From the NCBI GenBank assembly GCA_965243135.1, contig OZ251539.1, positions 128,001 through 192,000 on the forward strand: DNA of 64,000 nt, written 5' to 3'. Shown in pieces: positions 1 to 64,000 of the stretch. How positions within the stretch are numbered: position 1 is the stretch's first letter; every line of letters starts with the position of its first letter. This DNA is from Alphaproteobacteria bacterium. Its GTDB lineage: Bacteria > Pseudomonadota > Alphaproteobacteria > MPNO01 > UBA830. A program made the translations under genes and the position numbers. A model generated the notes under the pieces. The model saw only the letters and a list, made by a program, of their open reading frames with translations. It searched no databases and was not told where the DNA came from.

Positions 1-3000
1 TGAACGTCAGGAGAGCGGGCGAGACCGTCAGGTCGGCGTCGTCCGGGGCGATCTCGACCGTCACGTCCCCGGCGGGTTCGCTGGTCGGCGCCACCGTGTA
101 TTCGGCGCTCGCGCCCACCGCCGCCGCCACCGTCGCCGCCGGGTCGAACGCGAATCCCCTCTCGTCGTCGTCCGTGATCGTCAGTTCCGCCCCGGTGACG
201 GCCACGGTCGTGGAATCGGCGGCGGCCCGGTCGTTCTCGGCCCTCCCCGAGACCGTCACCGTCTTGTCCGCCGCGTCCACGTCGTCGTCCACCGCCGTGA
301 TCGTCACCTCGCCGGCGCTCGCGATCTCGCCGGCTCCGATGGTCAGCATCGCGTTCGCGCTCAGCGCGTAGTCGCCCGCCGCCGAAGACTCCACCGTGAT
401 CGTCGTCGCCGTGCCCGACGGGTGCGAGAGCCGCGCCGTCACCGTCGTCCGCCGCTCCTCCGCCGGCGCCTCCGGGTTCTCATCGACGACCGTCCTCGAC
501 AGCGCCAGCGTCACGGTGGGCGTCGCGTCGTCGTCCGCGTTCGTCACCGACACGTCGTCGACGTCGCCGGCCTCCAGCCCGTCATAGGCGGCGGCAGTCG
601 CGCTCGACGGGTCTCCCGTCTCGATGACGTAGGACGCGTCGCCGTCGTCCGCGTCGTCGTCTACGCCGGTCACCGTCACCGTCTGCGCCGTGTTCCAGTT
701 CCCTGCGGTGAAGGTCAGCGAGGACGGCGACACCGCGCCCTCGCCCGGGTCCGAACTGGCCAACGGCACGGCCACGACCCCTTCCGGCTCGCTGAGCAGT
801 CTCACCGTGAAGGTCGCCGCGCCCCCCCCCTCCGTCGTCGACAGACCCGACGTCGGCGACACCTCCACGCCCGCTTCGTCGTCGAGGTTGCGGGCGTAGA
901 TGGCGGCGGCGGAAAGCGCGTCGTAGTTGGCGTCCGCCGTGTTGGTCGTGTCCACCGTCAGCGTGACCGTGTAGTTCTGGCTGCCGTCGGGCGCGCCGGG
1001 GTTGTCGTCCACGCCGGTCAGGGTCACCGTCTGCGCCGTGTTCCAGTCAGTCGGAGTGAAGGTCAGCGACGACGGCGACGCCGTGCCCTGGGCCGTGTCC
1101 TGGCTCGCAACGTCGATCTCCACGTTCCCGGTCGGCTCGGTCGCCAGCGTCACCTCGACCGTGGCCTGACTGCCGTCCTCCGACGTGCGCACCCGCGAGG
1201 CCGTCGTCGTCTCCGGATCCATCACGACCCCCGCCGTGTCGTCGTCGGCGATGGTCAGGGACGCCCCGGTCGCCGCCGCCGTCACGCCGTGGCCGTTGGC
1301 GGCCGTTCCCGTCACCGTCGCCGCGTTGTCCGCCGCGTCCACGGCGTTGTCCACCGCGGTAATCGTCGCCGTGTCCGAGCTCGCGGTCTGCCCCGCCGCG
1401 ACGACGATGGTGGCCCCCGCCCCCGAGGCCACCGAATAGACGTTGGCCTGCGCCGTCACCGTCACCGTGGTCGGCTGGCTCGACCTGCCCGAGAGCGTCG
1501 CGCTCACCGCCGCCGTCCCGCCGTTCTCCGAAATCGACATCGGGTTCGCCGAGAGCGTGACGGTCGGCGTCGCGTCGTCGTCCTCCAAGGTCAACGTCAC
1601 GTTGGTGACGTTGCCCGCGCCCTGGCCGTTGGCCGCCGTCGCCGTCACCGTCGCCATCCGGTTCGGCTCGTCCACGTCGTTGTTCACGGCGGTAATGGTC
1701 ACCGTGTCCGAGGCTGCCGTCGTGTCGCCCGCCGCGATGACGATGCGGCCCGCCGCCCCCGAAGGAACCGTGAAGAATCCGGAGGAGGCCGTCACCGTCA
1801 CCGTCGTCGCCGCGCTCGACGGGTGCGACAGCGCCGCCGACACCGCCGCCGTCCCGCCGTTCTCGGCGATCGAGGCGTCCGACAGAGAGAGCGTCACCCC
1901 CGGCGCCGCATCGTCGTCGGTGATGGTCAGCGTCACCGACGGCGGGTTGTTGGCGAGGCCCAGGTTGTCGGACGCCGTGCCGGAAACCGTCACCGTTTTG
2001 TTCGGCGCGTCGGTGTCGTTGTCGGTCGCCGTGATCGTCACCGCGCCGGCGCTGGCGGTGGCGTTGGCCGCGAAGGTCAGCGTGTTGGCGGAACTCAGCG
2101 TGAAGTCCGTCCCCGAGCCGGGCGAAGCCGAAACCGTCACCGTCACCGCCACGGCGGACATCCGGTCCAGGGTCGCCGTCACCGTGGTCGCGCCGCCGTT
2201 CTCCCCGATCGAAGACGACGACAGCGCCAGCGTCACCTGCGGCGTATCGTCGTCCGTCAGCGTCAGCACGGCATTGGCCGGGTTCGCCGCCCCGTTGCCG
2301 CCGGCGGAGGTGGCCGAGACCGTCACCTGCTTGCTGCCCGACGCCACCATGTTGTCGTTGGCCCGGATCGTCACCCGCCCGGTGCTGGCGGTGGCCTCGG
2401 CCGCGATGGTCAGAGTCGTTCCCGTCTGCGAGAAGTCCGCCGGCGCCGCCTTGGCTCCCGCCGCCGACGCCACCGTCAGCGTCAGCGCCTGGCTCGACTT
2501 GCCATCCAGCGTCGCCGTCACCGTCGTCACCCCGCCGGCCTCCGCAATCGAACTCGACGACAGCGCCAGCGTCGCCGCCGGCAGGGTCTCGTCGTCTTCC
2601 AGCGTCAACTGCGCCCCGGTGACGCTGCCCGCGCCCCGGTCGTTGGCCAGCGTCGCCGTCACCGTCGCCGTCCGGTCGGGCTCGTCGACGTCGTTGTCCA
2701 CCGCCGCGATCGCCGCCGTGTCGGAGGCGGCCGTGGTGTCCCCGGCGGCGATGACGATGGTGGCGTCCGAACCCACCGTGTAGAAGCCGGAGACGGCGGT
2801 CACCGTCACCGTGGTCGCCGCCGCCGAGGCGCGCGACAGGGTGGCGCTGACCGCCGAGGCGCCGCCGTTCTCGGCAATCGAGGCATCCGACAGGGCGAGC
2901 GTCGCCCCCGGCGGCGACTCGTCGTCGGTCAGCGTCAGCGTCGCCGCGGTGACGGCCATGGTGGTGGAATCGGCGCTGGCGCGGTCGTTCGCCACCGTCG

Positions 3001-6000
3001 CCGTCACCGTCGCCTGGCGACCGGGGCCGCCCTGGTGGACGGCGTCGTTCACCGCCGTGATCGTCACCGTGTCCGAGGCGTTCACCGTGTTCCCGGCCGC
3101 GATCACGATCCTGCCCGCCGCGCCCGACGGCGCCGTGAAGGCGCCGGACACTCCCGTTACCGTCACCGTGGTCGCCGCACCCGATGGGCGCGACAGGACG
3201 GCGCGGACGGTCGCCGCGCCGCCGTTCTCCGAGATCGCCGCCGGCGAGACCGCCAGCGTCACGCCCGGCGGGCCGTCGTCGTCGGTCGTGGTCACCGACA
3301 CGTCCGCGTCCGCCAGCGCGTTGTAGTTGGCGTCGCCGCTGGACGGGTCCAGACGCACGTCCCAGGAGACGTCGCCGTCGTCGACGTCGTCGTCCTCCCC
3401 GGTCACCGTCACCATCCGGGTCGCGCTCCAGGAGCCCGGCTGGAAGGTCAGGGTGGAGGGCGATACCCGGCCCTCGCTGCTATCGCGGCTGGTCACCGCC
3501 ACCGTCACCGCCTGCGCGGGCCGGCTCAGCAGCGCCACGGTGAAGGTCGCCGTCCCGCCCGCCTCCGTCGCCTGGCCGGTCACCTCCCCCACCACCAGGC
3601 GGTATTCGTCGTCGGCGTTCTCCGCATAGACGGTCACGGCCGAAAGCGCGTCATAGACGGCATCGGCCGTGTTGGCCGTGTCCACCGTCAGCGTCGCCTG
3701 GTAGTCCTGGTTGCCGTCGGCGGCGGCATCGTCCTGGCCGGTCAGGGTCACCGTCTGCGCCGTGTTCCAGTTGGTCGAGGTGAAGGTCAGCGACGAGGGC
3801 GACACCGCCCCTTCCGTCGCATCCGAGCTGGCCAGGTCCAGTTCCACGTTCCCGGTCGGCTCGCTCTCCAGCGCCACCGTGAAAGCCGCCGTCCCGCCCG
3901 CCTCCGTCGTCCGCAGCCGCGACGAGGTCGACGTCGTGGGCAAGATCGCGAACCCCGCCGTGTCGTCGTCGGCGATGGTCAGCGACGCCCCGGCGACGGC
4001 GCCCACGGCATGGCCGTTGCCCGCCGTCGCCGTCACCGTCGCCGCGTTGTCCGCCGCGTCCACGTCATTGTCCGCGGCGGTGATCGTCACCGTGTCGCCG
4101 GCGGCCGTCGTGTCGCCGGCGGCAATCACGATCCGCCCCGCCGCCCCCGACGGCGCCGAATAGACGTTCGTCTGCGCCGTCACCGTCACCGTGGTCGGCT
4201 CGCTCGACTTGCCCGAGAGCGTCGCGCTCACCGTCGCCGTGTCGCCGCTCTCGGAGATCGACGTCGGGTTCACCGACAGCGTCACCGTCGGCGTCGCCTC
4301 GTTGTCCCTGATCGTCAGCGTCGCACTGGTGACGCTGCCCGCGCCCTGACTATTGGCCACCGTCGCCGTCACCGTCACCATCCGGTCCGGCTCGTCGACG
4401 TCGTTGTCCACCGAGGTGATCGACACCGTATGCGAGCTGGTGGTGTTGCCGGCCGTGAATACGATCCGCCGCCCCGCCCCCGACGGCGCCGTGAAGGCCC
4501 CGGCCACCGGCGTCACCGTCACCGTGGTCGCCGCGCTCGACGGATGAGACAGCGTCGCCGACACCGCCGACGGCTGGACGTTCTCCCAGATCGACGCCAC
4601 GTTCAGCGACAGCGTCACCCCCGGCGCGCCGTCGTCGTCGCGAATGGTCAGGGTCTTGCCGGCCGGGTCCGCCACCCCGCGCCCTCCGTCCGCAGTTCCG
4701 GAGACCGTCACCTCCCTGTTCGGCGCATCGACGTCGTTGTCGTTCGCCGTCACCGTCACCAGGCCGGCGCTGGCGGTGGCGCCGGCGGCGATGGTCAGGG
4801 TGTTGGTCGAAGACAGCGCGTAGTCGCCCGCCACCGCCCCGGTCGAGGACACCGGCGACAGCGAGACCGTCACCGTCACCGGCTCGCTGGAGCCGTGGTC
4901 CAGACGCGCCGTCACCGTGGTCACGTTCGACGCGCCGCTCTCGTCGATGGCGGCGGCCGACAGCAGCAGCGTCGCCGTGGGCAGCGCGTCGTCGTCGGTC
5001 AGCGTCAGCGTCAGCGACGACGGCGCCGCCACGTTGTTGCCCCCCGTCACCATGCCCGAGACCGTCACCGGCTTGTTCGGCGAGTCCACCGTGTTGCCGT
5101 TGGCCGTCACCGTCACCACGCCGGCGCTGGTCGTGCCGCCGGCCGCGATGGTCAGGGTCTTGGCCGCGGAAAGGTCGAAGTCGGCCGCCGCCGCGCCGGT
5201 CCCGGCCGCCGCCCCCACCGTCACCGTCACCGCCTCGCTCGACTTGCCCGAAAGCGTCGCCGTCACCGTCGCCACTCCGCCCGTCTCCGAGATCGACGGG
5301 GACGACAGCGCCAGCGCCACGGTCGGCAAGGTCTCGTCGTCGGTCAGGGTCAGCGTCACGTTCGGCGGCGCCGCCGCATTGTTGCCGCCCGCCGCAGCGG
5401 CGGAGACCGTCACCGACTTGTCTCCCGAATGGACGTCGTTGCCGTTGGCCGTCACCGTCACCGTACCGGCGCTGGTCGTGCCGCCGGCCGCGATGGTGAG
5501 CGTCTTTGCGGCGGAAAGGCCGAAGTCGGCCGCCGCCGCGCCGGTCCCGGCCGCCGCCCCCACCGTCACCGTCACCGCTTCGCTCGACTTGCCCGAAAGC
5601 GTCGCCGTCACCGTCGCCACTCCGCCCGTCTCCGAGATCGACGGGGACGACAGCACCAGCGCCACGGTCGGCAAGGTCTCGTCGTCGGTCAGGGTCAGCG
5701 TCACGTTCGGCGGCGCCGCCACATTGTTGCCGCCCGCCGCGGCGGCGGAGACCGTCACCTGCTTGTCTCCCGAATGGACGTCGTTGCCGTTGGCCGTCAC
5801 CGTCACCGTACCGGCGCTGGTCGTTCCGCCGGCCGCGATGGTGAGCGTCTTTGCGGCGGAAAGATCGAAATCCGCCGCCGCCGCGCCGCTGCCCGCCGCC
5901 GCCGCCACCGTCACCGTCACCGCCTCGCTGGAGACGGCCGAAAGCGTCGCCGTCACCGTCGCCACCCCGCCCGTCTCCGAGATCGACGAGGACGACAGCG

Positions 6001-9000
6001 CCAGCGCCACGGTCGGCAGCGTCTCGTCGTCCGTCAGCGTCAGGGTCACGCTCGACGGGTTCGACAACAGGCCGTGGCCGCCCGCCACCGTTCCCGAGAT
6101 CGTCACCTGCTTGTCGGGCGCGTCCACGTCGTTGCCGTTCGCCGTCACCGTCGCCACGCCGACGCTTGCCGTCGAACCCGCCGCAATGGTCAGCGTCTTC
6201 GCGGTGGAGAGGTCGAAGTCGGCCGCCGCCGCGCCGGTCCCGGGCGAAGCCGCCACCGTCACCGTCACCGCGTCGTCGGACTTGCCCGACAGCGTCGCCG
6301 TCACCGTGGCCACCCCGCCCGTCTCCGAGATCGACGAGGACGACAGCGCCAGCGTCACGGTCGGCGTGGGGTCGTTGTCGTCCTTGGTGACGTCCACGGT
6401 CTCGTCGTCCAGGGCGCCGTAATGGCTGTCGCCGCCGCTGGCCGCATCCAGCGTGATCGCCACCGGCAGGTTCGCCGGGTCGTCCCGGTCGTCGTCCACC
6501 GCCGTAACCCGCAGCGTCTGGGCGTCGTTCCAGTCGCCGGCGGTGAACGCCAGCTCCTTCGAGGCCGCGAAGGCGCGCGCATTCGCGTCGCCGGCGTTCC
6601 TGGCCAGCTGCACCTCGTCGCCATCGGCGCTGGTCGCCGTCACCGTCACCGCCGCCGCCGGCTTGCTCGTCAGCTTCACCGTGAAGGTCCGCTCCGCCCC
6701 GCCTTCCGTCACCGTCAGCGCGCTCTCGGAGACCGTCAGCCCGGCCGTATCGACGTCGGTCGTCCGCACGGTCTGCGGACGCGCGCTCGCGCCGCCGATG
6801 ACGTGATAGGCGTCGGTCGCCTCGTCCGGGGTGTCCGGGACCAGGCGGAGGGTGTAGTCGTCGTCGCCGTCCACCACGTCGTCGACCACGCCGTGCAACG
6901 TCACCGTCTGCGCGGTCTCCCAGTTGGTCGCGGTGAAGGTCAGCCGGGTCGAGGCCGCCGCCGCGCCGCTGCCCGAAGACACCAGGCCCTCGTCCGACTC
7001 GCTGCTCTTCACCGCCACCACGATGCTCGTGGTCGGCTCGCTGTTCAGCTTCACCGTGAAGGTGTCGCTCGCGCCTTCGGCCACGCTGAGCCACACCGGG
7101 CACGGCGCCCGGCGGCAACGCGGGAAGGCCGGGTCGGTCACCAGCGCGGCGCGGTCGTCCTCCCAGATCAGCAGTTCCACGTCGGCCGGGGCCGCCAGGG
7201 TCAGCGCGCTGCCGAGGACGCCCTTCACCACCACTTTCTTGCCGGCGACGGCGTCGTCGACGATGGAGTCGATGCGGTCGTCCACCGCCGTGATCGTCAC
7301 CGTCCCCGCGCTGGCGGTGCTCCCGGCCGCGATGGTCAGCGTCTTCGCCGTCGACAGCGTGAAGTCGTCCGCCGCCGCATTGGTGTCCGCCGTCGCCGAG
7401 ACCGTGACGGTCACCGCCGCGCTGGCCGGGACGCTCAGCCGCGCCGTCACCGTGGTCATGCGCTCGGAGCCCGGCGCCGTAGCCAGCTCCTTGATGGTGT
7501 CCGCCTGGCCCGAGATCGGGTCCGACAGCAGCAGCGTCAGCGTCGCCGTGTCGTCGTCGGTCAGCGTCAGCGTCAGCGACGACGGCTCCGCCACGTCGTT
7601 GCCGCCCGTCGCAGTGCCGGAGACCGTCACCGACTTGTCCGGCGAGTCCACCGTGTTGCCGTTGGCCGTCACCGTCACCGTACCGGCGCTGGCGGTGCTC
7701 CCCGCCGCGATCGTCAAGGTATTCGCCGCGGAAAGGTCGAAGTCCGCCGCCGCCGCGCCAGTTCCGGGCAAAGCCGAAACCGTCACCGTCACCGCTTCGC
7801 TCGATTTGCCCGAAAGCGTCGCCGTCACAGTCGCCGCCCCGCCGGTCTCCGAGATCGAGGACGACGACAGCGCCAGCGCCAGGGTCGGCAGCGTCTCGTC
7901 GTCGGCGAGCGTCAGGGTCAGCGACGACGGCGCCGCCACGTCGTTGCCGCCCGCCGCGGCGCCGGAGACCGTCACCGACTTGTTCCCCGAATGGAGGTCG
8001 TTGCCGTTCGCCGCGATCGTCACGTCGCCGCTGCTGGCGGTGCTGCCGGCCGCGATCGTCAAGGTATTCGCCGCGGAAAGGTCGAAGTCCGCCGCCGCCG
8101 CGCCGGTCCCGGCCGCCGCCCTCACCGTCACCGTCGTCGCCTCGCTCGACTTGCCCGAAAGCGTCGCCGTCACCGTCGCCTCGCCGCCCTGCTCCGAAAT
8201 CGAACTCTCCGACAGCGCCAACGTCACCGTCGGCAGGCTCTCGTCGTCGGCGAGCGTCAGCGTCACGTCGTCCGGGTCCGACGCCCCGTCGCCGCCGTCC
8301 GCCGTGGCGGAGACCGTCACCGACTTGTCCCCCGAATGGACGTCGTTGCCGTTGGCCGTCACCGTCACCGTACCGGCGCTGGCGGTGGCGCCGGCCGCGA
8401 TGGTCAGGGTATTCGTCGCGGAAAGGTCGAAGTCCGCCGCCGCCGCGCCCGTCCCGGCCGCCGCCACCGTCACCGTCGTCGCCTCGCTCGCCGCCTTGTC
8501 CAGCGTCGCCGTCACCGTCGCCACGCCGCCCGTCTCCGAGATCGAGGATGCCGACAGCGCCAGCGTCACCACCGGCTTGTCGTCGTCCTCGACCGTCACC
8601 GTCACCGCGACGGGACGCTGCGCATGGGCCACGCCCTGCCCCACGTCGCCGAGCCCGTAGCCGGCCACGACGTATCTGAGGCGCAAGGTCCCGTCCTGGT
8701 GGTCGGCGTCCGCGAGGGCGTTCACGGACACCGTCTGCGCCGTGTTCCAGTCCGACGCCGTGAAGGAGTAGTTGATCCCCTGTGGGAAGCCGTGGCTGCC
8801 CTCCAGCTGGAGTCCGATGTCGGGGTAGATGCCGACCCAGGTCGTCTGTCCGGCAGGCGGTTCGCTGTCCAGGACCAGGGTGAGGTTCTTGCCGGAGCCC
8901 TCCTCGGTCAGGGTCAGGGCGGTGGGGGTGAAGGTCACGCCCGCCGTGTCGTCGTCGGTGAGCGTCAGCGTCAGGTCCGACGGCGCCGCCACCCCGTGGC

Positions 9001-12000
9001 CGCCCGCCAGGGTGACGGAGATCGTCACCGACTTGTCCGCCGTGTCCACGTCGTTGCCGTTGGCCGTCACCGTCACCACGCCCGCGCTGGCGGTGGCCCC
9101 GGCCGCGATGGTCAGCGTCTTCGCCGTGGAAAGCGCGAAGTCCGCCGCCGCCGCTCCCGTCCCGGCCGCAGCCGCCACCGTCGCCGTCAACGCTTCGCCC
9201 GATTTGCCCGAAAGCGTCGCCGTCACCGTCGTCACCCCGCCCGTCTCCGAAATCGACGTCGCCGACAACGCCAGCGTCAACGTCGGAAGAGCCTCGTCGT
9301 CGGCGATGGTCAGGACGACGTCCGACGGCTGGACCAGGGTCGTGCCGGAGCTGGCCGCGCCGGACACCGTCACGTTTCTGTCGGGCGCGTGGCGATCGTC
9401 GTCGGCGGCCGTCAAGGTCACCACGCCCGCGCTGGCGGTGGCGCCGGCCGCGATGGTCAGCGCGTTCGTCGAACTCAGCGTGAAGTCCGTCCCCGAGCCG
9501 GGCGAAGCCGAAACCGTGACCGTGACCGCCGCGCTGGGCGCCAGGTCCAGGCTGGCCGTCACCGTCGCCGCGCCGCCGTTCTCCGCGATGGACGAGGAAG
9601 ACAGCTCCAGCGTCACCGTCGGCGTCTCGTCGTCCTCCAGGGTCAGCGTCAGGTTCGAAGGCGCCGCCACGCCGCGGCCGCCCGCCGCCGCCGCGGAGAC
9701 CGTCACTTGCTTGTCCGGCGCGTCCACGTCGTTGTCGTTGGCCGTCACCGTCACCGCGCCGACGCTGGCCGTGTTCCCCGCCGCGATGGTCAGGGTCTTG
9801 GCGGCGGAAAGGTCGAAGTCCGCCGCCGCCGCCCCCGCGCCGGGCGCGGCCGCCACCGTCAACGTCACCGCCTCGCTGGACGGCCGCGACAGCGTCGCCG
9901 TCACCGACGCCACCCCGCCGTTTTCGGAAATCGACGCCGGCGACAACGCCAGCGCCGCCGTCGGCAACGGATCGTCGTCGGTCAAGGTCAGCGGCACGCC
10001 GGGAGGCGCCGCGGCGTCGCCGTTCACCGTCCCCGAAACCGTCACCGACTTGTCCGGCGAGTCGGCGTCATTGTTCACCGCCGTGATCGTCACCGTGCCG
10101 GTGCTGGCGGTGGCCCCGGTCGCGAAGACCAGTTCCGGCGTCGCCGGCAGGCTGACGTCGGACGCCGCGGCGCCGTCGCCGGGCGTCACCGCCACCGTGA
10201 TCGTCGTCGGCGACAACGCCCCCTTGTCCAGCGTCGCCGTCACCGTCGCCACCCCGCCGTTTTCCCCGATCGAAGACGCCGACAGCGTCAGCGCCGCGTT
10301 CGGCGGCACCGCGACGGGCACCCATTCGGCGGCGAGAACGGCCGTGGGGCTTTTGTAAAAGACGATGACCACGCCGTCATTGTCGATCTCCGCCTGCGTC
10401 AGCGAGATCGTCGAGGGCACCGACGAGTGCCTGCCGATTCGCCGGCAGGCGCTCCCCAGCCTGTCTTGCGTGAACGTTCCATTCGTATACGCAACCCTCC
10501 TGTCGGCGCACGCATATATGTCGAAGGACCCCAAAGTCGCGTCTCCCACGATCCCGATCGGCTGCGAAGCCGTCTTGCCGACCAGGGACGCCGTGGTGAC
10601 GTCCAAGGCGCTCCTGGAGTAGGCGCCGGCGTTGTTCTTCCATGTCGTCGCGATCGGCAGCGAGCCGTCATTGTCGGCGATCGTCAGCGTAAGGCTCGCC
10701 GGGTCCTGCAGCCCGCCGCCCGTCACTCTGCCCGACACCGTCACCCGCTTGTTCGCCGTCCGCTCGTTGTCGTTGACGGCGGCGATCGTCACCGCGCCGA
10801 CGCTGGCCGTCGCCCCCGCCGCGATGGTCAGCGTGTTCGTCGAACTCAGCGTGAAATCGCCGTCCGCCGCGCCGGACGAAGACACCGCCGCCGCCGACAC
10901 CGCGATCGTCGTCGCCCGGCCCGACGCCACTCTCAGGCCGGCGGTCACCGTCGCCACTCCGCCTCCTTCCGAGATCGACGACGACGACAGCGACAAGGTC
11001 ACGTCCGGCTCCCGGTCGTCCTCGTCGATGGTCAGCGTCACGGCGCGGGGAGCCTTCACGTCGCCGGCCGCCGTCCCCGAAACGGTCACCGACCTGGCCC
11101 GCGAGTGGATCGCGTCGTCCACCGCCGCGATCGTCACCGCACCGGCGCTCGAGGTCGCGCCGCGGGCGAAAACCAGCGCGGCGCCGGACAGTCTGAAGTT
11201 GCCCGCAGCGGCGTTCGCGCCCGGGGCCGCCGCCACCGTGATCGTCGCCGCCGAAAGCGCCGCCTTGTCGAGCGTCGCCGTCACCGTGGCCACGCCGCCG
11301 TTCTCCGAAATCGACGACGGCGACACCGCCAGCGTCGCTTTCGGCAGCGCCACGATGGGCACCCATTCCGCGTAGTAATTGGTCCCGGCGTTTTCAATGA
11401 GGATGACCACGCCGTCGTTGTCGATCATCGCCTGCGTCAGCGATATCGCCGAGGGCACCTCGTCGTAGGCGAGGTTCGTGCAGATATTGCGGTCGGGCGG
11501 CGGGACCGTCCTGGTGGGGCATGCCCAGACATCGCCGTTTGCAGTTAGCAGGTCACGGGTGATCGCGATCGGCTGCGAAGCCGTCTTGCCGAGCAGCCGC
11601 TGCGTCGTAACGTCCCAATCATCGACCAAATGATTGAAGAGAAAGGTACTTCGCCACGACGTCCCGGCGGTCGGCACCGCGTCGTCGTTGTCCTCGATCG
11701 TCAGCGTCACGCTCGCCGGATCCGCCCGTCCGCCGCCGTCCACCGCGCCCGAAACCGTCACCGACTTGTTCGACGCCTGATCCACGTCGTCGTTCACGGC
11801 CGCGATCGTCACTCTGCCGGCGCTGGCCGTCGCATTGGCCGCGATGGTCAGCTTCGTTCCCGTCTGCGTGAAGTCCGCCATCGTGGCGCCGCTTCCCGCC
11901 GCCGCCGACACCGTGACCGTCGTCGCCACGTTCTCCGCCGCGCTCAAGCTGGCGGTCACCGTCGCCACTCCGCCGCCCTCCGAGATCGACGCGGGCGACA

Positions 12001-12484
12001 GCGACAGCGTCACAGTCGCCGCATCGTCGTCGACGATGCCCAGCGTCACGAAGCGGGGTGTCCGCACGTCGCCGTTCACCGTCCCCGAAACCCTCACCGA
12101 CTTGCCCCACAGGCGCGCCGCGTTGTCCACCGCGGTTATCGTCACCACGCCCGTACTGGTCGTGTTCCCGGCCGCGATGGTCAGCGTCTTCGCCGTGGAG
12201 AGCGTGAAGTCGGCGCGAGTAGCGACGCCCGCGGGGTCGGCCGACACCGTGATCGTCGCGGCCGCGCTCGACGCGCCGGAAAGCGTCGCCGTCACCGTGG
12301 CCACGCCGCCGTTCTCCGAAATCGACGGCGCGGACAGCACCAGCGCCGCCGTCGGCCGCACGTCCTGCGCCGCCGCCTCGGGCGGGGCGGCGACCGTCAC
12401 GGCGGCGAACAGCGCCAACGCCGCAAGAGGACCGCCCGCCCGAACGTTCTCCCCGGCGGTGCGGCGGTTTTCCGACTTCGGCAC
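1..12484 (-). CDS. Giant secreted repetitive surface protein/adhesin (Calx-beta/Ig-like ~110-115 aa repeats), >4100 aa, 3' end outside the window
   Basis: Manual minus-strand translation: GGAGGT SD, then GTG at 12484, MPKSENRRTAGENVRAGGPLAALALFAAVTVAAPPEAAAQD (signal-peptide-like, AAA|Q). Followed by repeats of the type ISENGGVATVTATLS...LTIAAG..S.G.VTVTA.DN....DK.VTVSG....LTLTDDD. The same frame reads sensibly at the left edge (DADLTVSPALLTF). The R-rich + ORF 422..11548 is its antisense shadow in the same codon register. Not every codon was checked by hand. Confidence 0.9.
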   Translation of the reverse strand, partial: MPKSENRRTAGENVRAGGPLAALALFAAVTVAAPPEAAAQDVRPTAALVLSAPSISENGGVATVTATLSGASSAAATITVSADPAGVATRADFTLSTAKTLTIAAGNTTSTGVVTITAVDNAARLWGKSVRVSGTVNGDVRTPRFVTLGIVDDDAATVTLSLSPASISEGGGVATVTASLSAAENVATTVTVSAAAGSGATMADFTQTGTKLTIAANATASAGRVTIAAVNDDVDQASNKSVTVSGAVDGGGRADPASVTLTIEDNDDAVPTAGTSWRSTFLFNHLVDDWDVTTQRLLGKTASQPIAITRDLLTANGDVWACPTRTVPPPDRNICTNLAYDEVPSAISLTQAMIDNDGVVILIENAGTNYYAEWVPIVALPKATLAVSPSSISENGGVATVTATLDKAALSAATITVAAAPGANAAAGNFRLSGAALVFARGATSSAGAVTIAAVDDAIHSRARSVTVSGTAAGDVKAPRAVTLTIDEDDREPDVTLSLSSSSISEGGGVATVTAGLRVASGRATTIAVSAAAVSSSGAADGDFTLSSTNTLTIAAGATASVGAVTIAAVNDNERTANKRVTVSGRVTGGGLQDPASLTLTIADNDGSLPIATTWKNNAGAYSRSALDVTTASLVGKTASQPIGIVGDATLGSFDIYACADRRVAYTNGTFTQDRLGSACRRIGRHSSVPSTISLTQAEIDNDGVVIVFYKSPTAVLAAEWVPVAVPPNAALTLSASSIGENGGVATVTATLDKGALSPTTITVAVTPGDGAAASDVSLPATPELVFATGATASTGTVTITAVNNDADSPDKSVTVSGTVNGDAAAPPGVPLTLTDDDPLPTAALALSPASISENGGVASVTATLSRPSSEAVTLTVAAAPGAGAAAADFDLSAAKTLTIAAGNTASVGAVTVTANDNDVDAPDKQVTVSAAAAGGRGVAAPSNLTLTLEDDETPTVTLELSSSSIAENGGAATVTASLDLAPSAAVTVTVSASPGSGTDFTLSSTNALTIAAGATASAGVVTLTAADDDRHAPDRNVTVSGAASSGTTLVQPSDVVLTIADDEALPTLTLALSATSISETGGVTTVTATLSGKSGEALTATVAAAAGTGAAAADFALSTAKTLTIAAGATASAGVVTVTANGNDVDTADKSVTISVTLAGGHGVAAPSDLTLTLTDDDTAGVTFTPTALTLTEEGSGKNLTLVLDSEPPAGQTTWVGIYPDIGLQLEGSHGFPQGINYSFTASDWNTAQTVSVNALADADHQDGTLRLRYVVAGYGLGDVGQGVAHAQRPVAVTVTVEDDDKPVVTLALSASSISETGGVATVTATLDKAASEATTVTVAAAGTGAAAADFDLSATNTLTIAAGATASAGTVTVTANGNDVHSGDKSVTVSATADGGDGASDPDDVTLTLADDESLPTVTLALSESSISEQGGEATVTATLSGKSSEATTVTVRAAAGTGAAAADFDLSAANTLTIAAGSTASSGDVTIAANGNDLHSGNKSVTVSGAAAGGNDVAAPSSLTLTLADDETLPTLALALSSSSISETGGAATVTATLSGKSSEAVTVTVSALPGTGAAAADFDLSAANTLTIAAGSTASAGTVTVTANGNTVDSPDKSVTVSGTATGGNDVAEPSSLTLTLTDDDTATLTLLLSDPISGQADTIKELATAPGSERMTTVTARLSVPASAAVTVTVSATADTNAAADDFTLSTAKTLTIAAGSTASAGTVTITAVDDRIDSIVDDAVAGKKVVVKGVLGSALTLAAPADVELLIWEDDRAALVTDPAFPRCRRAPCPVWLSVAEGASDTFTVKLNSEPTTSIVVAVKSSESDEGLVSSGSGAAAASTRLTFTATNWETAQTVTLHGVVDDVVDGDDDYTLRLVPDTPDEATDAYHVIGGASARPQTVRTTDVDTAGLTVSESALTVTEGGAERTFTVKLTSKPAAAVTVTATSADGDEVQLARNAGDANARAFAASKELAFTAGDWNDAQTLRVTAVDDDRDDPANLPVAITLDAASGGDSHYGALDDETVDVTKDDNDPTPTVTLALSSSSISETGGVATVTATLSGKSDDAVTVTVAASPGTGAAAADFDLSTAKTLTIAAGSTASVGVATVTANGNDVDAPDKQVTISGTVAGGHGLLSNPSSVTLTLTDDETLPTVALALSSSSISETGGVATVTATLSAVSSEAVTVTVAAAAGSGAAAADFDLSAAKTLTIAAGGTTSAGTVTVTANGNDVHSGDKQVTVSAAAAGGNNVAAPPNVTLTLTDDETLPTVALVLSSPSISETGGVATVTATLSGKSSEAVTVTVGAAAGTGAAAADFGLSAAKTLTIAAGGTTSAGTVTVTANGNDVHSGDKSVTVSAAAAGGNNAAAPPNVTLTLTDDETLPTVALALSSPSISETGGVATVTATLSGKSSEAVTVTVGAAAGTGAAAADFDLSAAKTLTIAAGGTTSAGVVTVTANGNTVDSPNKPVTVSGMVTGGNNVAAPSSLTLTLTDDDALPTATLLLSAAAIDESGASNVTTVTARLDHGSSEPVTVTVSLSPVSSTGAVAGDYALSSTNTLTIAAGATASAGLVTVTANDNDVDAPNREVTVSGTADGGRGVADPAGKTLTIRDDDGAPGVTLSLNVASIWENVQPSAVSATLSHPSSAATTVTVTPVAGAFTAPSGAGRRIVFTAGNTTSSHTVSITSVDNDVDEPDRMVTVTATVANSQGAGSVTSATLTIRDNEATPTVTLSVNPTSISESGDTATVSATLSGKSSEPTTVTVTAQTNVYSAPSGAAGRIVIAAGDTTAAGDTVTITAADNDVDAADNAATVTATAGNGHAVGAVAGASLTIADDDTAGFAILPTTSTSSRLRTTEAGGTAAFTVALESEPTGNVELDLASSDATEGAVSPSSLTFTSTNWNTAQTVTLTGQDDAAADGNQDYQATLTVDTANTADAVYDALSAVTVYAENADDEYRLVVGEVTGQATEAGGTATFTVALLSRPAQAVTVAVTSRDSSEGRVSPSTLTFQPGSWSATRMVTVTGEDDDVDDGDVSWDVRLDPSSGDANYNALADADVSVTTTDDDGPPGVTLAVSPAAISENGGAATVRAVLSRPSGAATTVTVTGVSGAFTAPSGAAGRIVIAAGNTVNASDTVTITAVNDAVHQGGPGRQATVTATVANDRASADSTTMAVTAATLTLTDDESPPGATLALSDASIAENGGASAVSATLSRASAAATTVTVTAVSGFYTVGSDATIVIAAGDTTAASDTAAIAAVDNDVDEPDRTATVTATLANDRGAGSVTGAQLTLEDDETLPAATLALSSSSIAEAGGVTTVTATLDGKSSQALTLTVASAAGAKAAPADFSQTGTTLTIAAEATASTGRVTIRANDNMVASGSKQVTVSATSAGGNGAANPANAVLTLTDDDTPQVTLALSSSSIGENGGATTVTATLDRMSAVAVTVTVSASPGSGTDFTLSSANTLTFAANATASAGAVTITATDNDTDAPNKTVTVSGTASDNLGLANNPPSVTLTITDDDAAPGVTLSLSDASIAENGGTAAVSAALSHPSSAATTVTVTASSGFFTVPSGAAGRIVIAAGDTTAASDTVTITAVNNDVDEPNRMATVTATAANGQGAGNVTNVTLTLEDDDATPTVTLSANPMSISENGGTAAVSATLSGRSSQPTTVTVTAQANVYSVASGAGATIVVAAGQTASSDTATITAVDNAVDAADNAATVTGTAANGHGVTAAATGASLTIADDDTAGVVMDPETTTASRVRTSEDGSQATVEVTLATEPTGNVEIDVASQDTAQGTASPSSLTFTPTDWNTAQTVTLTGVDDNPGAPDGSQNYTVTLTVDTTNTADANYDALSAAAIYARNLDDEAGVEVSPTSGLSTTEGGGAATFTVRLLSEPEGVVAVPLASSDPGEGAVSPSSLTFTAGNWNTAQTVTVTGVDDDADDGDASYVIETGDPSSATAAAYDGLEAGDVDDVSVTNADDDATPTVTLALSRTVVDENPEAPAEERRTTVTARLSHPSGTATTITVESSAAGDYALSANAMLTIGAGEIASAGEVTITAVDDDVDAADKTVTVSGRAENDRAAADSTTVAVTGAELTITDDDERGFAFDPAATVAAAVGASAEYTVAPTSEPAGDVTVEIAPDDADLTVSPALLTF

Positions 12485-12629
12485 GTCGAACGATACCTCC
12501 CAAGCTCCTTGAAGTCATACATCAACGGTTGCGTCGTTGACACCCCGCGCGGGGACCCGGCTCCCGCGACGGACTCGATCCTTGTCGCCGACGGTCGCCC
12601 TTTTCTATGCCGCCATCAACTCTGGACGC

Positions 12630-12845
12630 GCAGCTTGAGCGTCGCCGCGTCCGTGCCGACGACCGGCCATGCCCGCACGTCGCCCAATCAGCGTATCCGG
12701 CGCAAAGTCGACACGGCGCTCGACGCCGGCGCCTTCTGGCCGGAACCGCTCCTCCAACTCAACCCGGCTTTCAAACCGGGAGGACGATCTGGTTGCGGAA
12801 GGGATACTCCACGAAGAGCGCGCCCGGATTTTCCGGCCAGACCTG
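12630..12845 (+). pseudogene. N-terminal remnant of a large DEAD/DEAH-box helicase of the type found in defence islands
   Basis: QRIRRKVDTALDAGAFWPEPLLQLNPAFKPGG then, after a frameshift, DLVAEGILHEERARIFR. Matches the recalled N-terminal WP(D/E)P..QLNP.F..GG....LV..G.LH....IFR pattern; truncated immediately after. Confidence 0.6.
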
Positions 12846-13030
12846 CCTGTGCCCCATAAGGTTTCGCTGAACTCCGGATCCTCCGCGAGCTCGTCGAGCG
12901 GGACATCCCCGTCCCGAACCTCCGCCGCGAGGAACTCCGCGGCGGCCTTTGGCGCGACCGTCTTCGCCGACGATGCGTCGGCCCGACTTGCCGGACGCTC
13001 AACGGGCATGGGACGGCGCGGCGTCCGCGC

Positions 13031-13052
13031 CTGAAATTAGGGTTGTCCCTCC
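13031..13052 (+). promoter_or_regulatory. Putative regulatory motif shared with 54928-54948
   Basis: CTGAAATTAGGGTT is identical (14 bp) at 13031 and 54928, both intergenic and upstream of + strand genes. Confidence 0.4.
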
Positions 13053-13108
13053 CCCCAACCACTGTAGAGACGGCATGGACTCAGGTGTCGTGCGCGCAAC
13101 CGAAAGGA

Positions 13109-13457
13109 ATGGCAACGAACATCAACACGCCGCTGCCGATCATGGCGGAACACGAAACCATACGCTCCGTCTCCGACGGAGGAATTCGCCACCCGGTATC
13201 GCGAGGATCCGGGCTTCCGCTCGCGAGCGGACACGAATCCGAGAGCCGTTCTCAACGACTTCGGCGTCGACCTGTCTCCCGGATACGACGTCAGGATCGA
13301 GGAGGACTTGGACGAGGTTTTCCACTTCGTCATGCCGTCCGACCCGAACATGACCTTGTCGGACGCGGACATGGAAATGATCGCCGGCGGCAAGGGGGGC
13401 AAGCGGCTCAACCCGACGTGGCAGCGCATCACCGGCAGGGAATACTCGGAGTGCTAA
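13109..13457 (+). CDS. NHLP/proteusin-like double-glycine RiPP precursor, one apparent +1 frameshift near 13170-13180
   Basis: ATG 13109 gives MATNINTPLPIMAEHETIRSVS. The +1 frame continues EEFATRYREDPGFRSRADTNPRAVLNDFGVDLSPGYDVRIEEDLDEVFHFVMPSDPNMTLSDADMEMIAGG|KGGKRLNPTWQRITGREYSEC* (TAA 13455-57). The DP.FR..../ NPRAVL / HFV.P / LSD....IAGG features are NHLP-leader hallmarks. Not in the ORF track. Confidence 0.75.
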
Positions 13458-13533
13458 ACCTTGGCCGCGCCCGGACCGTTCCTCGCCGGTTTCGGCGGCG
13501 CGGGCCGGGCGCGAACCCCGGAGCGGATTCCGA

Positions 13534-14325
13534 ATGTACTGGATAATGCAGACCCAGCTGTTCGAGGGTCTCCAGGACGCGATGGACGCCCACGCGCTCG
13601 AGGCGTTTCCCGGGGAGGCGCTGGGGGCCGTGTTCGGGAGCCGCGCCGACCCCGTTTATCGCTCCGTCGCCGAGGTCGCGGACAACTCGCGCGCCAATTT
13701 CCGGGTCGAGGAGGTCGCGCTGCGGGAAGACACGCACGGCTCCTTGCTGGCGGTGGTGCACACGCGTTCCTCGACCGCGGCCGGGAACGACGACCTCGAC
13801 CTGTCGCTGTTCGTTCCGAGCGCGGCGGAGATGCGCGCGCAGGCGGCCTTGGCGGTACCCTTCGGCGTCGTGGTGTGCGACCGGTCGCGGTGCATCGATC
13901 GCTTCTGGTTCGGGGACCAGTGCCCCATGCTGCCTCTGCTGAACCGGCCGTTCCGGCACGGGGTGACGGATTGCTACTCGCTCATTCGCGACTACTACCG
14001 TCAGGAGCGGAACGTCCTGCTGCCCGACTTTCCGCGCGACTGGAACTGGTGGTTGGAAGGTCTGGACCTCTACCGGGCGGGGTTTGAGAAGGCGGGGTTC
14101 CGGGCCATCGACGCGGCGGATTCCGGCATCGGGGACGTGGTCTTGTTCCGTGTGCGGTCGAAGGTGCCCAATCACGCGGCCGTGGTGCAGGCCGACGGGA
14201 GGATGGTGCACCACCCGGGGTCTCTCCGGCCCTACGACAGCTTGCAGACGAGCCGTTGCGAGCCGCTGGAGCGGTGGAGGCGCTTCGTCACCCATTGGCT
14301 GCGCCACGAAGGCGATGCCGGCTGA
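13534..14325 (+). CDS. JAB/Mov34-like + NlpC/P60 (C40) protein, homologous to lambdoid tail assembly protein K
   Basis: AHA..AFPGEA.G, AVVHTR...PSAAEMRAQ (degenerate JAMM), then LLNRPFRHGVTDCYSLIRDYY, LPDFPRDWNWW, GDVVLF...PNHAAV....MVHH (Cys-His-His NlpC/P60 set). Confidence 0.85.
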   Translation: MYWIMQTQLFEGLQDAMDAHALEAFPGEALGAVFGSRADPVYRSVAEVADNSRANFRVEEVALREDTHGSLLAVVHTRSSTAAGNDDLDLSLFVPSAAEMRAQAALAVPFGVVVCDRSRCIDRFWFGDQCPMLPLLNRPFRHGVTDCYSLIRDYYRQERNVLLPDFPRDWNWWLEGLDLYRAGFEKAGFRAIDAADSGIGDVVLFRVRSKVPNHAAVVQADGRMVHHPGSLRPYDSLQTSRCEPLERWRRFVTHWLRHEGDAG

Positions 14326-14571
14326 ACGCCGCGGCCGACGTGGTGCACGTCCGGCCGGGGCGCCCGAACCGCGCGTCGCCTGTTCGACCAGAACAGGTCT
14401 CCCGGGCGAGAAAGCCCCGCATGACTTGCTCGGCGTCCGCGTCCCGGCCCCAGGCGGGCGGGCAGCGGTCGTCCGGCTTCCCTGCCATGTTCCCGAAGTC
14501 GCCGGTCGGCGGATAGCCGAGACCGGGCCGCGCGCTCCTCCCGTCGGGACCGGCGCGTCGGTCGCGGCCTC

Positions 14572-16123
14572 CTCACGAGCGGGCAGAAGGACGCGGTGAA
14601 ATTGATCCTGTCCGGGAAGGATCGGACGGTGGGCGTCCAAGGCTACGTCGGGACCGGCAAGACCGCCATGCTGAACCGCGCCCTCCTGGAGAAGCGCGGG
14701 TTCAAGGTCAAGGGGCTGGTGCCGTCGGCCTCGGCCGCACGTACGCCCGCCTCCGAAGCCGGCATCGAGAGCGAGATCCTGCAACGGTTCCTTGTCCGCA
14801 ACGCCGGCGTCGCCGAGGGACGGCTCACGGACAAGGGCGAACGGACGATGCGCACGACGTTCGAGAATACCGTCCTGGTGGTGGACGAAGGATCGCTCGC
14901 CTCCACCGTCCAAGCCCGTGACCTGCTGCGGATGGCCAACGTCTTGCGCGTTTCCCGGGTCGTGCAGCTCGACGCCGTGGATGCCGACAAGCCGTTCGCG
15001 CAGCGGGCCGGCATGAAGACGGCGACGGTGGACGAGATCATGCGCCAACGCGATCCCAGCTTGAAGGCGGCGGTCGAGGCGAGCCTCGCGGACGATGCGG
15101 AGAAGGCGTTCGAGAAGCTCGGCGACGACGCGGCGGGGGTGAAGGCCGACAATCTCGCCGGCGCGCCCGCCGCCCGCTGGCTCCGGCTCTCGGCCCCTGA
15201 GCGCGGGAACGCCGGGCTGATGGCCCCGAGCCACGCGCTACGCGAGGAGATCAACGACGCGAACGGCTGATCCGCGATGGCGTGACACGGGACCGGCGAT
15301 GGAGACGAAGCGCCTAGTCTCGCTCGGCTACACGCGGGCGGAAAAGGCGCTCGCCGCCAACTACGCGCCCGGCGATGTGGTCGCGTTCCATCGCGCCTAC
15401 AAGCGGCTCGGGGTCGAGAAGGGAGACGAGTTGCGCGTCGTCGGCATCGACCGGGGCGCCGACGCCGTGAAGCTGGAGGGAAAGGACGGATCGGTCATCG
15501 CCTGGGATCCTTACAGGCTCGCCGGCAGAACCGGTGGGGTCGAGGTCTACCGTGTCGAGGAGATGGAGTTCGGCCAGGGCGATCGCATCCGCTGGACCCG
15601 GAACGATGCGCGACGCGAACTGGTCAACAGCGCTACGGCCGAGGTGACGGCGGCGAAGGATGGGACGGTGCGGTTCCATTTCGAAGACGGGCGGAGCCTG
15701 GACATGCGCCGGGATGATCCGCAGCTGCGCCACGTCGACCGCGCCTGGGCCTCCACCGTCCACGCCTTCCAGAGCCGCACCGTCGATACCGTCATCGCGG
15801 CGATGGAAGCGAATCACCCCCACCTGACGACGCAGAAGACCCTCTACGTCGAAATCAGCCGCACCCGGGACCGCGCCGAACCGGTCACCGACGACCGGAG
15901 CGCGCTGCGCGAACGGCTGGAAGTCGCCACCGGCGAGCGCACCGCGGCGCTGGAGGCGGTCAAGCCGGAAAGGACAAGGGGGCGCGAGGTGGGGCTGCAT
16001 GTGAACCGGAACGAGGACCGAGACAGCGATGCCGCCGAATCGCGACAGTCGGAACGGACGTCCAGAGCGGAAATGAAGAAGGCGCGGGTGCCGAAGAGCG
16101 TCGATCGCGACATGGAGCTGTAG
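14572..16123 (+). pseudogene. Helicase/C-terminal part of a TrwC/TraI-type (MobF) conjugative relaxase, fragmented
   Basis: LTSGQKDAVKLIL, GVQGYVGTGKT, VLVVDEGSL, EIMRQRD, GDRIRWTRND, AWASTVHAFQ, LYVEISR. Split into 14596-15270 and 15299-16123; relaxase N-terminus absent. Confidence 0.8.
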
Positions 16124-16255
16124 TACATGGAGCTGTAGTGCACCCGCACCCACATCAGAGACGGCGCGGACGGTTCCAGAGATGCGGTTGCGACCCAACC
16201 TTTCCAGGAAGACTTGTCTCGCAATATTGAAACGCCGCCCAGTACGCCGCCCAGT
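16110..16255 (+). repeat. Two short tandem duplications
   Basis: ACATGGAGCTGTAGT x2 (16110-16139, spanning the relaxase stop) and ACGCCGCCCAGT x2 (16232-16255). Confidence 0.85.
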
Positions 16256-16564
16256 ACACCGTATAAGTGTTCAGCTGCCGTGGCAGCGCCGATAACGGCC
16301 GTGTCTATCGATGGGTGGCAAGTCAGCGTCTTGGTTCAATGCCTATGAGACGCCGCGTGGGCCGCTGGAGGCGGTGGGTCAAGCCGCTTTGCGGCTTCCT
16401 CCGCTGCGCTCCAGCCCTTCGGGTGACCACCCGCCGCTCTCAACGGCTCCGAGGACAGCCATAGCCGCAAGCAGGCTTCCGGCCATGGACAAGACACCGG
16501 ATACCGACTGGCCCGATGGGCCGTGTCTCACATGTGTTTGAACCAAGTCAGGTAGGACGGTTCG

Positions 16565-17017
16565 ATGGGTACGGTTCTCGAAGACGTCACAAGCGAGACG
16601 CTCAGCGCAGAAGACATCATGCAGCGCGTGGTGGACTGGGAGACGCGCGTGACGAACTTCTACACCATGATCGACGGCTGGCTACCGGATGGATGGCAGG
16701 CATGTGAAGGCGAACCCGTGTTCATGCATGAAGAGCTGATGCGCAGGTTCCGTATCGGACGGAAAGAGATACCGACTCGTATTCTCACTGGACGCACGGG
16801 CAATTCGGCCTGGCTAAAGCCGCGCGCATTGTGGATCATCGGCGTCAATGGTCGTATCGACCTGAAGCGAGACGGTCCCGAAGCATCAATTCACCACTAC
16901 CTTATCGTCGATATGGCTTCGAACTTCAAGCCTCCGGATTGGCAGGTTGTTCCTGCCAAACGGCGATACGACCGGGAGCCAGTCACCGAAGATTGGTTAA
17001 AGCGTATCTTGAAGTGA
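16565..17017 (+). CDS. Hypothetical protein (150 aa), translationally coupled to the HEPN gene
   Basis: Protein-like composition, AGGA upstream, and its TGA overlaps the GTG of the next gene (GTGA). Confidence 0.75.
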   Translation: MGTVLEDVTSETLSAEDIMQRVVDWETRVTNFYTMIDGWLPDGWQACEGEPVFMHEELMRRFRIGRKEIPTRILTGRTGNSAWLKPRALWIIGVNGRIDLKRDGPEASIHHYLIVDMASNFKPPDWQVVPAKRRYDREPVTEDWLKRILK

Positions 17018-17457
17018 GCGAGGCCATCGCGACCTTGTACCAACAGGTCGACAACTCTCTTGAGGTCTTACTCGACCAAGTCGGAGGGGATGAGGAGCGA
17101 CGACACATCGAATATCAACAGAAACTCAACGGGCAAGCCTACTTTATTCCGGCTTGGGGACAGCTAGAAGCGGAGATAGATGAGGCCTGCCGGAATGTTA
17201 TCCGCTTGGGGCGATCGCAGGAGGAATGGCAGCATCGCCGAGCGTGGAGCTTGTACGATCCAAAAAACCTCAGGCTGAGTTTCAGGGATCGCCTGACACT
17301 CGTTCTGGACAAGTCCAAAGACGAGTGGAAAAAAACCATGGAGCTTTACGAAGTCCGAAACCAGATCGCGCACGGGGATCTGCGTTCCGAAGGCATAGAG
17401 GTCTCGATCATGCTCAAGGAGTTTGATCGTATACTGTCATCTTTGGCGCGAAATTGA
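17014..17457 (+). CDS. HEPN-domain protein (putative RNase)
   Basis: Start re-assigned to GTG 17014. N-terminal helix AYFIPAWGQLEAEI and C-terminal Rx4H motif YEVRNQIAHG. Confidence 0.75.
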   Translation: MSEAIATLYQQVDNSLEVLLDQVGGDEERRHIEYQQKLNGQAYFIPAWGQLEAEIDEACRNVIRLGRSQEEWQHRRAWSLYDPKNLRLSFRDRLTLVLDKSKDEWKKTMELYEVRNQIAHGDLRSEGIEVSIMLKEFDRILSSLARN

Positions 17458-17566
17458 GCGACCACAATCTGTCTGACGAAGCATGACAATGGCTCAGTTC
17501 TAGGAAGAAATGTGGCGGACGCCGTTCTCGCTCGTTGCGTTGATGATGTTTTACCGAATCGATGAC

Positions 17567-17904
17567 GAGCCGCGCGCGCTGTCCGCAACGCCTTGAAATG
17601 CGAACAGCTTTCAGGAGTACCGAATTTTTTCCTCGGGTACGGAAAACTGCGAATTCTCCGCGCCGGGACCGCGATTTTCGCAGATTCCACCCACGGCCGG
17701 CCGGCCGCCGCCTACCCGATTGGCCGCCTGCGTTCAGACCACGGCCCGGCTTGCACCGGGTTTGCGGCGCGGCAACACTCGCCTTTTGTTCTGAAGACTG
17801 AGCACCCGCGAGGCCCTTACGGGCCGCCGGCGGGCGGGCGGAGCGGTTCGCGGGGCGTCGGCCGGTCGGCAGGCCGACAAAAAATGGCACAGCGCAAACG
17901 GCTC
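17567..17904. mobile_element. MITE-like dispersed repeat, copy A
   Basis: Starts GAGCCG and ends CGGCTC. The first ~145 bp and last ~55 bp align with 37102-37689 (e.g. CTCGGGTACGGAAAACTGCGAATT, GATTTTCGCAGATTCCACCC, GGCAGGCCGACAAAAA). Confidence 0.7.
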
Positions 17905-17939
17905 TGTGAGGGGGAGCCAGCTCTCATGGATGCTCGCCG

Positions 17940-18170
17940 CTTGGACGATCCCGGATCGTCGCCGACGGAAAGCCGGGCGCCCACGACCTTCGGCGCCCCG
18001 CGCGCAGGACTCGACGACACGCATCCACGATCTCCGTCACAGCTTCGCCTCGTGCGCCCTGGCGCTCGGCGAATGCCTGCCCATGGTCGGGAAGCCAGTC
18101 GGCCGCGCGCTAGGTCCGGGCCACCGCCCGCGATTCCGTCAAGGTCTCCGCCGCACGCAGCGGAATAGCG
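17940..18170 (+). pseudogene. Tyrosine recombinase/integrase C-terminal remnant
   Basis: RAGLDD../RIHDLRHSFASCALALGECLPMVGKPVG corresponds to the HxLRH box and a degenerate .GK.LGH box. Confidence 0.75.
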
Positions 18171-18286
18171 GTAAGACGTTCAACGCATGGAATAGGACGG
18201 CCGACTTTTCGGGAGAACGCTCAGCGCTTGGTACCGACGACCGGGGGGCGTTCTCCGTCTCGCGAGGCGGGAAGCCGTGGAACCCC

Positions 18287-18754
18287 CTATCCTTGCATCA
18301 TCGCCAATACGTCTTCCGGTCTCCGGTCCAGCGGCGCGAAAGGGTCGATGCTCTGGACCTGGCCGAAAATCCGGCCATGCTGCAAATCCTCGGTGAGCAG
18401 CGCCGAGCGCGCGCAAGACTGCGCCGCCGCGACTATGAGCGCATCCCACCACGAGAGAGAATGTCGTTGCTGCAACAGCCAACCTCGTTCCAGGATCGCG
18501 AGGTCGACGACTACCGGCCGCCATACCGCAAGGTCGCGCACGATCCCCTGCACCTTCTCGGCGTCGAACGCCAGCTTCAGCTTGCGCGTGAGCGTGGCAT
18601 ACATCTCCTGCAGAACCTGAAAACTGATGCGCACGGCGCGAAGGCGCGCAAGGTGCTTGAGGTGCGCGATCCAGTCGCGGGACTGCTTGGCGGGATCCGA
18701 GCCGTCTTGCCGGTAGACGGGGACGTTGGTGTCAACGAAGACCGGAGCGGTCAT
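18287..18754 (-). CDS. vapC: PIN-domain (VapC-type) toxin
   Basis: VFVDTNV, S.QVLQE, SWWDALIVAAA, LLTEDLQHG PIN motifs. Confidence 0.85.
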   Translation of the reverse strand: MTAPVFVDTNVPVYRQDGSDPAKQSRDWIAHLKHLARLRAVRISFQVLQEMYATLTRKLKLAFDAEKVQGIVRDLAVWRPVVVDLAILERGWLLQQRHSLSWWDALIVAAAQSCARSALLTEDLQHGRIFGQVQSIDPFAPLDRRPEDVLAMMQG

Positions 18755-18967
18755 GCAATTCGTCGCGCGTCGGCTTGCGGCCGTCGACCCAGCTCAGCCG
18801 ACGCGGTTTTCTGGCCAGATAGCGCTCCATGGCGAGGTCGTACTCGTCCTCCCCGCGCCGCATTCCTTCCAGCAGCTCGGCGAGCCTACGCTGTGCCCGT
18901 TCTCGGCGGCCCGGACCCTCAGCCACGCCGCGACATCCTCGGGCAATGTAACGGTGACATTCTTCAT
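18732..18967 (-). pseudogene. Cognate RHH/CopG-type antitoxin, frameshifted
   Basis: ATG 18967 gives MKNVTVTLPEDVAAWLRVRAAENGHSV, then a frame change to RLAELLEGMRRGEDEYDLAMERYL...KPTRDELHDR; overlaps the vapC start. Confidence 0.7.
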
Positions 18968-19149
18968 GGCGCGAAGCTAGTGAAACACGAAATTCGCGTC
19001 AACGGACTTCGCGGATCGCGTCGGCGCACGTCAGCGCAGTTTTAGCATCCGTATCTCATACAGTACCGGGCTATCGGCGTTGCCCACAACACCACTCTCC
19101 TTCCTTTGTTTCCGCAATCTTGCCCAGAGTCCGCCTCGCCCGACACAAT

Positions 19150-19330
19150 CTCTGCCGACTGGATCCGCCCGAGTGGGCGAAGTGGACGGACGGACCAGAT
19201 CCCGGCTATCCGAATCATCCGGCTGCCCGCGACCCAGCAGCGGCGCAAGTACTTAAGGATCGCACGCTGACGAAGCTCTACGACGTGCGTCCGAAGTGGC
19301 TGGGAGATGCCTATGCCGCACTGTCACGAA
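19150..19330 (+). pseudogene. C-terminal remnant of an MmeI/YeeA-like (type IIL/IIG) adenine methyltransferase-endonuclease
   Basis: LDPPEW....PGYP..P.ARD.AAAQVLKDRTLTKLYDVRPKWLGDAYAAL resembles the recalled L.KRTLTNLYN.RP.WL..AH..LD C-terminal motif. Confidence 0.65.
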
Positions 19331-19371
19331 GAGCTTGCAGCGAATCGCCAATTGGGGAGAATGGATCGGGA

Positions 19372-20511
19372 ATGAAGACCTTTTACGAATTTTTCGCTGG
19401 GGGAGGCATGGTCCGCGCTGGCCTCGGGCCGGAGTGGTCATGCTTGTTCGCCAACGACATAGACCCGAAAAAGGCAGCGAGTTACGTCGCGAATTGGGGC
19501 GAAAAATCGTTGCGGGTAGAGGACGTTGCGGCGCTAGGTCCGGCGGATCTGCCCGGCATCGCCGATCTGGCGTGGGCGTCTTTTCCTTGCCAGGATCTTT
19601 CCTTGGCGGGCAGCGGCGCCGGTCTCGGCGGTCAGCGGTCGGGAACCTTCTGGCCGTTCTGGCGGCTGATGGAGGCGCTCGCGAAGGAAGGCAGGGCGCC
19701 TGCGGCGATCATATTGGAAAACGTGTGCGGCGCCCTGACCTCGCATGATGGAGCCGATTTCGCGGCGCTGGCCGAAGCGATCGCCAGCGGCGGTTACCGG
19801 CTCGGCGCCTTGGTGATCGACGCCGTGCGCTTTCTGCCGCAGTCCCGGCCGCGACTGTTCGTAGTAGCGCTTCGAGCCGACTTTCCGATCGCATCCGGCC
19901 TCACGCTCCCGGAACCGGACGAGGCGTGGCGTAGGCCCGCGTTGCTCAGGGCGCATGATCGACTTCCTGCGACGGTGCGGGACCGCTGGCTTTGGTGGCG
20001 TTTGCCGATCCCGGCGGCGCGCAACACGGAGTTGGCGAATCTGATCGAGGAGAAACCGAAGGGCGTCGGGTGGAATGCGGCCGCAGAGACCGAACGGCTG
20101 CTCGGCATGATGAGTCGGGTCAATCTCGCGAAGGTCGAGAGGGCGCGAGAGGCCGAAGGCCTTGCGATCGGCACGATCTACAAGCGCACTCGCAAGAACG
20201 CGGACGGCGGACGGTCGCAGCGAGCCGAGGTCCGGTTCGACGGCGTCGCCGGATGCCTGCGTACGCCGATGGGAGGCTCCAGCCGACAAACGATTCTCGT
20301 CGTAGAGGGGAACAAGGTCAGGTCACGTTTGTTGTCGCCGCGAGAAGCGGCGCGGCTGATGGGGATTCCAGACGACTACGAACTGCCGAACAACTACAAC
20401 GAAGCCTATCATCTGGCAGGCGACGGCGTGGCGGTACCGGTGGTTCGACACATCGCCGAGAACATACTGGAGCCGCTTCTTGAGGCTCCGTTCGAAGCCG
20501 AGGCCGCTTGA
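19372..20511 (+). CDS. DNA (cytosine-5)-methyltransferase
   Basis: Start re-assigned to ATG 19372. Motif I EFFAGGG, IV SFPCQDLS, VI LENV, VIII PQSRPRLF, IX/X RLLSPREAARLMG and GDGV.VPVV. Confidence 0.95.
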   Translation: MKTFYEFFAGGGMVRAGLGPEWSCLFANDIDPKKAASYVANWGEKSLRVEDVAALGPADLPGIADLAWASFPCQDLSLAGSGAGLGGQRSGTFWPFWRLMEALAKEGRAPAAIILENVCGALTSHDGADFAALAEAIASGGYRLGALVIDAVRFLPQSRPRLFVVALRADFPIASGLTLPEPDEAWRRPALLRAHDRLPATVRDRWLWWRLPIPAARNTELANLIEEKPKGVGWNAAAETERLLGMMSRVNLAKVERAREAEGLAIGTIYKRTRKNADGGRSQRAEVRFDGVAGCLRTPMGGSSRQTILVVEGNKVRSRLLSPREAARLMGIPDDYELPNNYNEAYHLAGDGVAVPVVRHIAENILEPLLEAPFEAEAA

Positions 20512-20515
20512 ATTC

Positions 20516-21475
20516 ATGCCGACGCATCTCGAAGAATCGCTCGACGAATTTGCGGTGGGTTACGAGTTCAAGGGCAAGGGGCCAGGGCCGCTATGCGTCG
20601 CGCTCGTGGTGACGGAGCATGCGCGGCAACGGGGACTGCCCCTCGATCCCGACGAGTTGGTGACGAGAGGCGGAGGGCAGGTTCTCGGCTTGAGCAAGTC
20701 CGCGGTCCGGTCGATCCTGAAACGTTACGATATCGACAAGGTGCTCGCCCGAGAGGGAGGACGCACGAGTCGGGGCAGCCTCAACAACATGCGGGCCTAT
20801 GTCGAATTTCTGAACGGCCTCCACGGCCAGGGCGAGGAAACTCCGTTGCATGAAGCGCCAGCTATCGACATGATCGAGAAATACTGGATCGACCGCGTGA
20901 AGGACTTCTTTTCGGGCAAGCCGTTCAGGGTTCGGCTGGATCCGGCTCACGGCCTGCGGCGTCTCGTGCGCGATCTTCTGGATCAGGCGAGAAACCGGCA
21001 GAAGGCTTCGGCCGGCACCAACTATACGGGCGCAATCATGCAGCACCTTGTGGGCGCGAAGCTCGATTGCGTATTGGAACCCGGAACGGTCGAACATCGC
21101 AGTTTCTCTACGGCCGATGCGTCTGCCGGCCGAGCGGGCGATTTCCTGCTCGGAGACGTGGCAGTGCACGTGACGACAGCCCCCGGAGAATCGGTGATCG
21201 GACGGTGCCGGGAGAATCTGGACGGAGGCCGCAAGCCTGTTTTGATCACGGCGGCGGACCGGATCGCGGTGGCCGAGGGCTTGGCCGCCGACAGGGAGTT
21301 GGGCGACAGGATCGACATTTTCGAGATCGAGCAGTTCATCGCGCTCAACCTTTACGAGCTTGGCGGGTTCGGCGCGGAGGGGCGGCGGGAATCCGTCTAC
21401 GATCTGGTGCGTTGCTACAACCGCATCGTCGAGAACGTTGAAACCGATCCGAGCTTGAAGATCGAAATGATATGA
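20516..21475 (+). CDS. DUF4928-like protein, probable nuclease partner of the 5mC methyltransferase
   Basis: KG..PLCVALVVT, GGGQVLGL, EGGRTSRGS, MQHLVGAKL, RAGDFLLGDVAVHVT motifs as recalled for DUF4928; starts 4 bp after the MTase stop. Confidence 0.75.
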   Translation: MPTHLEESLDEFAVGYEFKGKGPGPLCVALVVTEHARQRGLPLDPDELVTRGGGQVLGLSKSAVRSILKRYDIDKVLAREGGRTSRGSLNNMRAYVEFLNGLHGQGEETPLHEAPAIDMIEKYWIDRVKDFFSGKPFRVRLDPAHGLRRLVRDLLDQARNRQKASAGTNYTGAIMQHLVGAKLDCVLEPGTVEHRSFSTADASAGRAGDFLLGDVAVHVTTAPGESVIGRCRENLDGGRKPVLITAADRIAVAEGLAADRELGDRIDIFEIEQFIALNLYELGGFGAEGRRESVYDLVRCYNRIVENVETDPSLKIEMI

Positions 21476-21849
21476 AGGAAGATGCGCGCAGCCGGACGAT
21501 GCGCGCCGTCAAGAGCTGGAATACGGGACCGGAACTGATCGTTCGGCGCGTGACCCACGGCATGGGGTACTGGCTTCATCGGAAGGACCTCCCCGGACAG
21601 CCCGATTTGGCGTTTTTCGCCCGCCACAAGGTGGTTTTCATGCAGGGTTGCTTCTGGCATCGGCACGAATGTCCGCGCAGAGCGCGGGCTTAGACATTCA
21701 CAGGACCACTGGCCTCCCAAATTCAGGAGCAACCGAGAGCGCGACGAGGAATGCCGATGGCGACTGGCCGAAATGGGCCGTGGTGGGAGTGCGAGACGAA
21801 GGATCGCGGCGTTCTCCAAGCGCGAATCGCTGCCTTCCTGGAGGAATAA
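21472..21849 (+). pseudogene. vsr: Very-short-patch repair endonuclease, disrupted
   Basis: RSRTMRAVKS.NTGPE, LPGQPDLAF, GCFWH.HEC, stop at 21693, then in other frames HWPPKFRSNRERD and WECETK...FLEE*. Confidence 0.85.
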
Positions 21850-21899
21850 CCGATCGGCGAGCTTTCCACGGATCCGGTCGTTTGGCGGCAGTCCGACGG

Positions 21900-22270
21900 T
21901 CCGTTTGCAGCGCGGCTCTATCCTGCGCCGCAGCGCGTTGGCGACTTCGGATGTCGTCAGACGCGGCGCATGCTGATCGTCGTCATCCATCAACAAGCGA
22001 TCCGCTGCGTCCGAGCCGTCCCTCCGCGCCAATTGACCGCCACGCTGGCGTCGACCACCAGAGGCATCAGTCGACTCGGTGCCTGCCGTCACGATCCTCG
22101 CGGATTTCCGAGAGCGTTTGCGCATGCCCTTCGGTCTTCCGCCGCAGCCTCGCGGTCAGAGCCCGGAAGGATGTGCGCTTCGCTGCCATGTCGTCCGCGA
22201 CCGCGCCGTGAAGAATGCGGTGCGCCTCGCCTTCCAGGGAGCGGTTGTTTCCGGCGGCCCGCCGCCCGGC
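21900..22270 (-). pseudogene. Decayed FitAB/VapBC toxin-antitoxin pair
   Basis: Minus strand reads RAAGNNRSLEGEAHRIL...QTLSEIREDRDG (FitA-like; its TGA overlaps the ATG at 22067), then MPLVVDASVAVNW / GSDAADRLL....HAPRL..SEVANAL (PIN N-terminus, frameshifted and truncated). Confidence 0.7.
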
Positions 22271-22563
22271 CGCAGCCCACGTCGAAGTCCACGCCCGCCG
22301 GCACGCCGTACCGACGGTAGTCGAAGGCCACCTTCCGCTCGCCGCCCGCGCTGTCGACCCACGCCCACGAGCTGTTCCGCCTCCTGACTTGGGATGCGAT
22401 GCCGCCCGAGCACTCCGAAACGATCACTCATCCACCATGCATATTGCGCTTCCGAATTGATTGGGGAATTATAGTGAAGTACTGACGTGTTTATGGGCGG
22501 CAGGCTCTTCATGATTGTCGCCTACGCTTATTCTTGACGGTTGGGAGCGAGTAAGTTGTCGCG

Positions 22564-25500
22564 ATGAAAGTGACCCATATTCCGTGCAGGCCTGCTGTCA
22601 ACGAGAGTGAGCGCAGGGCCCTCGAACAGCTTAGGGGAGGTCTGATTGCCGAGCCGGGCGACGACGAGTGGCTCTTACTGACGAACCTCGCCTTCTCGGC
22701 TACGCATCGCCGTCAATCCCAAGAGATCGACATCGTCGCCATTGGACCCCCGGGGGTGCAGGTTGTCGAGGTCAAGCACTGGACAGCAGCTTGGGTCAAG
22801 CGAAACTTCGAAGACGTCGAACATGAAGCTGATTGCGTGACCGACAAGGCGCGCAAGATCGGTACGACGTTACGCAGACAGATCAAGAGTCTGCCACGGG
22901 TGGACGGCGTGTTTTTGGTGACCGAGGCGGCTGCCAGGGTTGAAAGGATCGAAGATCGTGGGCCCGTTCGCGGCATTCCGTTTCATACCCTAACGACTTG
23001 GCGCGACGCAGTCGGATTCCATGCGCAGAAAGTATTGTCGCCGGAGCAGATCAGGAGGCTGGGTACCGTTCTGGAACCTAGAAGCGCCCTCGCTTTGGAC
23101 GGCACGCTCAAGCAAATCGCCCATTATGTGAGATTGACGCTCCGAACGTCTCCAGAACGGCGATTTCATCGCGTTTATGACGCGACCCATGTTTCAAGGC
23201 AGGATCGAGTGAAGTTGCACCTGTACGACCTCTCTGCGTGTGACCACGCCAAGGCGGAGGAGAAGGCGGAGCGCGAATGGAAGGCGCTGCAACGATTGCA
23301 ACAATACAGCTGGGCACCGCGTATCGTAGACTCGTTCTATGACGTGCCCGGGTACCCGGGCGAAATCAAATTCTTCACTCTCGCCGATCCCGGCGCGCCC
23401 AGCGTCAAGGAACGCGCTGTCGACGCCTTATGGGATATCGATGCCCGACTAGACTTCACCCGAAACGCGGTGCGGGCGTTGCGAGAGCTTCATGAAGCGA
23501 ATAGCGACGGCAACCCCCTAGTTCACCGGAATCTGACGTCGGGGACGATTCTAGTCAAACATGACAACACTCCGATTCTGACCGGTTTCGAGCACACCCG
23601 GATCCCGACGGATATCTCCATTGCGTTCCCTGCCGCCACGGAAGAATGGGAGATCGAGGTCGCTCCAGAGATTCGCGCCCAAGGTCGAGGCGCGGCGGAC
23701 CATAGGTCCGACATCTATTCGCTATGCGCCTCGCTTGCCGTATTGTTCAATGACAGCGAAGACGAGGCTGGCGCTTCTGCTGCGGGAGTTCTGGCACATG
23801 GGATGGACGAAGCTCCTGAGCGGAGGAGCAGCCTTTCGGATCTGGAAAGATGCCTGTCGGATCTGCTGGGTGAGCCGAGACCGGAACCGGTACCCCCGTC
23901 GGCAAGATTCTGGACGGAAGATCAGATCGTGTTCTTCCGAGACGACAGCTATCGAATCGTGTCGAGCCTCGGCTCGGGCGGCGTCGGGAGGACCTTCAAG
24001 GTCGTGAAGCTTGATCGAAAGACCCGGGGCGATCTAGGTGCCTACGTTGCCAAGGTGGTGCGAGACGAGGCAAACGGGCGACGAGTTCTGCGCGCCTATG
24101 AATTAGTGCGTGCGCATCTCCGCCATTCGGCTTTGTCGACGATCTTCGAGGTTGCCCCCGAGTGGACGGAAAACAGTTTTGTCGCTCTGATGACGTGGAT
24201 AGAGGGCGAACCGCTTGGCGAGTACGGTGGCGTGCTGTCGCTGCTTGCCGACGAACTGCATCAAGAATCTGAAGAGACCTTGGCCTCGAGGTGGCTGCGG
24301 ACTACTTGCGAGGCGCTGCGAGTGCTGCATGACAAGGGACTGATCCACGGAGACATTAGCCCAAGCAACATGATTGTGTGCGGGACCGATCTAGTATTAA
24401 CTGACTATGACTGCGTGACACGAATCGGCGAACTGGCGGATTCCCCAGGTACCGTGCCCTACTGCTCGCCCTCATATACCCAAGGCCGCGATGCCACGCC
24501 ATCCGACGACTTGTACGCGCTGGCTGCGAGTTTTTTTCAAGTGTTGTTCGATAGAGAACCGTTTCTTTACGACGGCAACCGGGCCAAGGAACGCGGACTG
24601 AACTGGAACGGTCTGAACCGTAATGGCTATCCGTTGTTGTCCGAATTCATGGATTGGGCCACCGACCCGGACCCGGAGAAGCGCTTGTTGAGCGTAGCGG
24701 ACGCGCTGGAAGTTCTGAGTCCGTCCCGGCGCACCGAAAACGGAGTCAAAGATGTCAAACCCGAAGTATACGGTGACGTCACTGCCATAGTCGAAACACC
24801 TCTCCCGGACACCGCGGGGAGCGAACAAACCAAGCGACAGGAAGAAGTGATTTGGCTGAAGTCGTTGTTGCAGTCCTATCCTGGATCGCGATGGGGCAAT
24901 AGCGAGACGCGCGGTCTGGATACAGATTTCGCTGCTGAGACCTACGTCAAAACCGATCTGGAAAACTCGCTCCACGACGATATCTTGGAACGGCGCGTCA
25001 GCCTCGTCATCCTTTGCGGCAATGCTGGCGACGGTAAGACCGCCCTGCTTCAGCATCTCGCGAAAGAGTTTGAACTGGATGTCCAAACATCGGCAACGCG
25101 CATTCTGGAAGGGCGGTTGGACGGCGATTTGTCGGTACGCATGAATCTCGACGGTTCGGCCTCATGGCGGGATCGTTCCGCCGACGATTTGCTTGACGAG
25201 TTTCTCGAACCGTTTTTGAACGGCCGACCGGACGAGAAGATCGCTCATCTGCTGGCGATCAACGATGGCCGTCTTTTGGAATGGATCGAAAACGTCGAGG
25301 AGCGTAGCGGCGAAACGCAATTGACGAAGGAGCTGTTCGGATTTCTGGAAGACGGAGAATCCCCTTCCGAGTCCCATATCCGCTTCGTCAATCTGAACCG
25401 GCGCTCGCTTGTTGGCGGTATTGCCGCCGACGGAGAATCCATCGAAGCCGATTTTCTCGATAGCCTGGTGGATTCGCTGTACGGCGGTGATCGCGCTGCG

Positions 25501-26619
25501 GGGATTTGGGCTCCCTGCCAGACCTGTTCCTCACAGGAAAGCTGCGAGGTATTTCGCGCAACCCGAGTTTTCGGCCCTAGCGAGCTTGCGGACGAGGGAG
25601 TTCGCAGTCGCGCGCGGTCGCGTCTCTTCGAGTTATTGCAGGCCGTTCATCTGCGAGGCGAAACGCACATTACGGTCCGCGAACTGCGCGCCACGCTGGT
25701 CTATATTCTGTTCGGCCTCCACTACTGCACCGACTACCACGCTGTTGCAGAGGGTTCTGGATCGTCCATCCAACCCTACTGGGACCGCGCTTTTTCGCCT
25801 GATTCGCCGGGACGACAGGGGGAGGTGCTACGGGAATTGCCGCGTTTTGATCCAGCTCTTGAGGCGCATCCGCAAATTGATCGTTGCCTGCTTCATCCGC
25901 CTTCTGGCGCAGAGATCGCCGATTTTCCCTGTCCAGGAGAATTGAATCTTGAGTCCGCGCGGCGCTATGCTTATTTCAGGTGGACACCCGAATCGCTCAA
26001 GCTTTTGGCTCATGACTCCGATGCGCTCGGCTTGGCCGGAGGGCGTCATCTGCGCCTATTCCGGGACCTTGCCGTCATCGACGATGAAACGAGGACCGGG
26101 CTGGTCAGCGATCTCTGCGGCGGCGTCTCGCGCCTCGAAGCGCTTCCGCCGTTGGCGCTGGACCGATCCGGTGTAGTACCATTGCGCATCAGCCCAAGAA
26201 CCCCAACGGAAACGGCGTTCTGGGTCGAGAAACCCCTCAGCGATTTCCGCCTCGAAGCGGATGTCTCGGATGGCGGCGAAGGGCTGGATCGGCTTCATCG
26301 GCATGCGTTCTTGATCTATCGCTATCACAATGGACGCGAGGAGCGACTACGTATTGGCGCCGATTTGTTCCACCTCCTTTTGGAACTCAACGAAGGCTAT
26401 CAATTGGGCGATGTCGCAAGCGACGATACGTTCGCGCACCTCTCAATCTTCGTGCAAAGACTGGTCTACGAAGATCATCGTAAAATGCTCGCCTGGAGCC
26501 CGATGCGCGAAGGGAAAATTTTCGAGATCGCGGCGAAATTTGATGAGGCGAAGTCCGATCCTCGGCAACGTTTATCGATAGTATCAATCGAACAATCGAG
26601 AGAATCCGATGGCGAATAA
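22564..26619 (+). CDS. NERD nuclease + pseudokinase + Ser/Thr kinase + P-loop NTPase fusion (MADS Mad6-like; C-terminus DptF/DndF-like)
   Basis: NERD: NESE...EIDIVAIGP.GV.VVEVKHW. Kinase 1: VHRNLT..TILV, TGFE. Kinase 2: LGSGGVGRTFKV, YVAK, HGDISPSN, TDYD. P-loop: LCGNAGDGKT, LAINDGRL, CxxC....C. Confidence 0.85.
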   Translation: MKVTHIPCRPAVNESERRALEQLRGGLIAEPGDDEWLLLTNLAFSATHRRQSQEIDIVAIGPPGVQVVEVKHWTAAWVKRNFEDVEHEADCVTDKARKIGTTLRRQIKSLPRVDGVFLVTEAAARVERIEDRGPVRGIPFHTLTTWRDAVGFHAQKVLSPEQIRRLGTVLEPRSALALDGTLKQIAHYVRLTLRTSPERRFHRVYDATHVSRQDRVKLHLYDLSACDHAKAEEKAEREWKALQRLQQYSWAPRIVDSFYDVPGYPGEIKFFTLADPGAPSVKERAVDALWDIDARLDFTRNAVRALRELHEANSDGNPLVHRNLTSGTILVKHDNTPILTGFEHTRIPTDISIAFPAATEEWEIEVAPEIRAQGRGAADHRSDIYSLCASLAVLFNDSEDEAGASAAGVLAHGMDEAPERRSSLSDLERCLSDLLGEPRPEPVPPSARFWTEDQIVFFRDDSYRIVSSLGSGGVGRTFKVVKLDRKTRGDLGAYVAKVVRDEANGRRVLRAYELVRAHLRHSALSTIFEVAPEWTENSFVALMTWIEGEPLGEYGGVLSLLADELHQESEETLASRWLRTTCEALRVLHDKGLIHGDISPSNMIVCGTDLVLTDYDCVTRIGELADSPGTVPYCSPSYTQGRDATPSDDLYALAASFFQVLFDREPFLYDGNRAKERGLNWNGLNRNGYPLLSEFMDWATDPDPEKRLLSVADALEVLSPSRRTENGVKDVKPEVYGDVTAIVETPLPDTAGSEQTKRQEEVIWLKSLLQSYPGSRWGNSETRGLDTDFAAETYVKTDLENSLHDDILERRVSLVILCGNAGDGKTALLQHLAKEFELDVQTSATRILEGRLDGDLSVRMNLDGSASWRDRSADDLLDEFLEPFLNGRPDEKIAHLLAINDGRLLEWIENVEERSGETQLTKELFGFLEDGESPSESHIRFVNLNRRSLVGGIAADGESIEADFLDSLVDSLYGGDRAAGIWAPCQTCSSQESCEVFRATRVFGPSELADEGVRSRARSRLFELLQAVHLRGETHITVRELRATLVYILFGLHYCTDYHAVAEGSGSSIQPYWDRAFSPDSPGRQGEVLRELPRFDPALEAHPQIDRCLLHPPSGAEIADFPCPGELNLESARRYAYFRWTPESLKLLAHDSDALGLAGGRHLRLFRDLAVIDDETRTGLVSDLCGGVSRLEALPPLALDRSGVVPLRISPRTPTETAFWVEKPLSDFRLEADVSDGGEGLDRLHRHAFLIYRYHNGREERLRIGADLFHLLLELNEGYQLGDVASDDTFAHLSIFVQRLVYEDHRKMLAWSPMREGKIFEIAAKFDEAKSDPRQRLSIVSIEQSRESDGE

Positions 26620-28417
26620 TGCTCGCGCTATTGTTCGGCAGGTACTTCCTCCCAAGATGGCCGACGAGATATGGTCGGCGCGATACGACAAGGCGTTGCC
26701 AATTTCACTCGACGACTTTGAAATTTCTGCTGTTTTGCCGGCAGTATTCTACATGTTTCGCTTCGGGTGGCGTCGTGGCAAGGGAAATTTTTTTGAGACT
26801 TTCGCACCAGAGAGCCATAATATTCGTGAGCGCAGGCGTGCGGCGACGGTAGAACAGGTAGCCCAAAAGCTGGCAACAAGAGAGGATGTTGATAATTTCC
26901 ACGACGATGTCGAGCGAGCGATACTCGGCGATCTACTGCTCGGATTTAGCCTCGAAAACATCAGGCATGAGCTCGGCAGAGACAAGCAGGTTCAACGGGT
27001 TGCGCCGACCCATTACATGGCAAGTTGGATCGACCTTCCAGAACGTGTGGCACATCTTCGTTTTGTGCCGGAGATGATCGTGGCGATGCTGGCAGATCAG
27101 AAAGGAGATTACGTCGAATCCAATAACAGCGGCGACCGCACATGGTTCCCTGTCATGACAGGGCACGAGGAAAATCTGTTGTTGCGAACGTTTAATCATG
27201 GCGTTTTGCGGGATGGGCATATCGACCACTTAGCATCGGATAAGTTCGACGAGCAGAATAAAAACATCGGAATCGATCAACTACTGATGATCCGACTTGC
27301 GCAGTCGTTGAGATCTGCACCGAAAAAAGCGCAGGATAAGGAGGGAGCTCGAATTTCGAATCAGCGACCGATCTCTGAGCGGGCTGCTCAGTATTTTTCA
27401 GAGGATATTCGTCGTTTCGTTCGCGGGTACGCGTCGGTCATACCTAGGCATACCTTCGTCGACACTTTGGAAGCTTGTGTCGCCACAGGCATGACGGCAA
27501 TTGTTACCAGTGTCGTCGAGATCCTGTTCAAATGGGCTGACACTGGAGAGATCATCAAAAAAGGTGATCAACAACCTGCAAGTATATTCGTGGATTGCTC
27601 GAACGGCGTCGATAGGAATTTACGAAATTTGGCTGAACAATCGCTTGATGACTTGATGCGCCGTATTGAGCGTGTTCCCGTGATCCTGATGATTCTCCGC
27701 CTTCTCGATTATGCGGCGAGAAATAACAAGAAGATCAATAAACAAGAGATTTCGACTAGGCCGTATGCCAAAGCGTGGCTCGAATTGCTTGGTGACCTGC
27801 TCCACAAACGCCACTACGACGACGCGGGGTACATTCACCGCCAAATGGAGGAGCACGGCGCGAATCTGGCCGTAGATTTAGCGGAGGATTATCCCGAGGC
27901 TGCGGAAGCGTTGCGTGACGAGGGGAGAGAGCCGAACTCGATCCGGCGTCTCGCGACGGCACTGACGCCGCTCTTGGGAGCGAATGCTCGAGGCAGCATC
28001 ATGTCCACGGTGGACTCGACGTTGAACGTGGGGAGACCGAACGGGCTGGCCCGCAAGAGGAGGACCACGAGCGGAGCACATGCAGCCGGAATCGGAAAGA
28101 AGCAGCGGGAAGTGCGATCACTTGTTTTCACCGATGCAGTCCTCGACTATCTGGTGCATCTTCATATTCTTTCGAGCGGCGGGAGCTCGGGAGTACGGCC
28201 ACTTTCGCTAAAGAAATTTCTTAGTATAGCTCGCGACCGGTATGGTTTCCATGTTGATATCGCGCCTCCAGGCATGATTATTTCTAACGACCTCCTCCGT
28301 GCGAACCGCATGGTGCTGGAGCGTCGGCTGCGGGATCTTGGGCTTCTGATCGGCGTCAACGATGCGGAGGCGATGAAGCGGTTGCGGCCTCGCTTCGACC
28401 CCGAAATGGAAAACTGA
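26609..28417 (+). CDS. Middle subunit of the kinase/ATPase defence operon (Mad7/DptG-like)
   Basis: 602 aa ORF overlapping the upstream gene and 1 bp from the downstream gene; C-terminus FL....DRYGF...N...LERRLRDLGLL..VNDA. Family call is mainly positional. Confidence 0.7.
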   Translation: MANNARAIVRQVLPPKMADEIWSARYDKALPISLDDFEISAVLPAVFYMFRFGWRRGKGNFFETFAPESHNIRERRRAATVEQVAQKLATREDVDNFHDDVERAILGDLLLGFSLENIRHELGRDKQVQRVAPTHYMASWIDLPERVAHLRFVPEMIVAMLADQKGDYVESNNSGDRTWFPVMTGHEENLLLRTFNHGVLRDGHIDHLASDKFDEQNKNIGIDQLLMIRLAQSLRSAPKKAQDKEGARISNQRPISERAAQYFSEDIRRFVRGYASVIPRHTFVDTLEACVATGMTAIVTSVVEILFKWADTGEIIKKGDQQPASIFVDCSNGVDRNLRNLAEQSLDDLMRRIERVPVILMILRLLDYAARNNKKINKQEISTRPYAKAWLELLGDLLHKRHYDDAGYIHRQMEEHGANLAVDLAEDYPEAAEALRDEGREPNSIRRLATALTPLLGANARGSIMSTVDSTLNVGRPNGLARKRRTTSGAHAAGIGKKQREVRSLVFTDAVLDYLVHLHILSSGGSSGVRPLSLKKFLSIARDRYGFHVDIAPPGMIISNDLLRANRMVLERRLRDLGLLIGVNDAEAMKRLRPRFDPEMEN

Positions 28418-28418
28418 C

Positions 28419-31400
28419 ATGGAATGGACTGGCCTTCATGGACGGCTGCTTGCGAGAGCATTCGAAAAATTGCTCGGGAATTCCCAAGCCGGTGCCATGG
28501 CTTTCGTGCGTTGCTTGACGCCGGACGTGGTCGAATCGCTCGCAATGGACGAATCCTTTGTACTAGCTGGCTGGCGAGTTCTGCGGGTTGCCGACGAGGA
28601 GCATACCGAGAATCGGACCATCACCGCGGACAGGGCGGTGGAAATGCGTGAAATGAAAGGCGAAGCTGTCCTGCTCTTGGTCGATACCGACCTCGCTGGC
28701 GCTGGTATGGACGGTATCTACAGTGCCGTCCGGGAAGTGGATGAAGCCAACCTGTTCCAGGAGGCGACACGTCTGGCGACACGTGAGATCGAACAGGATC
28801 TCCTCCGGACGAACCAAAGTTACGCGAAGCAGGCGATCAAGAAGGCGCGAGGATACGGCGGTAGATGTACGGTGTCTCGATGGGCGGAGTTCGACTTTCT
28901 CTGCCGAGTCGCAGTGGGCGACAGGCCGCCGGGAGCTTATCTGCATCTCCTCGGTTTGTGGCCTGTTCTGGATGACGAGGGCAATGGATTCGACGAATCG
29001 CTGAACACCTCGCGCATTTTTGTGGACCGCCTGTTGGGACCCGCCAGCGCGAGCCTTCCACCCGCCTCGCGCATCAAGGCAGTGCGACTTGACGCGAATT
29101 CGGAGAGAGGGGCTGCCGACTTGGAGCGGTTCCTCCACTCGGTGGACACGAAACCGATGCCTACCGTTTTGGAGTGCCTAGCGGAAAGCGAAGCTCTATG
29201 GATCGGTAATCTCAGAACCGAGCCACCGGCGCAATCGATTCGGGGCATCAAACTTAAGTCTTGGCGAACTAAAAACGGTTCTATCGCTAAAGGGTCCGGC
29301 TTGGTTGATAGCGGGGACCCAAACGATCCACCCGCCTTTATTTTGAAACCGGACGCAGACAAGAGCGGTAATTTCTCGACCTTGGAGATTGAGTGGAAGG
29401 CTGATCCGAACGACCTCAAGAAATACGCAGCCGAATATCGAGTCAGCGTCCAGACGGACCAAGACGAGGAACTCGTCGTTCGCGAGGTTTCGCATTCCGC
29501 ACGGAAAAATGGAGAAAAATGCCGCTTCTCCAACGACGATTTTTCGTTGCTTGACGAGGATACGCAACTTGAAGCCAAGATTGTCGTCGAGGTTGTCGGT
29601 AACGACACGATCGAGCGCCAAGAGAGCGAGGACTTCACAATCCGTTTTGGAAATCCTCCGGAACAGGAAACCGTTGGCGTTGCCGCGAAGGTTCGGACAT
29701 TTAGCGAGGGGCTTGTCGAACTGGGAAGTCACGAAGCCGTATCGATGATCGTGTCGGCTCCCGCGGTCACTGAAGATTCCCAAGGCTTTGTCCTGTTGAG
29801 GACGCCTGTCGCACAGGGAGGGCCAAAGAGTTTTCGGGTCTATCGGCCGTCGCTGGTTGCCGAGGTCGAGAGGCAATGGATGGAGAGACAGGGCGAGATA
29901 GGCCGATGGACTGTCAAAGTGCGAGGTTCCGGCGACCGGGCCGAAGCCCCGCAGTTCGAGCCGCTCGACGGCGGCGATAGCGAAGCGTGGGAGCGGACGG
30001 TGGCGGCCAGCCGCAGTTTCGCTGGGCGCTTCGCCCCGGCCGGCGGAGTCGGTCAAGTGTACGACGAAAAGGCCGAAGCATTCAACGCTGTAGAGGAGTA
30101 TCTGCGGGCTTGGGCCGTGCTCTTGGCGGATGGCGGTTCCTTGTTCTCACTCGCTAACACGGTGGAAGTGCGATCATTGTCGGGCCGCACCATCGGCCTC
30201 ATTGTCCTGCCCGCGCATCCGCTGCGGGTAGCGTGGCATGTCGCCTACGACAACCTCGTACTCCATACCGCCTTCGGGCAGGAACAGAGCGCCGGGGATA
30301 TTCGCAACGAGTTTGCTGCCTTGGACGGCGCCATGTTTCCTACGTTCCTTCCGGATCCGAGCGGCGGCGCTTTCGTCTTCGCTGACACGCTTGGTTTCCA
30401 TGCGGTGGGAATGGTGCCGGACGCGGACAAGGAACCCAAGGCTGCGGTAGCGATTCTTGCCCGCGCTCTGGGGGAGGGGAACACCGCCGACACTGCGCCG
30501 ACGGTCGGTAACCAGAGCGCGGCGGTGTTAACGGACGAAATCCTCAAATACTTGGATTGTCATGGCGCTTCCCGGCTGCTGCACATACACGCGCTTCGCG
30601 CTGGCGACGGTCTCACCGTTGCCCGATCGCTCGGTGGAGTTCACGAACGCTATCGGCAAGACGAAGAGAACGACGATGAGGAGGGCTTCGTCTCGACGCC
30701 AGTGTTCTCGCTGGATCTGTACCCATCCGTCGAGCAGCGTGGCGTCGCAGGACGTTTCATTGTGGAGGCGCTTGAAAAGCGCCGCCGCGGCGCGGGCGTT
30801 TTGGCTGCCGAAGATCGCTGGATGCTGGAGTCCCTCAGCTTTCCTGGAGGTATCAATATGCCTCGGTTACGATGGGCGCGAAAGGACCAGCGAAATCCGA
30901 GTACGGCTGCGCATCTGGCGATTGCGTTCGACACGTTCGAGTCCCGTGCTGTCGTGGATAACGGAAATACAATGAGCGAGGCGCGAAGCTCTGGTCCGCA
31001 TCACGCTTTCGGTCTGCTATTGTCCTACGAACGGCATTATTCAGGCCAGCCTTCACCTGAATGGGTCAGCGCCGTCCCTCCTGCGACGGAAGGCGAAAAA
31101 CATCCGTCCCGCCGTGCGCACACTGAAAGGCTTGCGCTTCTCCGGGAAGTTATACAAGGTGCCGTTTCCCGTCACCTCGGTGGGGGAACCGGGATCCCTA
31201 TACTGAAGACGGAAATTTCCCGCGAGAAGGCGGATAGCCTCGCTGAGTTGCACCGGCTCTGCGATTGGGTCGTCACGCTGGATCGCAACGCGGGCATTGA
31301 GTACTTCGATTCTCCGGAAGACAGCCGGGAAATCTACGACGCCTACGTGATCGACTGCGTGCCGGAGCGAGAAGACTTGGGTTGCCTTCAGTTGATCACG

Positions 31401-33383
31401 TCGACCGCGAACCTGGACGAAGTTCGCGGCTTGCTCGACGACGCGCTTGATCAAATGGGGTTAAGCCGGAGTCGCCGCAACGCAGAGTTTCTCTTGAGGC
31501 ATCTGAAGGCGCTCAGTGGACGATTTGCCCTTCGCCTTACCGGACACAAGCCAGCCGGACTGGATCTCCTCGCTCTGGCGATGTCTCGGGCCAACTGCCA
31601 ACTGACGTCGGGGAGCGACGATTGTTGGGTGTCTCTGAATCAGGGGTTCATTATTCCGGTTGGGGATATCGAAGATCTGCTCACTCCCTTGACTGGCGAC
31701 AAAGATGAAACGGGATCGTGTTCGGGGCTGATTTACGTTGCTTGGGAATCCCGCAGGGGCCTTGCTTTCAGGTTCCTTGAAGTGAAGTATTGCCGTGATC
31801 TGCGGAACGCTCGATCGCCCGATATCTTGCAGCAGATCGATCGGAAACTTCGGTCGGCGCGCGGACGATGGGATGCGTACTACGGCCATGAAGACGCATG
31901 TGCTGCGTTCCGAGCGGTCCGCCGCGCCAAGCTGGCCCGCGTGCTGCGTTTTTATGCCGATAAGGCGAGCAGGCACGGCATGCCGACGGAGCGGCACAAG
32001 GCCCTTCTTGAGGAAATCGACCGCATGATTGCAAGAGGGGGAGACTATGCCTTCGCTGATTCTGCGGCAGGTGACCGCGGTTGGGTGTTTTGTCCTGAAT
32101 ACGCTGGCCGCCGCCCGCTGAGAATTTCTCCCGATGACTGGAACACGCCGATCTTCATGTTCGGTCCTGCCCTCTTGCCGGACTCGGATTTCGGCTTCGA
32201 CGCGGCATCCTCCGAGCCGTTGGACAAGCCAACCCGCTCGACGTTGGGCCAAACGGAACCCGAAAGCGACCCGAAATCCGGAAGAACGGACGGTTTGGGA
32301 AAGTCGGAGGGTGACGTTGCCGTCTCGGACGACGACGATTCCATTCCGGCGATTGGCCTTGGCAAAAACGTCGCCACGAACGCCGATGTCCATTGGCGTC
32401 TAGGGATCGACGGCAATCCTCATCTCCTGATCGCCGGTTTGCCGGGTATGGGCAAAACCACCTGTCTGGTGAACATGTGCAAGCAAATGGTCGCTGCGAA
32501 CGTCCAGCCTCTGGTTTTTTCCTATCATCAGGATATCGACGAGAGGCTCGAAAAAGCCGTCGGAACGATCCGTTTCGTCGACTTCGATGGACTCGGTTTC
32601 AACCCGCTACAGGTGATCGACCGAAATGCGCGCATGGCGCATCTCGATGTCGCCGGGGCCGTGCGGGATATCTTCGCCGCCATCTATCCCGAAATCGGAG
32701 ACATACAGGCGGACCGTATTCGCAAAGCCATCAAGGAAAGCTTCGAAGAGGCAGGCTGGGCGTCCGGCGAAGCTGCCGCTTCGGAGCCGGCGTTCAGGCG
32801 CTTCGTTGAAATTCTGCGTGCCGATCCAAATCCGGATAAGGGGCTGCGCACGTTGCTTGCGCGCCTCGGAGAACTGGACGATTACGGTTTCTTCGAGACG
32901 GGCGACGAAGCGCAGGGAATTCTGTGGGACAGCGAACGGCCTACTGTCGTTCGCATTCACGCGACGCAGAATGACAACTTGCAAAAAGCGTTCGCGTATC
33001 TCGTCTTCTATGGCTTGTACAAGGACATGTTCCGCCGGGGGATGCAGGGTCGGATCACTCACGCGTTGATTTTCGACGAGGCGCATCGCGCCGCCCGCCT
33101 CAAGCTCGTTCCGACGATGGCGAAGGAGTGCCGCAAATACGGTATCTCTTTGGTCCTTGCGTCCCAGGAGGCGCGGGATTTCGATATTTCCGTGTTTTCT
33201 GCCGTCGCTAACTATCTCGTTCTCCGTTCGACCGAAACCGATGCGAAATTTCTCGTCAGGAACGTTTCGAACTCGAAGCAAGAGCGGGATCTGATTGATC
33301 GGATCAAGCAAATGGACAAATTCAAAGCCCTCTACTTCGGAGAAGGAAAAAGCCGACCTTCGTATCTGGCCTTGTCGCCATAA
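28419..33383 (+). CDS. Large HerA/FtsK-type ATPase (Mad8/DptH-like)
   Basis: 1654 aa. C-terminal NPHLLIAGLPGMGKT (Walker A), LIFDEAH (Walker B), ECRKYGISLVLASQ (HerA R-finger/Q). Also P.HPLR..W, CDWVVTLDRN and a PD-(D/E)xK-like LIYV...LEVKY segment. Confidence 0.85.
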   Translation: MEWTGLHGRLLARAFEKLLGNSQAGAMAFVRCLTPDVVESLAMDESFVLAGWRVLRVADEEHTENRTITADRAVEMREMKGEAVLLLVDTDLAGAGMDGIYSAVREVDEANLFQEATRLATREIEQDLLRTNQSYAKQAIKKARGYGGRCTVSRWAEFDFLCRVAVGDRPPGAYLHLLGLWPVLDDEGNGFDESLNTSRIFVDRLLGPASASLPPASRIKAVRLDANSERGAADLERFLHSVDTKPMPTVLECLAESEALWIGNLRTEPPAQSIRGIKLKSWRTKNGSIAKGSGLVDSGDPNDPPAFILKPDADKSGNFSTLEIEWKADPNDLKKYAAEYRVSVQTDQDEELVVREVSHSARKNGEKCRFSNDDFSLLDEDTQLEAKIVVEVVGNDTIERQESEDFTIRFGNPPEQETVGVAAKVRTFSEGLVELGSHEAVSMIVSAPAVTEDSQGFVLLRTPVAQGGPKSFRVYRPSLVAEVERQWMERQGEIGRWTVKVRGSGDRAEAPQFEPLDGGDSEAWERTVAASRSFAGRFAPAGGVGQVYDEKAEAFNAVEEYLRAWAVLLADGGSLFSLANTVEVRSLSGRTIGLIVLPAHPLRVAWHVAYDNLVLHTAFGQEQSAGDIRNEFAALDGAMFPTFLPDPSGGAFVFADTLGFHAVGMVPDADKEPKAAVAILARALGEGNTADTAPTVGNQSAAVLTDEILKYLDCHGASRLLHIHALRAGDGLTVARSLGGVHERYRQDEENDDEEGFVSTPVFSLDLYPSVEQRGVAGRFIVEALEKRRRGAGVLAAEDRWMLESLSFPGGINMPRLRWARKDQRNPSTAAHLAIAFDTFESRAVVDNGNTMSEARSSGPHHAFGLLLSYERHYSGQPSPEWVSAVPPATEGEKHPSRRAHTERLALLREVIQGAVSRHLGGGTGIPILKTEISREKADSLAELHRLCDWVVTLDRNAGIEYFDSPEDSREIYDAYVIDCVPEREDLGCLQLITSTANLDEVRGLLDDALDQMGLSRSRRNAEFLLRHLKALSGRFALRLTGHKPAGLDLLALAMSRANCQLTSGSDDCWVSLNQGFIIPVGDIEDLLTPLTGDKDETGSCSGLIYVAWESRRGLAFRFLEVKYCRDLRNARSPDILQQIDRKLRSARGRWDAYYGHEDACAAFRAVRRAKLARVLRFYADKASRHGMPTERHKALLEEIDRMIARGGDYAFADSAAGDRGWVFCPEYAGRRPLRISPDDWNTPIFMFGPALLPDSDFGFDAASSEPLDKPTRSTLGQTEPESDPKSGRTDGLGKSEGDVAVSDDDDSIPAIGLGKNVATNADVHWRLGIDGNPHLLIAGLPGMGKTTCLVNMCKQMVAANVQPLVFSYHQDIDERLEKAVGTIRFVDFDGLGFNPLQVIDRNARMAHLDVAGAVRDIFAAIYPEIGDIQADRIRKAIKESFEEAGWASGEAAASEPAFRRFVEILRADPNPDKGLRTLLARLGELDDYGFFETGDEAQGILWDSERPTVVRIHATQNDNLQKAFAYLVFYGLYKDMFRRGMQGRITHALIFDEAHRAARLKLVPTMAKECRKYGISLVLASQEARDFDISVFSAVANYLVLRSTETDAKFLVRNVSNSKQERDLIDRIKQMDKFKALYFGEGKSRPSYLALSP

Positions 33384-33935
33384 TTATGCGGTTCGCCGTG
33401 ACGTGAATACTGGGGATCGAAAATGAACAAGGCCGCTGACCGTGTACTATAGTGATGACGATTGGCTGGCCTTGAGCATGAACCCGGACGAATCCAGCGA
33501 GGAGACCGGAATTCTTGCTGCGGTCGAGATCTATGGGACGGCTAGGTCGTCGACCGGTGCCACGGCCGAGCCGGAAGGATCGTTCAGGGTGTCTTTTCTG
33601 AACAAGTTGGCAGCCTGCGACGCGTCCGATATTTCGGAAGATGGGCTTCGAAGTGACGTGGTCGTCGCGCGGCGTCATCCGTAACGGGCCCGTTGTGATG
33701 TCCGGCGTACTTGCTTCGTCTACTTGTTTCGTCCGCCGCCGACCGTGGCGGCGGGTCCGGCTGGGGGCGGAAGACACGGCATCCTCTATCTTTCCGAACC
33801 GAAGCGGTTCGTGCGCGTCCGGCGGAGCGGCCGCGCATGTGCGTTGCCGAACGGCGGGACGACTTGAGGGGGCTGTTCGTTGACGGGTTTGCGAACGCAA
33901 GTGCGCTTCGGACATGAACGGAAGGCGCTCCGCGC

Positions 33936-35270
33936 ATGACCGAACCGAACTGCGCAGCCATCGTCCTCGCCGCCGGCAAGGGCACCCGCATGAAATCGGA
34001 TCTGCCGAAGGTGCTGCACCGGGTGGCCGGCAGGCCCATGATTCTGCACCTTCTCGACGCGCTGGACGATGCGGCGGTGACGCGCAGGGTCGTCGTCGTC
34101 GCGCCCGGCATGGACGAGGTCGCCGCCGCGGTCGCGCCGGCGCCGGTCGCGATCCAGGCGGAAGCCTTGGGCACGGGGCACGGGGCCTTGGCGGCGCGGG
34201 ACGCGCTCGACGGTTTCGCGGGCGACATCCTTGTCCTGTTCGGCGATACCCCGCTGCTGCGGCCGGAAACGATCCGGAGGATGCTCGAGGCCAGACGAGC
34301 CGGTTCCGCCCTTGTCGCGCTCGGCTTCAGGCCCGCCGACCCGGCGGAGTACGGCAGGCTGGTGGTCGCCGGGGACGGTGGATTGCGGTCCATCGTCGAA
34401 TACCGCGACGCATCCGAGGAACAGCGCGCCATCGGACTGTGCAACGCGGGAATCATGGCGGTCGACGGCGCGGTTCTGTTCTCCCTGCTGGAGGCCGTGG
34501 GAAACGACAACGCGAAGGCCGAATACTATCTGACCGGCATCGTCGCGGTCGCCCGCGCCCGCGGACTGCCTTGCTCCGTCGTCGAAGCGTTCGATCCTCT
34601 GGAGATGATGGGCGTGAACGGACGCGCCGATCTCGCGGCCGCCGAGGCGGCGATGCAGGCCCGCCTTCGCGCCCGGGCGATGGCGGGCGGCGCGACCCTG
34701 ATCGATCCCGAAACCGTCTGGTTCGCCGCCGACACGCGGATCGGACGCGACGTGACGATCGGCCCCTGCGTCGCGTTCGGGCCCGGCGTGACGATCGGCG
34801 ACTCCGCGGAGATCCGCGCCTTCAGCCATATCGAGGGAGCGAAGATCGAAGCCGGCGCCGTCGTCGGCCCGTTCGCGCGCCTGCGGCCCGGCGCGGAAAT
34901 CGGACGCGGCGCGCGCATCGGCAACTTCGTCGAGATCAAGGAGGCGCTCGTCGGAGAGGACGCGCGCATCGGCCACCTTTCCTATGTCGGCGACGCGAAA
35001 GTCGGCGACCGCGCCAACATCGGGGCTGGAACGATCACCTGCAATTACGACGGTTTCTCGAAGCACAGGACGGACATCGGCGCCGGCGCCTTCATTGGAT
35101 CCAACGCCGCGCTCGTGGCGCCGGTAACCGTCGGGGACGGCGCGGTCGTCGGAGCCGGCTCGGTCGTCACCGTCGCGGTCGGGCGCGACGCGCTCGCCGT
35201 CGCACGGGGCAGGCAGCGGAATCTGGAAGGTTGGGCCAGAGCCTTCCGCAAGCGGAAGGCGAACGGCTGA
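33936..35270 (+). CDS. glmU: Bifunctional UDP-GlcNAc pyrophosphorylase / glucosamine-1-P acetyltransferase
   Basis: LAAGKGTRMKSDLPKVLH, EYYLT, GPFARLRPG, GNFVEIK, HLSYVGDA, GAGTITCNYDG. Confidence 0.97.
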   Translation: MTEPNCAAIVLAAGKGTRMKSDLPKVLHRVAGRPMILHLLDALDDAAVTRRVVVVAPGMDEVAAAVAPAPVAIQAEALGTGHGALAARDALDGFAGDILVLFGDTPLLRPETIRRMLEARRAGSALVALGFRPADPAEYGRLVVAGDGGLRSIVEYRDASEEQRAIGLCNAGIMAVDGAVLFSLLEAVGNDNAKAEYYLTGIVAVARARGLPCSVVEAFDPLEMMGVNGRADLAAAEAAMQARLRARAMAGGATLIDPETVWFAADTRIGRDVTIGPCVAFGPGVTIGDSAEIRAFSHIEGAKIEAGAVVGPFARLRPGAEIGRGARIGNFVEIKEALVGEDARIGHLSYVGDAKVGDRANIGAGTITCNYDGFSKHRTDIGAGAFIGSNAALVAPVTVGDGAVVGAGSVVTVAVGRDALAVARGRQRNLEGWARAFRKRKANG

Positions 35271-37087
35271 TGTGCGGCATCATCGGCATCATCGGCAGGG
35301 CCGAGGCCGCGCCGCTTCTGCTCGACGGACTGCGGCGGCTCGAATACCGCGGGTACGATTCCGCCGGCGTCGCCACCCTGGTCGGCGGCGGCATCGAACG
35401 GCGGCGCGCCGAGGGCAAGATCGACAGGCTCGCCGCGCTGCTGGAATCGCGGCCGCTGTCCGGAACCATCGGCATCGGCCACACCCGCTGGGCGACTCAC
35501 GGATCGCCGAACGAAACCAATGCCCATCCGCACGCCGACGGCCGCGTCGTGCTGGTGCACAACGGAATCATCGAGAACTTCCGGGAGCTTCGCCGCGAAC
35601 TCGCCGACGCCGGGCGCGAATTCACGACGGAAACCGACACCGAGGCCGTGGTCCACCTCGTCAGCAGCCATCTCGCGGCGGGCTGCGCGCCGGCCGAGGC
35701 GGTCGCGTTCGCGCTCGAACGGCTGGAGGGCGCGTTCGCGCTCGCCATGCTCTTCGCCGGACATCACGACCTGATGATCGCCGCCCGCCGCGGAAGCCCG
35801 CTCGCCGTCGGCTACGGCGACGGCGAAATGTACGTGGGCTCCGACTCCCTCGCGCTCGCGCCGCTCACCCGGCGCATCTGCTTTCTCGAAGAAGGGGACT
35901 GGGCCGAGGTCTCCGCTTCCGGCGCCGTCGTTCGCGACCGGTCCGGCGCGGTCGTCGAACGCGAGATCCGGCAGACCGTGGCCTCGGGCGCGATGATCGG
36001 CAAGGGGAATTACCCTCACTTCATGCTCAAGGAAATCTACGAGCAGCCGGCGGCGATCGGCGACGCGCTGCGCTCCGTCGCCGGGAGCGGCGGCGTCGCG
36101 TTGCCGGAGCTGTCCATCGATCCCCGGTCGATTCCGCGAGTGTCGATCGTCGCCTGCGGCACGTCCTTCCACGCCGGCATGGTCGCGCGTTACTGGATCG
36201 AGAGGATCGCCCGGATTCCGGCCGACGTCGAGATCGCGTCCGAGTTCCGCTACCGCGGCGTCGACATGCCGCCGGGCGGGCTGGCGCTGTTCGTTTCGCA
36301 GTCGGGCGAAACCGCCGACACGCTGGCGGCGCTGAGGTACGCCCGCGACCGGGGCCAGCGCGTGCTGTCCGTGGTCAACCACGCGGAAAGCACCATGGCG
36401 CGCGAGTCCCACGCGGTCCTCCTCACCCGCGCCGGACCGGAAATCGGCGTCGCTTCCACCAAGGCGTTCACGACGCAGCTGACCGTCCTGGCCGGCCTGG
36501 CGGTCGGCATGGCGTCCGCGCGCGGCCGGATCGACGGGGATCGCGAGGCGGCGCTCTGCCGCGCGCTGGCGGAAGTGCCGTCGCGGGCGAACGAGGTGCT
36601 GGTTCGCGACGAGGCCGTCGCCGCTCTCGCGCGGAAGGTCGCCGATGCGCGGGACGTTCTCTATCTCGGGCGCGGCACGAGTTACCCCGTCGCGTTGGAG
36701 GGCGCCCTCAAGCTCAAGGAGATTTCCTACATCCATGCCGAGGGTTACGCCGCCGGGGAAATGAAGCATGGACCGATCGCCCTGATCGACGACCAGGTGC
36801 CGGTGGTCGCGATCGCGCCGACGGACGATCTCTTCGACAAGACGGAGTCCAATCTGCAGGAAGTCGCCGCGCGCGGCGGCCGCGTGATCCTGTTCTCGGA
36901 CGCGGCGGGAATCGAACGGCTGGGCGACCTCGCGGCGGCGGGAATCGAACTGCCCGCCGTCGATCCCTTCGTCGCTCCGATCCTTTACGCCGTCCCGGTG
37001 CAGTTGCTGGCGTACCACGTCGCCGTGCTCAAGGGGACGGACGTCGACCAGCCGCGCAACCTCGCGAAGTCGGTGACAGTGGAATAG
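35270..37087 (+). CDS. glmS: Glutamine-fructose-6-phosphate transaminase (isomerizing)
   Basis: True start ATG 35270 (TGATG overlap): MCGIIG, LEYRGYDSAG, HTRWATHG, SQSGETADT, C-terminal DQPRNLAKSVTVE. Confidence 0.98.
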   Translation: MCGIIGIIGRAEAAPLLLDGLRRLEYRGYDSAGVATLVGGGIERRRAEGKIDRLAALLESRPLSGTIGIGHTRWATHGSPNETNAHPHADGRVVLVHNGIIENFRELRRELADAGREFTTETDTEAVVHLVSSHLAAGCAPAEAVAFALERLEGAFALAMLFAGHHDLMIAARRGSPLAVGYGDGEMYVGSDSLALAPLTRRICFLEEGDWAEVSASGAVVRDRSGAVVEREIRQTVASGAMIGKGNYPHFMLKEIYEQPAAIGDALRSVAGSGGVALPELSIDPRSIPRVSIVACGTSFHAGMVARYWIERIARIPADVEIASEFRYRGVDMPPGGLALFVSQSGETADTLAALRYARDRGQRVLSVVNHAESTMARESHAVLLTRAGPEIGVASTKAFTTQLTVLAGLAVGMASARGRIDGDREAALCRALAEVPSRANEVLVRDEAVAALARKVADARDVLYLGRGTSYPVALEGALKLKEISYIHAEGYAAGEMKHGPIALIDDQVPVVAIAPTDDLFDKTESNLQEVAARGGRVILFSDAAGIERLGDLAAAGIELPAVDPFVAPILYAVPVQLLAYHVAVLKGTDVDQPRNLAKSVTVE

Positions 37088-37101
37088 CGCGCCGGCGGTC
37101 C

Positions 37102-37689
37102 GAGCCGCGCGCTCTGTTCGTGACGTCTTGAAATGCGGACAGCTTTCAAGGGGCGCAATTTTTGCTCGGGTACGGAAAACTGCGAATTTTCCGTACCGAT
37201 GCCGGGATTTTCGCAGATTCCACCCCAAGGCCGGCCGGACGCCGCCTTCCTGCGGAACGGCCGCGCCGGGCAAAAACCGGCCAAGGGGTTCGCCGCGGGT
37301 AGTGTTGTCGGCATCCGCAACGCTGCGAGATGCCCACGGAACATTCTTTTCCTGGGTCGACAGCCCGTGCGACCTCCAGCGTCTGGCGACGGTTCTCGAA
37401 GCGCTGCTGGAGCGGCGAGCGGCGCAGGCGCGACGACTACCCGATTGGCGTGGCGCGCGACGGTCGCCGGCCTTCAGCACGAGCGGGTCGCTGATTCGGG
37501 AACCCAACCGCAACCCGGCGCGCGTTGTGCGGATCCGCTCGACTGGCAGGGCAAGCCGAAGGCCAAGGACGGCGGCAAGCCGCAAACGCCATCTCCGGTC
37601 CCGAAACCAATGCCCGGCGGGGCGTTCCAGGGACCGCGGGACGTCAGCCGGGCGGCAGGCCGACAAAAATGGCGCAGCGCGAACGGCTC
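37102..37689. mobile_element. MITE-like dispersed repeat, copy B (longer)
   Basis: GAGCCG...CGGCTC ends; homologous to 17567-17904 with extra internal sequence; begins 14 bp after the glmS stop. Confidence 0.7.
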
Positions 37690-37710
37690 TCTTGAACATT
37701 TCATAAATGC

Positions 37711-37731
37711 TCTATAAGTTCGTCTTATAGA
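37711..37731. promoter_or_regulatory. Perfect palindrome in the AT-rich region upstream of rpn
   Basis: TCTATAAG-ttcgt-CTTATAGA, about 60 bp before the rpn ATG. Confidence 0.4.
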
Positions 37732-37789
37732 TTGACTTTCGGCACGCGCCCCCGCCGACCGGGGCGCCGACCGGGGAGGAGAAGGAACG

Positions 37790-39034
37790 ATGAACGACGA
37801 CGCCAAGTACAAATCCCTGTTCAGCCATCCGCGAGTGCGCCGCGACCTGCTGCGCGGCTTCGTTTCGAAAGAGCTGGCCGACCGGCTCGACCTCGACACC
37901 CTGCAGGCGATGCCGACGGAGTTCGTGGACGCCCGGCTGGGACAGCAGCGCAGCGACATGGTCTGGCGCGTGAACTTCCGCGAGGGGGACGGCGAACTCT
38001 ACGTCGTCGTCCTGACGGAGTTCCAGTCGACGGTCGACCAGGACATGCCGCTGCGCATGATCAAGTACACGGCGCAGATATACACGAAGCTGCAGGAGGA
38101 AAAGCGGTTGCCCGGCGGGAAGCTGCCGCCGGTGCTGCCGGTGGTGGTCTACAGCGGCGAGAGGCGGTGGTCGGCGCCGCAGGAAATGAAGGAGATGGTC
38201 GGGCCGGTCGACGAGGAGCTTCAGCCGTTCCAGTTGCAGCAGCGCTATTTTCTGCTTGACCTTCGCCGGGTGGGCGTCGAGGATGCGATGCTGGACAACG
38301 TGCTGTACGCGCAGGCACTGGTCGAGCAAGGCCGGTGGGAGGATCTGTGGCCGGCGCTGTCGGCGTTGCAGGAGGCGACCGACCCGGAGGCCGATGCGAA
38401 GCTTCGCGGTCTGGTTGCGGCGTTGGTGCGTCAGGCGGCGGAGGGCAGCGGGCAGTTGACCGGCGAGACGCTGAACAAGCTGAGGTCGTTCGAGGAGACA
38501 GGGGAGTTGGGAGAGATGGGATCGTTGTTGGCCAAACGGATGGATCAGGCTGTCGACGAGAGTCGGGCCAGGGGCTGGGCCGAGGGCAGGGAGCTGGGCC
38601 TCTCCGAAGGCAAGGAGCGAGGGCTGACCGAGGGCAGGGAACTGGGCCTTTCCGAAGGCAAGGAGCAAGGGCTGACCGAGGGCAGGGAACTGGGCCTTTC
38701 CGAAGGCAAGGAGCAAGGGCTGACCGAGGGCAGGGAACTGGGCCTCTCCGAAGGCAAGGAGCAAGGGCTGACCGAGGGCAGGGAACTGGGCCTCTCCGAA
38801 GGCAGGGAACTTGGCTTCTCCGAAGGCAAGGAGCAAGGACTGGAACGACAGCGGGCGATCTTGTTGCGTCAGGCGGCGCGGAAGTTCGGTGCGGGCACGG
38901 CGACGCGTCTTGAGGCGCTGCTGGCCGCGATCGACGATCCCGACCGTCTTGCCGTGCTCGGCGATCACGTGATCGACAGCGACGACGGCGAGGAGTTGCT
39001 GTCGCGCGCGACGGGCGCCGCCAGGCTGCACTGA
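37790..39034 (+). CDS. Rpn/YhgA-family PD-(D/E)xK nuclease with variable C-terminal repeats
   Basis: D..YK.LFSHP, FVD....RSDMVWRV, EFQSTVD..MPLRM..Y, LPPVLPVVVYSG, EG..EG repeats, C-terminal LLRQ..RKFG domain; GGAGGAG SD-like sequence upstream. Confidence 0.92.
   Translation: MNDDAKYKSLFSHPRVRRDLLRGFVSKELADRLDLDTLQAMPTEFVDARLGQQRSDMVWRVNFREGDGELYVVVLTEFQSTVDQDMPLRMIKYTAQIYTKLQEEKRLPGGKLPPVLPVVVYSGERRWSAPQEMKEMVGPVDEELQPFQLQQRYFLLDLRRVGVEDAMLDNVLYAQALVEQGRWEDLWPALSALQEATDPEADAKLRGLVAALVRQAAEGSGQLTGETLNKLRSFEETGELGEMGSLLAKRMDQAVDESRARGWAEGRELGLSEGKERGLTEGRELGLSEGKEQGLTEGRELGLSEGKEQGLTEGRELGLSEGKEQGLTEGRELGLSEGRELGFSEGKEQGLERQRAILLRQAARKFGAGTATRLEALLAAIDDPDRLAVLGDHVIDSDDGEELLSRATGAARLH
38582..38840 (+). 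repeat. In-frame tandem repeat (48-bp unit, EGRELGLSEGKEQGLT) in rpn copy 1
   Basis: About 4 full 48-bp units plus partial units built from 12-bp subunits. Confidence 0.9.
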
Positions 39035-39192
39035 GCCGCGCCTCGCCCCCCGGAGCTCGCGGCGCGGTCGCGCCCGGCGGCGGAGCGAAGCTGCCGGTCC
39101 CCGCCCCGGCGCTCTTCCGGCCGAACATGCCCGCGGCAGCTGGAAAGCGGACCCGGAAGCAGACGCAAAAAAGGGCGCAGCGCAAACGCTTC
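39033..39192. repeat. Short member of the GAGCCG MITE-like family after rpn copy 1 (duplicated at 40292-40450)
   Basis: Starts GAGCCGCGC and ends AAAAAGGGCGCAGCGCAAACGCTTC, similar to the AAAAATGGC.CAGCGC.AACGGCTC end of copies A and B. Confidence 0.55.
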
Positions 39193-39195
39193 GGT

Positions 39196-40293
39196 CCGAC
39201 CGGCTCGACCTCGACACCCTGCAGGCGATGCCGACGGAGTTCGTGGACGCCCGGCCGGGACAGCAGCGCAGCGACATGGTCTGGCGCGTGAACTTCCGCG
39301 AGGGGGACGGCGAACTCTACGTCGTCGTCCTGACGGAGTTCCAGTCGACGGTCGACCAGGACATGCCGCTGTGCATGGTACACGGCGCAGCACGAAGCTG
39401 CAGGAGGAAAAGCAATCGCCCGGCGGGAAGCTGCCGCCGGTGGTGCCGGTGGTGGTCTACAGCGGGGAGGCGCGGTGGTCGGCGCCGCGGGAGGGAGATG
39501 GTCGGGCCGGTCGACGAGGAGCTTGAGCCAACTGCAACGCTACTTTCTGCTTGACCTTCGCGGGCGTCGAGGATGCGATGCTGGACAACGTGCTGTAAGC
39601 GCAGGCGCTGGTCGAGCAAGGCCGGTGGGAGGAACTGCGGCCGGCGCTGTCGGCGTTGCAGGAGGCGACCGACCCGGAGACGGAGGCGAAGCTTCGCGGC
39701 TTGGTTGCGGCGTTGGTGCGTCAGGCGGCGGAGGGCAGTTGACCGGCGAGACGCTGAAGAAGCTGAAGTCGTTCGAGGAGACAGGGGAGCTGGGAGAGAT
39801 GGGGTCGTTGTTGGCCAAACGGATGGATCAGGCTGTCGACGAGAGTCGGGCCAGGGGCTGGGCCGAGGGCAAGGAGCTGGGGCTGACCGAGGGCAGGGAG
39901 CAAGGGCTGACCGAAGGCAGGGAGCAAGGGCTGACCGAAGGCAGGGAGCAAGGGCTGACCGAAGGCAGGGAGCAAGGGCTGACCGAAGGCAGGGAGCAAG
40001 GGCTGACCGAAGGCAGGGAGCAAGGGCTGACCGAAGGCAGGGAGCAAGGGCTGACCGAAGGCAGGGAGCTGGGCTTCTCCGAAGGCAAGGAGCAAGGGCT
40101 GGAACGACAGCGGGCGATCTTGTTGCGTCAGGCGGCGCGGAAGTTCGGTGCGGGCACGGCGACGCGCCTCGAGACGCTGCTGGCCGCGATCGACGATCCC
40201 GACCGTCTCGCCGCGCTCGGCGATCACGTGATCGACAGCGACGGCGGCGAGGAGTTGCTGTCGCGCGCGGCGGGCGCCGCCAGGCTGCACTGA
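39196..40293 (+). pseudogene. Second, tandem Rpn copy: 5'-truncated, frameshifts and stop in the nuclease half, C-terminal 164 codons intact
   Basis: Near-identical to 37878-39034 but with several small deletions and TAC>TAA at ~39596; open from ATG 39799 to 40293. Confidence 0.9.
39865..40100 (+). repeat. In-frame tandem repeat (24-bp unit, EGREQGLT) in rpn copy 2
   Basis: GAAGGCAGGGAGCAAGGGCTGACC repeated about 7 times. Confidence 0.9.
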
Positions 40294-40523
40294 GCCGCGC
40301 CTCGCCCCCGGAGCTTGCGGCGCGGTCGCGCCCGGCGGCGGAGCGAAGCTGCCGGTCCCCGCCCCGGCGCTCTTCCGGCTGAACGTGCCCGCGGCAGCCG
40401 GAGAGCGGACCCGGAAGCAGGCGCGAAAAAGGGCGCAGCGCAAACGCTTCGGTCCGTCGGCGCGGTGACACCGCGAGGCCGCAGCGATATAGTGCGGTGC
40501 GCGCGAACTCTGGAGAATTGCAT

Positions 40524-41987
40524 ATGCCGCTCGACCTCAAGGATCCCCGGCTCTTCCGCGAAGCCTGCTACATCGACGGCCGATGGGCCGGCGCCGGATC
40601 GAACGAAACCATCGACGTCCTGAACCCGGCGACGAACGAAGTGATCGGCACCGTTCCCAAAATGGGGGCGGAAGAGACTCGCCAGGCGATCGAGGCGGCC
40701 AACGCGGCCTGGCCCGCGTGGCGCGCCCGGACGGCCAAAGAGCGGGCGGCGATCCTGCGCAGGTGGCACGACCTGATGCTGGAGAACCAGGAGGATCTCG
40801 CCAGGATGATGACCGCCGAGCAGGGCAAGCCGCTCAAGGAATCCATGGGAGAGATTCTCTACGCGGCGTCCTTCATCGAATGGTTCGCCGAGGAGGGGAA
40901 GCGGGTCTACGGCGACACGATTCCCCAGCACGCGCCGGGAAAGCGCATCGTCGTCACCAAGGAGCCCGTGGGCGTATGCGCCGCCATCACGCCGTGGAAT
41001 TTTCCGGCCGCGATGATCACGCGCAAGGCCGGTCCCGCGCTGGCGGCCGGCTGCACCATGGTCGTCAAGCCCGCGACCGCCACGCCCTATTCCGCGCTGG
41101 CCCTGGCGGAGCTCGGCGAGCGGGCCGGCCTTCCGGCCGGGACGTTCAGCGTCGTCACCGGCGCTTCCGGAGCGATCGGGGGCGAGATGACTTCCAATCC
41201 CGTCGTTCGGAAGCTGACCTTCACCGGCTCCACGGAAATCGGAAAGCTGCTGCTCGAGCAATGCGCGGGCACCGTCAAGAAGACGTCGATGGAACTCGGC
41301 GGCAACGCGCCCTTCATCGTCTTCGACGACGCCGACCTCGACGAAGCGATCGCCGGCGCGATGGCGTCCAAATTCCGCAATACCGGCCAGACCTGCGTCT
41401 GCGCCAATCGCCTGCTGGTCCAGGACGGCGTCTACGAGGCGTTTTCCCGGAAGCTGTCCGAGGAGGTCGCGAAGATGCGGATCGGCGACGGGCTTTCGGG
41501 AGAGACCGATCAGGGGCCGCTGATCGACATGGCGGCCGTCGAGAAGGTGGAGGAGCACATCCAGGACGCGGTGGCGCGCGGCGCCAGCGTGGCCGTGGGC
41601 GGCTCCCGCCACGAACTGGGCGGGACGTTCTTCCAGCCGACGGTTCTTACCGAGGTCGACACCGGCATGAAGATAACCCGCGAGGAGACGTTCGGCCCCG
41701 TCGCGCCGCTCTACAGGTTCGAGACCGAGGAGCAGGCGCTCGCCATGGCCAACGACACCGAGTTCGGCCTTGCGGCTTACTTCTACAGCCGGGACGTCGG
41801 CCGCATCTGGCGGGTGATGGAGGGCCTCGAATACGGCATCGTCGGCGTCAACGAGGGCATCATCTCGACCGAGGTCGCGCCGTTCGGCGGGATGAAGGAG
41901 TCCGGCGTCGGCCGCGAAGGCTCCAAATACGGCATCGAAGACTTCCTGGAAATCAAGTACGTGCTGATCGGCGGCATCGGCGCTTGA
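40524..41987 (+). CDS. gabD: NAD(P)-dependent succinate-semialdehyde dehydrogenase
   Basis: GGAG SD + ATG 40524; ITPWNFPAAMITRK, FTGSTEIG, MELGGNAP, KFRNTGQTCVC, EETFGP, GREGSKYG. Confidence 0.93.
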   Translation: MPLDLKDPRLFREACYIDGRWAGAGSNETIDVLNPATNEVIGTVPKMGAEETRQAIEAANAAWPAWRARTAKERAAILRRWHDLMLENQEDLARMMTAEQGKPLKESMGEILYAASFIEWFAEEGKRVYGDTIPQHAPGKRIVVTKEPVGVCAAITPWNFPAAMITRKAGPALAAGCTMVVKPATATPYSALALAELGERAGLPAGTFSVVTGASGAIGGEMTSNPVVRKLTFTGSTEIGKLLLEQCAGTVKKTSMELGGNAPFIVFDDADLDEAIAGAMASKFRNTGQTCVCANRLLVQDGVYEAFSRKLSEEVAKMRIGDGLSGETDQGPLIDMAAVEKVEEHIQDAVARGASVAVGGSRHELGGTFFQPTVLTEVDTGMKITREETFGPVAPLYRFETEEQALAMANDTEFGLAAYFYSRDVGRIWRVMEGLEYGIVGVNEGIISTEVAPFGGMKESGVGREGSKYGIEDFLEIKYVLIGGIGA

Positions 41988-42009
41988 AGCCCGGACCGGG
42001 AAACGCGTC

Positions 42010-43356
42010 GTGACCGGCTACGACCTCTTCGTCATCGGCGCCGGATCGGGCGGCGTCCGCGCCGCCCGCATGTCGGCGTCCTACGGCGCCCGGGTCGCGG
42101 TGGCCGAGGAACGCTTTCTCGGCGGCACCTGCGTCAACGTCGGCTGCATCCCGAAGAAGCTGTTCTCTTACGGCGCGCATTACGCCGAGGACGCGCGCGA
42201 CGCCGCCGCCTACGGCTGGAACTTCGAGGAGCCGACCCTGCGCTGGCCGGATCTGATCGCCAACAAGAACCGCGAGATCGAGCGTCTCAACGGCGTCTAT
42301 CGCGACCTGCTCGGGAACGCCGGGGTCGCGCTCTACGAGGCGCGGGCGAGAATGGTCGACGCGCGCACGCTCGACGTGGGCGGCGAAACGGTGACCGCCG
42401 ACCGGATCCTGATCGCGACCGGCGGCCGGCCCCGTATGCCCGGCACGCCGGGCATCGAACGCGCCATCGCGTCCGACGACGCCTTCTATCTCGAAGACCG
42501 CCCGCGCCGCGTCATGGTCGTGGGGGGCGGCTATATCGCGGTCGAGTTCGCCAGCATATTCAACGGATACGGGGCCGAGGCCGAACTGGTCTACCGCCGC
42601 GACCTGTTCCTGCGCGGCTTCGACATCGACGCGCGCCGGCATCTCGCCGGGGAGATGGAGAAGAAGGGCGTCGCCCTGACCTGGAACCGGACCGTCGAAC
42701 GCATCGACAGGACCGCCGGCGGGCTCGACGTGACCATGGACGACGGCGAAATCCGGCAGGTCGACCGGATCATGTACGCGATCGGCCGCGATCCCAACAC
42801 CGCCGGCATGGGCCTCGCGGAGAGCGGCGTCGCGCTCGACGGCAACGGCGCGGTCGTCGTCGACGATTATTTCCGGACCAGCCTCGACAACGTTTACGCG
42901 ATCGGGGACGTCATCGACCGCCATCAGCTGACTCCGGTCGCGATCGGCGAGGCGATGCGGCTCGCGTCCAACCTCTTCCGGGGCACGAACCTCAAGATGG
43001 ACTACGCGGACATCCCGACCGCCGTCTTCTCGGATCCGCCGGTCGGCACGGTCGGGCTGACGGAGGACGACGCCCGCGCCGCGTACGGCGACATCGACGT
43101 GTACCGGTCGACCTTCCGGCCGCTGCGGCACACGCTGACCGGCTCGGAAGAGCGGACGATGATGAAGCTGATCGTCGACAGGGCGTCCGACCGGGTCGTC
43201 GGCTGCCACATGGTCGGCGCGGACGCCGGAGAAATCGTCCAGGGCCTCGCCGTCGCGCTCAAATGCGGCGCCACCAAGGAGCGGTTCGACGCGACCGTGG
43301 GGATCCATCCGACCGCCGCGGAGGAGTTCGTGACGATGCGCGACGCGGTCTCCTGA
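42010..43356 (+). CDS. gor: Glutathione reductase
   Basis: [19 protein letters not shown] redox motif, [19 protein letters not shown]. Confidence 0.95.
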
Positions 43357-43459
43357 TCGCAGGCTTCCGCGCGGGCGATCGCCGTTCGCGCGGTTTTTGT
43401 GGATAACGGCGGCCGATGCGCGTATACGCATCGGAGCCGCGACAAGAGGCAGCGAACCG

Positions 43460-44827
43460 ATGCAGTGGTCTCCCGACAGCTGGCGAAGCCGGCCGATCTT
43501 CCAGGCGCCGCGATATCCGGACCCGGATGCGTTGAAGGACGCGGAAGACCGGCTTCGCGGCTATCCGCCGCTCGTGTTCGCGGGCGAGGCCCGCAGGCTG
43601 CGCGGCCAGATCGCCGCGGCGGCGGAAGGGCGGGCTTTCCTGCTGCAGGGAGGCGACTGCGCCGAGAGCTTCGCCGAATTCGATCCGAACAATATCCGCG
43701 ACACGTTCCGCGTTCTTCTGCAGATGGCCGTCGTGCTGATCTTCGCGTCGGGCAAGCCGGTCGTGAAGATCGGCCGGCTCGCGGGGCAGTTCGCCAAGCC
43801 GCGCTCTTCCCCCGACGAGGAGCGGGACGGCGTCGTCCTTCCCAGCTACCGCGGCGACATGATCAACGACATGGCGTTCGACGCGGACGCCCGGCGGCCG
43901 CAGCCCGGGCGCATGATACAGGCCTACAACCAGTCGGCGGCCACCCTCAACCTGCTGCGCGCCTTCGCGCAGGGCGGGTACGCCGATCTGCATCAGGTGC
44001 ATCGGTGGAATCTCGAGTTCGTTTCCGCCGGCCCGCAGGCCGACAGGTATCGCGAACTCGCGGACCGGATCGACGAGGCGATGACGTTCATGGCCGCCTG
44101 CGGGCTTACGCCGGCCGCCACGCCCCAGCTTCGCGAAACAGACTTCTACACCAGCCACGAGGCGCTGCTCCTCGGTTACGAGGAGGCGATGACGCGCGTC
44201 GATTCCACCTCCGGGAACTGGTACGACACGTCGGCGCACCTGCTGTGGATCGGCGACCGCACGCGCCAGCCGGACTGCGCTCACGCGGAGTTCCTGCGCG
44301 GAATCGCCAATCCGGTCGGCCTCAAGACCGGCCCGTCCCAGACGCCCGACGAGCTGCTGAGGCTGATCGACATTCTCGATCCCCGCAACGAGCCGGGCAG
44401 GCTGGTCCTCATCAGCCGCATGGGGCACGACCAGGTGGAGGCGAAGCTTCCGCCCCTCGTGCGCGCGGTCGCCCGCGAGGGCAGGCAGGTCGTCTGGACC
44501 TGCGATCCCATGCACGGCAACACGGTCAAAAGCCGGGCCGGCTACAAGACGCGGCCCTTCGACAGGATTCTGCGGGAGGTCCGCGGGTTCTTCGCCGTGC
44601 ACGAAGCGGAAGGGACGCACGCCGGCGGCGTTCATGTCGAACTGACCGGCCGCAACGTGACCGAATGCACGGGCGGCGCGCAGGACATCACCGACGAGAA
44701 CCTTTCCGACCGGTATCACACCCATTGCGACCCGCGCCTCAACGCGTCGCAGTCCCTGGAACTGGCCTTCGTGATCGGGGAGCATCTGAAGCGCGCTCGC
44801 GAGCCGGTCCGCGAAGCCGCGGAGTAG
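43460..44827 (+). CDS. Class II 3-deoxy-7-phosphoheptulonate (DAHP) synthase
   Basis: [52 protein letters not shown]. Confidence 0.96.
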
Positions 44828-44842
44828 ATCGCTGCCGGTCTC

Positions 44843-46555
44843 ATGACCGATACGCTCGACATAGCGCTGGCCCAGCTCAACCCGACGGTGGGCGACGTGG
44901 AGGGCAACGTCGGCCTTCTCCGCCGCGCGCGCGCGCGCGCCGCCGAACTCGGCGCCGACCTGCTGGTCACCGGCGAACTCTTCGTTTCCGGCTATCCGCC
45001 GGAAGACCTCGTGTTCCGGCCGATCTTCCGGGAGACGGTCGAACGCGAGGTGAACGCGTTCGCGGCCGAGACCGCGGACGGCGGACCGGCGGTTCTCGCG
45101 GGCGCGCCGTGGGCGCAGGACGGCAAGCTGTACAACGCCGCGTTGCTGATCGACGGCGGCGTCGTCGCGGCGATTCGCTTCAAGCGCGATCTGCCGAATT
45201 ACGGAGTTTTCGACGAGAAGCGGTTTTTCGCGGCGGGCCCGCTCCCGGGCCCGGTGAATTTTCGGGACGTGCGGCTGGGGGCGATGATCTGCGAAGACAT
45301 GTGGACGGACGAGGTCGCGGAATGCCTGGAGGAATCGGGCGCGGAGATCCTCGCCGTCCTCAACGGTTCTCCCTATGAGACCGGCAAGTGGGACGCGCGG
45401 CTCAACCTGGCCGTCGCCCGCGCGACGGAGTGCCGCCTGCCCCTGATCTACGTCAACCAGGTGGGCGGCCAGGACGAGCTGGTGTTCGACGGCGCCTCTT
45501 TCGCGATCGGCGCCGACGGGGCGTTGCGCGCCTGCGCGCCGCCGTGGAGGGAAGACCTGCTGCTTACCCGCTGGCGGCGGGGAGCGTCGGGCTGGATCTG
45601 CCACGAGGCCGACAGGTCGCCGCCGCCGGAGGGCATCGGGGCCGTCTACGCGGCGATGGTGCTGGGCTTGCGGGACTACGTCGCCAAGAACGGCTTTCCC
45701 GGCGTCATCATCGGGCTGTCGGGCGGGATCGATTCGGCGTTGACGGCCGCCGTCGCGGTCGACGCCCTTGGGGCCGACCGCGTTCGCTGCGTCATGATGC
45801 CGTCGCGCTACACGTCGCAGGAAAGCCTGGACGACGCGGCGGCCGTGGCCGCCTCGCTGGGCGCGCGTCTCGACAGCATTTCCATCGAGCCCGCGATGGC
45901 CGCCTTCGACGGCATGCTCGCGGAGGTCCTCGCCGGAACGGAGGCCGACACGACGGAGGAGAACATACAGGCGCGGTCGCGCGGCATCGCGCTGATGGCG
46001 CTTTCCAACAAGACGGGCGCGATGGTGGTCTCGACCGGCAACAAGTCCGAAATGTCCGTCGGATACGCCACGCTCTACGGCGACATGTGCGGCGGTTATT
46101 CCGTGCTTCGGGACGTCTACAAGACCGACGTGTTCGCGTTGTGCCGCTGGCGCAACCGGAACCGGACGGACGGCGCGGCGGGCCCGGACGGCCCCGTGAT
46201 GCCGGAACGCGTCATCGCCAAGCCTCCGTCGGCCGAGCTCAAGCCCGATCAGACCGACCAGGACACCCTGCCGCCTTACGAGGATCTCGACGCCATCCTG
46301 AGGTGCCTGAACGAACGCGACATGAGCATCGACCGGACGGTGGAGGAAGGCTTCGACCGCGCGCTCGTGCTGCGGGTCTGGCGCATGCTGCTGGGAGCGG
46401 AATACAAGCGGCGCCAGGCGCCGCCGGGCGTCAAGACCACGGGCAGATCCTTCGGGCGCGACCGGCGCTATCCGATCGTCAACGCCTTCCGCGGTCGCCC
46501 GCAGGCGCGCGGCGGCGTTGCGCGGAACCCCGAAAATCCTGTAAGTCGGGGCTGA
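44843..46555 (+). CDS. nadE: Glutamine-dependent NAD+ synthetase
   Basis: AQLNPTVGD, LPNYGVFDEKR, ICED, GLSGGIDS, TGNKSE..VGYATLYGD, PPSAEL, EYKRRQAPPG. Confidence 0.96.
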   Translation: MTDTLDIALAQLNPTVGDVEGNVGLLRRARARAAELGADLLVTGELFVSGYPPEDLVFRPIFRETVEREVNAFAAETADGGPAVLAGAPWAQDGKLYNAALLIDGGVVAAIRFKRDLPNYGVFDEKRFFAAGPLPGPVNFRDVRLGAMICEDMWTDEVAECLEESGAEILAVLNGSPYETGKWDARLNLAVARATECRLPLIYVNQVGGQDELVFDGASFAIGADGALRACAPPWREDLLLTRWRRGASGWICHEADRSPPPEGIGAVYAAMVLGLRDYVAKNGFPGVIIGLSGGIDSALTAAVAVDALGADRVRCVMMPSRYTSQESLDDAAAVAASLGARLDSISIEPAMAAFDGMLAEVLAGTEADTTEENIQARSRGIALMALSNKTGAMVVSTGNKSEMSVGYATLYGDMCGGYSVLRDVYKTDVFALCRWRNRNRTDGAAGPDGPVMPERVIAKPPSAELKPDQTDQDTLPPYEDLDAILRCLNERDMSIDRTVEEGFDRALVLRVWRMLLGAEYKRRQAPPGVKTTGRSFGRDRRYPIVNAFRGRPQARGGVARNPENPVSRG

Positions 46556-46571
46556 TTCCGGGCGGGGACTC

Positions 46572-48167
46572 ATGGAAGACGACCGTATCCATCTCTACGA
46601 TACGACGCTGCGCGACGGCGCGCAGACCCAGGGCGTGGACTTCACCGTGGCGGACAAGATCGCGATCGCCCGCGCCCTGGACGGCATCGGCATCGACTAC
46701 GTCGAGGGCGGCTGGCCCGGCGCCAATCCGACCGACGACGCCTTTTTCCGCGAGGCGCCGGCGTTGAAGCGCGCGAAATTCGCCGCCTTCGGCATGACCC
46801 GCCGCTCCGGCCGCTCCGCGGCGAACGATCCCGGCCTGGCCGCGGTGATGAACGCGTCGCCGGCGGCGGTCTGCATCGTCGGAAAGACCTGGGACTATCA
46901 CGTGGACGTGGCGCTCGGGGTCGACCGCGACGAGAACCTCGGCATGATCTCCGACTCGATAGCCTTCGCCGTTTCCCGGGGCGCGGAGGCGCTGTTCGAC
47001 GCCGAGCATTTCTTCGACGGCTACAAGGCCGACCCCGGCTACGCCATGGCCTGCGCCCTGGCGGCGCATCGCGCCGGCGCGCGCTGGATCGTCCTCTGCG
47101 ACACCAACGGAGGAACGTTGCCGCACGAGGTCCGCGAGATCGTCGCGGCGGCGGGCCGCGAGATTCCGGGAACCCGTCTCGGGATCCATTGCCACAACGA
47201 CACCGAGAACGCGGTCGCGAATTCGCTGGCGGCGGTGCGCGCCGGGGCCCGCCAGATCCAGGGCACCCTCAACGGCCTCGGCGAAAGGTGCGGCAACGCC
47301 AACCTCACGGCGATCATTCCGAACCTGATGCTGAAAATGGGGTTCCGGACGGGCATGTCCGAGGAGGATCTGGGCGGCCTCACCAAAGCGTCCCGCCTTC
47401 TCGACGAGCGGCTCAACCGGCCGCCGTCCCGGAACGCCGCTTACGTCGGATTGTCGGCCTTCGCCCACAAGGGCGGGCTGCACGTCTCCGCGGTCGAAAA
47501 GAACCCCGCGACCTACGAGCACATCGACCCGGCGCTGGTCGGGAACGAACGCCGCATCGTCGTGTCCGACCAGTCCGGCCGCTCCAACATCCTCGCCCGG
47601 TTCCGGAAGGCCGGCATCGACATCGATCCCGGGCACCCCCGGCTTCCCCGGCTTCTCGAGCTGGTCAAGCAGCGCGAGTTCGAGGGCTACGCCTACGACG
47701 GCGCCGAGGCCAGCTTCGAATTGCTGGCCCGGCAGACCCTCGGCGAGATGCCCCGGTTCTACGTCCTGAATTCGTTCCGGGTTCTCGACGAGCGGCGCTG
47801 GAACGCGCGGGGCGATCTGGTGACGCTTTCGGAAGCGACCGTCAAGGTGGCCGTCGGCGGGGAGCAGCACATGGCGGTCGCCGAGGGGAACGGCCCGGTC
47901 AACGCGCTGGACAACGCGCTCGGCAAGGTGCTGCTTCAAAGCTATCCGCAGCTCCGGGACATGCGGCTCGTCGACTACAAGGTGCGGATCCTGACTCCGG
48001 CGGACGGCACGGGCGCGATGACCCGCGTGCTGATCGAAAGCGCCGACAGCGCCGATCATCGCTGGTGCTGCGTCGGGCTTTCGACGAACATCATCGACGC
48101 GTCCTACAACGCGCTTCAGGACTCGATCTCCTACAAGCTGCTCCGCGCCGGCGCGGTTCCGGCGTGA
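46572..48167 (+). CDS. cimA: Citramalate synthase (LeuA-like)
   Basis: YDTTLRDGAQ, EGGWPGANP, HCHND, GERCGNANL, AFAHKGGLH, GPVNALD, DYKVRIL. Confidence 0.93.
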   Translation: MEDDRIHLYDTTLRDGAQTQGVDFTVADKIAIARALDGIGIDYVEGGWPGANPTDDAFFREAPALKRAKFAAFGMTRRSGRSAANDPGLAAVMNASPAAVCIVGKTWDYHVDVALGVDRDENLGMISDSIAFAVSRGAEALFDAEHFFDGYKADPGYAMACALAAHRAGARWIVLCDTNGGTLPHEVREIVAAAGREIPGTRLGIHCHNDTENAVANSLAAVRAGARQIQGTLNGLGERCGNANLTAIIPNLMLKMGFRTGMSEEDLGGLTKASRLLDERLNRPPSRNAAYVGLSAFAHKGGLHVSAVEKNPATYEHIDPALVGNERRIVVSDQSGRSNILARFRKAGIDIDPGHPRLPRLLELVKQREFEGYAYDGAEASFELLARQTLGEMPRFYVLNSFRVLDERRWNARGDLVTLSEATVKVAVGGEQHMAVAEGNGPVNALDNALGKVLLQSYPQLRDMRLVDYKVRILTPADGTGAMTRVLIESADSADHRWCCVGLSTNIIDASYNALQDSISYKLLRAGAVPA

Positions 48168-48970
48168 CCGCAGCGACGCTCCGCGAGGCGTCCGCGGTCG
48201 GCGCGCCGCCGGCGGTCGTTCTCGTTCGTCCCACGCTCGGCGAGAACATCGGCGCGGCGGCGCGCGCCATGATGAATTTCGGGTTGCGCGAAATGCGCCT
48301 CGTCCGGCCGAAGGGGGAGTGGCCCAACTGCAAGGCCCTCAACACCGCCTCCGGGGCGGAACGCGTTCTCGAGGAGGCGCGGCTGTTCGATTCCACGGCC
48401 GCGGCGACGGCCGATCTGCAGCGGCTCTACGCCACGACGGCGCGCATGCGGGACATGGAGAAACCGGTGCTGACGCCGCGGGAGCTGGCGCCGGCGCTGC
48501 GCCGCGACGCGTCGGGCGGCGTTCGCTCGGGCGTCCTCTTCGGCCGGGAGGCGAAGGGCCTGCACAACGACGACGTGGCGCTCGCCGACGCGATCGTCAC
48601 GTTCCCCGTCAGTCCCGAGCACCGGTCGCTCAACCTGGCGCAGGCGGTGCTGCTGATCGGCTACGAGTGGTTCGGAGAGCCGGGGTCCGTCGCGGCGTCG
48701 GCCCGCAAGGGCGGCGAGCCCGCGCCGCGGGAGGCGTTGATCGGCTTCTTCGAGCATCTCGAGCGGGAACTGGACGGCGGCGGGTTCCTGTTTCCGCCGG
48801 AGAAGCGGCCGCGGATGGTGCGCAATATCCGCAACATTTTCGTCCGCGCCGGATTGAGCGAGCGGGAAGTGAAGACTCTGCGCGGCGTCGTCGCGGCGCT
48901 CGCCCGGCCGCGGGAACGCGCTCGGCGGCGTCCGGAAGCGGCGTCCGGCGGCGGCGTCGAGAAGGCGTGA
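48164..48970 (+). CDS. trmJ: TrmJ/LasT-family SPOUT RNA methyltransferase
   Basis: GTG 48164 overlapping the cimA stop; LVRP..GENIGAAARAM.NFGL, LFGRE..GL, SLNLAQAV..IGYE. Confidence 0.9.
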   Translation: MTAATLREASAVGAPPAVVLVRPTLGENIGAAARAMMNFGLREMRLVRPKGEWPNCKALNTASGAERVLEEARLFDSTAAATADLQRLYATTARMRDMEKPVLTPRELAPALRRDASGGVRSGVLFGREAKGLHNDDVALADAIVTFPVSPEHRSLNLAQAVLLIGYEWFGEPGSVAASARKGGEPAPREALIGFFEHLERELDGGGFLFPPEKRPRMVRNIRNIFVRAGLSEREVKTLRGVVAALARPRERARRRPEAASGGGVEKA

Positions 48971-49002
48971 CCGCGCACCGAGTTAATTGACCGCTTTCGT
49001 TG

Positions 49003-49362
49003 GGGAATTATTTACGAAAGCCACATTTTCCCTTGATGCTATCCAGGGAAATAGTAAGGCACCGGCTCAAGCATTGGGCTTGGCCGCTTGGCCAAAATGC
49101 CGTCCCCGCCCGAAACTGTTCTGTTGCGCTGGAGGCACTACAGCGCCACTGACGCGCGGGCTTCGGGATCGGAGCGGAGGGGACATGGACGAGCGGGAAG
49201 CTCGGAAGCAAAGCGGATGGTCCACTGTCCGCGTGAGGTCACCCGATTACCAATCTGGCAACGCAATACAGGAAGAGCGCGCCCGCGCTGTGCTACAGTT
49301 CGTCAACGTTGTCCGAGACTCCCACGCTTGATCGTTGGAATTGAGACTCTCGTATAATTCCC
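49003..49362. mobile_element. 360-bp non-autonomous element (IS1595-family-like MITE) with 8-bp target-site duplication
   Basis: Direct repeat TTTCGTTG at 48995-49002 and 49363-49370. Left end GGGAATTATTTACGAAAG; right end (reverse complement) GGGAATTATACGAGAG. No transposase inside. Confidence 0.8.
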
Positions 49363-49426
49363 TTTCGTTGCGGTGGTTGGCCCCGCGGAGAAGCGGTCGT
49401 GCGCGAAGGAAACAGGAGGAAAGCTG

Positions 49427-51100
49427 GTGCAAACGGACATGAACGGAGGCGATCTGGGGAAAGCGCAGGACATCATCCGCGAGCGCAGGGAAGACGCAGG
49501 GGACGGCAAATGGCTGGAGACGCTCACGCGGGACGTGGCGCCGCACCTGACCGAGTGGCAGATCGAGCAGGCTTGGGAATGGGCGGACTGGCCCGATCGC
49601 GAAAAGACCATGGGCGAGCGCTCGCGCGCGGCCGACGACGGCGTGGACATCGTGGCCAGAGGTCGGGACGGCAGGCTGATCGCCATCCAGTGCAAGGCGC
49701 GAGGACGAACGAGGGAGGGACACGAAGGCGCCGTCAAGGCAGCCGAGGTCAACGCGTTTCTGGCAGCGACCAAGAATCCGGTTTGGGCCGAACGGTGGAT
49801 CGTGTCGAACGTACAGCCGACGGAGAACGTGCGGCAGAAGCTCGAGCCGCTCGGAGATCCTGAAGCGCCGATCCGATGGGTGATCATTTCCGAGGCCATC
49901 GGGGCCGAGATGGACAATCGCAAGGCGGCGCAAGGATGGGAGGAGGATCCGAGGACCGCGATGCAGAACGAGGCGATCGAGAAGACGGTCGCGGGACTGG
50001 AAGCGCTGCGCAGGGCGAAGGCAAGGCACCCGGGATGGGAACCGGACGAGAGCCGCGGGCGGACGATCATGCCTTGCGGCACGGGAAAGACGCGCGTTGG
50101 CTACGAGGTGTCCAGGCGAATCGCGGGGGGGGGGGGGGGGGAACTCACCGTGGTCATGGCGCCGAGCATCGGGCTGGTCCGGCAGCTCCGTCTGGCGTGG
50201 CTGGATTGGGCGGAGCGCAGCGGGGAGAAGCTCGACACCCTGTCGGTCTGCTCCGACCAACGCGTAGCGGATCCACGGGATAGAAGGCACGAGGAGGAAG
50301 AGAGGGCGGCTACGGACGAAATGCGGGTCGGCACGGACGGCGACCCGACGGAAGACAGGGGCAGCGTCGACGCCGCGGAGCTCGTAGGCAGCGTGGCGAG
50401 GGAGAGCGCAGGGATCATGAGGTGGCTCGAAGGGCGCAAGGAGCCGCGTGACCGCCGACCCGTCATCTTCTCGACATACCAGTCGGGGCACCAAACCGCG
50501 GAGGCGCTGCGCAAAAGCAAGATGCGCGCGGCGCTCCTGATCTGCGACGAAGCGCACCGCACGGCGGGCATCAGGAAAACCAAGAGGAAGGAGCTGGGCG
50601 AAAAGATCCGGTCGTTCACGATATGCCACCGAAGCCAAGACTTCCCGGCGCGAACCCGCCTGTACATGACGGCCACCCCGCGGGTCTTCGCGATGGGAGA
50701 AGGCAAGAAGAAGGTCGAGTGGGAAGTCCACACGATGGACGACGAAGCCACGTTCGGGGCCGAGTGTTACCGTCTGCCCTATAAGGACGCGGTGGAGAAG
50801 GGCTATATCAGCGATTACCGCATCATGGCGGTCATGGTGCCGGCGAGCGGTCACGAGGTGGCGAATCGGGAGGCCCGGAAGCGCGAATCGACGCTGGCGA
50901 AAGAAGGGGACGGAACAAGCGTCGGCGTCGCCACGAGCCTCAACGTGCGCAAGCTGGCCTACGCGATGGCGCATGGTGCCGGATCCGAAAGGCAACGGGC
51001 AACTCCCGATCGGGGCGAGCATCGCGTTCTGCAACAGGATCGATCAGTCGAAGAACTTGGCGGAGGAGCTGACCGGACAACCGGTGAAGGACTGGCTTAA
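49427..51100 (+). CDS. Type ISP-like restriction-modification enzyme, N-terminal part (Mrr-like nuclease + SF2 helicase RecA1); sensible reading ends ~50975
   Basis: AGGAGG SD + GTG 49427; DDGVDIVA....LIAIQCK (Mrr-type), MPCGTGKT, APSIGL..Q, STYQS, DEAH, MTATP. Contains G17 at 50125-50141. Confidence 0.8.
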   Translation: MQTDMNGGDLGKAQDIIRERREDAGDGKWLETLTRDVAPHLTEWQIEQAWEWADWPDREKTMGERSRAADDGVDIVARGRDGRLIAIQCKARGRTREGHEGAVKAAEVNAFLAATKNPVWAERWIVSNVQPTENVRQKLEPLGDPEAPIRWVIISEAIGAEMDNRKAAQGWEEDPRTAMQNEAIEKTVAGLEALRRAKARHPGWEPDESRGRTIMPCGTGKTRVGYEVSRRIAGGGGGELTVVMAPSIGLVRQLRLAWLDWAERSGEKLDTLSVCSDQRVADPRDRRHEEEERAATDEMRVGTDGDPTEDRGSVDAAELVGSVARESAGIMRWLEGRKEPRDRRPVIFSTYQSGHQTAEALRKSKMRAALLICDEAHRTAGIRKTKRKELGEKIRSFTICHRSQDFPARTRLYMTATPRVFAMGEGKKKVEWEVHTMDDEATFGAECYRLPYKDAVEKGYISDYRIMAVMVPASGHEVANREARKRESTLAKEGDGTSVGVATSLNVRKLAYAMAHGAGSERQRATPDRGEHRVLQQDRSVEELGGGADRTTGEGLA

Positions 51101-54100
51101 GGACTTGGGCACGGGGACCGACGCGGAGGTCAAGGAGTACTGCATCGAGCACCGCGACTCAGGCGATAGCGCGGCGAGGCGCGAGGAAGCGCTGCTGGGA
51201 CTGCGCAGCGCGACAACCGACGAACCTTACGGGGTCAGCAACGTCGGGATCTTCGGGGAAGGGATCGACACGCCGGAGCTCAACGCGGTGGCGTTCATCG
51301 AACCGCGCAAGAGCCCGGTGGAGGTGATCCAGGCGGTCGGTCGGGTCATGCGGCGGAGCGAGACGAAGGAGATGGGCTACGTCATCGTGCCGTTGGAGAT
51401 CCCGCCCACGCAAAACGCTGAAGCGTGGCTCGAAGGATGCGAGAACGCCGAAGGATGGAAGGAGCTGGGACAGATCCTCAACGCGCTGCGCGCGCACGAC
51501 GGTCGGATCGAGCGCGAACTCGCCAAGCTGCTGCACGTCGCGGTCCCGCCGCAAGACGAACTTGCGCAGCACTTGGCCGTCATCTGGGACGCGGAGGGCG
51601 AGTTCGCAGTGCTCTGGACCGGGTACGGATTCGAAGAGGTCGTGGCCAACGCCGAGGAAGGAACGTCCGCCCGGGAAAGGCTGGCGAAGCGCGGGTCGCT
51701 CGAAGATGCGAGAGAGGTCGAAACGGTCGATGAGATCCCGTCCGTGACATATATCGTGGACGACCGTCAGGAGACCCGCCCGCTCATCGCCCCGGTGAAT
51801 ACGTACCCAGAGTGGCAGCGAGAAGAGGAAGGCTACCGGACAGGACCGGCAATCGAACGCGCCTCAAGGACGCTGAGGGAAGAGATCCGCAAGCCGAAAC
51901 GGGATCGGCGGAAGCTGCGCCCAGCAAGGAAGCAGGCGAAGAAGAGAAAGGAGGGCAAGACTGACCGGGCGACGCAGCGTTCGCTCGAGCTCTTGCACTC
52001 GCTCCAAGAGGAGGGCGCGGAAGCGGTCCGGGTCAACGTGCTGGAACGGTCGGGGCTGCTGGGCGGGCCGGAGCGCGACTTCAACGTGTTGCGCGAGAGC
52101 GTGGAGGCCGCGGCGGCACGGCTGAAAGAGGACGCGCTTGAAGACGAGCTCAAAAGTCAGCTCGGCATGCAGAACATGACGAATGACGGGAAGAAGCGAG
52201 CGGACGCGTGCACCGTGACGGCGCTCCTGCTGATGACCGCGTCCATCGTGCACGCCCGGATCGAGCGTTCCGGCAGTTTGAAGGGGCGGAAAACGATCTT
52301 GCTGGAGGAAGTATCGAGGCACGAGTCGCCCGCCGAAGCGCTGATGAGCGCTTGGGATGAAATCCTGGCGATCGATTACCGGCCAGTGTTCGAGAAGGCT
52401 CGTAACCTGCTCCGACACCTGACGCGTCAGGTGCGCAAGACCGCTGCGCTGGATGCCGCGATCCGGGGAATCACGCGCGACGCCGGGGAGATCGCCGACA
52501 CCTACGCCGCCATGGGCATGGACCACGCGGGGGAGTTGTTCAACAAAGTGATGGGCGACCAGGCGGCCGACGGCGCGTATTTCACGCGGCCGGTAGCCGG
52601 CGTGCTGCTCGCGGAGCTCGCCATGGAAGCATGCGGCGAAACGCAATGGAACATGGAGGATACATGGAAGCGGGCGAGACTCATGGACCCCGCATGCGGA
52701 AGCGGCACGCTGCTGATGGCATGGATAGCGGCAATGAAACGCCGGGCGATCAAAGACGGAGCAGGGGAAGAGATCAGCGCTAAGCTGCACAAATATATGG
52801 TGGAGGAAGGGATTGCGGGACTCGACATCAACCCTGTGTCCCTGCAGCTCGCCGGCGCGCAGCTCACCATCGGGGACCTGAAGGCGCGATACAGAAAGAT
52901 GGGGCTGTGGGAAATGCCCTACGGTTACGGGAACGGGGACAACCGGACAGAGCCGGCGAGCGCGGGCTCGCTGGAGTTGCTGACCGACAAGAGGATCGTC
53001 GGCAGTTCGCCGTGGGATGCCCAAGGACAGGGGAGCTTCGATCTTGAGGGTGAACGGACATACATGGACAAGGCGAAGGGGGTGCGCATCGCGCTGCGCG
53101 AAGACGAGCCGAGGGAGCAGGAGGGGGTCGTCGACGATGTGGTCGAAGAAATCGGAGGGCGCAGGGTTGCGCTGATGAACCCCCCGTTCGTGACCCGGAA
53201 GAAACTGGGATTGAAGTTCGAGCGGGGTCAGCAGATAGCGGTGCGCAAGCGCATCGACGGTGCCCAGGCCATCCTCGAAGTTGCAGACCCCGCGATGCAG
53301 GGAATGGCGGAGAAGACGACGACGCAGCCGCTCTATGTCGCGCTGGGCCTAAAGTGCACCGACGCCGAAAGAGGGGTCCTGGGGATGGTCATCCCGACCG
53401 CCGGACTGCTTGCGCCGAGCGGACTGCGGCAGCGGCGAATTCTCGCCGACCAACTGCACATCCGTTACGTGCTGACGTGCCACGAACCGAACAACGTCAA
53501 CTTGAGCCAGGGAACGGCGGTCAACGAGAGCCTTGTCGTCGGCGCCCGGGCGGGCCGCGGGGAAGGAAGAGCCACGCGCTTCGTGAGCCTGGACAGGCTG
53601 CCTCGCACGGCGAGGGAGGCCGTGGAGGTTGCAGAAGCCGTGGCGGGCGGAAAGCAAATTCCGGAAGGGCGGGCGAAGGAGGTATGCGCCGAGCGGATGG
53701 CGGCAGGGGACTGGAGCGCCGCCGGATGGCGGGATCCGACGCTGGACGACGCCGTCGAGGAGATGCTCGGGTGGGGAAGCCTGATCCCGATGGGAGAGGC
53801 AAATGTGACCATGAAGGCGCCGGGGCACGGGTCGCTTGTGGAGTACAAGGGGACAGGCGTTGCACGATGGGTGCTCAATTCGAAAGCTGCGGACGGACAG
53901 ATGCGGATCGAAGGGCGTCCCGACTCGAAGATGCTGCCGAAACCGAGCGAAGGCGAGACGAAAGACCCCAGGGAAGCGCGGGAGGAGAGGTTGTGGAGTA
54001 AATGGATGAAAGAGTGCGCGAGCCACCTGTTGGTGACCGCAGGGCAGGATACGGGGACTGCGCGAGTGAGCGCCGTCGCCTGCGAAAAGAAACAAATCGG

Positions 54101-54506
54101 GATGTGGTGGAAGCCGGTGCAAGGGCTGACCCTGCAACAGGCGAAAGCGTGGTCCGTCTGGCTGAACAGTACGCCCGGCAGGCTTATGACCCTGGTTCAT
54201 CGGGGCAAGAAACTTAACTTCCCCGTCTACAACCCGCAGGCTTTACTGCGGATCCGGGTTCCGATGCTCGATCAGCCGAGGGCGATAGAGCGGTTGGCGC
54301 GGGCTTGGGAAGAAACCCGCGGAATGGAGGTTCCGCAGTATCGGGAGGGATACGCGCCGGTTCGGCAGGCTTGGGACAAGGCGGTCTGCGAAGCGTTGGA
54401 CGAAGCGGAAGGCGGCAAGGTGAGAGAGTGGGCGGAGAAGCTCAACCGGGAGCCCGCCATCAGTCTGGAAGGATTTTTCGAAGAGGCAAAGGACGCGCGG
54501 AGGTAA
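50973..54506 (+). CDS. Type ISP-like enzyme, C-terminal part (helicase C domain + N6-adenine methyltransferase + putative target-recognition region), +1 frame relative to the N-terminal part
   Basis: IAFCN, NVGIFGEGIDTPEL, PRKS.V..IQAVGRVMR, GAYFTRP, DPACGSGTLL, NPPF. Confidence 0.85.
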   Translation: MVPDPKGNGQLPIGASIAFCNRIDQSKNLAEELTGQPVKDWLKDLGTGTDAEVKEYCIEHRDSGDSAARREEALLGLRSATTDEPYGVSNVGIFGEGIDTPELNAVAFIEPRKSPVEVIQAVGRVMRRSETKEMGYVIVPLEIPPTQNAEAWLEGCENAEGWKELGQILNALRAHDGRIERELAKLLHVAVPPQDELAQHLAVIWDAEGEFAVLWTGYGFEEVVANAEEGTSARERLAKRGSLEDAREVETVDEIPSVTYIVDDRQETRPLIAPVNTYPEWQREEEGYRTGPAIERASRTLREEIRKPKRDRRKLRPARKQAKKRKEGKTDRATQRSLELLHSLQEEGAEAVRVNVLERSGLLGGPERDFNVLRESVEAAAARLKEDALEDELKSQLGMQNMTNDGKKRADACTVTALLLMTASIVHARIERSGSLKGRKTILLEEVSRHESPAEALMSAWDEILAIDYRPVFEKARNLLRHLTRQVRKTAALDAAIRGITRDAGEIADTYAAMGMDHAGELFNKVMGDQAADGAYFTRPVAGVLLAELAMEACGETQWNMEDTWKRARLMDPACGSGTLLMAWIAAMKRRAIKDGAGEEISAKLHKYMVEEGIAGLDINPVSLQLAGAQLTIGDLKARYRKMGLWEMPYGYGNGDNRTEPASAGSLELLTDKRIVGSSPWDAQGQGSFDLEGERTYMDKAKGVRIALREDEPREQEGVVDDVVEEIGGRRVALMNPPFVTRKKLGLKFERGQQIAVRKRIDGAQAILEVADPAMQGMAEKTTTQPLYVALGLKCTDAERGVLGMVIPTAGLLAPSGLRQRRILADQLHIRYVLTCHEPNNVNLSQGTAVNESLVVGARAGRGEGRATRFVSLDRLPRTAREAVEVAEAVAGGKQIPEGRAKEVCAERMAAGDWSAAGWRDPTLDDAVEEMLGWGSLIPMGEANVTMKAPGHGSLVEYKGTGVARWVLNSKAADGQMRIEGRPDSKMLPKPSEGETKDPREAREERLWSKWMKECASHLLVTAGQDTGTARVSAVACEKKQIGMWWKPVQGLTLQQAKAWSVWLNSTPGRLMTLVHRGKKLNFPVYNPQALLRIRVPMLDQPRAIERLARAWEETRGMEVPQYREGYAPVRQAWDKAVCEALDEAEGGKVREWAEKLNREPAISLEGFFEEAKDARR

Positions 54507-55019
54507 CGGCGGAAGGGGATCCGAAGCCTTCTCGTTCGCCGAAGGACTGTCGCGCGACATCCCCCTGCCGACGGCGCGGCGGCTCCGGACCGTTGGCCGG
54601 GATGCGTGCGGACGTGACAATCTCCCCCTATCGACTCCGCGAGGTGCCGGGCGGGCGGCGGGCCGACGAAAACGGCACGGCGCAAACGCCTCGAAATTCA
54701 GAACTCCTGACATGCCGCCCGATAATCGGTTATTTTTGTTTATTCTTTGTGCAATCGCCATTAAATATTTTATTGAACACGCGTCAGGGCGGCATGGTCG
54801 CGCCTTGTCTTCTTGCCCGACAACGCAGTCTCGTTCGCGGCTGCCTTCGGCTTTTCGAGCGGTCCATCGCCGCGCCTTTCCCAAGAAGTGTCGAACGTCC
54901 AGTAAAAATCTAACAATGTCAGGAGGTCTGAAATTAGGGTTTCTCTCCTGCTTCCCGCCGCTAGATTTCGAGCCAGCTTGCGCGCGGGCGGTCATCGGGC
55001 CGACCGAGAGCGATTTCTG

Positions 55020-55053
55020 CCTATACGACAAGAAGGGACCTATACGACAAGAA
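55020..55053 (+). repeat. 15-bp direct repeat upstream of the second giant gene
   Basis: CCTATACGACAAGAA at 55020 and 55039. Confidence 0.8.
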
Positions 55054-55203
55054 ACGAAAAGCGTCGAATTTCACTGGATAGCCGGGATGTTGGAAACCAG
55101 CTTTTGCGAAGGGGGGCTTTGCGTCGTTCCGGGCGATGATTCCGGAATTCGGCGGCGGTAGGAGCGGGCAGCGCCCGTTCGCCGGTCCATTGGCGTGAAA
55201 TTT

Positions 55204-55223
55204 CCCCCCCCCCCCCCCCCCCC
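55204..55223 (+). repeat. C20 homopolymer at the 5' end of the second giant gene
   Basis: 20 consecutive C, ending 15 bp before GTG 55239. Confidence 0.9.
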
Positions 55224-55238
55224 GCCCCGCGAGGCGTC

Positions 55239-58200
55239 GTGAAGGCAACGGCGGGCAGTAGCCGGCTCGCTGCGGCCTTGGCGGGCATTGCGCTCGCGAG
55301 CGGGTTCGCCGTAGCGCTGGTGGCGGGCGGGCCGGAGGCGGGGGCGCATGTCGGCAACAGCCACCCCCTGCTACCCCACACGAACAGCTTCAGCATATAT
55401 TTCCGCGGTCACCAACTGGACAATCCCTATATCGTTTCCCGGCCCGAGTCCGGCGACACCTACTGGCCGGGCGAGACCGTCACGGTGCTGGTGCCGTGGG
55501 GCTGGGCGAACACTCGCAGCATCTCCATCAACTCGGTCGACACGGTCCAGCTCACCATCTCGGTGGGCAGCACCACGCGCACCCTCACCGGGAAGTGGGA
55601 GGATCGGGAACGGCGCTACGGCCTGGGAAACACCTCCTTCCGCCGGCTCTATTTCGATTACGTGGTGCGGAAGGGCGACCGCGACAGCGACGGCATCAGC
55701 CTCGCCGAGAACGCGCTGCACTCCCCCGGCCGCGCCGAGAGCGGCATCAGGGGGACGGCCGGCGGCAGTTTCCGGCAGTTCGAGCTGGAAAAGCTGCTGC
55801 ACGGCTTCGGCGCCCAGTCCGGGCACAAGGTGGATACGCCGGCGCCGACGTTTTCCGGAGTGTCGGGGCCGACGGTCACGCTTTACACCGGCGGATCCGT
55901 GAACTACCGGCTGCCGAAGATCGCGAATGCGGACGAGGCGCACAACGTCGGCTATTCGGTGACGCCGGCGCTGCCGACCGGACTGGCGCTGAACGCGTCC
56001 ACGGCGACCATCGCCGGGTCGCGCAGCAGCGCTTCGTCGCGGGGCAACTACACGCTGCGCGCGACGGACGGGTTCGGGCGCACGGCCGATCTCGCCTTCA
56101 CCCTGGCGGTCTCCAACGACGTGGGGATCGAGTCGATCTCGATCGCCTCGAATCCCGGCACGGACAAGACCTACGGCAAGAACGGGGATTTCGGAACCAA
56201 CGACCGCATCGACGTGACGGTGGATTTCACCCACCGGCTGGGCACGGTGCTCACCGACCGCCTGTATCTGGACATCCGCGTCGGGGCCAACGCGCGCCGC
56301 GCGAGCAACCCGACCTGGCGCAACGAGAACGGTCGTTGGGACAAGCTCTATTTCAGCTACGCGGTGCAGGAGGGCGACTGGGACGGCGACGGCATCTCCT
56401 TTCCGCAGAATCCGATGGGCGGCGGCAAGACCGGCGGTTTACGGTTCCACACCGCCGGGCGCGGCGGCGGCGACAACCGGGTGAACCGGGATTTCGGGGC
56501 GGTGCCGGACGATCCCGGTCACAAGGTCCGCGGGCGGCAGACCGCGCCGACCTTCGGCTCGACGGCCAGCCCGTCCTGGATCTGGGTCGCGGACAACGCG
56601 GTCTCGCAGCAGTTGCCGACGGCGACGCAGGGCGACGGCGGCGTGACCTACGGCGTCAAGGAGTCTCTGCCGGACGGACTCGCCTTCGCCGCCGCGACGC
56701 GGACGATCTCCGGCACGCCGACGGCGGCGCAAGCCGCTGCGAACTACACGCTGGTGGCGACGGACGGGGACGGCGACAAGGCGGAGCTGCGCTTCTCCAT
56801 CGAAATTCAGGAGCTGCTGCTCTCCATCTCCTCGCCGAGCGCGACGGAAGGCGCGGCGGGCGAGACCGCGACGCTGGAGTACGACGTGACCCTGAACCGG
56901 GCGCCGGGGCGGCAGGTGACGGTGGATTACGCCGCGGCAACGAACCCGGGGACGGCGTCGTCGGGGGCCGACTACGCGGCGTTTTCCGGCGACACGCTGA
57001 CTTTCGCGGCGGCGGAGACGAGCAAGACCGTCACCGTGACGGTGACCGGGGACGCGCTGGACGAGCCGGCCGAGACGGTGCGGGTGGCGCTCTCCAACCC
57101 CTCCGGCGCGACGCTGGGGAGCGCCGCCGTCGGCACGGGCACGATCGCCGACGACGACCCGACGCCGACGCTCGCGCTCGCGCTTTCGGATCCGGACCCG
57201 GGGAGGCCCGACACGATCGCCGAAAGCGGGGCGGGCAATGCGACCGCGGTGACGGCGAGCCTGGCCGGCGGGATCTCGGGCGAGGCGATCACGGTGACGG
57301 TGGCGGCGGTGGCGGTCTACGCGGCCCTCGCCGCCGACGGCGGCTTCGCGTTGAGCGCGGGCCGGACGCTGACCATCGCGGCCGGGGCGACGGCGAGCGC
57401 CGGCGCGGTGACGGTCACGGCGGTGGACGACGCCATCGACTCGACGGACAAGAGCGCGACGGTGAGCGGGACCCTGGCCGGCGGGCACGGGCTGGTGGCG
57501 GCGCCGTCGAGCCTGACGCTGACCATCGCCGACGACGACTCGCGGCCCACGTCGGCCTTGGCCCTCGGCCCGGCCTCGATCTCGGAGACGGGCGGCGTCG
57601 CGACGGTGACGGCGACGCTTTCCAACCCCTCGGCCGCCGCGGTGACGCTGACGGTGGCGGCGGCGCCGGGGACGGGCGCGGCGGTGGGCGACTACGCCCT
57701 GAGCGCGGCCAACGCGCTGACCATCGCGGCGGGGGCGACGGCGAGTTCGGGGCAGGTGACGGTGACGGCGGTGGGGAACCCCACCGATTCGGCCGACAAG
57801 GGCGTGACGATCTCGGCGACGGCGGCGGGCAGCCCCGGGGCGGCGGACCCTCCGAACGCGACCCTGACGATCCGCGACGACGACGGTACGCCCACGGTGT
57901 CGCTGGTGCTGTCGTCGTCGTCGGTCCCGGAGAACGGCGGGACGGCGACGGTGACCGCGGCGCTGAACGGCACGTCGAGCGAAGCGGTGACGGTCACGGT
58001 GGCGGCGACGGCGGCGTCCTCGTCCGGCGCGGTGGACGGCGATTTCACGCTGACGGGAACGACGCTGACCATCGCGGCGAACGCCACGGCCAGCGTCGGC
58101 GCGGTCACGATCGCGGCCAACGACAACGCGGTGGATTCGGCGGACAAGTCGGTGACGGTCTCGGGCACGGCATCCGGGGGCAACGGCATCGCGGACCCGG

Positions 58201-61200
58201 CGAGCCTGACCCTGACCCTGGCCGACGACGAGGCGACGCCCACGGTTCGGCTGGCGCTCTCGCCGGCGTCCGTCGCGGAGGCGGGCGGAGCGGCGTCGGT
58301 GACCGCGACGCTCTCCGGCGAGTCGAGCGAAGCGGTGACGGTCACGGTGTCCGCCGCGCCGGGGGCGGGGACGGATTTCACGTTGACGGGCACGGAACTG
58401 ACCATCGCGGCGGGTTCGACCGCGAGCGCGGGCGCAGTGACGGTGACCGCGAGCCCGGACACGGCGGATTCGGCGGACAAGCGGGTGACGATCTCCGGGC
58501 GGGCGGCGGGCGGCAACGGCGCGGCGAACCCGGCGGACGCGACGCTGACCATCGTGGACGACGACGCGCTGCCGACGCTGTCGCTCGCGCTTTCGGCCGC
58601 GACCATCGACGAAAGCGGGGCCGGCAACGTCGCGACGGTGACCGCGACCCTTTCCCACCCCTCGGGCGAATCGGTGGAGGTCGCGGTCTCGCTCGTGCCG
58701 ACGCCGCCGGCGGCGGCGGGCGATTTCAGCTGGAGCGCGAACAGGACGCTGACCATCGCGGCGGGGGCGACGGCGAGCGCGGGGGTGGTGGAGATTACGG
58801 CGGTCGACGACGGGGCGGACGCGCCTGACAAGACGGCGACGGTCTCCGGCGCGGCCACGGGCGGGCGCGGGGTGGCGGATCCGGGGAGCCTCGCGCTCAC
58901 CGTCGCCGACGACGACGACGCGCCGGAGGTGACGCTTTCGGCGTCGCCGGCGTCGATTTCCGAGAACGGCGGCAAGGCCACGGTGACCGCGACGTTGAGC
59001 CTGACCTCGAGCGCGGCGACGACGATCACGGTGACGGCGGCTTCCGGAGCCTACACGGTGGGTTCGGACGCCGCCATCGTCATCGCCGCGGGGCAGACGG
59101 CGAACGCGGCGGACACGGTGGAGGTCACGGCGGTGGATAACGACGTCTACGAAGGCGGCGGCGGGCGCGCGACGACGGTGACGGCCGGCATGGCCAACGA
59201 CCAGGGCACGAGCGCGGTGACCGGGGCGGCGCTGACGCTGACCGACGACGAGGCGCAGCCGACGCTGACCCTGGTCCTGTCGCCGGCGTCGGTTTCGGAG
59301 ACGGGCGGAGTGTCGACGGTGACGGCGCGGCTGTCGGGGGCGTCGAGCGCGCCGGCCACGGTGACGGTGACGGCGACCGCGGGGACGAACGCGGTTTCGG
59401 ACGACTTCGCGCAGACGGGAACGAAGCTGACCATCGCGGCGGGAGCCACGACGAGCTCGGGCGCGGTGACGGTGACGGGGCGGGGCGACGACACGGATTC
59501 GCCGGACAAGTCGGTGACGGTCGCGGGCGTGGTCGCGAGCGGCAACGGATTGACGGGTCTGGCGGACACGACGCTGACGCTGGAGGACGACGACGCGACG
59601 CCGACGGTGACGCTCCGGTTGTCGCGGGCGTCGCTCGCCGAGGACGGGGCGGACAGCGCGGCGGTGACCGCGACGCTCTCGCACCCGTCGAGCGAAGCGG
59701 CGACCGTCACGGTGTCGGCGAACCCGGTGGCCCCGGCGGTCGCGGGCGATTTCGACCTGAGCGCGACCAGGACCCTGACCATTGCGGCGGGGCAGACCGC
59801 GAGCGTCGGCGCGGTGACGATCGCGGCCGACGACAACGACGTGGACGCGCCGGACGGGAGGGTGCGGGTCTCGGGCGTGACCACGGGCGGGCGCGGCGCG
59901 GCGGACCCGGCGGCCGCGACCCTCACGATCGTCGACGACGAGGCGACGCCGACGGCGACGCTGGCGCTGTCTTCGACGTCGATCTCGGAAGGCGGCGGGG
60001 TGGCGACGGTGACGGCGACGCTGTCGGGCAAGTCCGGCGCGGCGGTGACGGTGACCGTGGCGGCGGAGCCGGGGACGGGCGCGGCGGCGGCGGACTACGC
60101 GCTGAGCGCGAACGATGCGCTGACCATTGCGGCGGGCGCGACCGCGAGCGCGGGCGCGGTGACGATTACGGCGGTGAACAACGACGTGGCGGCGGCGGAC
60201 AAGACCGTGACGGTGACGGGCGCGGCGGCGGGGGGCCATGGGGTGGCGAACCCGGCGAGCGCGACGCTGACGATTGCCGACAACGAGAGCGGAACGCCGA
60301 CGGGGGACGACAGGCGTTGGAGAGCGGGAACCGGTTATGACGTCGCCACGGCGTCGCTGCTCGGCAAGACCGCCCCGCAAACGATCGACGTGACCCCGTC
60401 GGCTACGGCTGTCGCGTCGCAGCGGCAGGTCTGGGCGTGCGCTTACAGGACGGTCAGGCGAAGCGACGGAAATTTCGCCCCCGCGCCGACCGAGAGCGCC
60501 GTTTGCCGCCTCGCCGCCGGCGCCGGCTGGTCCAGGACGATCCGTCTTACGCAGGCGATGATCGACAATGACGGCGTGGTCGTCATCGTCACGCATACGG
60601 TCCGCGGCGGGACCGACGGCAGACAGACCTATTTCGACTATGCGGAGTGGATCCCCATCGCCGCGCTGCCCAAGGCGACCCTTTCCCTGTCTCCGGCGGC
60701 GATCTGGGAGAACGCCGGGGTTTCCACGGTGACGGCGACGCTGGACAAGGCGGCGGTGTCGGCGGCGACCCTCACGGTGTCGGTGACGCCGGCGCCCCCG
60801 GCCCTGGCGGGCGACGCCGCCCTGTCGGCGCCGGCCGCGCTGACCTTCGCGGCGGGGGCGACGGCCAGCGCCGGCACGGTGACGATCACGGGGGCGGACA
60901 ACGCGGTCGATGCGCCGGACAAGCGGGTGACGGTTCGGGCGGCGGCGAGCGGCGACGCGCGGGCGCCGCCCGCCGCGACGCTGACGCTGCGCGACGACGA
61001 CGATCCGCCGACGCCCGCGCTGGCGGCGTCGCCGGCCTCGATTTCGGAGTCGGGCGGGGTGTCGACGGTGACCGCGGTCCTCAGCCATCCGTCGAGCGCG
61101 GCGACCACCGTCACGGTCTCGGCCGCGGCGGGGGCGCACGCGGCCGCGGCGGACTTCGCGCAGACGGGGGCGACGCTGACGATCCCGGCGGGGCGGACGG

Positions 61201-64000
61201 AGAGCGCGGGCGCGGTGACGATCGCGGCCGTGGGCAACGCGGCGGACTCGCCGGACAAGCGGGTGGCGATCTCCGGCGCGGCGCGGAACAGCCAGGGCGT
61301 ATCCGCGGTGACCGAGGCGACGCTCGCCATTACCGACGACGACACGACGCCCACCGCGGCGCTGGCGGTCACGCCGGCTTCCATCGCGGAGACGGGCGGC
61401 GTGGCGACGGTGACCGCGACGCTCTCGCACCGGTCGAGCGAGCCGGTGACGATCGCGGTGTCGGCGTCGCCGGGTTCGGGGACGGACTTCGCGCTGAGCG
61501 CGGCGAGGGCGCTGACCATCGCGGCGGGGGCGACGGCCAGTTCGGGCGTGGTGACGGTGACGGCCAGAGACGACGACGCGGACTCGCCGGACAAGCGGGT
61601 GGCGATCTCCGGCGCGGCGTCGGGCGGGCTGGGGGTGGCGGATCCGGCCGGCGCGACGCTGGCGATCCGCGACGACGACGGGGCGCCGCGGGCGTCGCTG
61701 GTGCTGTCGTCGTCGTCGATCTCGGAGAACGGCGGGACGGCGACGCTGACGGTGGCCCTGAGCTCGGCGGCGGCGGCCGACGTGCGGGTCCTGATATCGA
61801 TCACGCCGAGCGCCAACGTGGCGGGTTACCGCGCCGTGGGGGTGAGGGGCGCCGTGGGCACCGGGCTGAACGTCGCGGCGGGGCAGACGGCCAGCACGGA
61901 GGCGGTGGTGTTCACGGGGCTGGACAACGACGTGGATGCGCCGAACAGGGAGTTGCGCATCGGGGGCCGGGTGCCGTTCGGGTCGGGCGTGACGGTGCAT
62001 AGCGCGAAGGATGCGTTCCTGGTCCTGGTGGACGACGAGCCGACGCCGGCGGTGACGCTGGCGCTGTCGGCGTCGTCGATCTCGGAGACGGGCGGGGAGG
62101 CGACGGTCACCGCGACGCTCTCCGGGGAATCGAGCGAGGCGGCGACGGTGACGGTCTCCGCGGTTCCGGGGGCCGGGGCGGCGGCGCGGGACTTCACGCT
62201 GTCGGCGGCGCGAACGCTGACCATCGCGGCGGGGGACACGACGAGCGCCGGCCTGGTGACGGTGACCGCGGTGGGCAACGCGGCGGTGACGCCGGACAAG
62301 CGAGTGCGGATTCGGGGCGCGGTCGCGGGCGGCAACGGGGCGGCGAAGCCGAACCCGGCGACGCTGATCCTGGAGGACGACGACGCCCGCCCGACCGCCT
62401 CGCTGGTGCTGTCCGCGTCGTCGATCTCGGAGTCGGGCGGGGAGGCGACGGTGACCGCGGCGCTCTCCTATCCGGCCCCGGGGGCGGTGACGGTGACGGT
62501 CTCGGCGGTTCCGGGGGCCGGGGCGGCGGCGCGGGACTTCACGCTGTCGGCGGCGCGGACGCTGACCGTCGCGGCGGGGAACACGACGAGCGCCGGCCTG
62601 GTGACGGTGACCGCGGCGGACAACAACGACGACGCGGCGGACAAGAAGGTGACGGTCTCCGGCGCGGCCGCGGGCGGCGGGGTGGCGGATCCGGCGGACG
62701 CGGCGCTGACCCTCCTCGACGACGACGGCCCGCCGACGCTCGCGCTGGTGCTGTCGCCGGCGTCGATCCCGGAGGCCGGCGGGGTGTCGACGGTGACCGC
62801 GGCGCTCTCCGGCGCCGCGAGCGCGGCGGTGACGGTGACGGTCTCGGCGGTTCCGGGGGCCGGGGCGGCGGCGGCAGATTTCACCCTGTCGGCGGCGCGG
62901 ACGCTGACCGTCGCGGCGGGTTCGACGGCCAGCGCGGGCGCGGTGACGGTGACCGCGAACGACAACGCCGCGGATTCGCCGGGCGGGACGGTGACGGTGT
63001 CGGGCGCGGCGTCGGGCGGCGGGGTGGCGGACCCGGCGGACGCGGCGCTGGCGCTCCTCGACGACGACGACCCGCCGGGCGTCACGTTGTCGGCGTCGCC
63101 GGCGTCGATTTCGGAGGCCGGCGGGGCGGCGACGGTGAGCGCGACGCTCTCGCACCCGTCGAGCGCGGTGACCACGGTGACGGTGGCGTCGCTGTCGGGC
63201 GCCTACGCGGTGGATCCGTCCACGGCGCAGATCGTCATCCAGGCCGGGCGGACGGAGAACCCCGCGGACACCGCGGCGCTCACCGCGGTGGACGACGCCA
63301 TCGACGAGCCGGACCGGCAGGTGACGGTGTCGGGCGCGATGGCGAACGCCCAGGGCGCCGGGGGCGTGACCGGGGCGGTGCTGGAGATCGCCGACGACGA
63401 GGAGGCGCCGACGGTGACGCTGGCGCTGGCGCCGGCGTCGGTGGCGGAGAACGGCGGGGTGTCGACGGTGAGCGCGACGCTCTCGCACCCGTCGAGCGAG
63501 GCGGTGACGGTGACGGTGACGCCGGCGGCCGGGGCCTACGCGCAGGGCGCGGACGCGGTCATCGTCATCGCGGCCGGTTCGACCGCGACCACGGACAAGG
63601 CCACGGTCGAGGCGGTGGACAACTCGGATTACGAGGGCGCGGCGGGGCGGCGCGCGACGGTGACCGGCGCGGCGTCGAGCGGTCTGGGCGCGAACCCCGT
63701 GACCGGGGCGGCGCTGACGCTGACGGACGACGACGACCCGCCGGCGGTGACGCTGTCGGTGAACCCGGCGTCGGTTTCGGAGGCCGGCGGGGTGGCGACG
63801 GTGTCGGCGACCCTCGCCCATGCCTCGGTCGAAGCGGTGACGGTGACGGTGACGTCGGCGGCGGGGGCCTACGCGGCGGGTTCGGACGCGGAGATCGTGA
63901 TCGCGGCCGGACAGACCGTCGGCGGCGACGACACGGCGACGGTGAGGGCGGTGGACAACGACGCCCATGAGGGCGTCGCGGGCCGTTCCGTCACGGTGAC
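55239..64000 (+). CDS. Second giant secreted surface protein (>2900 aa, 3' end outside the window): signal peptide, two Ig-like 'DxDGIS' modules, two putative-Ig (He_PIG-like) domains, Calx-beta, then ~115 aa repeats
   Basis: Manual translation from GTG 55239: MKATAGSSRLAAALAGIALASGFAVALVAGGPEAGA|H; LYFDYVVRKGDRDSDGIS; LPTGLALNASTATIAG; LPDGLAFAAATRTISGTPT; ISSPSATEG...TVDY...GTASSGADY...LTFAAAETSKTVTVTVTGDALDE. Same frame at the right edge (VDNDAHEG). The minus ORF 56439..63968 is its shadow. Confidence 0.9.
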   Translation, partial: MKATAGSSRLAAALAGIALASGFAVALVAGGPEAGAHVGNSHPLLPHTNSFSIYFRGHQLDNPYIVSRPESGDTYWPGETVTVLVPWGWANTRSISINSVDTVQLTISVGSTTRTLTGKWEDRERRYGLGNTSFRRLYFDYVVRKGDRDSDGISLAENALHSPGRAESGIRGTAGGSFRQFELEKLLHGFGAQSGHKVDTPAPTFSGVSGPTVTLYTGGSVNYRLPKIANADEAHNVGYSVTPALPTGLALNASTATIAGSRSSASSRGNYTLRATDGFGRTADLAFTLAVSNDVGIESISIASNPGTDKTYGKNGDFGTNDRIDVTVDFTHRLGTVLTDRLYLDIRVGANARRASNPTWRNENGRWDKLYFSYAVQEGDWDGDGISFPQNPMGGGKTGGLRFHTAGRGGGDNRVNRDFGAVPDDPGHKVRGRQTAPTFGSTASPSWIWVADNAVSQQLPTATQGDGGVTYGVKESLPDGLAFAAATRTISGTPTAAQAAANYTLVATDGDGDKAELRFSIEIQELLLSISSPSATEGAAGETATLEYDVTLNRAPGRQVTVDYAAATNPGTASSGADYAAFSGDTLTFAAAETSKTVTVTVTGDALDEPAETVRVALSNPSGATLGSAAVGTGTIADDDPTPTLALALSDPDPGRPDTIAESGAGNATAVTASLAGGISGEAITVTVAAVAVYAALAADGGFALSAGRTLTIAAGATASAGAVTVTAVDDAIDSTDKSATVSGTLAGGHGLVAAPSSLTLTIADDDSRPTSALALGPASISETGGVATVTATLSNPSAAAVTLTVAAAPGTGAAVGDYALSAANALTIAAGATASSGQVTVTAVGNPTDSADKGVTISATAAGSPGAADPPNATLTIRDDDGTPTVSLVLSSSSVPENGGTATVTAALNGTSSEAVTVTVAATAASSSGAVDGDFTLTGTTLTIAANATASVGAVTIAANDNAVDSADKSVTVSGTASGGNGIADPASLTLTLADDEATPTVRLALSPASVAEAGGAASVTATLSGESSEAVTVTVSAAPGAGTDFTLTGTELTIAAGSTASAGAVTVTASPDTADSADKRVTISGRAAGGNGAANPADATLTIVDDDALPTLSLALSAATIDESGAGNVATVTATLSHPSGESVEVAVSLVPTPPAAAGDFSWSANRTLTIAAGATASAGVVEITAVDDGADAPDKTATVSGAATGGRGVADPGSLALTVADDDDAPEVTLSASPASISENGGKATVTATLSLTSSAATTITVTAASGAYTVGSDAAIVIAAGQTANAADTVEVTAVDNDVYEGGGGRATTVTAGMANDQGTSAVTGAALTLTDDEAQPTLTLVLSPASVSETGGVSTVTARLSGASSAPATVTVTATAGTNAVSDDFAQTGTKLTIAAGATTSSGAVTVTGRGDDTDSPDKSVTVAGVVASGNGLTGLADTTLTLEDDDATPTVTLRLSRASLAEDGADSAAVTATLSHPSSEAATVTVSANPVAPAVAGDFDLSATRTLTIAAGQTASVGAVTIAADDNDVDAPDGRVRVSGVTTGGRGAADPAAATLTIVDDEATPTATLALSSTSISEGGGVATVTATLSGKSGAAVTVTVAAEPGTGAAAADYALSANDALTIAAGATASAGAVTITAVNNDVAAADKTVTVTGAAAGGHGVANPASATLTIADNESGTPTGDDRRWRAGTGYDVATASLLGKTAPQTIDVTPSATAVASQRQVWACAYRTVRRSDGNFAPAPTESAVCRLAAGAGWSRTIRLTQAMIDNDGVVVIVTHTVRGGTDGRQTYFDYAEWIPIAALPKATLSLSPAAIWENAGVSTVTATLDKAAVSAATLTVSVTPAPPALAGDAALSAPAALTFAAGATASAGTVTITGADNAVDAPDKRVTVRAAASGDARAPPAATLTLRDDDDPPTPALAASPASISESGGVSTVTAVLSHPSSAATTVTVSAAAGAHAAAADFAQTGATLTIPAGRTESAGAVTIAAVGNAADSPDKRVAISGAARNSQGVSAVTEATLAITDDDTTPTAALAVTPASIAETGGVATVTATLSHRSSEPVTIAVSASPGSGTDFALSAARALTIAAGATASSGVVTVTARDDDADSPDKRVAISGAASGGLGVADPAGATLAIRDDDGAPRASLVLSSSSISENGGTATLTVALSSAAAADVRVLISITPSANVAGYRAVGVRGAVGTGLNVAAGQTASTEAVVFTGLDNDVDAPNRELRIGGRVPFGSGVTVHSAKDAFLVLVDDEPTPAVTLALSASSISETGGEATVTATLSGESSEAATVTVSAVPGAGAAARDFTLSAARTLTIAAGDTTSAGLVTVTAVGNAAVTPDKRVRIRGAVAGGNGAAKPNPATLILEDDDARPTASLVLSASSISESGGEATVTAALSYPAPGAVTVTVSAVPGAGAAARDFTLSAARTLTVAAGNTTSAGLVTVTAADNNDDAADKKVTVSGAAAGGGVADPADAALTLLDDDGPPTLALVLSPASIPEAGGVSTVTAALSGAASAAVTVTVSAVPGAGAAAADFTLSAARTLTVAAGSTASAGAVTVTANDNAADSPGGTVTVSGAASGGGVADPADAALALLDDDDPPGVTLSASPASISEAGGAATVSATLSHPSSAVTTVTVASLSGAYAVDPSTAQIVIQAGRTENPADTAALTAVDDAIDEPDRQVTVSGAMANAQGAGGVTGAVLEIADDEEAPTVTLALAPASVAENGGVSTVSATLSHPSSEAVTVTVTPAAGAYAQGADAVIVIAAGSTATTDKATVEAVDNSDYEGAAGRRATVTGAASSGLGANPVTGAALTLTDDDDPPAVTLSVNPASVSEAGGVATVSATLAHASVEAVTVTVTSAAGAYAAGSDAEIVIAAGQTVGGDDTATVRAVDNDAHEGVAGRSVTV

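Follow-up and report, generated by a model that had tools for sequence, protein, structure and literature searches.

A Clade of Phage Protein K-like JAB/NlpC-P60 Proteins Located in NHLP-type RiPP Clusters, with a Decayed Satellite Pair in an Alphaproteobacterial Genome

Introduction

Many heavily modified peptides come from NHLP and proteusin-type clusters, for which the intracellular recognition and removal of the long leaders are only partly known. The NHLP leader, the YcaO/SagB and LanM-type partners, and the three-part exporter were described by Haft et al. 2010 (PMC2887384). Protein K of phage lambda has been suggested to act on a partner that carries a glycine-ended domain (PMC1779556). 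Our full-text search found no literature linking a K-like JAB/NlpC-P60 protein to NHLP clusters; supplement tables of RiPP mining papers may list the gene under another name. Here, we analysed a 64,000-nucleotide stretch of an alphaproteobacterial genome (hereafter the window), in which the remnant of an NHLP precursor precedes a gene for such a protein, and compared this locus with its relatives in other genomes.

Results

The ATG of the K-like gene is located at 13534, on the same strand as the precursor and exactly 76 bases past its stop codon, as the original prediction had stated (Table 1). The 263-aa protein matched phrog_30 'minor tail protein' over residues 12-259 (6.5e-56), aligned over its full length with PF14464+PF00877 proteins, and was about 40% identical to the K proteins from Pseudomonas and Halomonadaceae prophages. 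Its Prok-JAB match was sub-threshold (15.5 bits, cut-off 25, E 0.016), and the sole NCBIfam match, TIGR02219, scored 15.2 bits (cut-off 81.9). The predicted combination of a degenerate JAMM motif and an intact NlpC/P60 centre was found again: HTR stands for HxH and PSAAE for PSxxD, and C147, H214, and H226 are present. Foldseek returned MepS/Spr-type peptidases as the top matches of the NlpC/P60 domain, and PF03412 (Peptidase_C39) had no match in the protein at E up to 1. Co-folding of the enzyme and the precursor, each with its alignment, gave scores of 0.37, 0.11, and 0.20, on both sides of the mark of 0.32.

Table 1. Features of the precursor remnant, the K-like gene, and their surroundings in the window
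Feature	Coordinates	Strand	Evidence
Start codon presumed to be the original one (ATG 13109), with the N-terminal precursor piece, in another frame than the remainder	13109..13184	+	reads MATNINTPLPIMAEHETIRSVSDGG
Frame-change zone, overlapping a palindrome with a 7-bp stem at 13165-13181	13165..13185	+	reading frames; palindrome scan
NHLP leader, frame 0, with Gly-Gly at 13386-13391 as its end	13170..13391	+	TIGR03793; NHase_alpha; alignment with 25 other NHLP precursors
Core peptide KGGKRLNPTWQRITGREYSEC and stop, first residue Lys	13392..13457	+	translation; precursor alignment
76-bp spacer between precursor and enzyme gene, without promoter-like or terminator-like site	13458..13533	+	sequence
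K-like enzyme gene, intact, 263 aa	13534..14325	+	ORF; phrog_30; AF2 model pLDDT 94.4
N-terminal JAB/MPN-like domain, degenerate metal site (E28, H76, R78, S96, E99)	13561..13908	+	Prok-JAB sub-threshold; alignment to PF14464+PF00877 proteins
C-terminal NlpC/P60 domain: Cys147 (13972-13974), His214 (14173-14175), His226 (14209-14211)	13939..14313	+	Pfam NLPC_P60 3.7e-10
Intragenomic duplicate, 95% identical to 3803780-3804657 (minus strand), precursor excluded	13508..14380	+	genome self-comparison
Module common to alphaproteobacterial genome L019	13221..14337	+	DNA: precursor remnant 95%, enzyme 93% identical
Two ORFs directly downstream of the enzyme, fragments of a relaxase helicase of the TraI/TraA type, from a decayed conjugative element	14596..16123	+	AAA_30 2.2e-25

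Frame 0 of 13170-13457 encodes an NHLP-like leader up to MIAGG, followed by KGGKRLNPTWQRITGREYSEC and a TAA codon at 13455-13457. The leader scored 48.7 bits against TIGR03793 (cut-off 50.9), covering model positions 10-77 of 77 with positions 1-9 absent, and matched NHase_alpha at 4.5e-08. The 21 residues after MIAGG make up a short core behind a GG-ended leader, as in the NHLP family, and their basic start resembles the enzyme-adjacent cores of two other loci, L017 and L018. An intact precursor ORF was not found, with no ATG, GTG, or TTG in frame 0 from the stop codon at 13065 to the TTG at 13308. The sole start codon upstream of the leader is ATG 13109, and the N-terminal piece that it opens is similar to the N-terminus of an intact paralogue (L013:16740-17150). 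The location of this ATG in another frame, together with the missing frame-0 start, indicates a one-base frame change near 13165-13185. Contigs of runs X1, X3, and X5 covering the zone contained no indel, X5 being from a different study and differing from this sequence by 8 substitutions, so the frame break cannot be put down to this assembly alone. After GG, the +1 frame is Ser/Gly-rich by eye, and we considered whether the basic core arose from a second frameshift artefact; this was set aside because the cores of the intact enzyme-adjacent precursors in L017 and L018 also open with a basic GGK. Scanning of 12500-14700 returned no promoter-like site and three terminator-like sites, against a chance expectation of 1.4.

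Three copies of the enzyme are present in the 6.1-Mb genome. Each of them has one of the 22 NHLP-model hits nearby, at distances of 76, 447, and 1051 bp, which is closer than expected by chance; 19 of the 22 hits fall just under the TIGR03793 cut-off, and three do not. Both further copies belong to a large NHLP cluster (3.78-3.815 Mb) that includes a C39 transporter; the precursor beside copy 3 is located at 3805683-3806090. The window itself had been expected to lack C39, YcaO, LanM, and radical SAM genes, and all genomic profile hits are indeed outside it (inside 128001-192000: Peptidase_C39 0/2, YcaO 0/2, DUF4135/LanM 0/1, Radical_SAM 0/18). Within the window, neither maturation enzymes nor an NHLM exporter are found beside the precursor. 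A C39 transporter is located at 119087-121318, 7 kb before the window start. Tail genes L, I, and J are absent from the vicinity of the enzyme.

Phylogenetic analysis of 87 K-like proteins placed 14 rows on a single branch (SH-aLRT 100, stem 0.73), namely the window copy (WIN), the other two copies of this genome (OWN2 and OWN3), and 11 loci in other genomes (L014-L024). The hosts of the clade belong to the Alpha- and Gammaproteobacteria and the Acidobacteriota. The full E..HxH..S..D JAB motif is present in none of 46 clade rows versus 67 of 75 phage-type relatives, and C147, H214, and H226 are retained in all 46. Cys130 is clade-specific (41/46 clade rows versus 3/75 others), and clade members carry an insert of 8-12 residues after the HxH position. 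Two scans served as controls: the JGI metagenomes yielded 23 loci, all of phage type and at most 42% identical, with no clade member, and the viral scan yielded at least 584 relatives, of which the best among the matches listed was 42% identical. The lost JAB motif, the retained NlpC/P60 triad, and the surroundings free of a tail operon are as the original prediction of a domesticated phage tail protease would have it, and the sequence comparisons support domestication of the window enzyme from the family of phage tail protein K, away from any tail operon.

The pairing with NHLP genes, for which the original prediction had proposed a check in other genomes, is conserved across genomes and phyla. 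NHLP genes lie within 12.5 kb at 11/11 clade loci of other genomes; at seven of these the distance is no more than 8 kb, and at the remaining four NHLP arrays are located at 8.1-11.9 kb. Among non-clade loci, an NHLP gene was found at 1 of 27 (L049) and at 0 of 103 from the metagenome and viral scans. Companions at the clade loci are YcaO, SagB, LanM-like dehydratase, hydroxylases, radical SAM, or the NHLP exporter. Within 8 kb (n = 15 loci), we counted YcaO at 9, Asp_Arg_Hydrox at 9, LanM-N at 8, APH at 7, SagB at 6, C39 at 6, HlyD at 5, and B12-rSAM at 3, and each of them was found at 0 of 26 phage-type controls, one of which (L026) has the tail gene order L-K-I-J. A neighbouring gene, 'unk250', was considered as a remnant of tail protein I and rejected, as it contains HxD...H-like oxygenase motifs by eye and has no Pfam match. 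Two parts of the original prediction did not stand. The pair had been taken for a lone two-gene system, whereas classical NHLP maturation and export genes surround the enzyme at 10/11 clade loci elsewhere and at both other copies here; and the enzyme had been thought to stand in for C39, whereas a C39 transporter occurs within 8 kb in 6/15 loci. Because the C39 transporter coexists with it in clade clusters, the enzyme does not simply replace C39.

At the junction between leader and core, the residue after GG is Lys in at least 90% of 26 aligned precursors. In the same-genus genome G002, which is without the enzyme, cores of the same type follow as GG-A and GG-S; the enzyme-free genomes in this comparison are few, namely G002 (two precursors) and G001 (one precursor).

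We also compared the window pair with its copies. Loose ends of contigs at 13508 and 14380 match the duplication borders. The enzyme is 90% identical to its L019 counterpart, while GlmU shares only 60% identity between the two genomes, and only 2/40 relatives carry the enzyme. The precursor of L019 has lost its 5' part. No relaxase domain was found in the two ORFs downstream of the enzyme, where TraI models scored far under their cut-offs. The window stretch is present in nine sequencing runs at a share of more than 0.2, two of them labelled sponge metagenome, and none of the 11 runs listed with it is an RNA run. The enzyme is under purifying selection, with dN/dS of 0.23-0.48 against five other copies. 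Since the other copies of the genome lie inside the large NHLP cluster with its C39 transporter, the window pair is a satellite and not a self-sufficient system, and together with its L019 orthologue it is a decayed, horizontally moved one. The precursor is broken in both genomes, so that particular pair cannot function as a unit.

Discussion

The observed clade membership, motif state, gene neighbourhoods, and purifying selection are the demonstrated parts of our explanation, and from the clade, the motifs, the neighbourhoods, and the junction we infer a peptidase function at GG-Lys. On balance, we lean towards the reading that a K-like clade, having lost its JAB metal site, became a regular accessory of NHLP clusters and acts as a cytoplasmic cysteine peptidase at or next to the GG-Lys junction, the window copy being a satellite. 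A lambda-type tail-assembly protein K would have been domesticated, with the JAB metal site lost and the NlpC/P60 Cys-His-His centre retained, and would have become a regular member of NHLP-type RiPP clusters containing YcaO/SagB, LanM-like dehydratase, hydroxylases, B12 radical SAM, and the NHLP exporter. The enzyme would then work on the precursor at or beside the conserved GG-Lys, its dead JAB domain may bind the di-glycine end of the leader, and a translationally coupled PF05118 hydroxylase may often be its partner. In the window, a module of about 1.1 kb with enzyme and precursor probably arrived horizontally beside a decayed conjugative element, the precursor being broken afterwards, and the intact enzyme could still serve the numerous other GG-Lys NHLP precursors of the genome in trans.

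A cut before Lys would suit the family, as NlpC/P60 D,L-endopeptidases cleave before a diamino acid. A bolder version of this reading, put forward tentatively and in our view somewhat doubtful, is that a single capture event turned a tail-tip protease into a dedicated GG-Lys junction enzyme across phyla, in which the dead JAB domain, a former reader of ubiquitin-like Gly-Gly tails, would read the Gly-Gly of the leader, and the NlpC/P60 domain would cut before Lys or couple something to it. If true, the enzyme would represent a novel class among RiPP leader peptidases or transamidases, and it would clearly exemplify the passage of a protein from virion assembly into secondary metabolism.

Some points weigh against the preferred reading. 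The precursor remnant differs from L019 at only 11 of 230 bases, against a synonymous distance of 0.14 in the enzyme gene beside it, which this reading does not account for. A C39 transporter, which cuts after GG, is already present in many of the clusters, so a second leader peptidase appears redundant, and the tightest linkage of the enzyme is to a hydroxylase rather than to the precursor, so other chemistry is possible. A PF05118 hydroxylase gene ends 0-84 bp upstream of the enzyme start on the same strand at five loci (L015, L020, L023, L024, and L049) and lies within 8 kb in 9/15. In NCBIfam, the hydroxylase best matched OlsC (1.3e-35) and LpxO, which hydroxylate acyl chains, with both scores far under cut-off; the cores beside the coupled pairs (L020, L024, and L049) contain neither Asp nor Asn, and Lys after GG is near-invariant. 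Fatty-acylated NHLP peptides, the selidamides, are also known, though they are produced by GNAT enzymes (PMC10849128). The enzyme might thus be no leader peptidase but a partner of the hydroxylase, carrying out other chemistry on Lys or the core N-terminus (acyl transfer or transamidation via a Cys thioester, as in LRAT-like NlpC/P60 proteins) or docking the leader for the hydroxylase. We consider this unlikely: L017, L018, L021, and L022 have the enzyme without a PF05118 gene within 8 kb, the annotated neighbours include no acyl-carrier or acyl-activating gene, and the ancestors of the enzyme are viewed as peptidases (PMC1779556). A search of proteins 462-2000 residues long, with E up to 1e-20, also returned no fusion of the enzyme, to the hydroxylase or otherwise, which is weak evidence.

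The window pair could alternatively be wholly defunct, the leftovers of a transferred fragment whose enzyme ORF is intact only through recency. The precursor has a frameshift in the window and a truncation in L019, the surroundings consist of relaxase fragments and repeats, and the window is without maturation genes. Moreover, at least 8 of the 11 differences between the precursor remnant and L019 change the residue. The enzyme gene, however, has dN/dS values of 0.23 (in-cluster copy, 32 differences) and 0.35 (L019, 53 differences) and shows no stop or indel, and the many intact GG-Lys precursors of the genome are possible substrates in trans, which makes a wholly defunct pair quite unlikely.

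We give little credence to a third reading, in which the enzyme is a cell-wall hydrolase that opens the peptidoglycan for the envelope-spanning NHLP exporter, or a self-protection factor. The nearest solved folds are peptidoglycan D,L-endopeptidases such as MepS, LytE, and RipA; a TolC-like OEP gene directly follows copy 2 of the enzyme, with ABC genes near, and HlyD is divergently adjacent in L018. Against it, no obvious signal peptide or membrane segment was seen in the window enzyme by inspection, its N-terminus lies within the folded JAB domain of the AF2 model, and at most loci the gene is located amid cytoplasmic tailoring enzymes. An ordinary prophage tail gene K that stands beside an NHLP gene by chance would explain the phrog_30 match and the identity to prophage K proteins, but it is refuted by the separate clade with its NHLP neighbours and lost JAB motif, by the distance from the viral relatives, and by the absence of any Phage_tail_L match in the whole genome.

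The window by itself is modest, a satellite copy next to a dead precursor. The clade is of wider interest: a conserved, unannotated accessory enzyme is a candidate for a missing step in leader recognition or removal and a possible tool for core release in heterologous expression. It also offers a clean example of a phage assembly protein becoming a metabolic enzyme with one catalytic site off in every member. We know of no demonstration at the bench of the role of phage protein K itself, for which the clade enzyme is an indirect handle.

Comparison with Known Systems

Like the C39 domain of bacteriocin ABC exporters, the proposed enzyme would be a papain-like Cys-His peptidase tied to double-glycine leaders; unlike it, the enzyme belongs to a separate family with no sequence relation detected and no transporter fusion, and both coexist in clusters. 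In lasso-peptide B1/B2 systems, a leader-binding module and a cysteine protease of transglutaminase fold remove the leader in the cytoplasm. The likeness to them is one of idea, with no homology claimed, and here a dead JAB domain and not an RRE would do the binding.

The clusters themselves resemble the NHLP/TOMM clusters with NHLM exporter (TIGR03793, TIGR03796, TIGR03797, and TIGR03794) in the leader family, the GG end, the YcaO/SagB and LanM-type partners, and the three-part exporter. They differ in the conserved Lys after GG, and in that the cluster description of Haft et al. 2010 names neither an NlpC/P60 or JAB protein nor a hydroxylase, the words 'hydroxylase' and 'lysine' having 0 occurrences in the text (PMC2887384).

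With the phage lambda tail-tip assembly protein K (TAPK, phrog_30), the enzyme shares full-length homology, the two-domain fold, and the NlpC/P60 Cys-His-His centre, whereas the clade has lost the JAB site, has gained the insert and Cys130, and has RiPP neighbours instead of L, I, and J. Lambda K pairs with the ubiquitin-like protein I, and the clade enzyme would pair with a GG-ended NHLP leader, so that the logic suggested for the two is alike (PMC1779556).

Sequence features and fold of the enzyme

The original prediction had described an NHLP-type precursor followed after 76 bp by a same-strand gene for a protein like the phage tail protein K, and both genes are seen in the sequence, with a TIGR03793 score just under the cut-off and a phrog_30 match, respectively. 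The K-like protein (hereafter the enzyme) matched phrog_30 'minor tail protein' across residues 12-259 (6.5e-56) and passed the Pfam NLPC_P60 model (3.7e-10); its Prok-JAB match was below threshold, and no NCBIfam model names this protein. As had been proposed, the JAMM motif of the JAB domain is degenerate (H76-T-R78 instead of HxH, S96..E99 instead of S..D), and the NlpC/P60 residues C147, H214 and H226 are intact. We found that the complete JAB motif was kept in 0 of 46 rows of the enzyme's clade versus 67 of 75 other rows of a 121-row alignment, in which E, HxH and D were all retained in all 75 non-clade rows. The JAB Asp was substituted in every clade row (Glu in 41, Gln in 5), and the NlpC/P60 Cys and both His were present in all 46. 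Cys130 was specific to the clade (41/46 rows versus 3/75 others). The AlphaFold model of the enzyme is confident (pLDDT 94.4), and the solved structures closest to it are MepS/Spr-type D,L-endopeptidases, with an MPN-domain complex lower in the list.

Coordinates of the main features (window positions unless another sequence is named)
Feature	Position	Strand	Remark
NHLP-type leader, core and stop	13170-13457	+	single frame; leader ends MIAGG
Enzyme gene	13534-14325	+	263 codons from ATG 13534
TraI/TraA-type conjugative relaxase, helicase pieces	14596-15270; 15299-16123		two adjacent ORFs right after the enzyme gene
Enzyme copy 2	genome 3803838-3804632	-	96% identical to window enzyme
Enzyme copy 3	genome 3806537-3807319	+	74% identical to window enzyme
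~250-residue family, example	L024:2733-3482
~250-residue family, example	L049:8803-9546

Association of the enzyme with NHLP genes in other genomes

A protein search returned 313 relatives of the enzyme among proteins of 144-461 residues. Those at least 46% identical had an NlpC/P60 domain call only, and those about 40% identical, Pseudomonas, Halomonadaceae and others among them, mostly had Prok-JAB plus NlpC/P60. Species-representative genomes yielded 38 K-like loci, including 11 of the clade (L014-L024; 46-90% identical to the window enzyme) in assemblies labelled Alphaproteobacteria, Gammaproteobacteria, Vicinamibacterales and Acidobacteriota. Using an HMM built from 19 of the 22 NHLP matches of the genome that holds the window, we searched six-frame translations of the loci. 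The results showed an NHLP gene within 8 kb at 7 of 11 clade loci versus 1 of 27 others (the divergent L049), and the remaining four clade loci all had arrays of 4-7 NHLP genes starting 8.1-10.4 kb from the enzyme gene, just beyond the fetched flank. No NHLP gene was detected at 103 additional phage-type loci, 23 from metagenomes and 80 from viral sequences, with identities of 42% or less. Among the 87 K-like proteins of a tree made by a quick search without bootstrap, the 14 RiPP-linked rows formed one branch with a long stem (SH-aLRT 100); L049 fell apart from it on a long branch, its placement being unsure. Only 2 of 40 sampled relatives of this genome carry the enzyme. The three carriers, this genome included, had 19, 8 and 7 NHLP-model matches versus 0-4 in 38 others, many of the latter being true nitrile hydratases; this is a hint only, as the relatives are not independent.

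Neighbouring families were counted by tblastn with family representatives within 8 kb at 15 loci, namely three of this genome (two overlapping), L014-L024 and L049. YcaO and Asp_Arg_Hydrox were each found at 9/15 loci, a LanM-type dehydratase and an unnamed family of ~250 residues at 8/15, APH at 7/15, SagB, C39 and ABC core at 6/15, HlyD at 5/15 and B12 radical SAM at 3/15. Each of these ten families was absent from 26 phage-type control loci, and one phage-type control (L026) has the classical tail gene order L, K, I, J. The tightest partner of the enzyme was a PF05118 hydroxylase, whose gene ends 0-84 bp upstream of the enzyme start on the same strand at L015, L020, L023, L024 and L049. These results confirm that the NHLP-enzyme association is real and conserved, and show that the enzyme descends from K with a dead JAB site and an intact NlpC/P60 centre, and is fixed in NHLP clusters.

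The ~250-residue family (L014, L015, L016, L021, L022, L023, L024 and L049) has HxD...H-like motifs and no Pfam match; it probably represents an Fe/2-oxoglutarate-type oxygenase, as yet undescribed, that belongs to these clusters.

A stray enzyme copy beside a broken precursor gene in the window

The precursor gene of the window is broken. After MIAGG, the core has 21 residues, KGGKRLNPTWQRITGREYSEC, followed by a stop. The leader piece scored 48.7 bits against TIGR03793, the NHLP leader model (cut-off 50.9), covering positions 10-77 of the 77 in the model, and had a further match to the nitrile hydratase alpha model. From the stop at 13065 up to the intra-leader codon TTG 13308, its frame contains no ATG, GTG or TTG. 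ATG 13109, the sole plausible start, belongs to a different frame, which encodes MATNINTPLPIMAEHETIRSVSDGG, resembling the N-terminus of an intact paralogue; we therefore placed a one-base frame change near 13165-13185, where a small palindrome is found. Contigs from three public runs showed no indel in this zone: those of X1 (12900-13611) and X3 (12900-13256) had no differences from the window, and that of X5, a run from a separate study, had 8 substitutions and no gaps over 13073-13435. X1 and X3 possibly come from the same sample as the assembly, and rare variants can be hidden in contigs. The spacer up to ATG 13534 is exactly 76 bases; one X3 contig skips 21 bases at 13450-13472 and the orthologous locus L019 has a longer spacer; the spacer varies among strains.

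The duplicated stretch within the genome is confined to 13508-14380 (95% identity) and excludes the precursor. The dN/dS between enzyme copies was 0.23-0.48, indicating purifying selection on the enzyme, the window copy included. The window and L019 share 13221-14337 (precursor remnant 95%, enzyme gene 93% identical), and the L019 precursor lacks ~170 bases, comprising the start and first leader part, as well as the stop codon. GlmU is 60% identical between the two genomes, and for one other gene of the window the L019 genome lacks an orthologue; since these genomes are not close, the shared module of enzyme and remnant has moved horizontally. Between these distant genomes, the remnants (window 13221-13450, L019:7649-7878) differ at only 11 of 230 bases, a divergence below the synonymous distance of the adjacent enzyme gene (0.14), yet most differences alter a residue.

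The relaxase pieces at 14596-16123 are a decayed mobile element, and no relaxase head turned up in the scanned ORFs. A ~340-bp repeat at 17563-17909, present in more than 60 complete or partial copies genome-wide (75-95% identity), probably represents a small non-autonomous mobile element, and 18285-19081 recurs at genome 1345577-1346377 with 91% identity. Giant repeat genes occupy 440-12500 and, as a mirrored set at the other window end, 56972-63175. The sensible reading of 6901-8700 is the minus strand (no stops, Calx-beta-like text, VTVTVEDDD...). Several further frames are open owing to high G+C, among them a 3708-codon Arg-rich plus-strand ORF that is surely not real.

Profile searches agreed with the earlier reading that the 64 kb lack the usual maturation genes: Peptidase_C39, YcaO, DUF4135 (LanM) and Radical_SAM had 2, 2, 1 and 18 matches in the genome, respectively, and none in the window. 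Phage_tail_L had no match in the genome, which is 98.8% complete. The genome has three enzyme copies, of which copies 2 and 3 flank an intact NHLP gene (3805683-3806090) at 1051 and 447 bp within a large NHLP cluster (genome 3.78-3.815 Mb). This cluster contains further NHLP genes, two YcaO/TOMM cyclodehydratases, SagB, a LanM-type dehydratase, a radical SAM, two Asp_Arg_Hydrox, an APH-type kinase, HlyD, NHLM_micro_ABC2 and the C39 transporter NHLM_micro_ABC1 (1004 bits, cut-off 853), and a TolC-like gene immediately follows copy 2. Among the 15 loci, only the window and L019 have none of the ten neighbour families. Instead of the lone two-gene system once proposed, the window has a stray enzyme copy next to a dead precursor.

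Before the window start, a second C39 transporter lies at a distance of 7 kb and a further NHLP gene at 13.5 kb. This NHLP gene, the genome's top scorer, has a core without Lys; it lies near the transporter and an HlyD-like gene in a separate small export locus (G000:C1:114537-122243, 6-13.5 kb ahead of the window), ~20 kb from the window pair.

Possible action at the GG-Lys junction

Among 26 aligned precursors from enzyme-linked loci, the residue after GG was Lys in at least 90%. The window core obeys this rule, and L049 shows AAK at that place. Two precursors from G002, a congeneric genome with no copy of the enzyme, have the same Ser/Thr/Gly-rich core type but GG-A and GG-S. The near-constant Lys and this contrast point to the GG-Lys junction as the place where the enzyme, as a putative cytoplasmic cysteine peptidase, would act on the NHLP precursor. 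NlpC/P60 D,L-endopeptidases cleave before a diamino acid, and JAB enzymes act on Gly-Gly ends joined to Lys. It is therefore coherent that the dead JAB domain would hold the Gly-Gly end of the leader and the NlpC/P60 centre would cut before Lys, a model close to the original prediction, which is partly supported.

However, the enzyme occurs together with C39 and does not replace it, and many enzyme-bearing clusters already have a C39 transporter. The strongest linkage of the enzyme is to the hydroxylase, and the cores beside coupled hydroxylase-enzyme pairs have no Asp or Asn. These points make it a serious rival that the enzyme performs a Lys-directed transfer reaction or docks for the hydroxylase.

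At a further locus, L156 (G025:C1:107682-110873), the cores of two precursors begin with Cys after the leader GG and have a second GGK a few residues on, and may have two processing sites.

Comparison with known systems

In the main text of openly accessible full-text articles, no paper describing such a protein was found for NHLP, proteusin or RiPP with NlpC, JAMM or C40, or for NHLP with sponge, YcaO and hydroxylase; the sole C40 match was a mutant name. The association is apparently undescribed. NHLP precursors, their TOMM and LanM partners and a three-part exporter were described by Haft and colleagues (PMC2887384); in the available text of that paper, 'hydroxylase' and 'lysine' are absent and no NlpC/P60 or JAB protein is named. 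In the account of Iyer, Burroughs and Aravind (PMC1779556), K combines JAB with NlpC/P60 and is encoded beside the ubiquitin-like I in tail clusters; prophage versions that have the NlpC/P60 domain alone are also noted there, and the available text makes no link to peptide clusters. Compared with these accounts, as far as their available text goes, the enzyme and hydroxylase found here are not part of the NHLP/TOMM description, and the clade enzyme, unlike phage K, is tied to NHLP peptide clusters and not to tail clusters.
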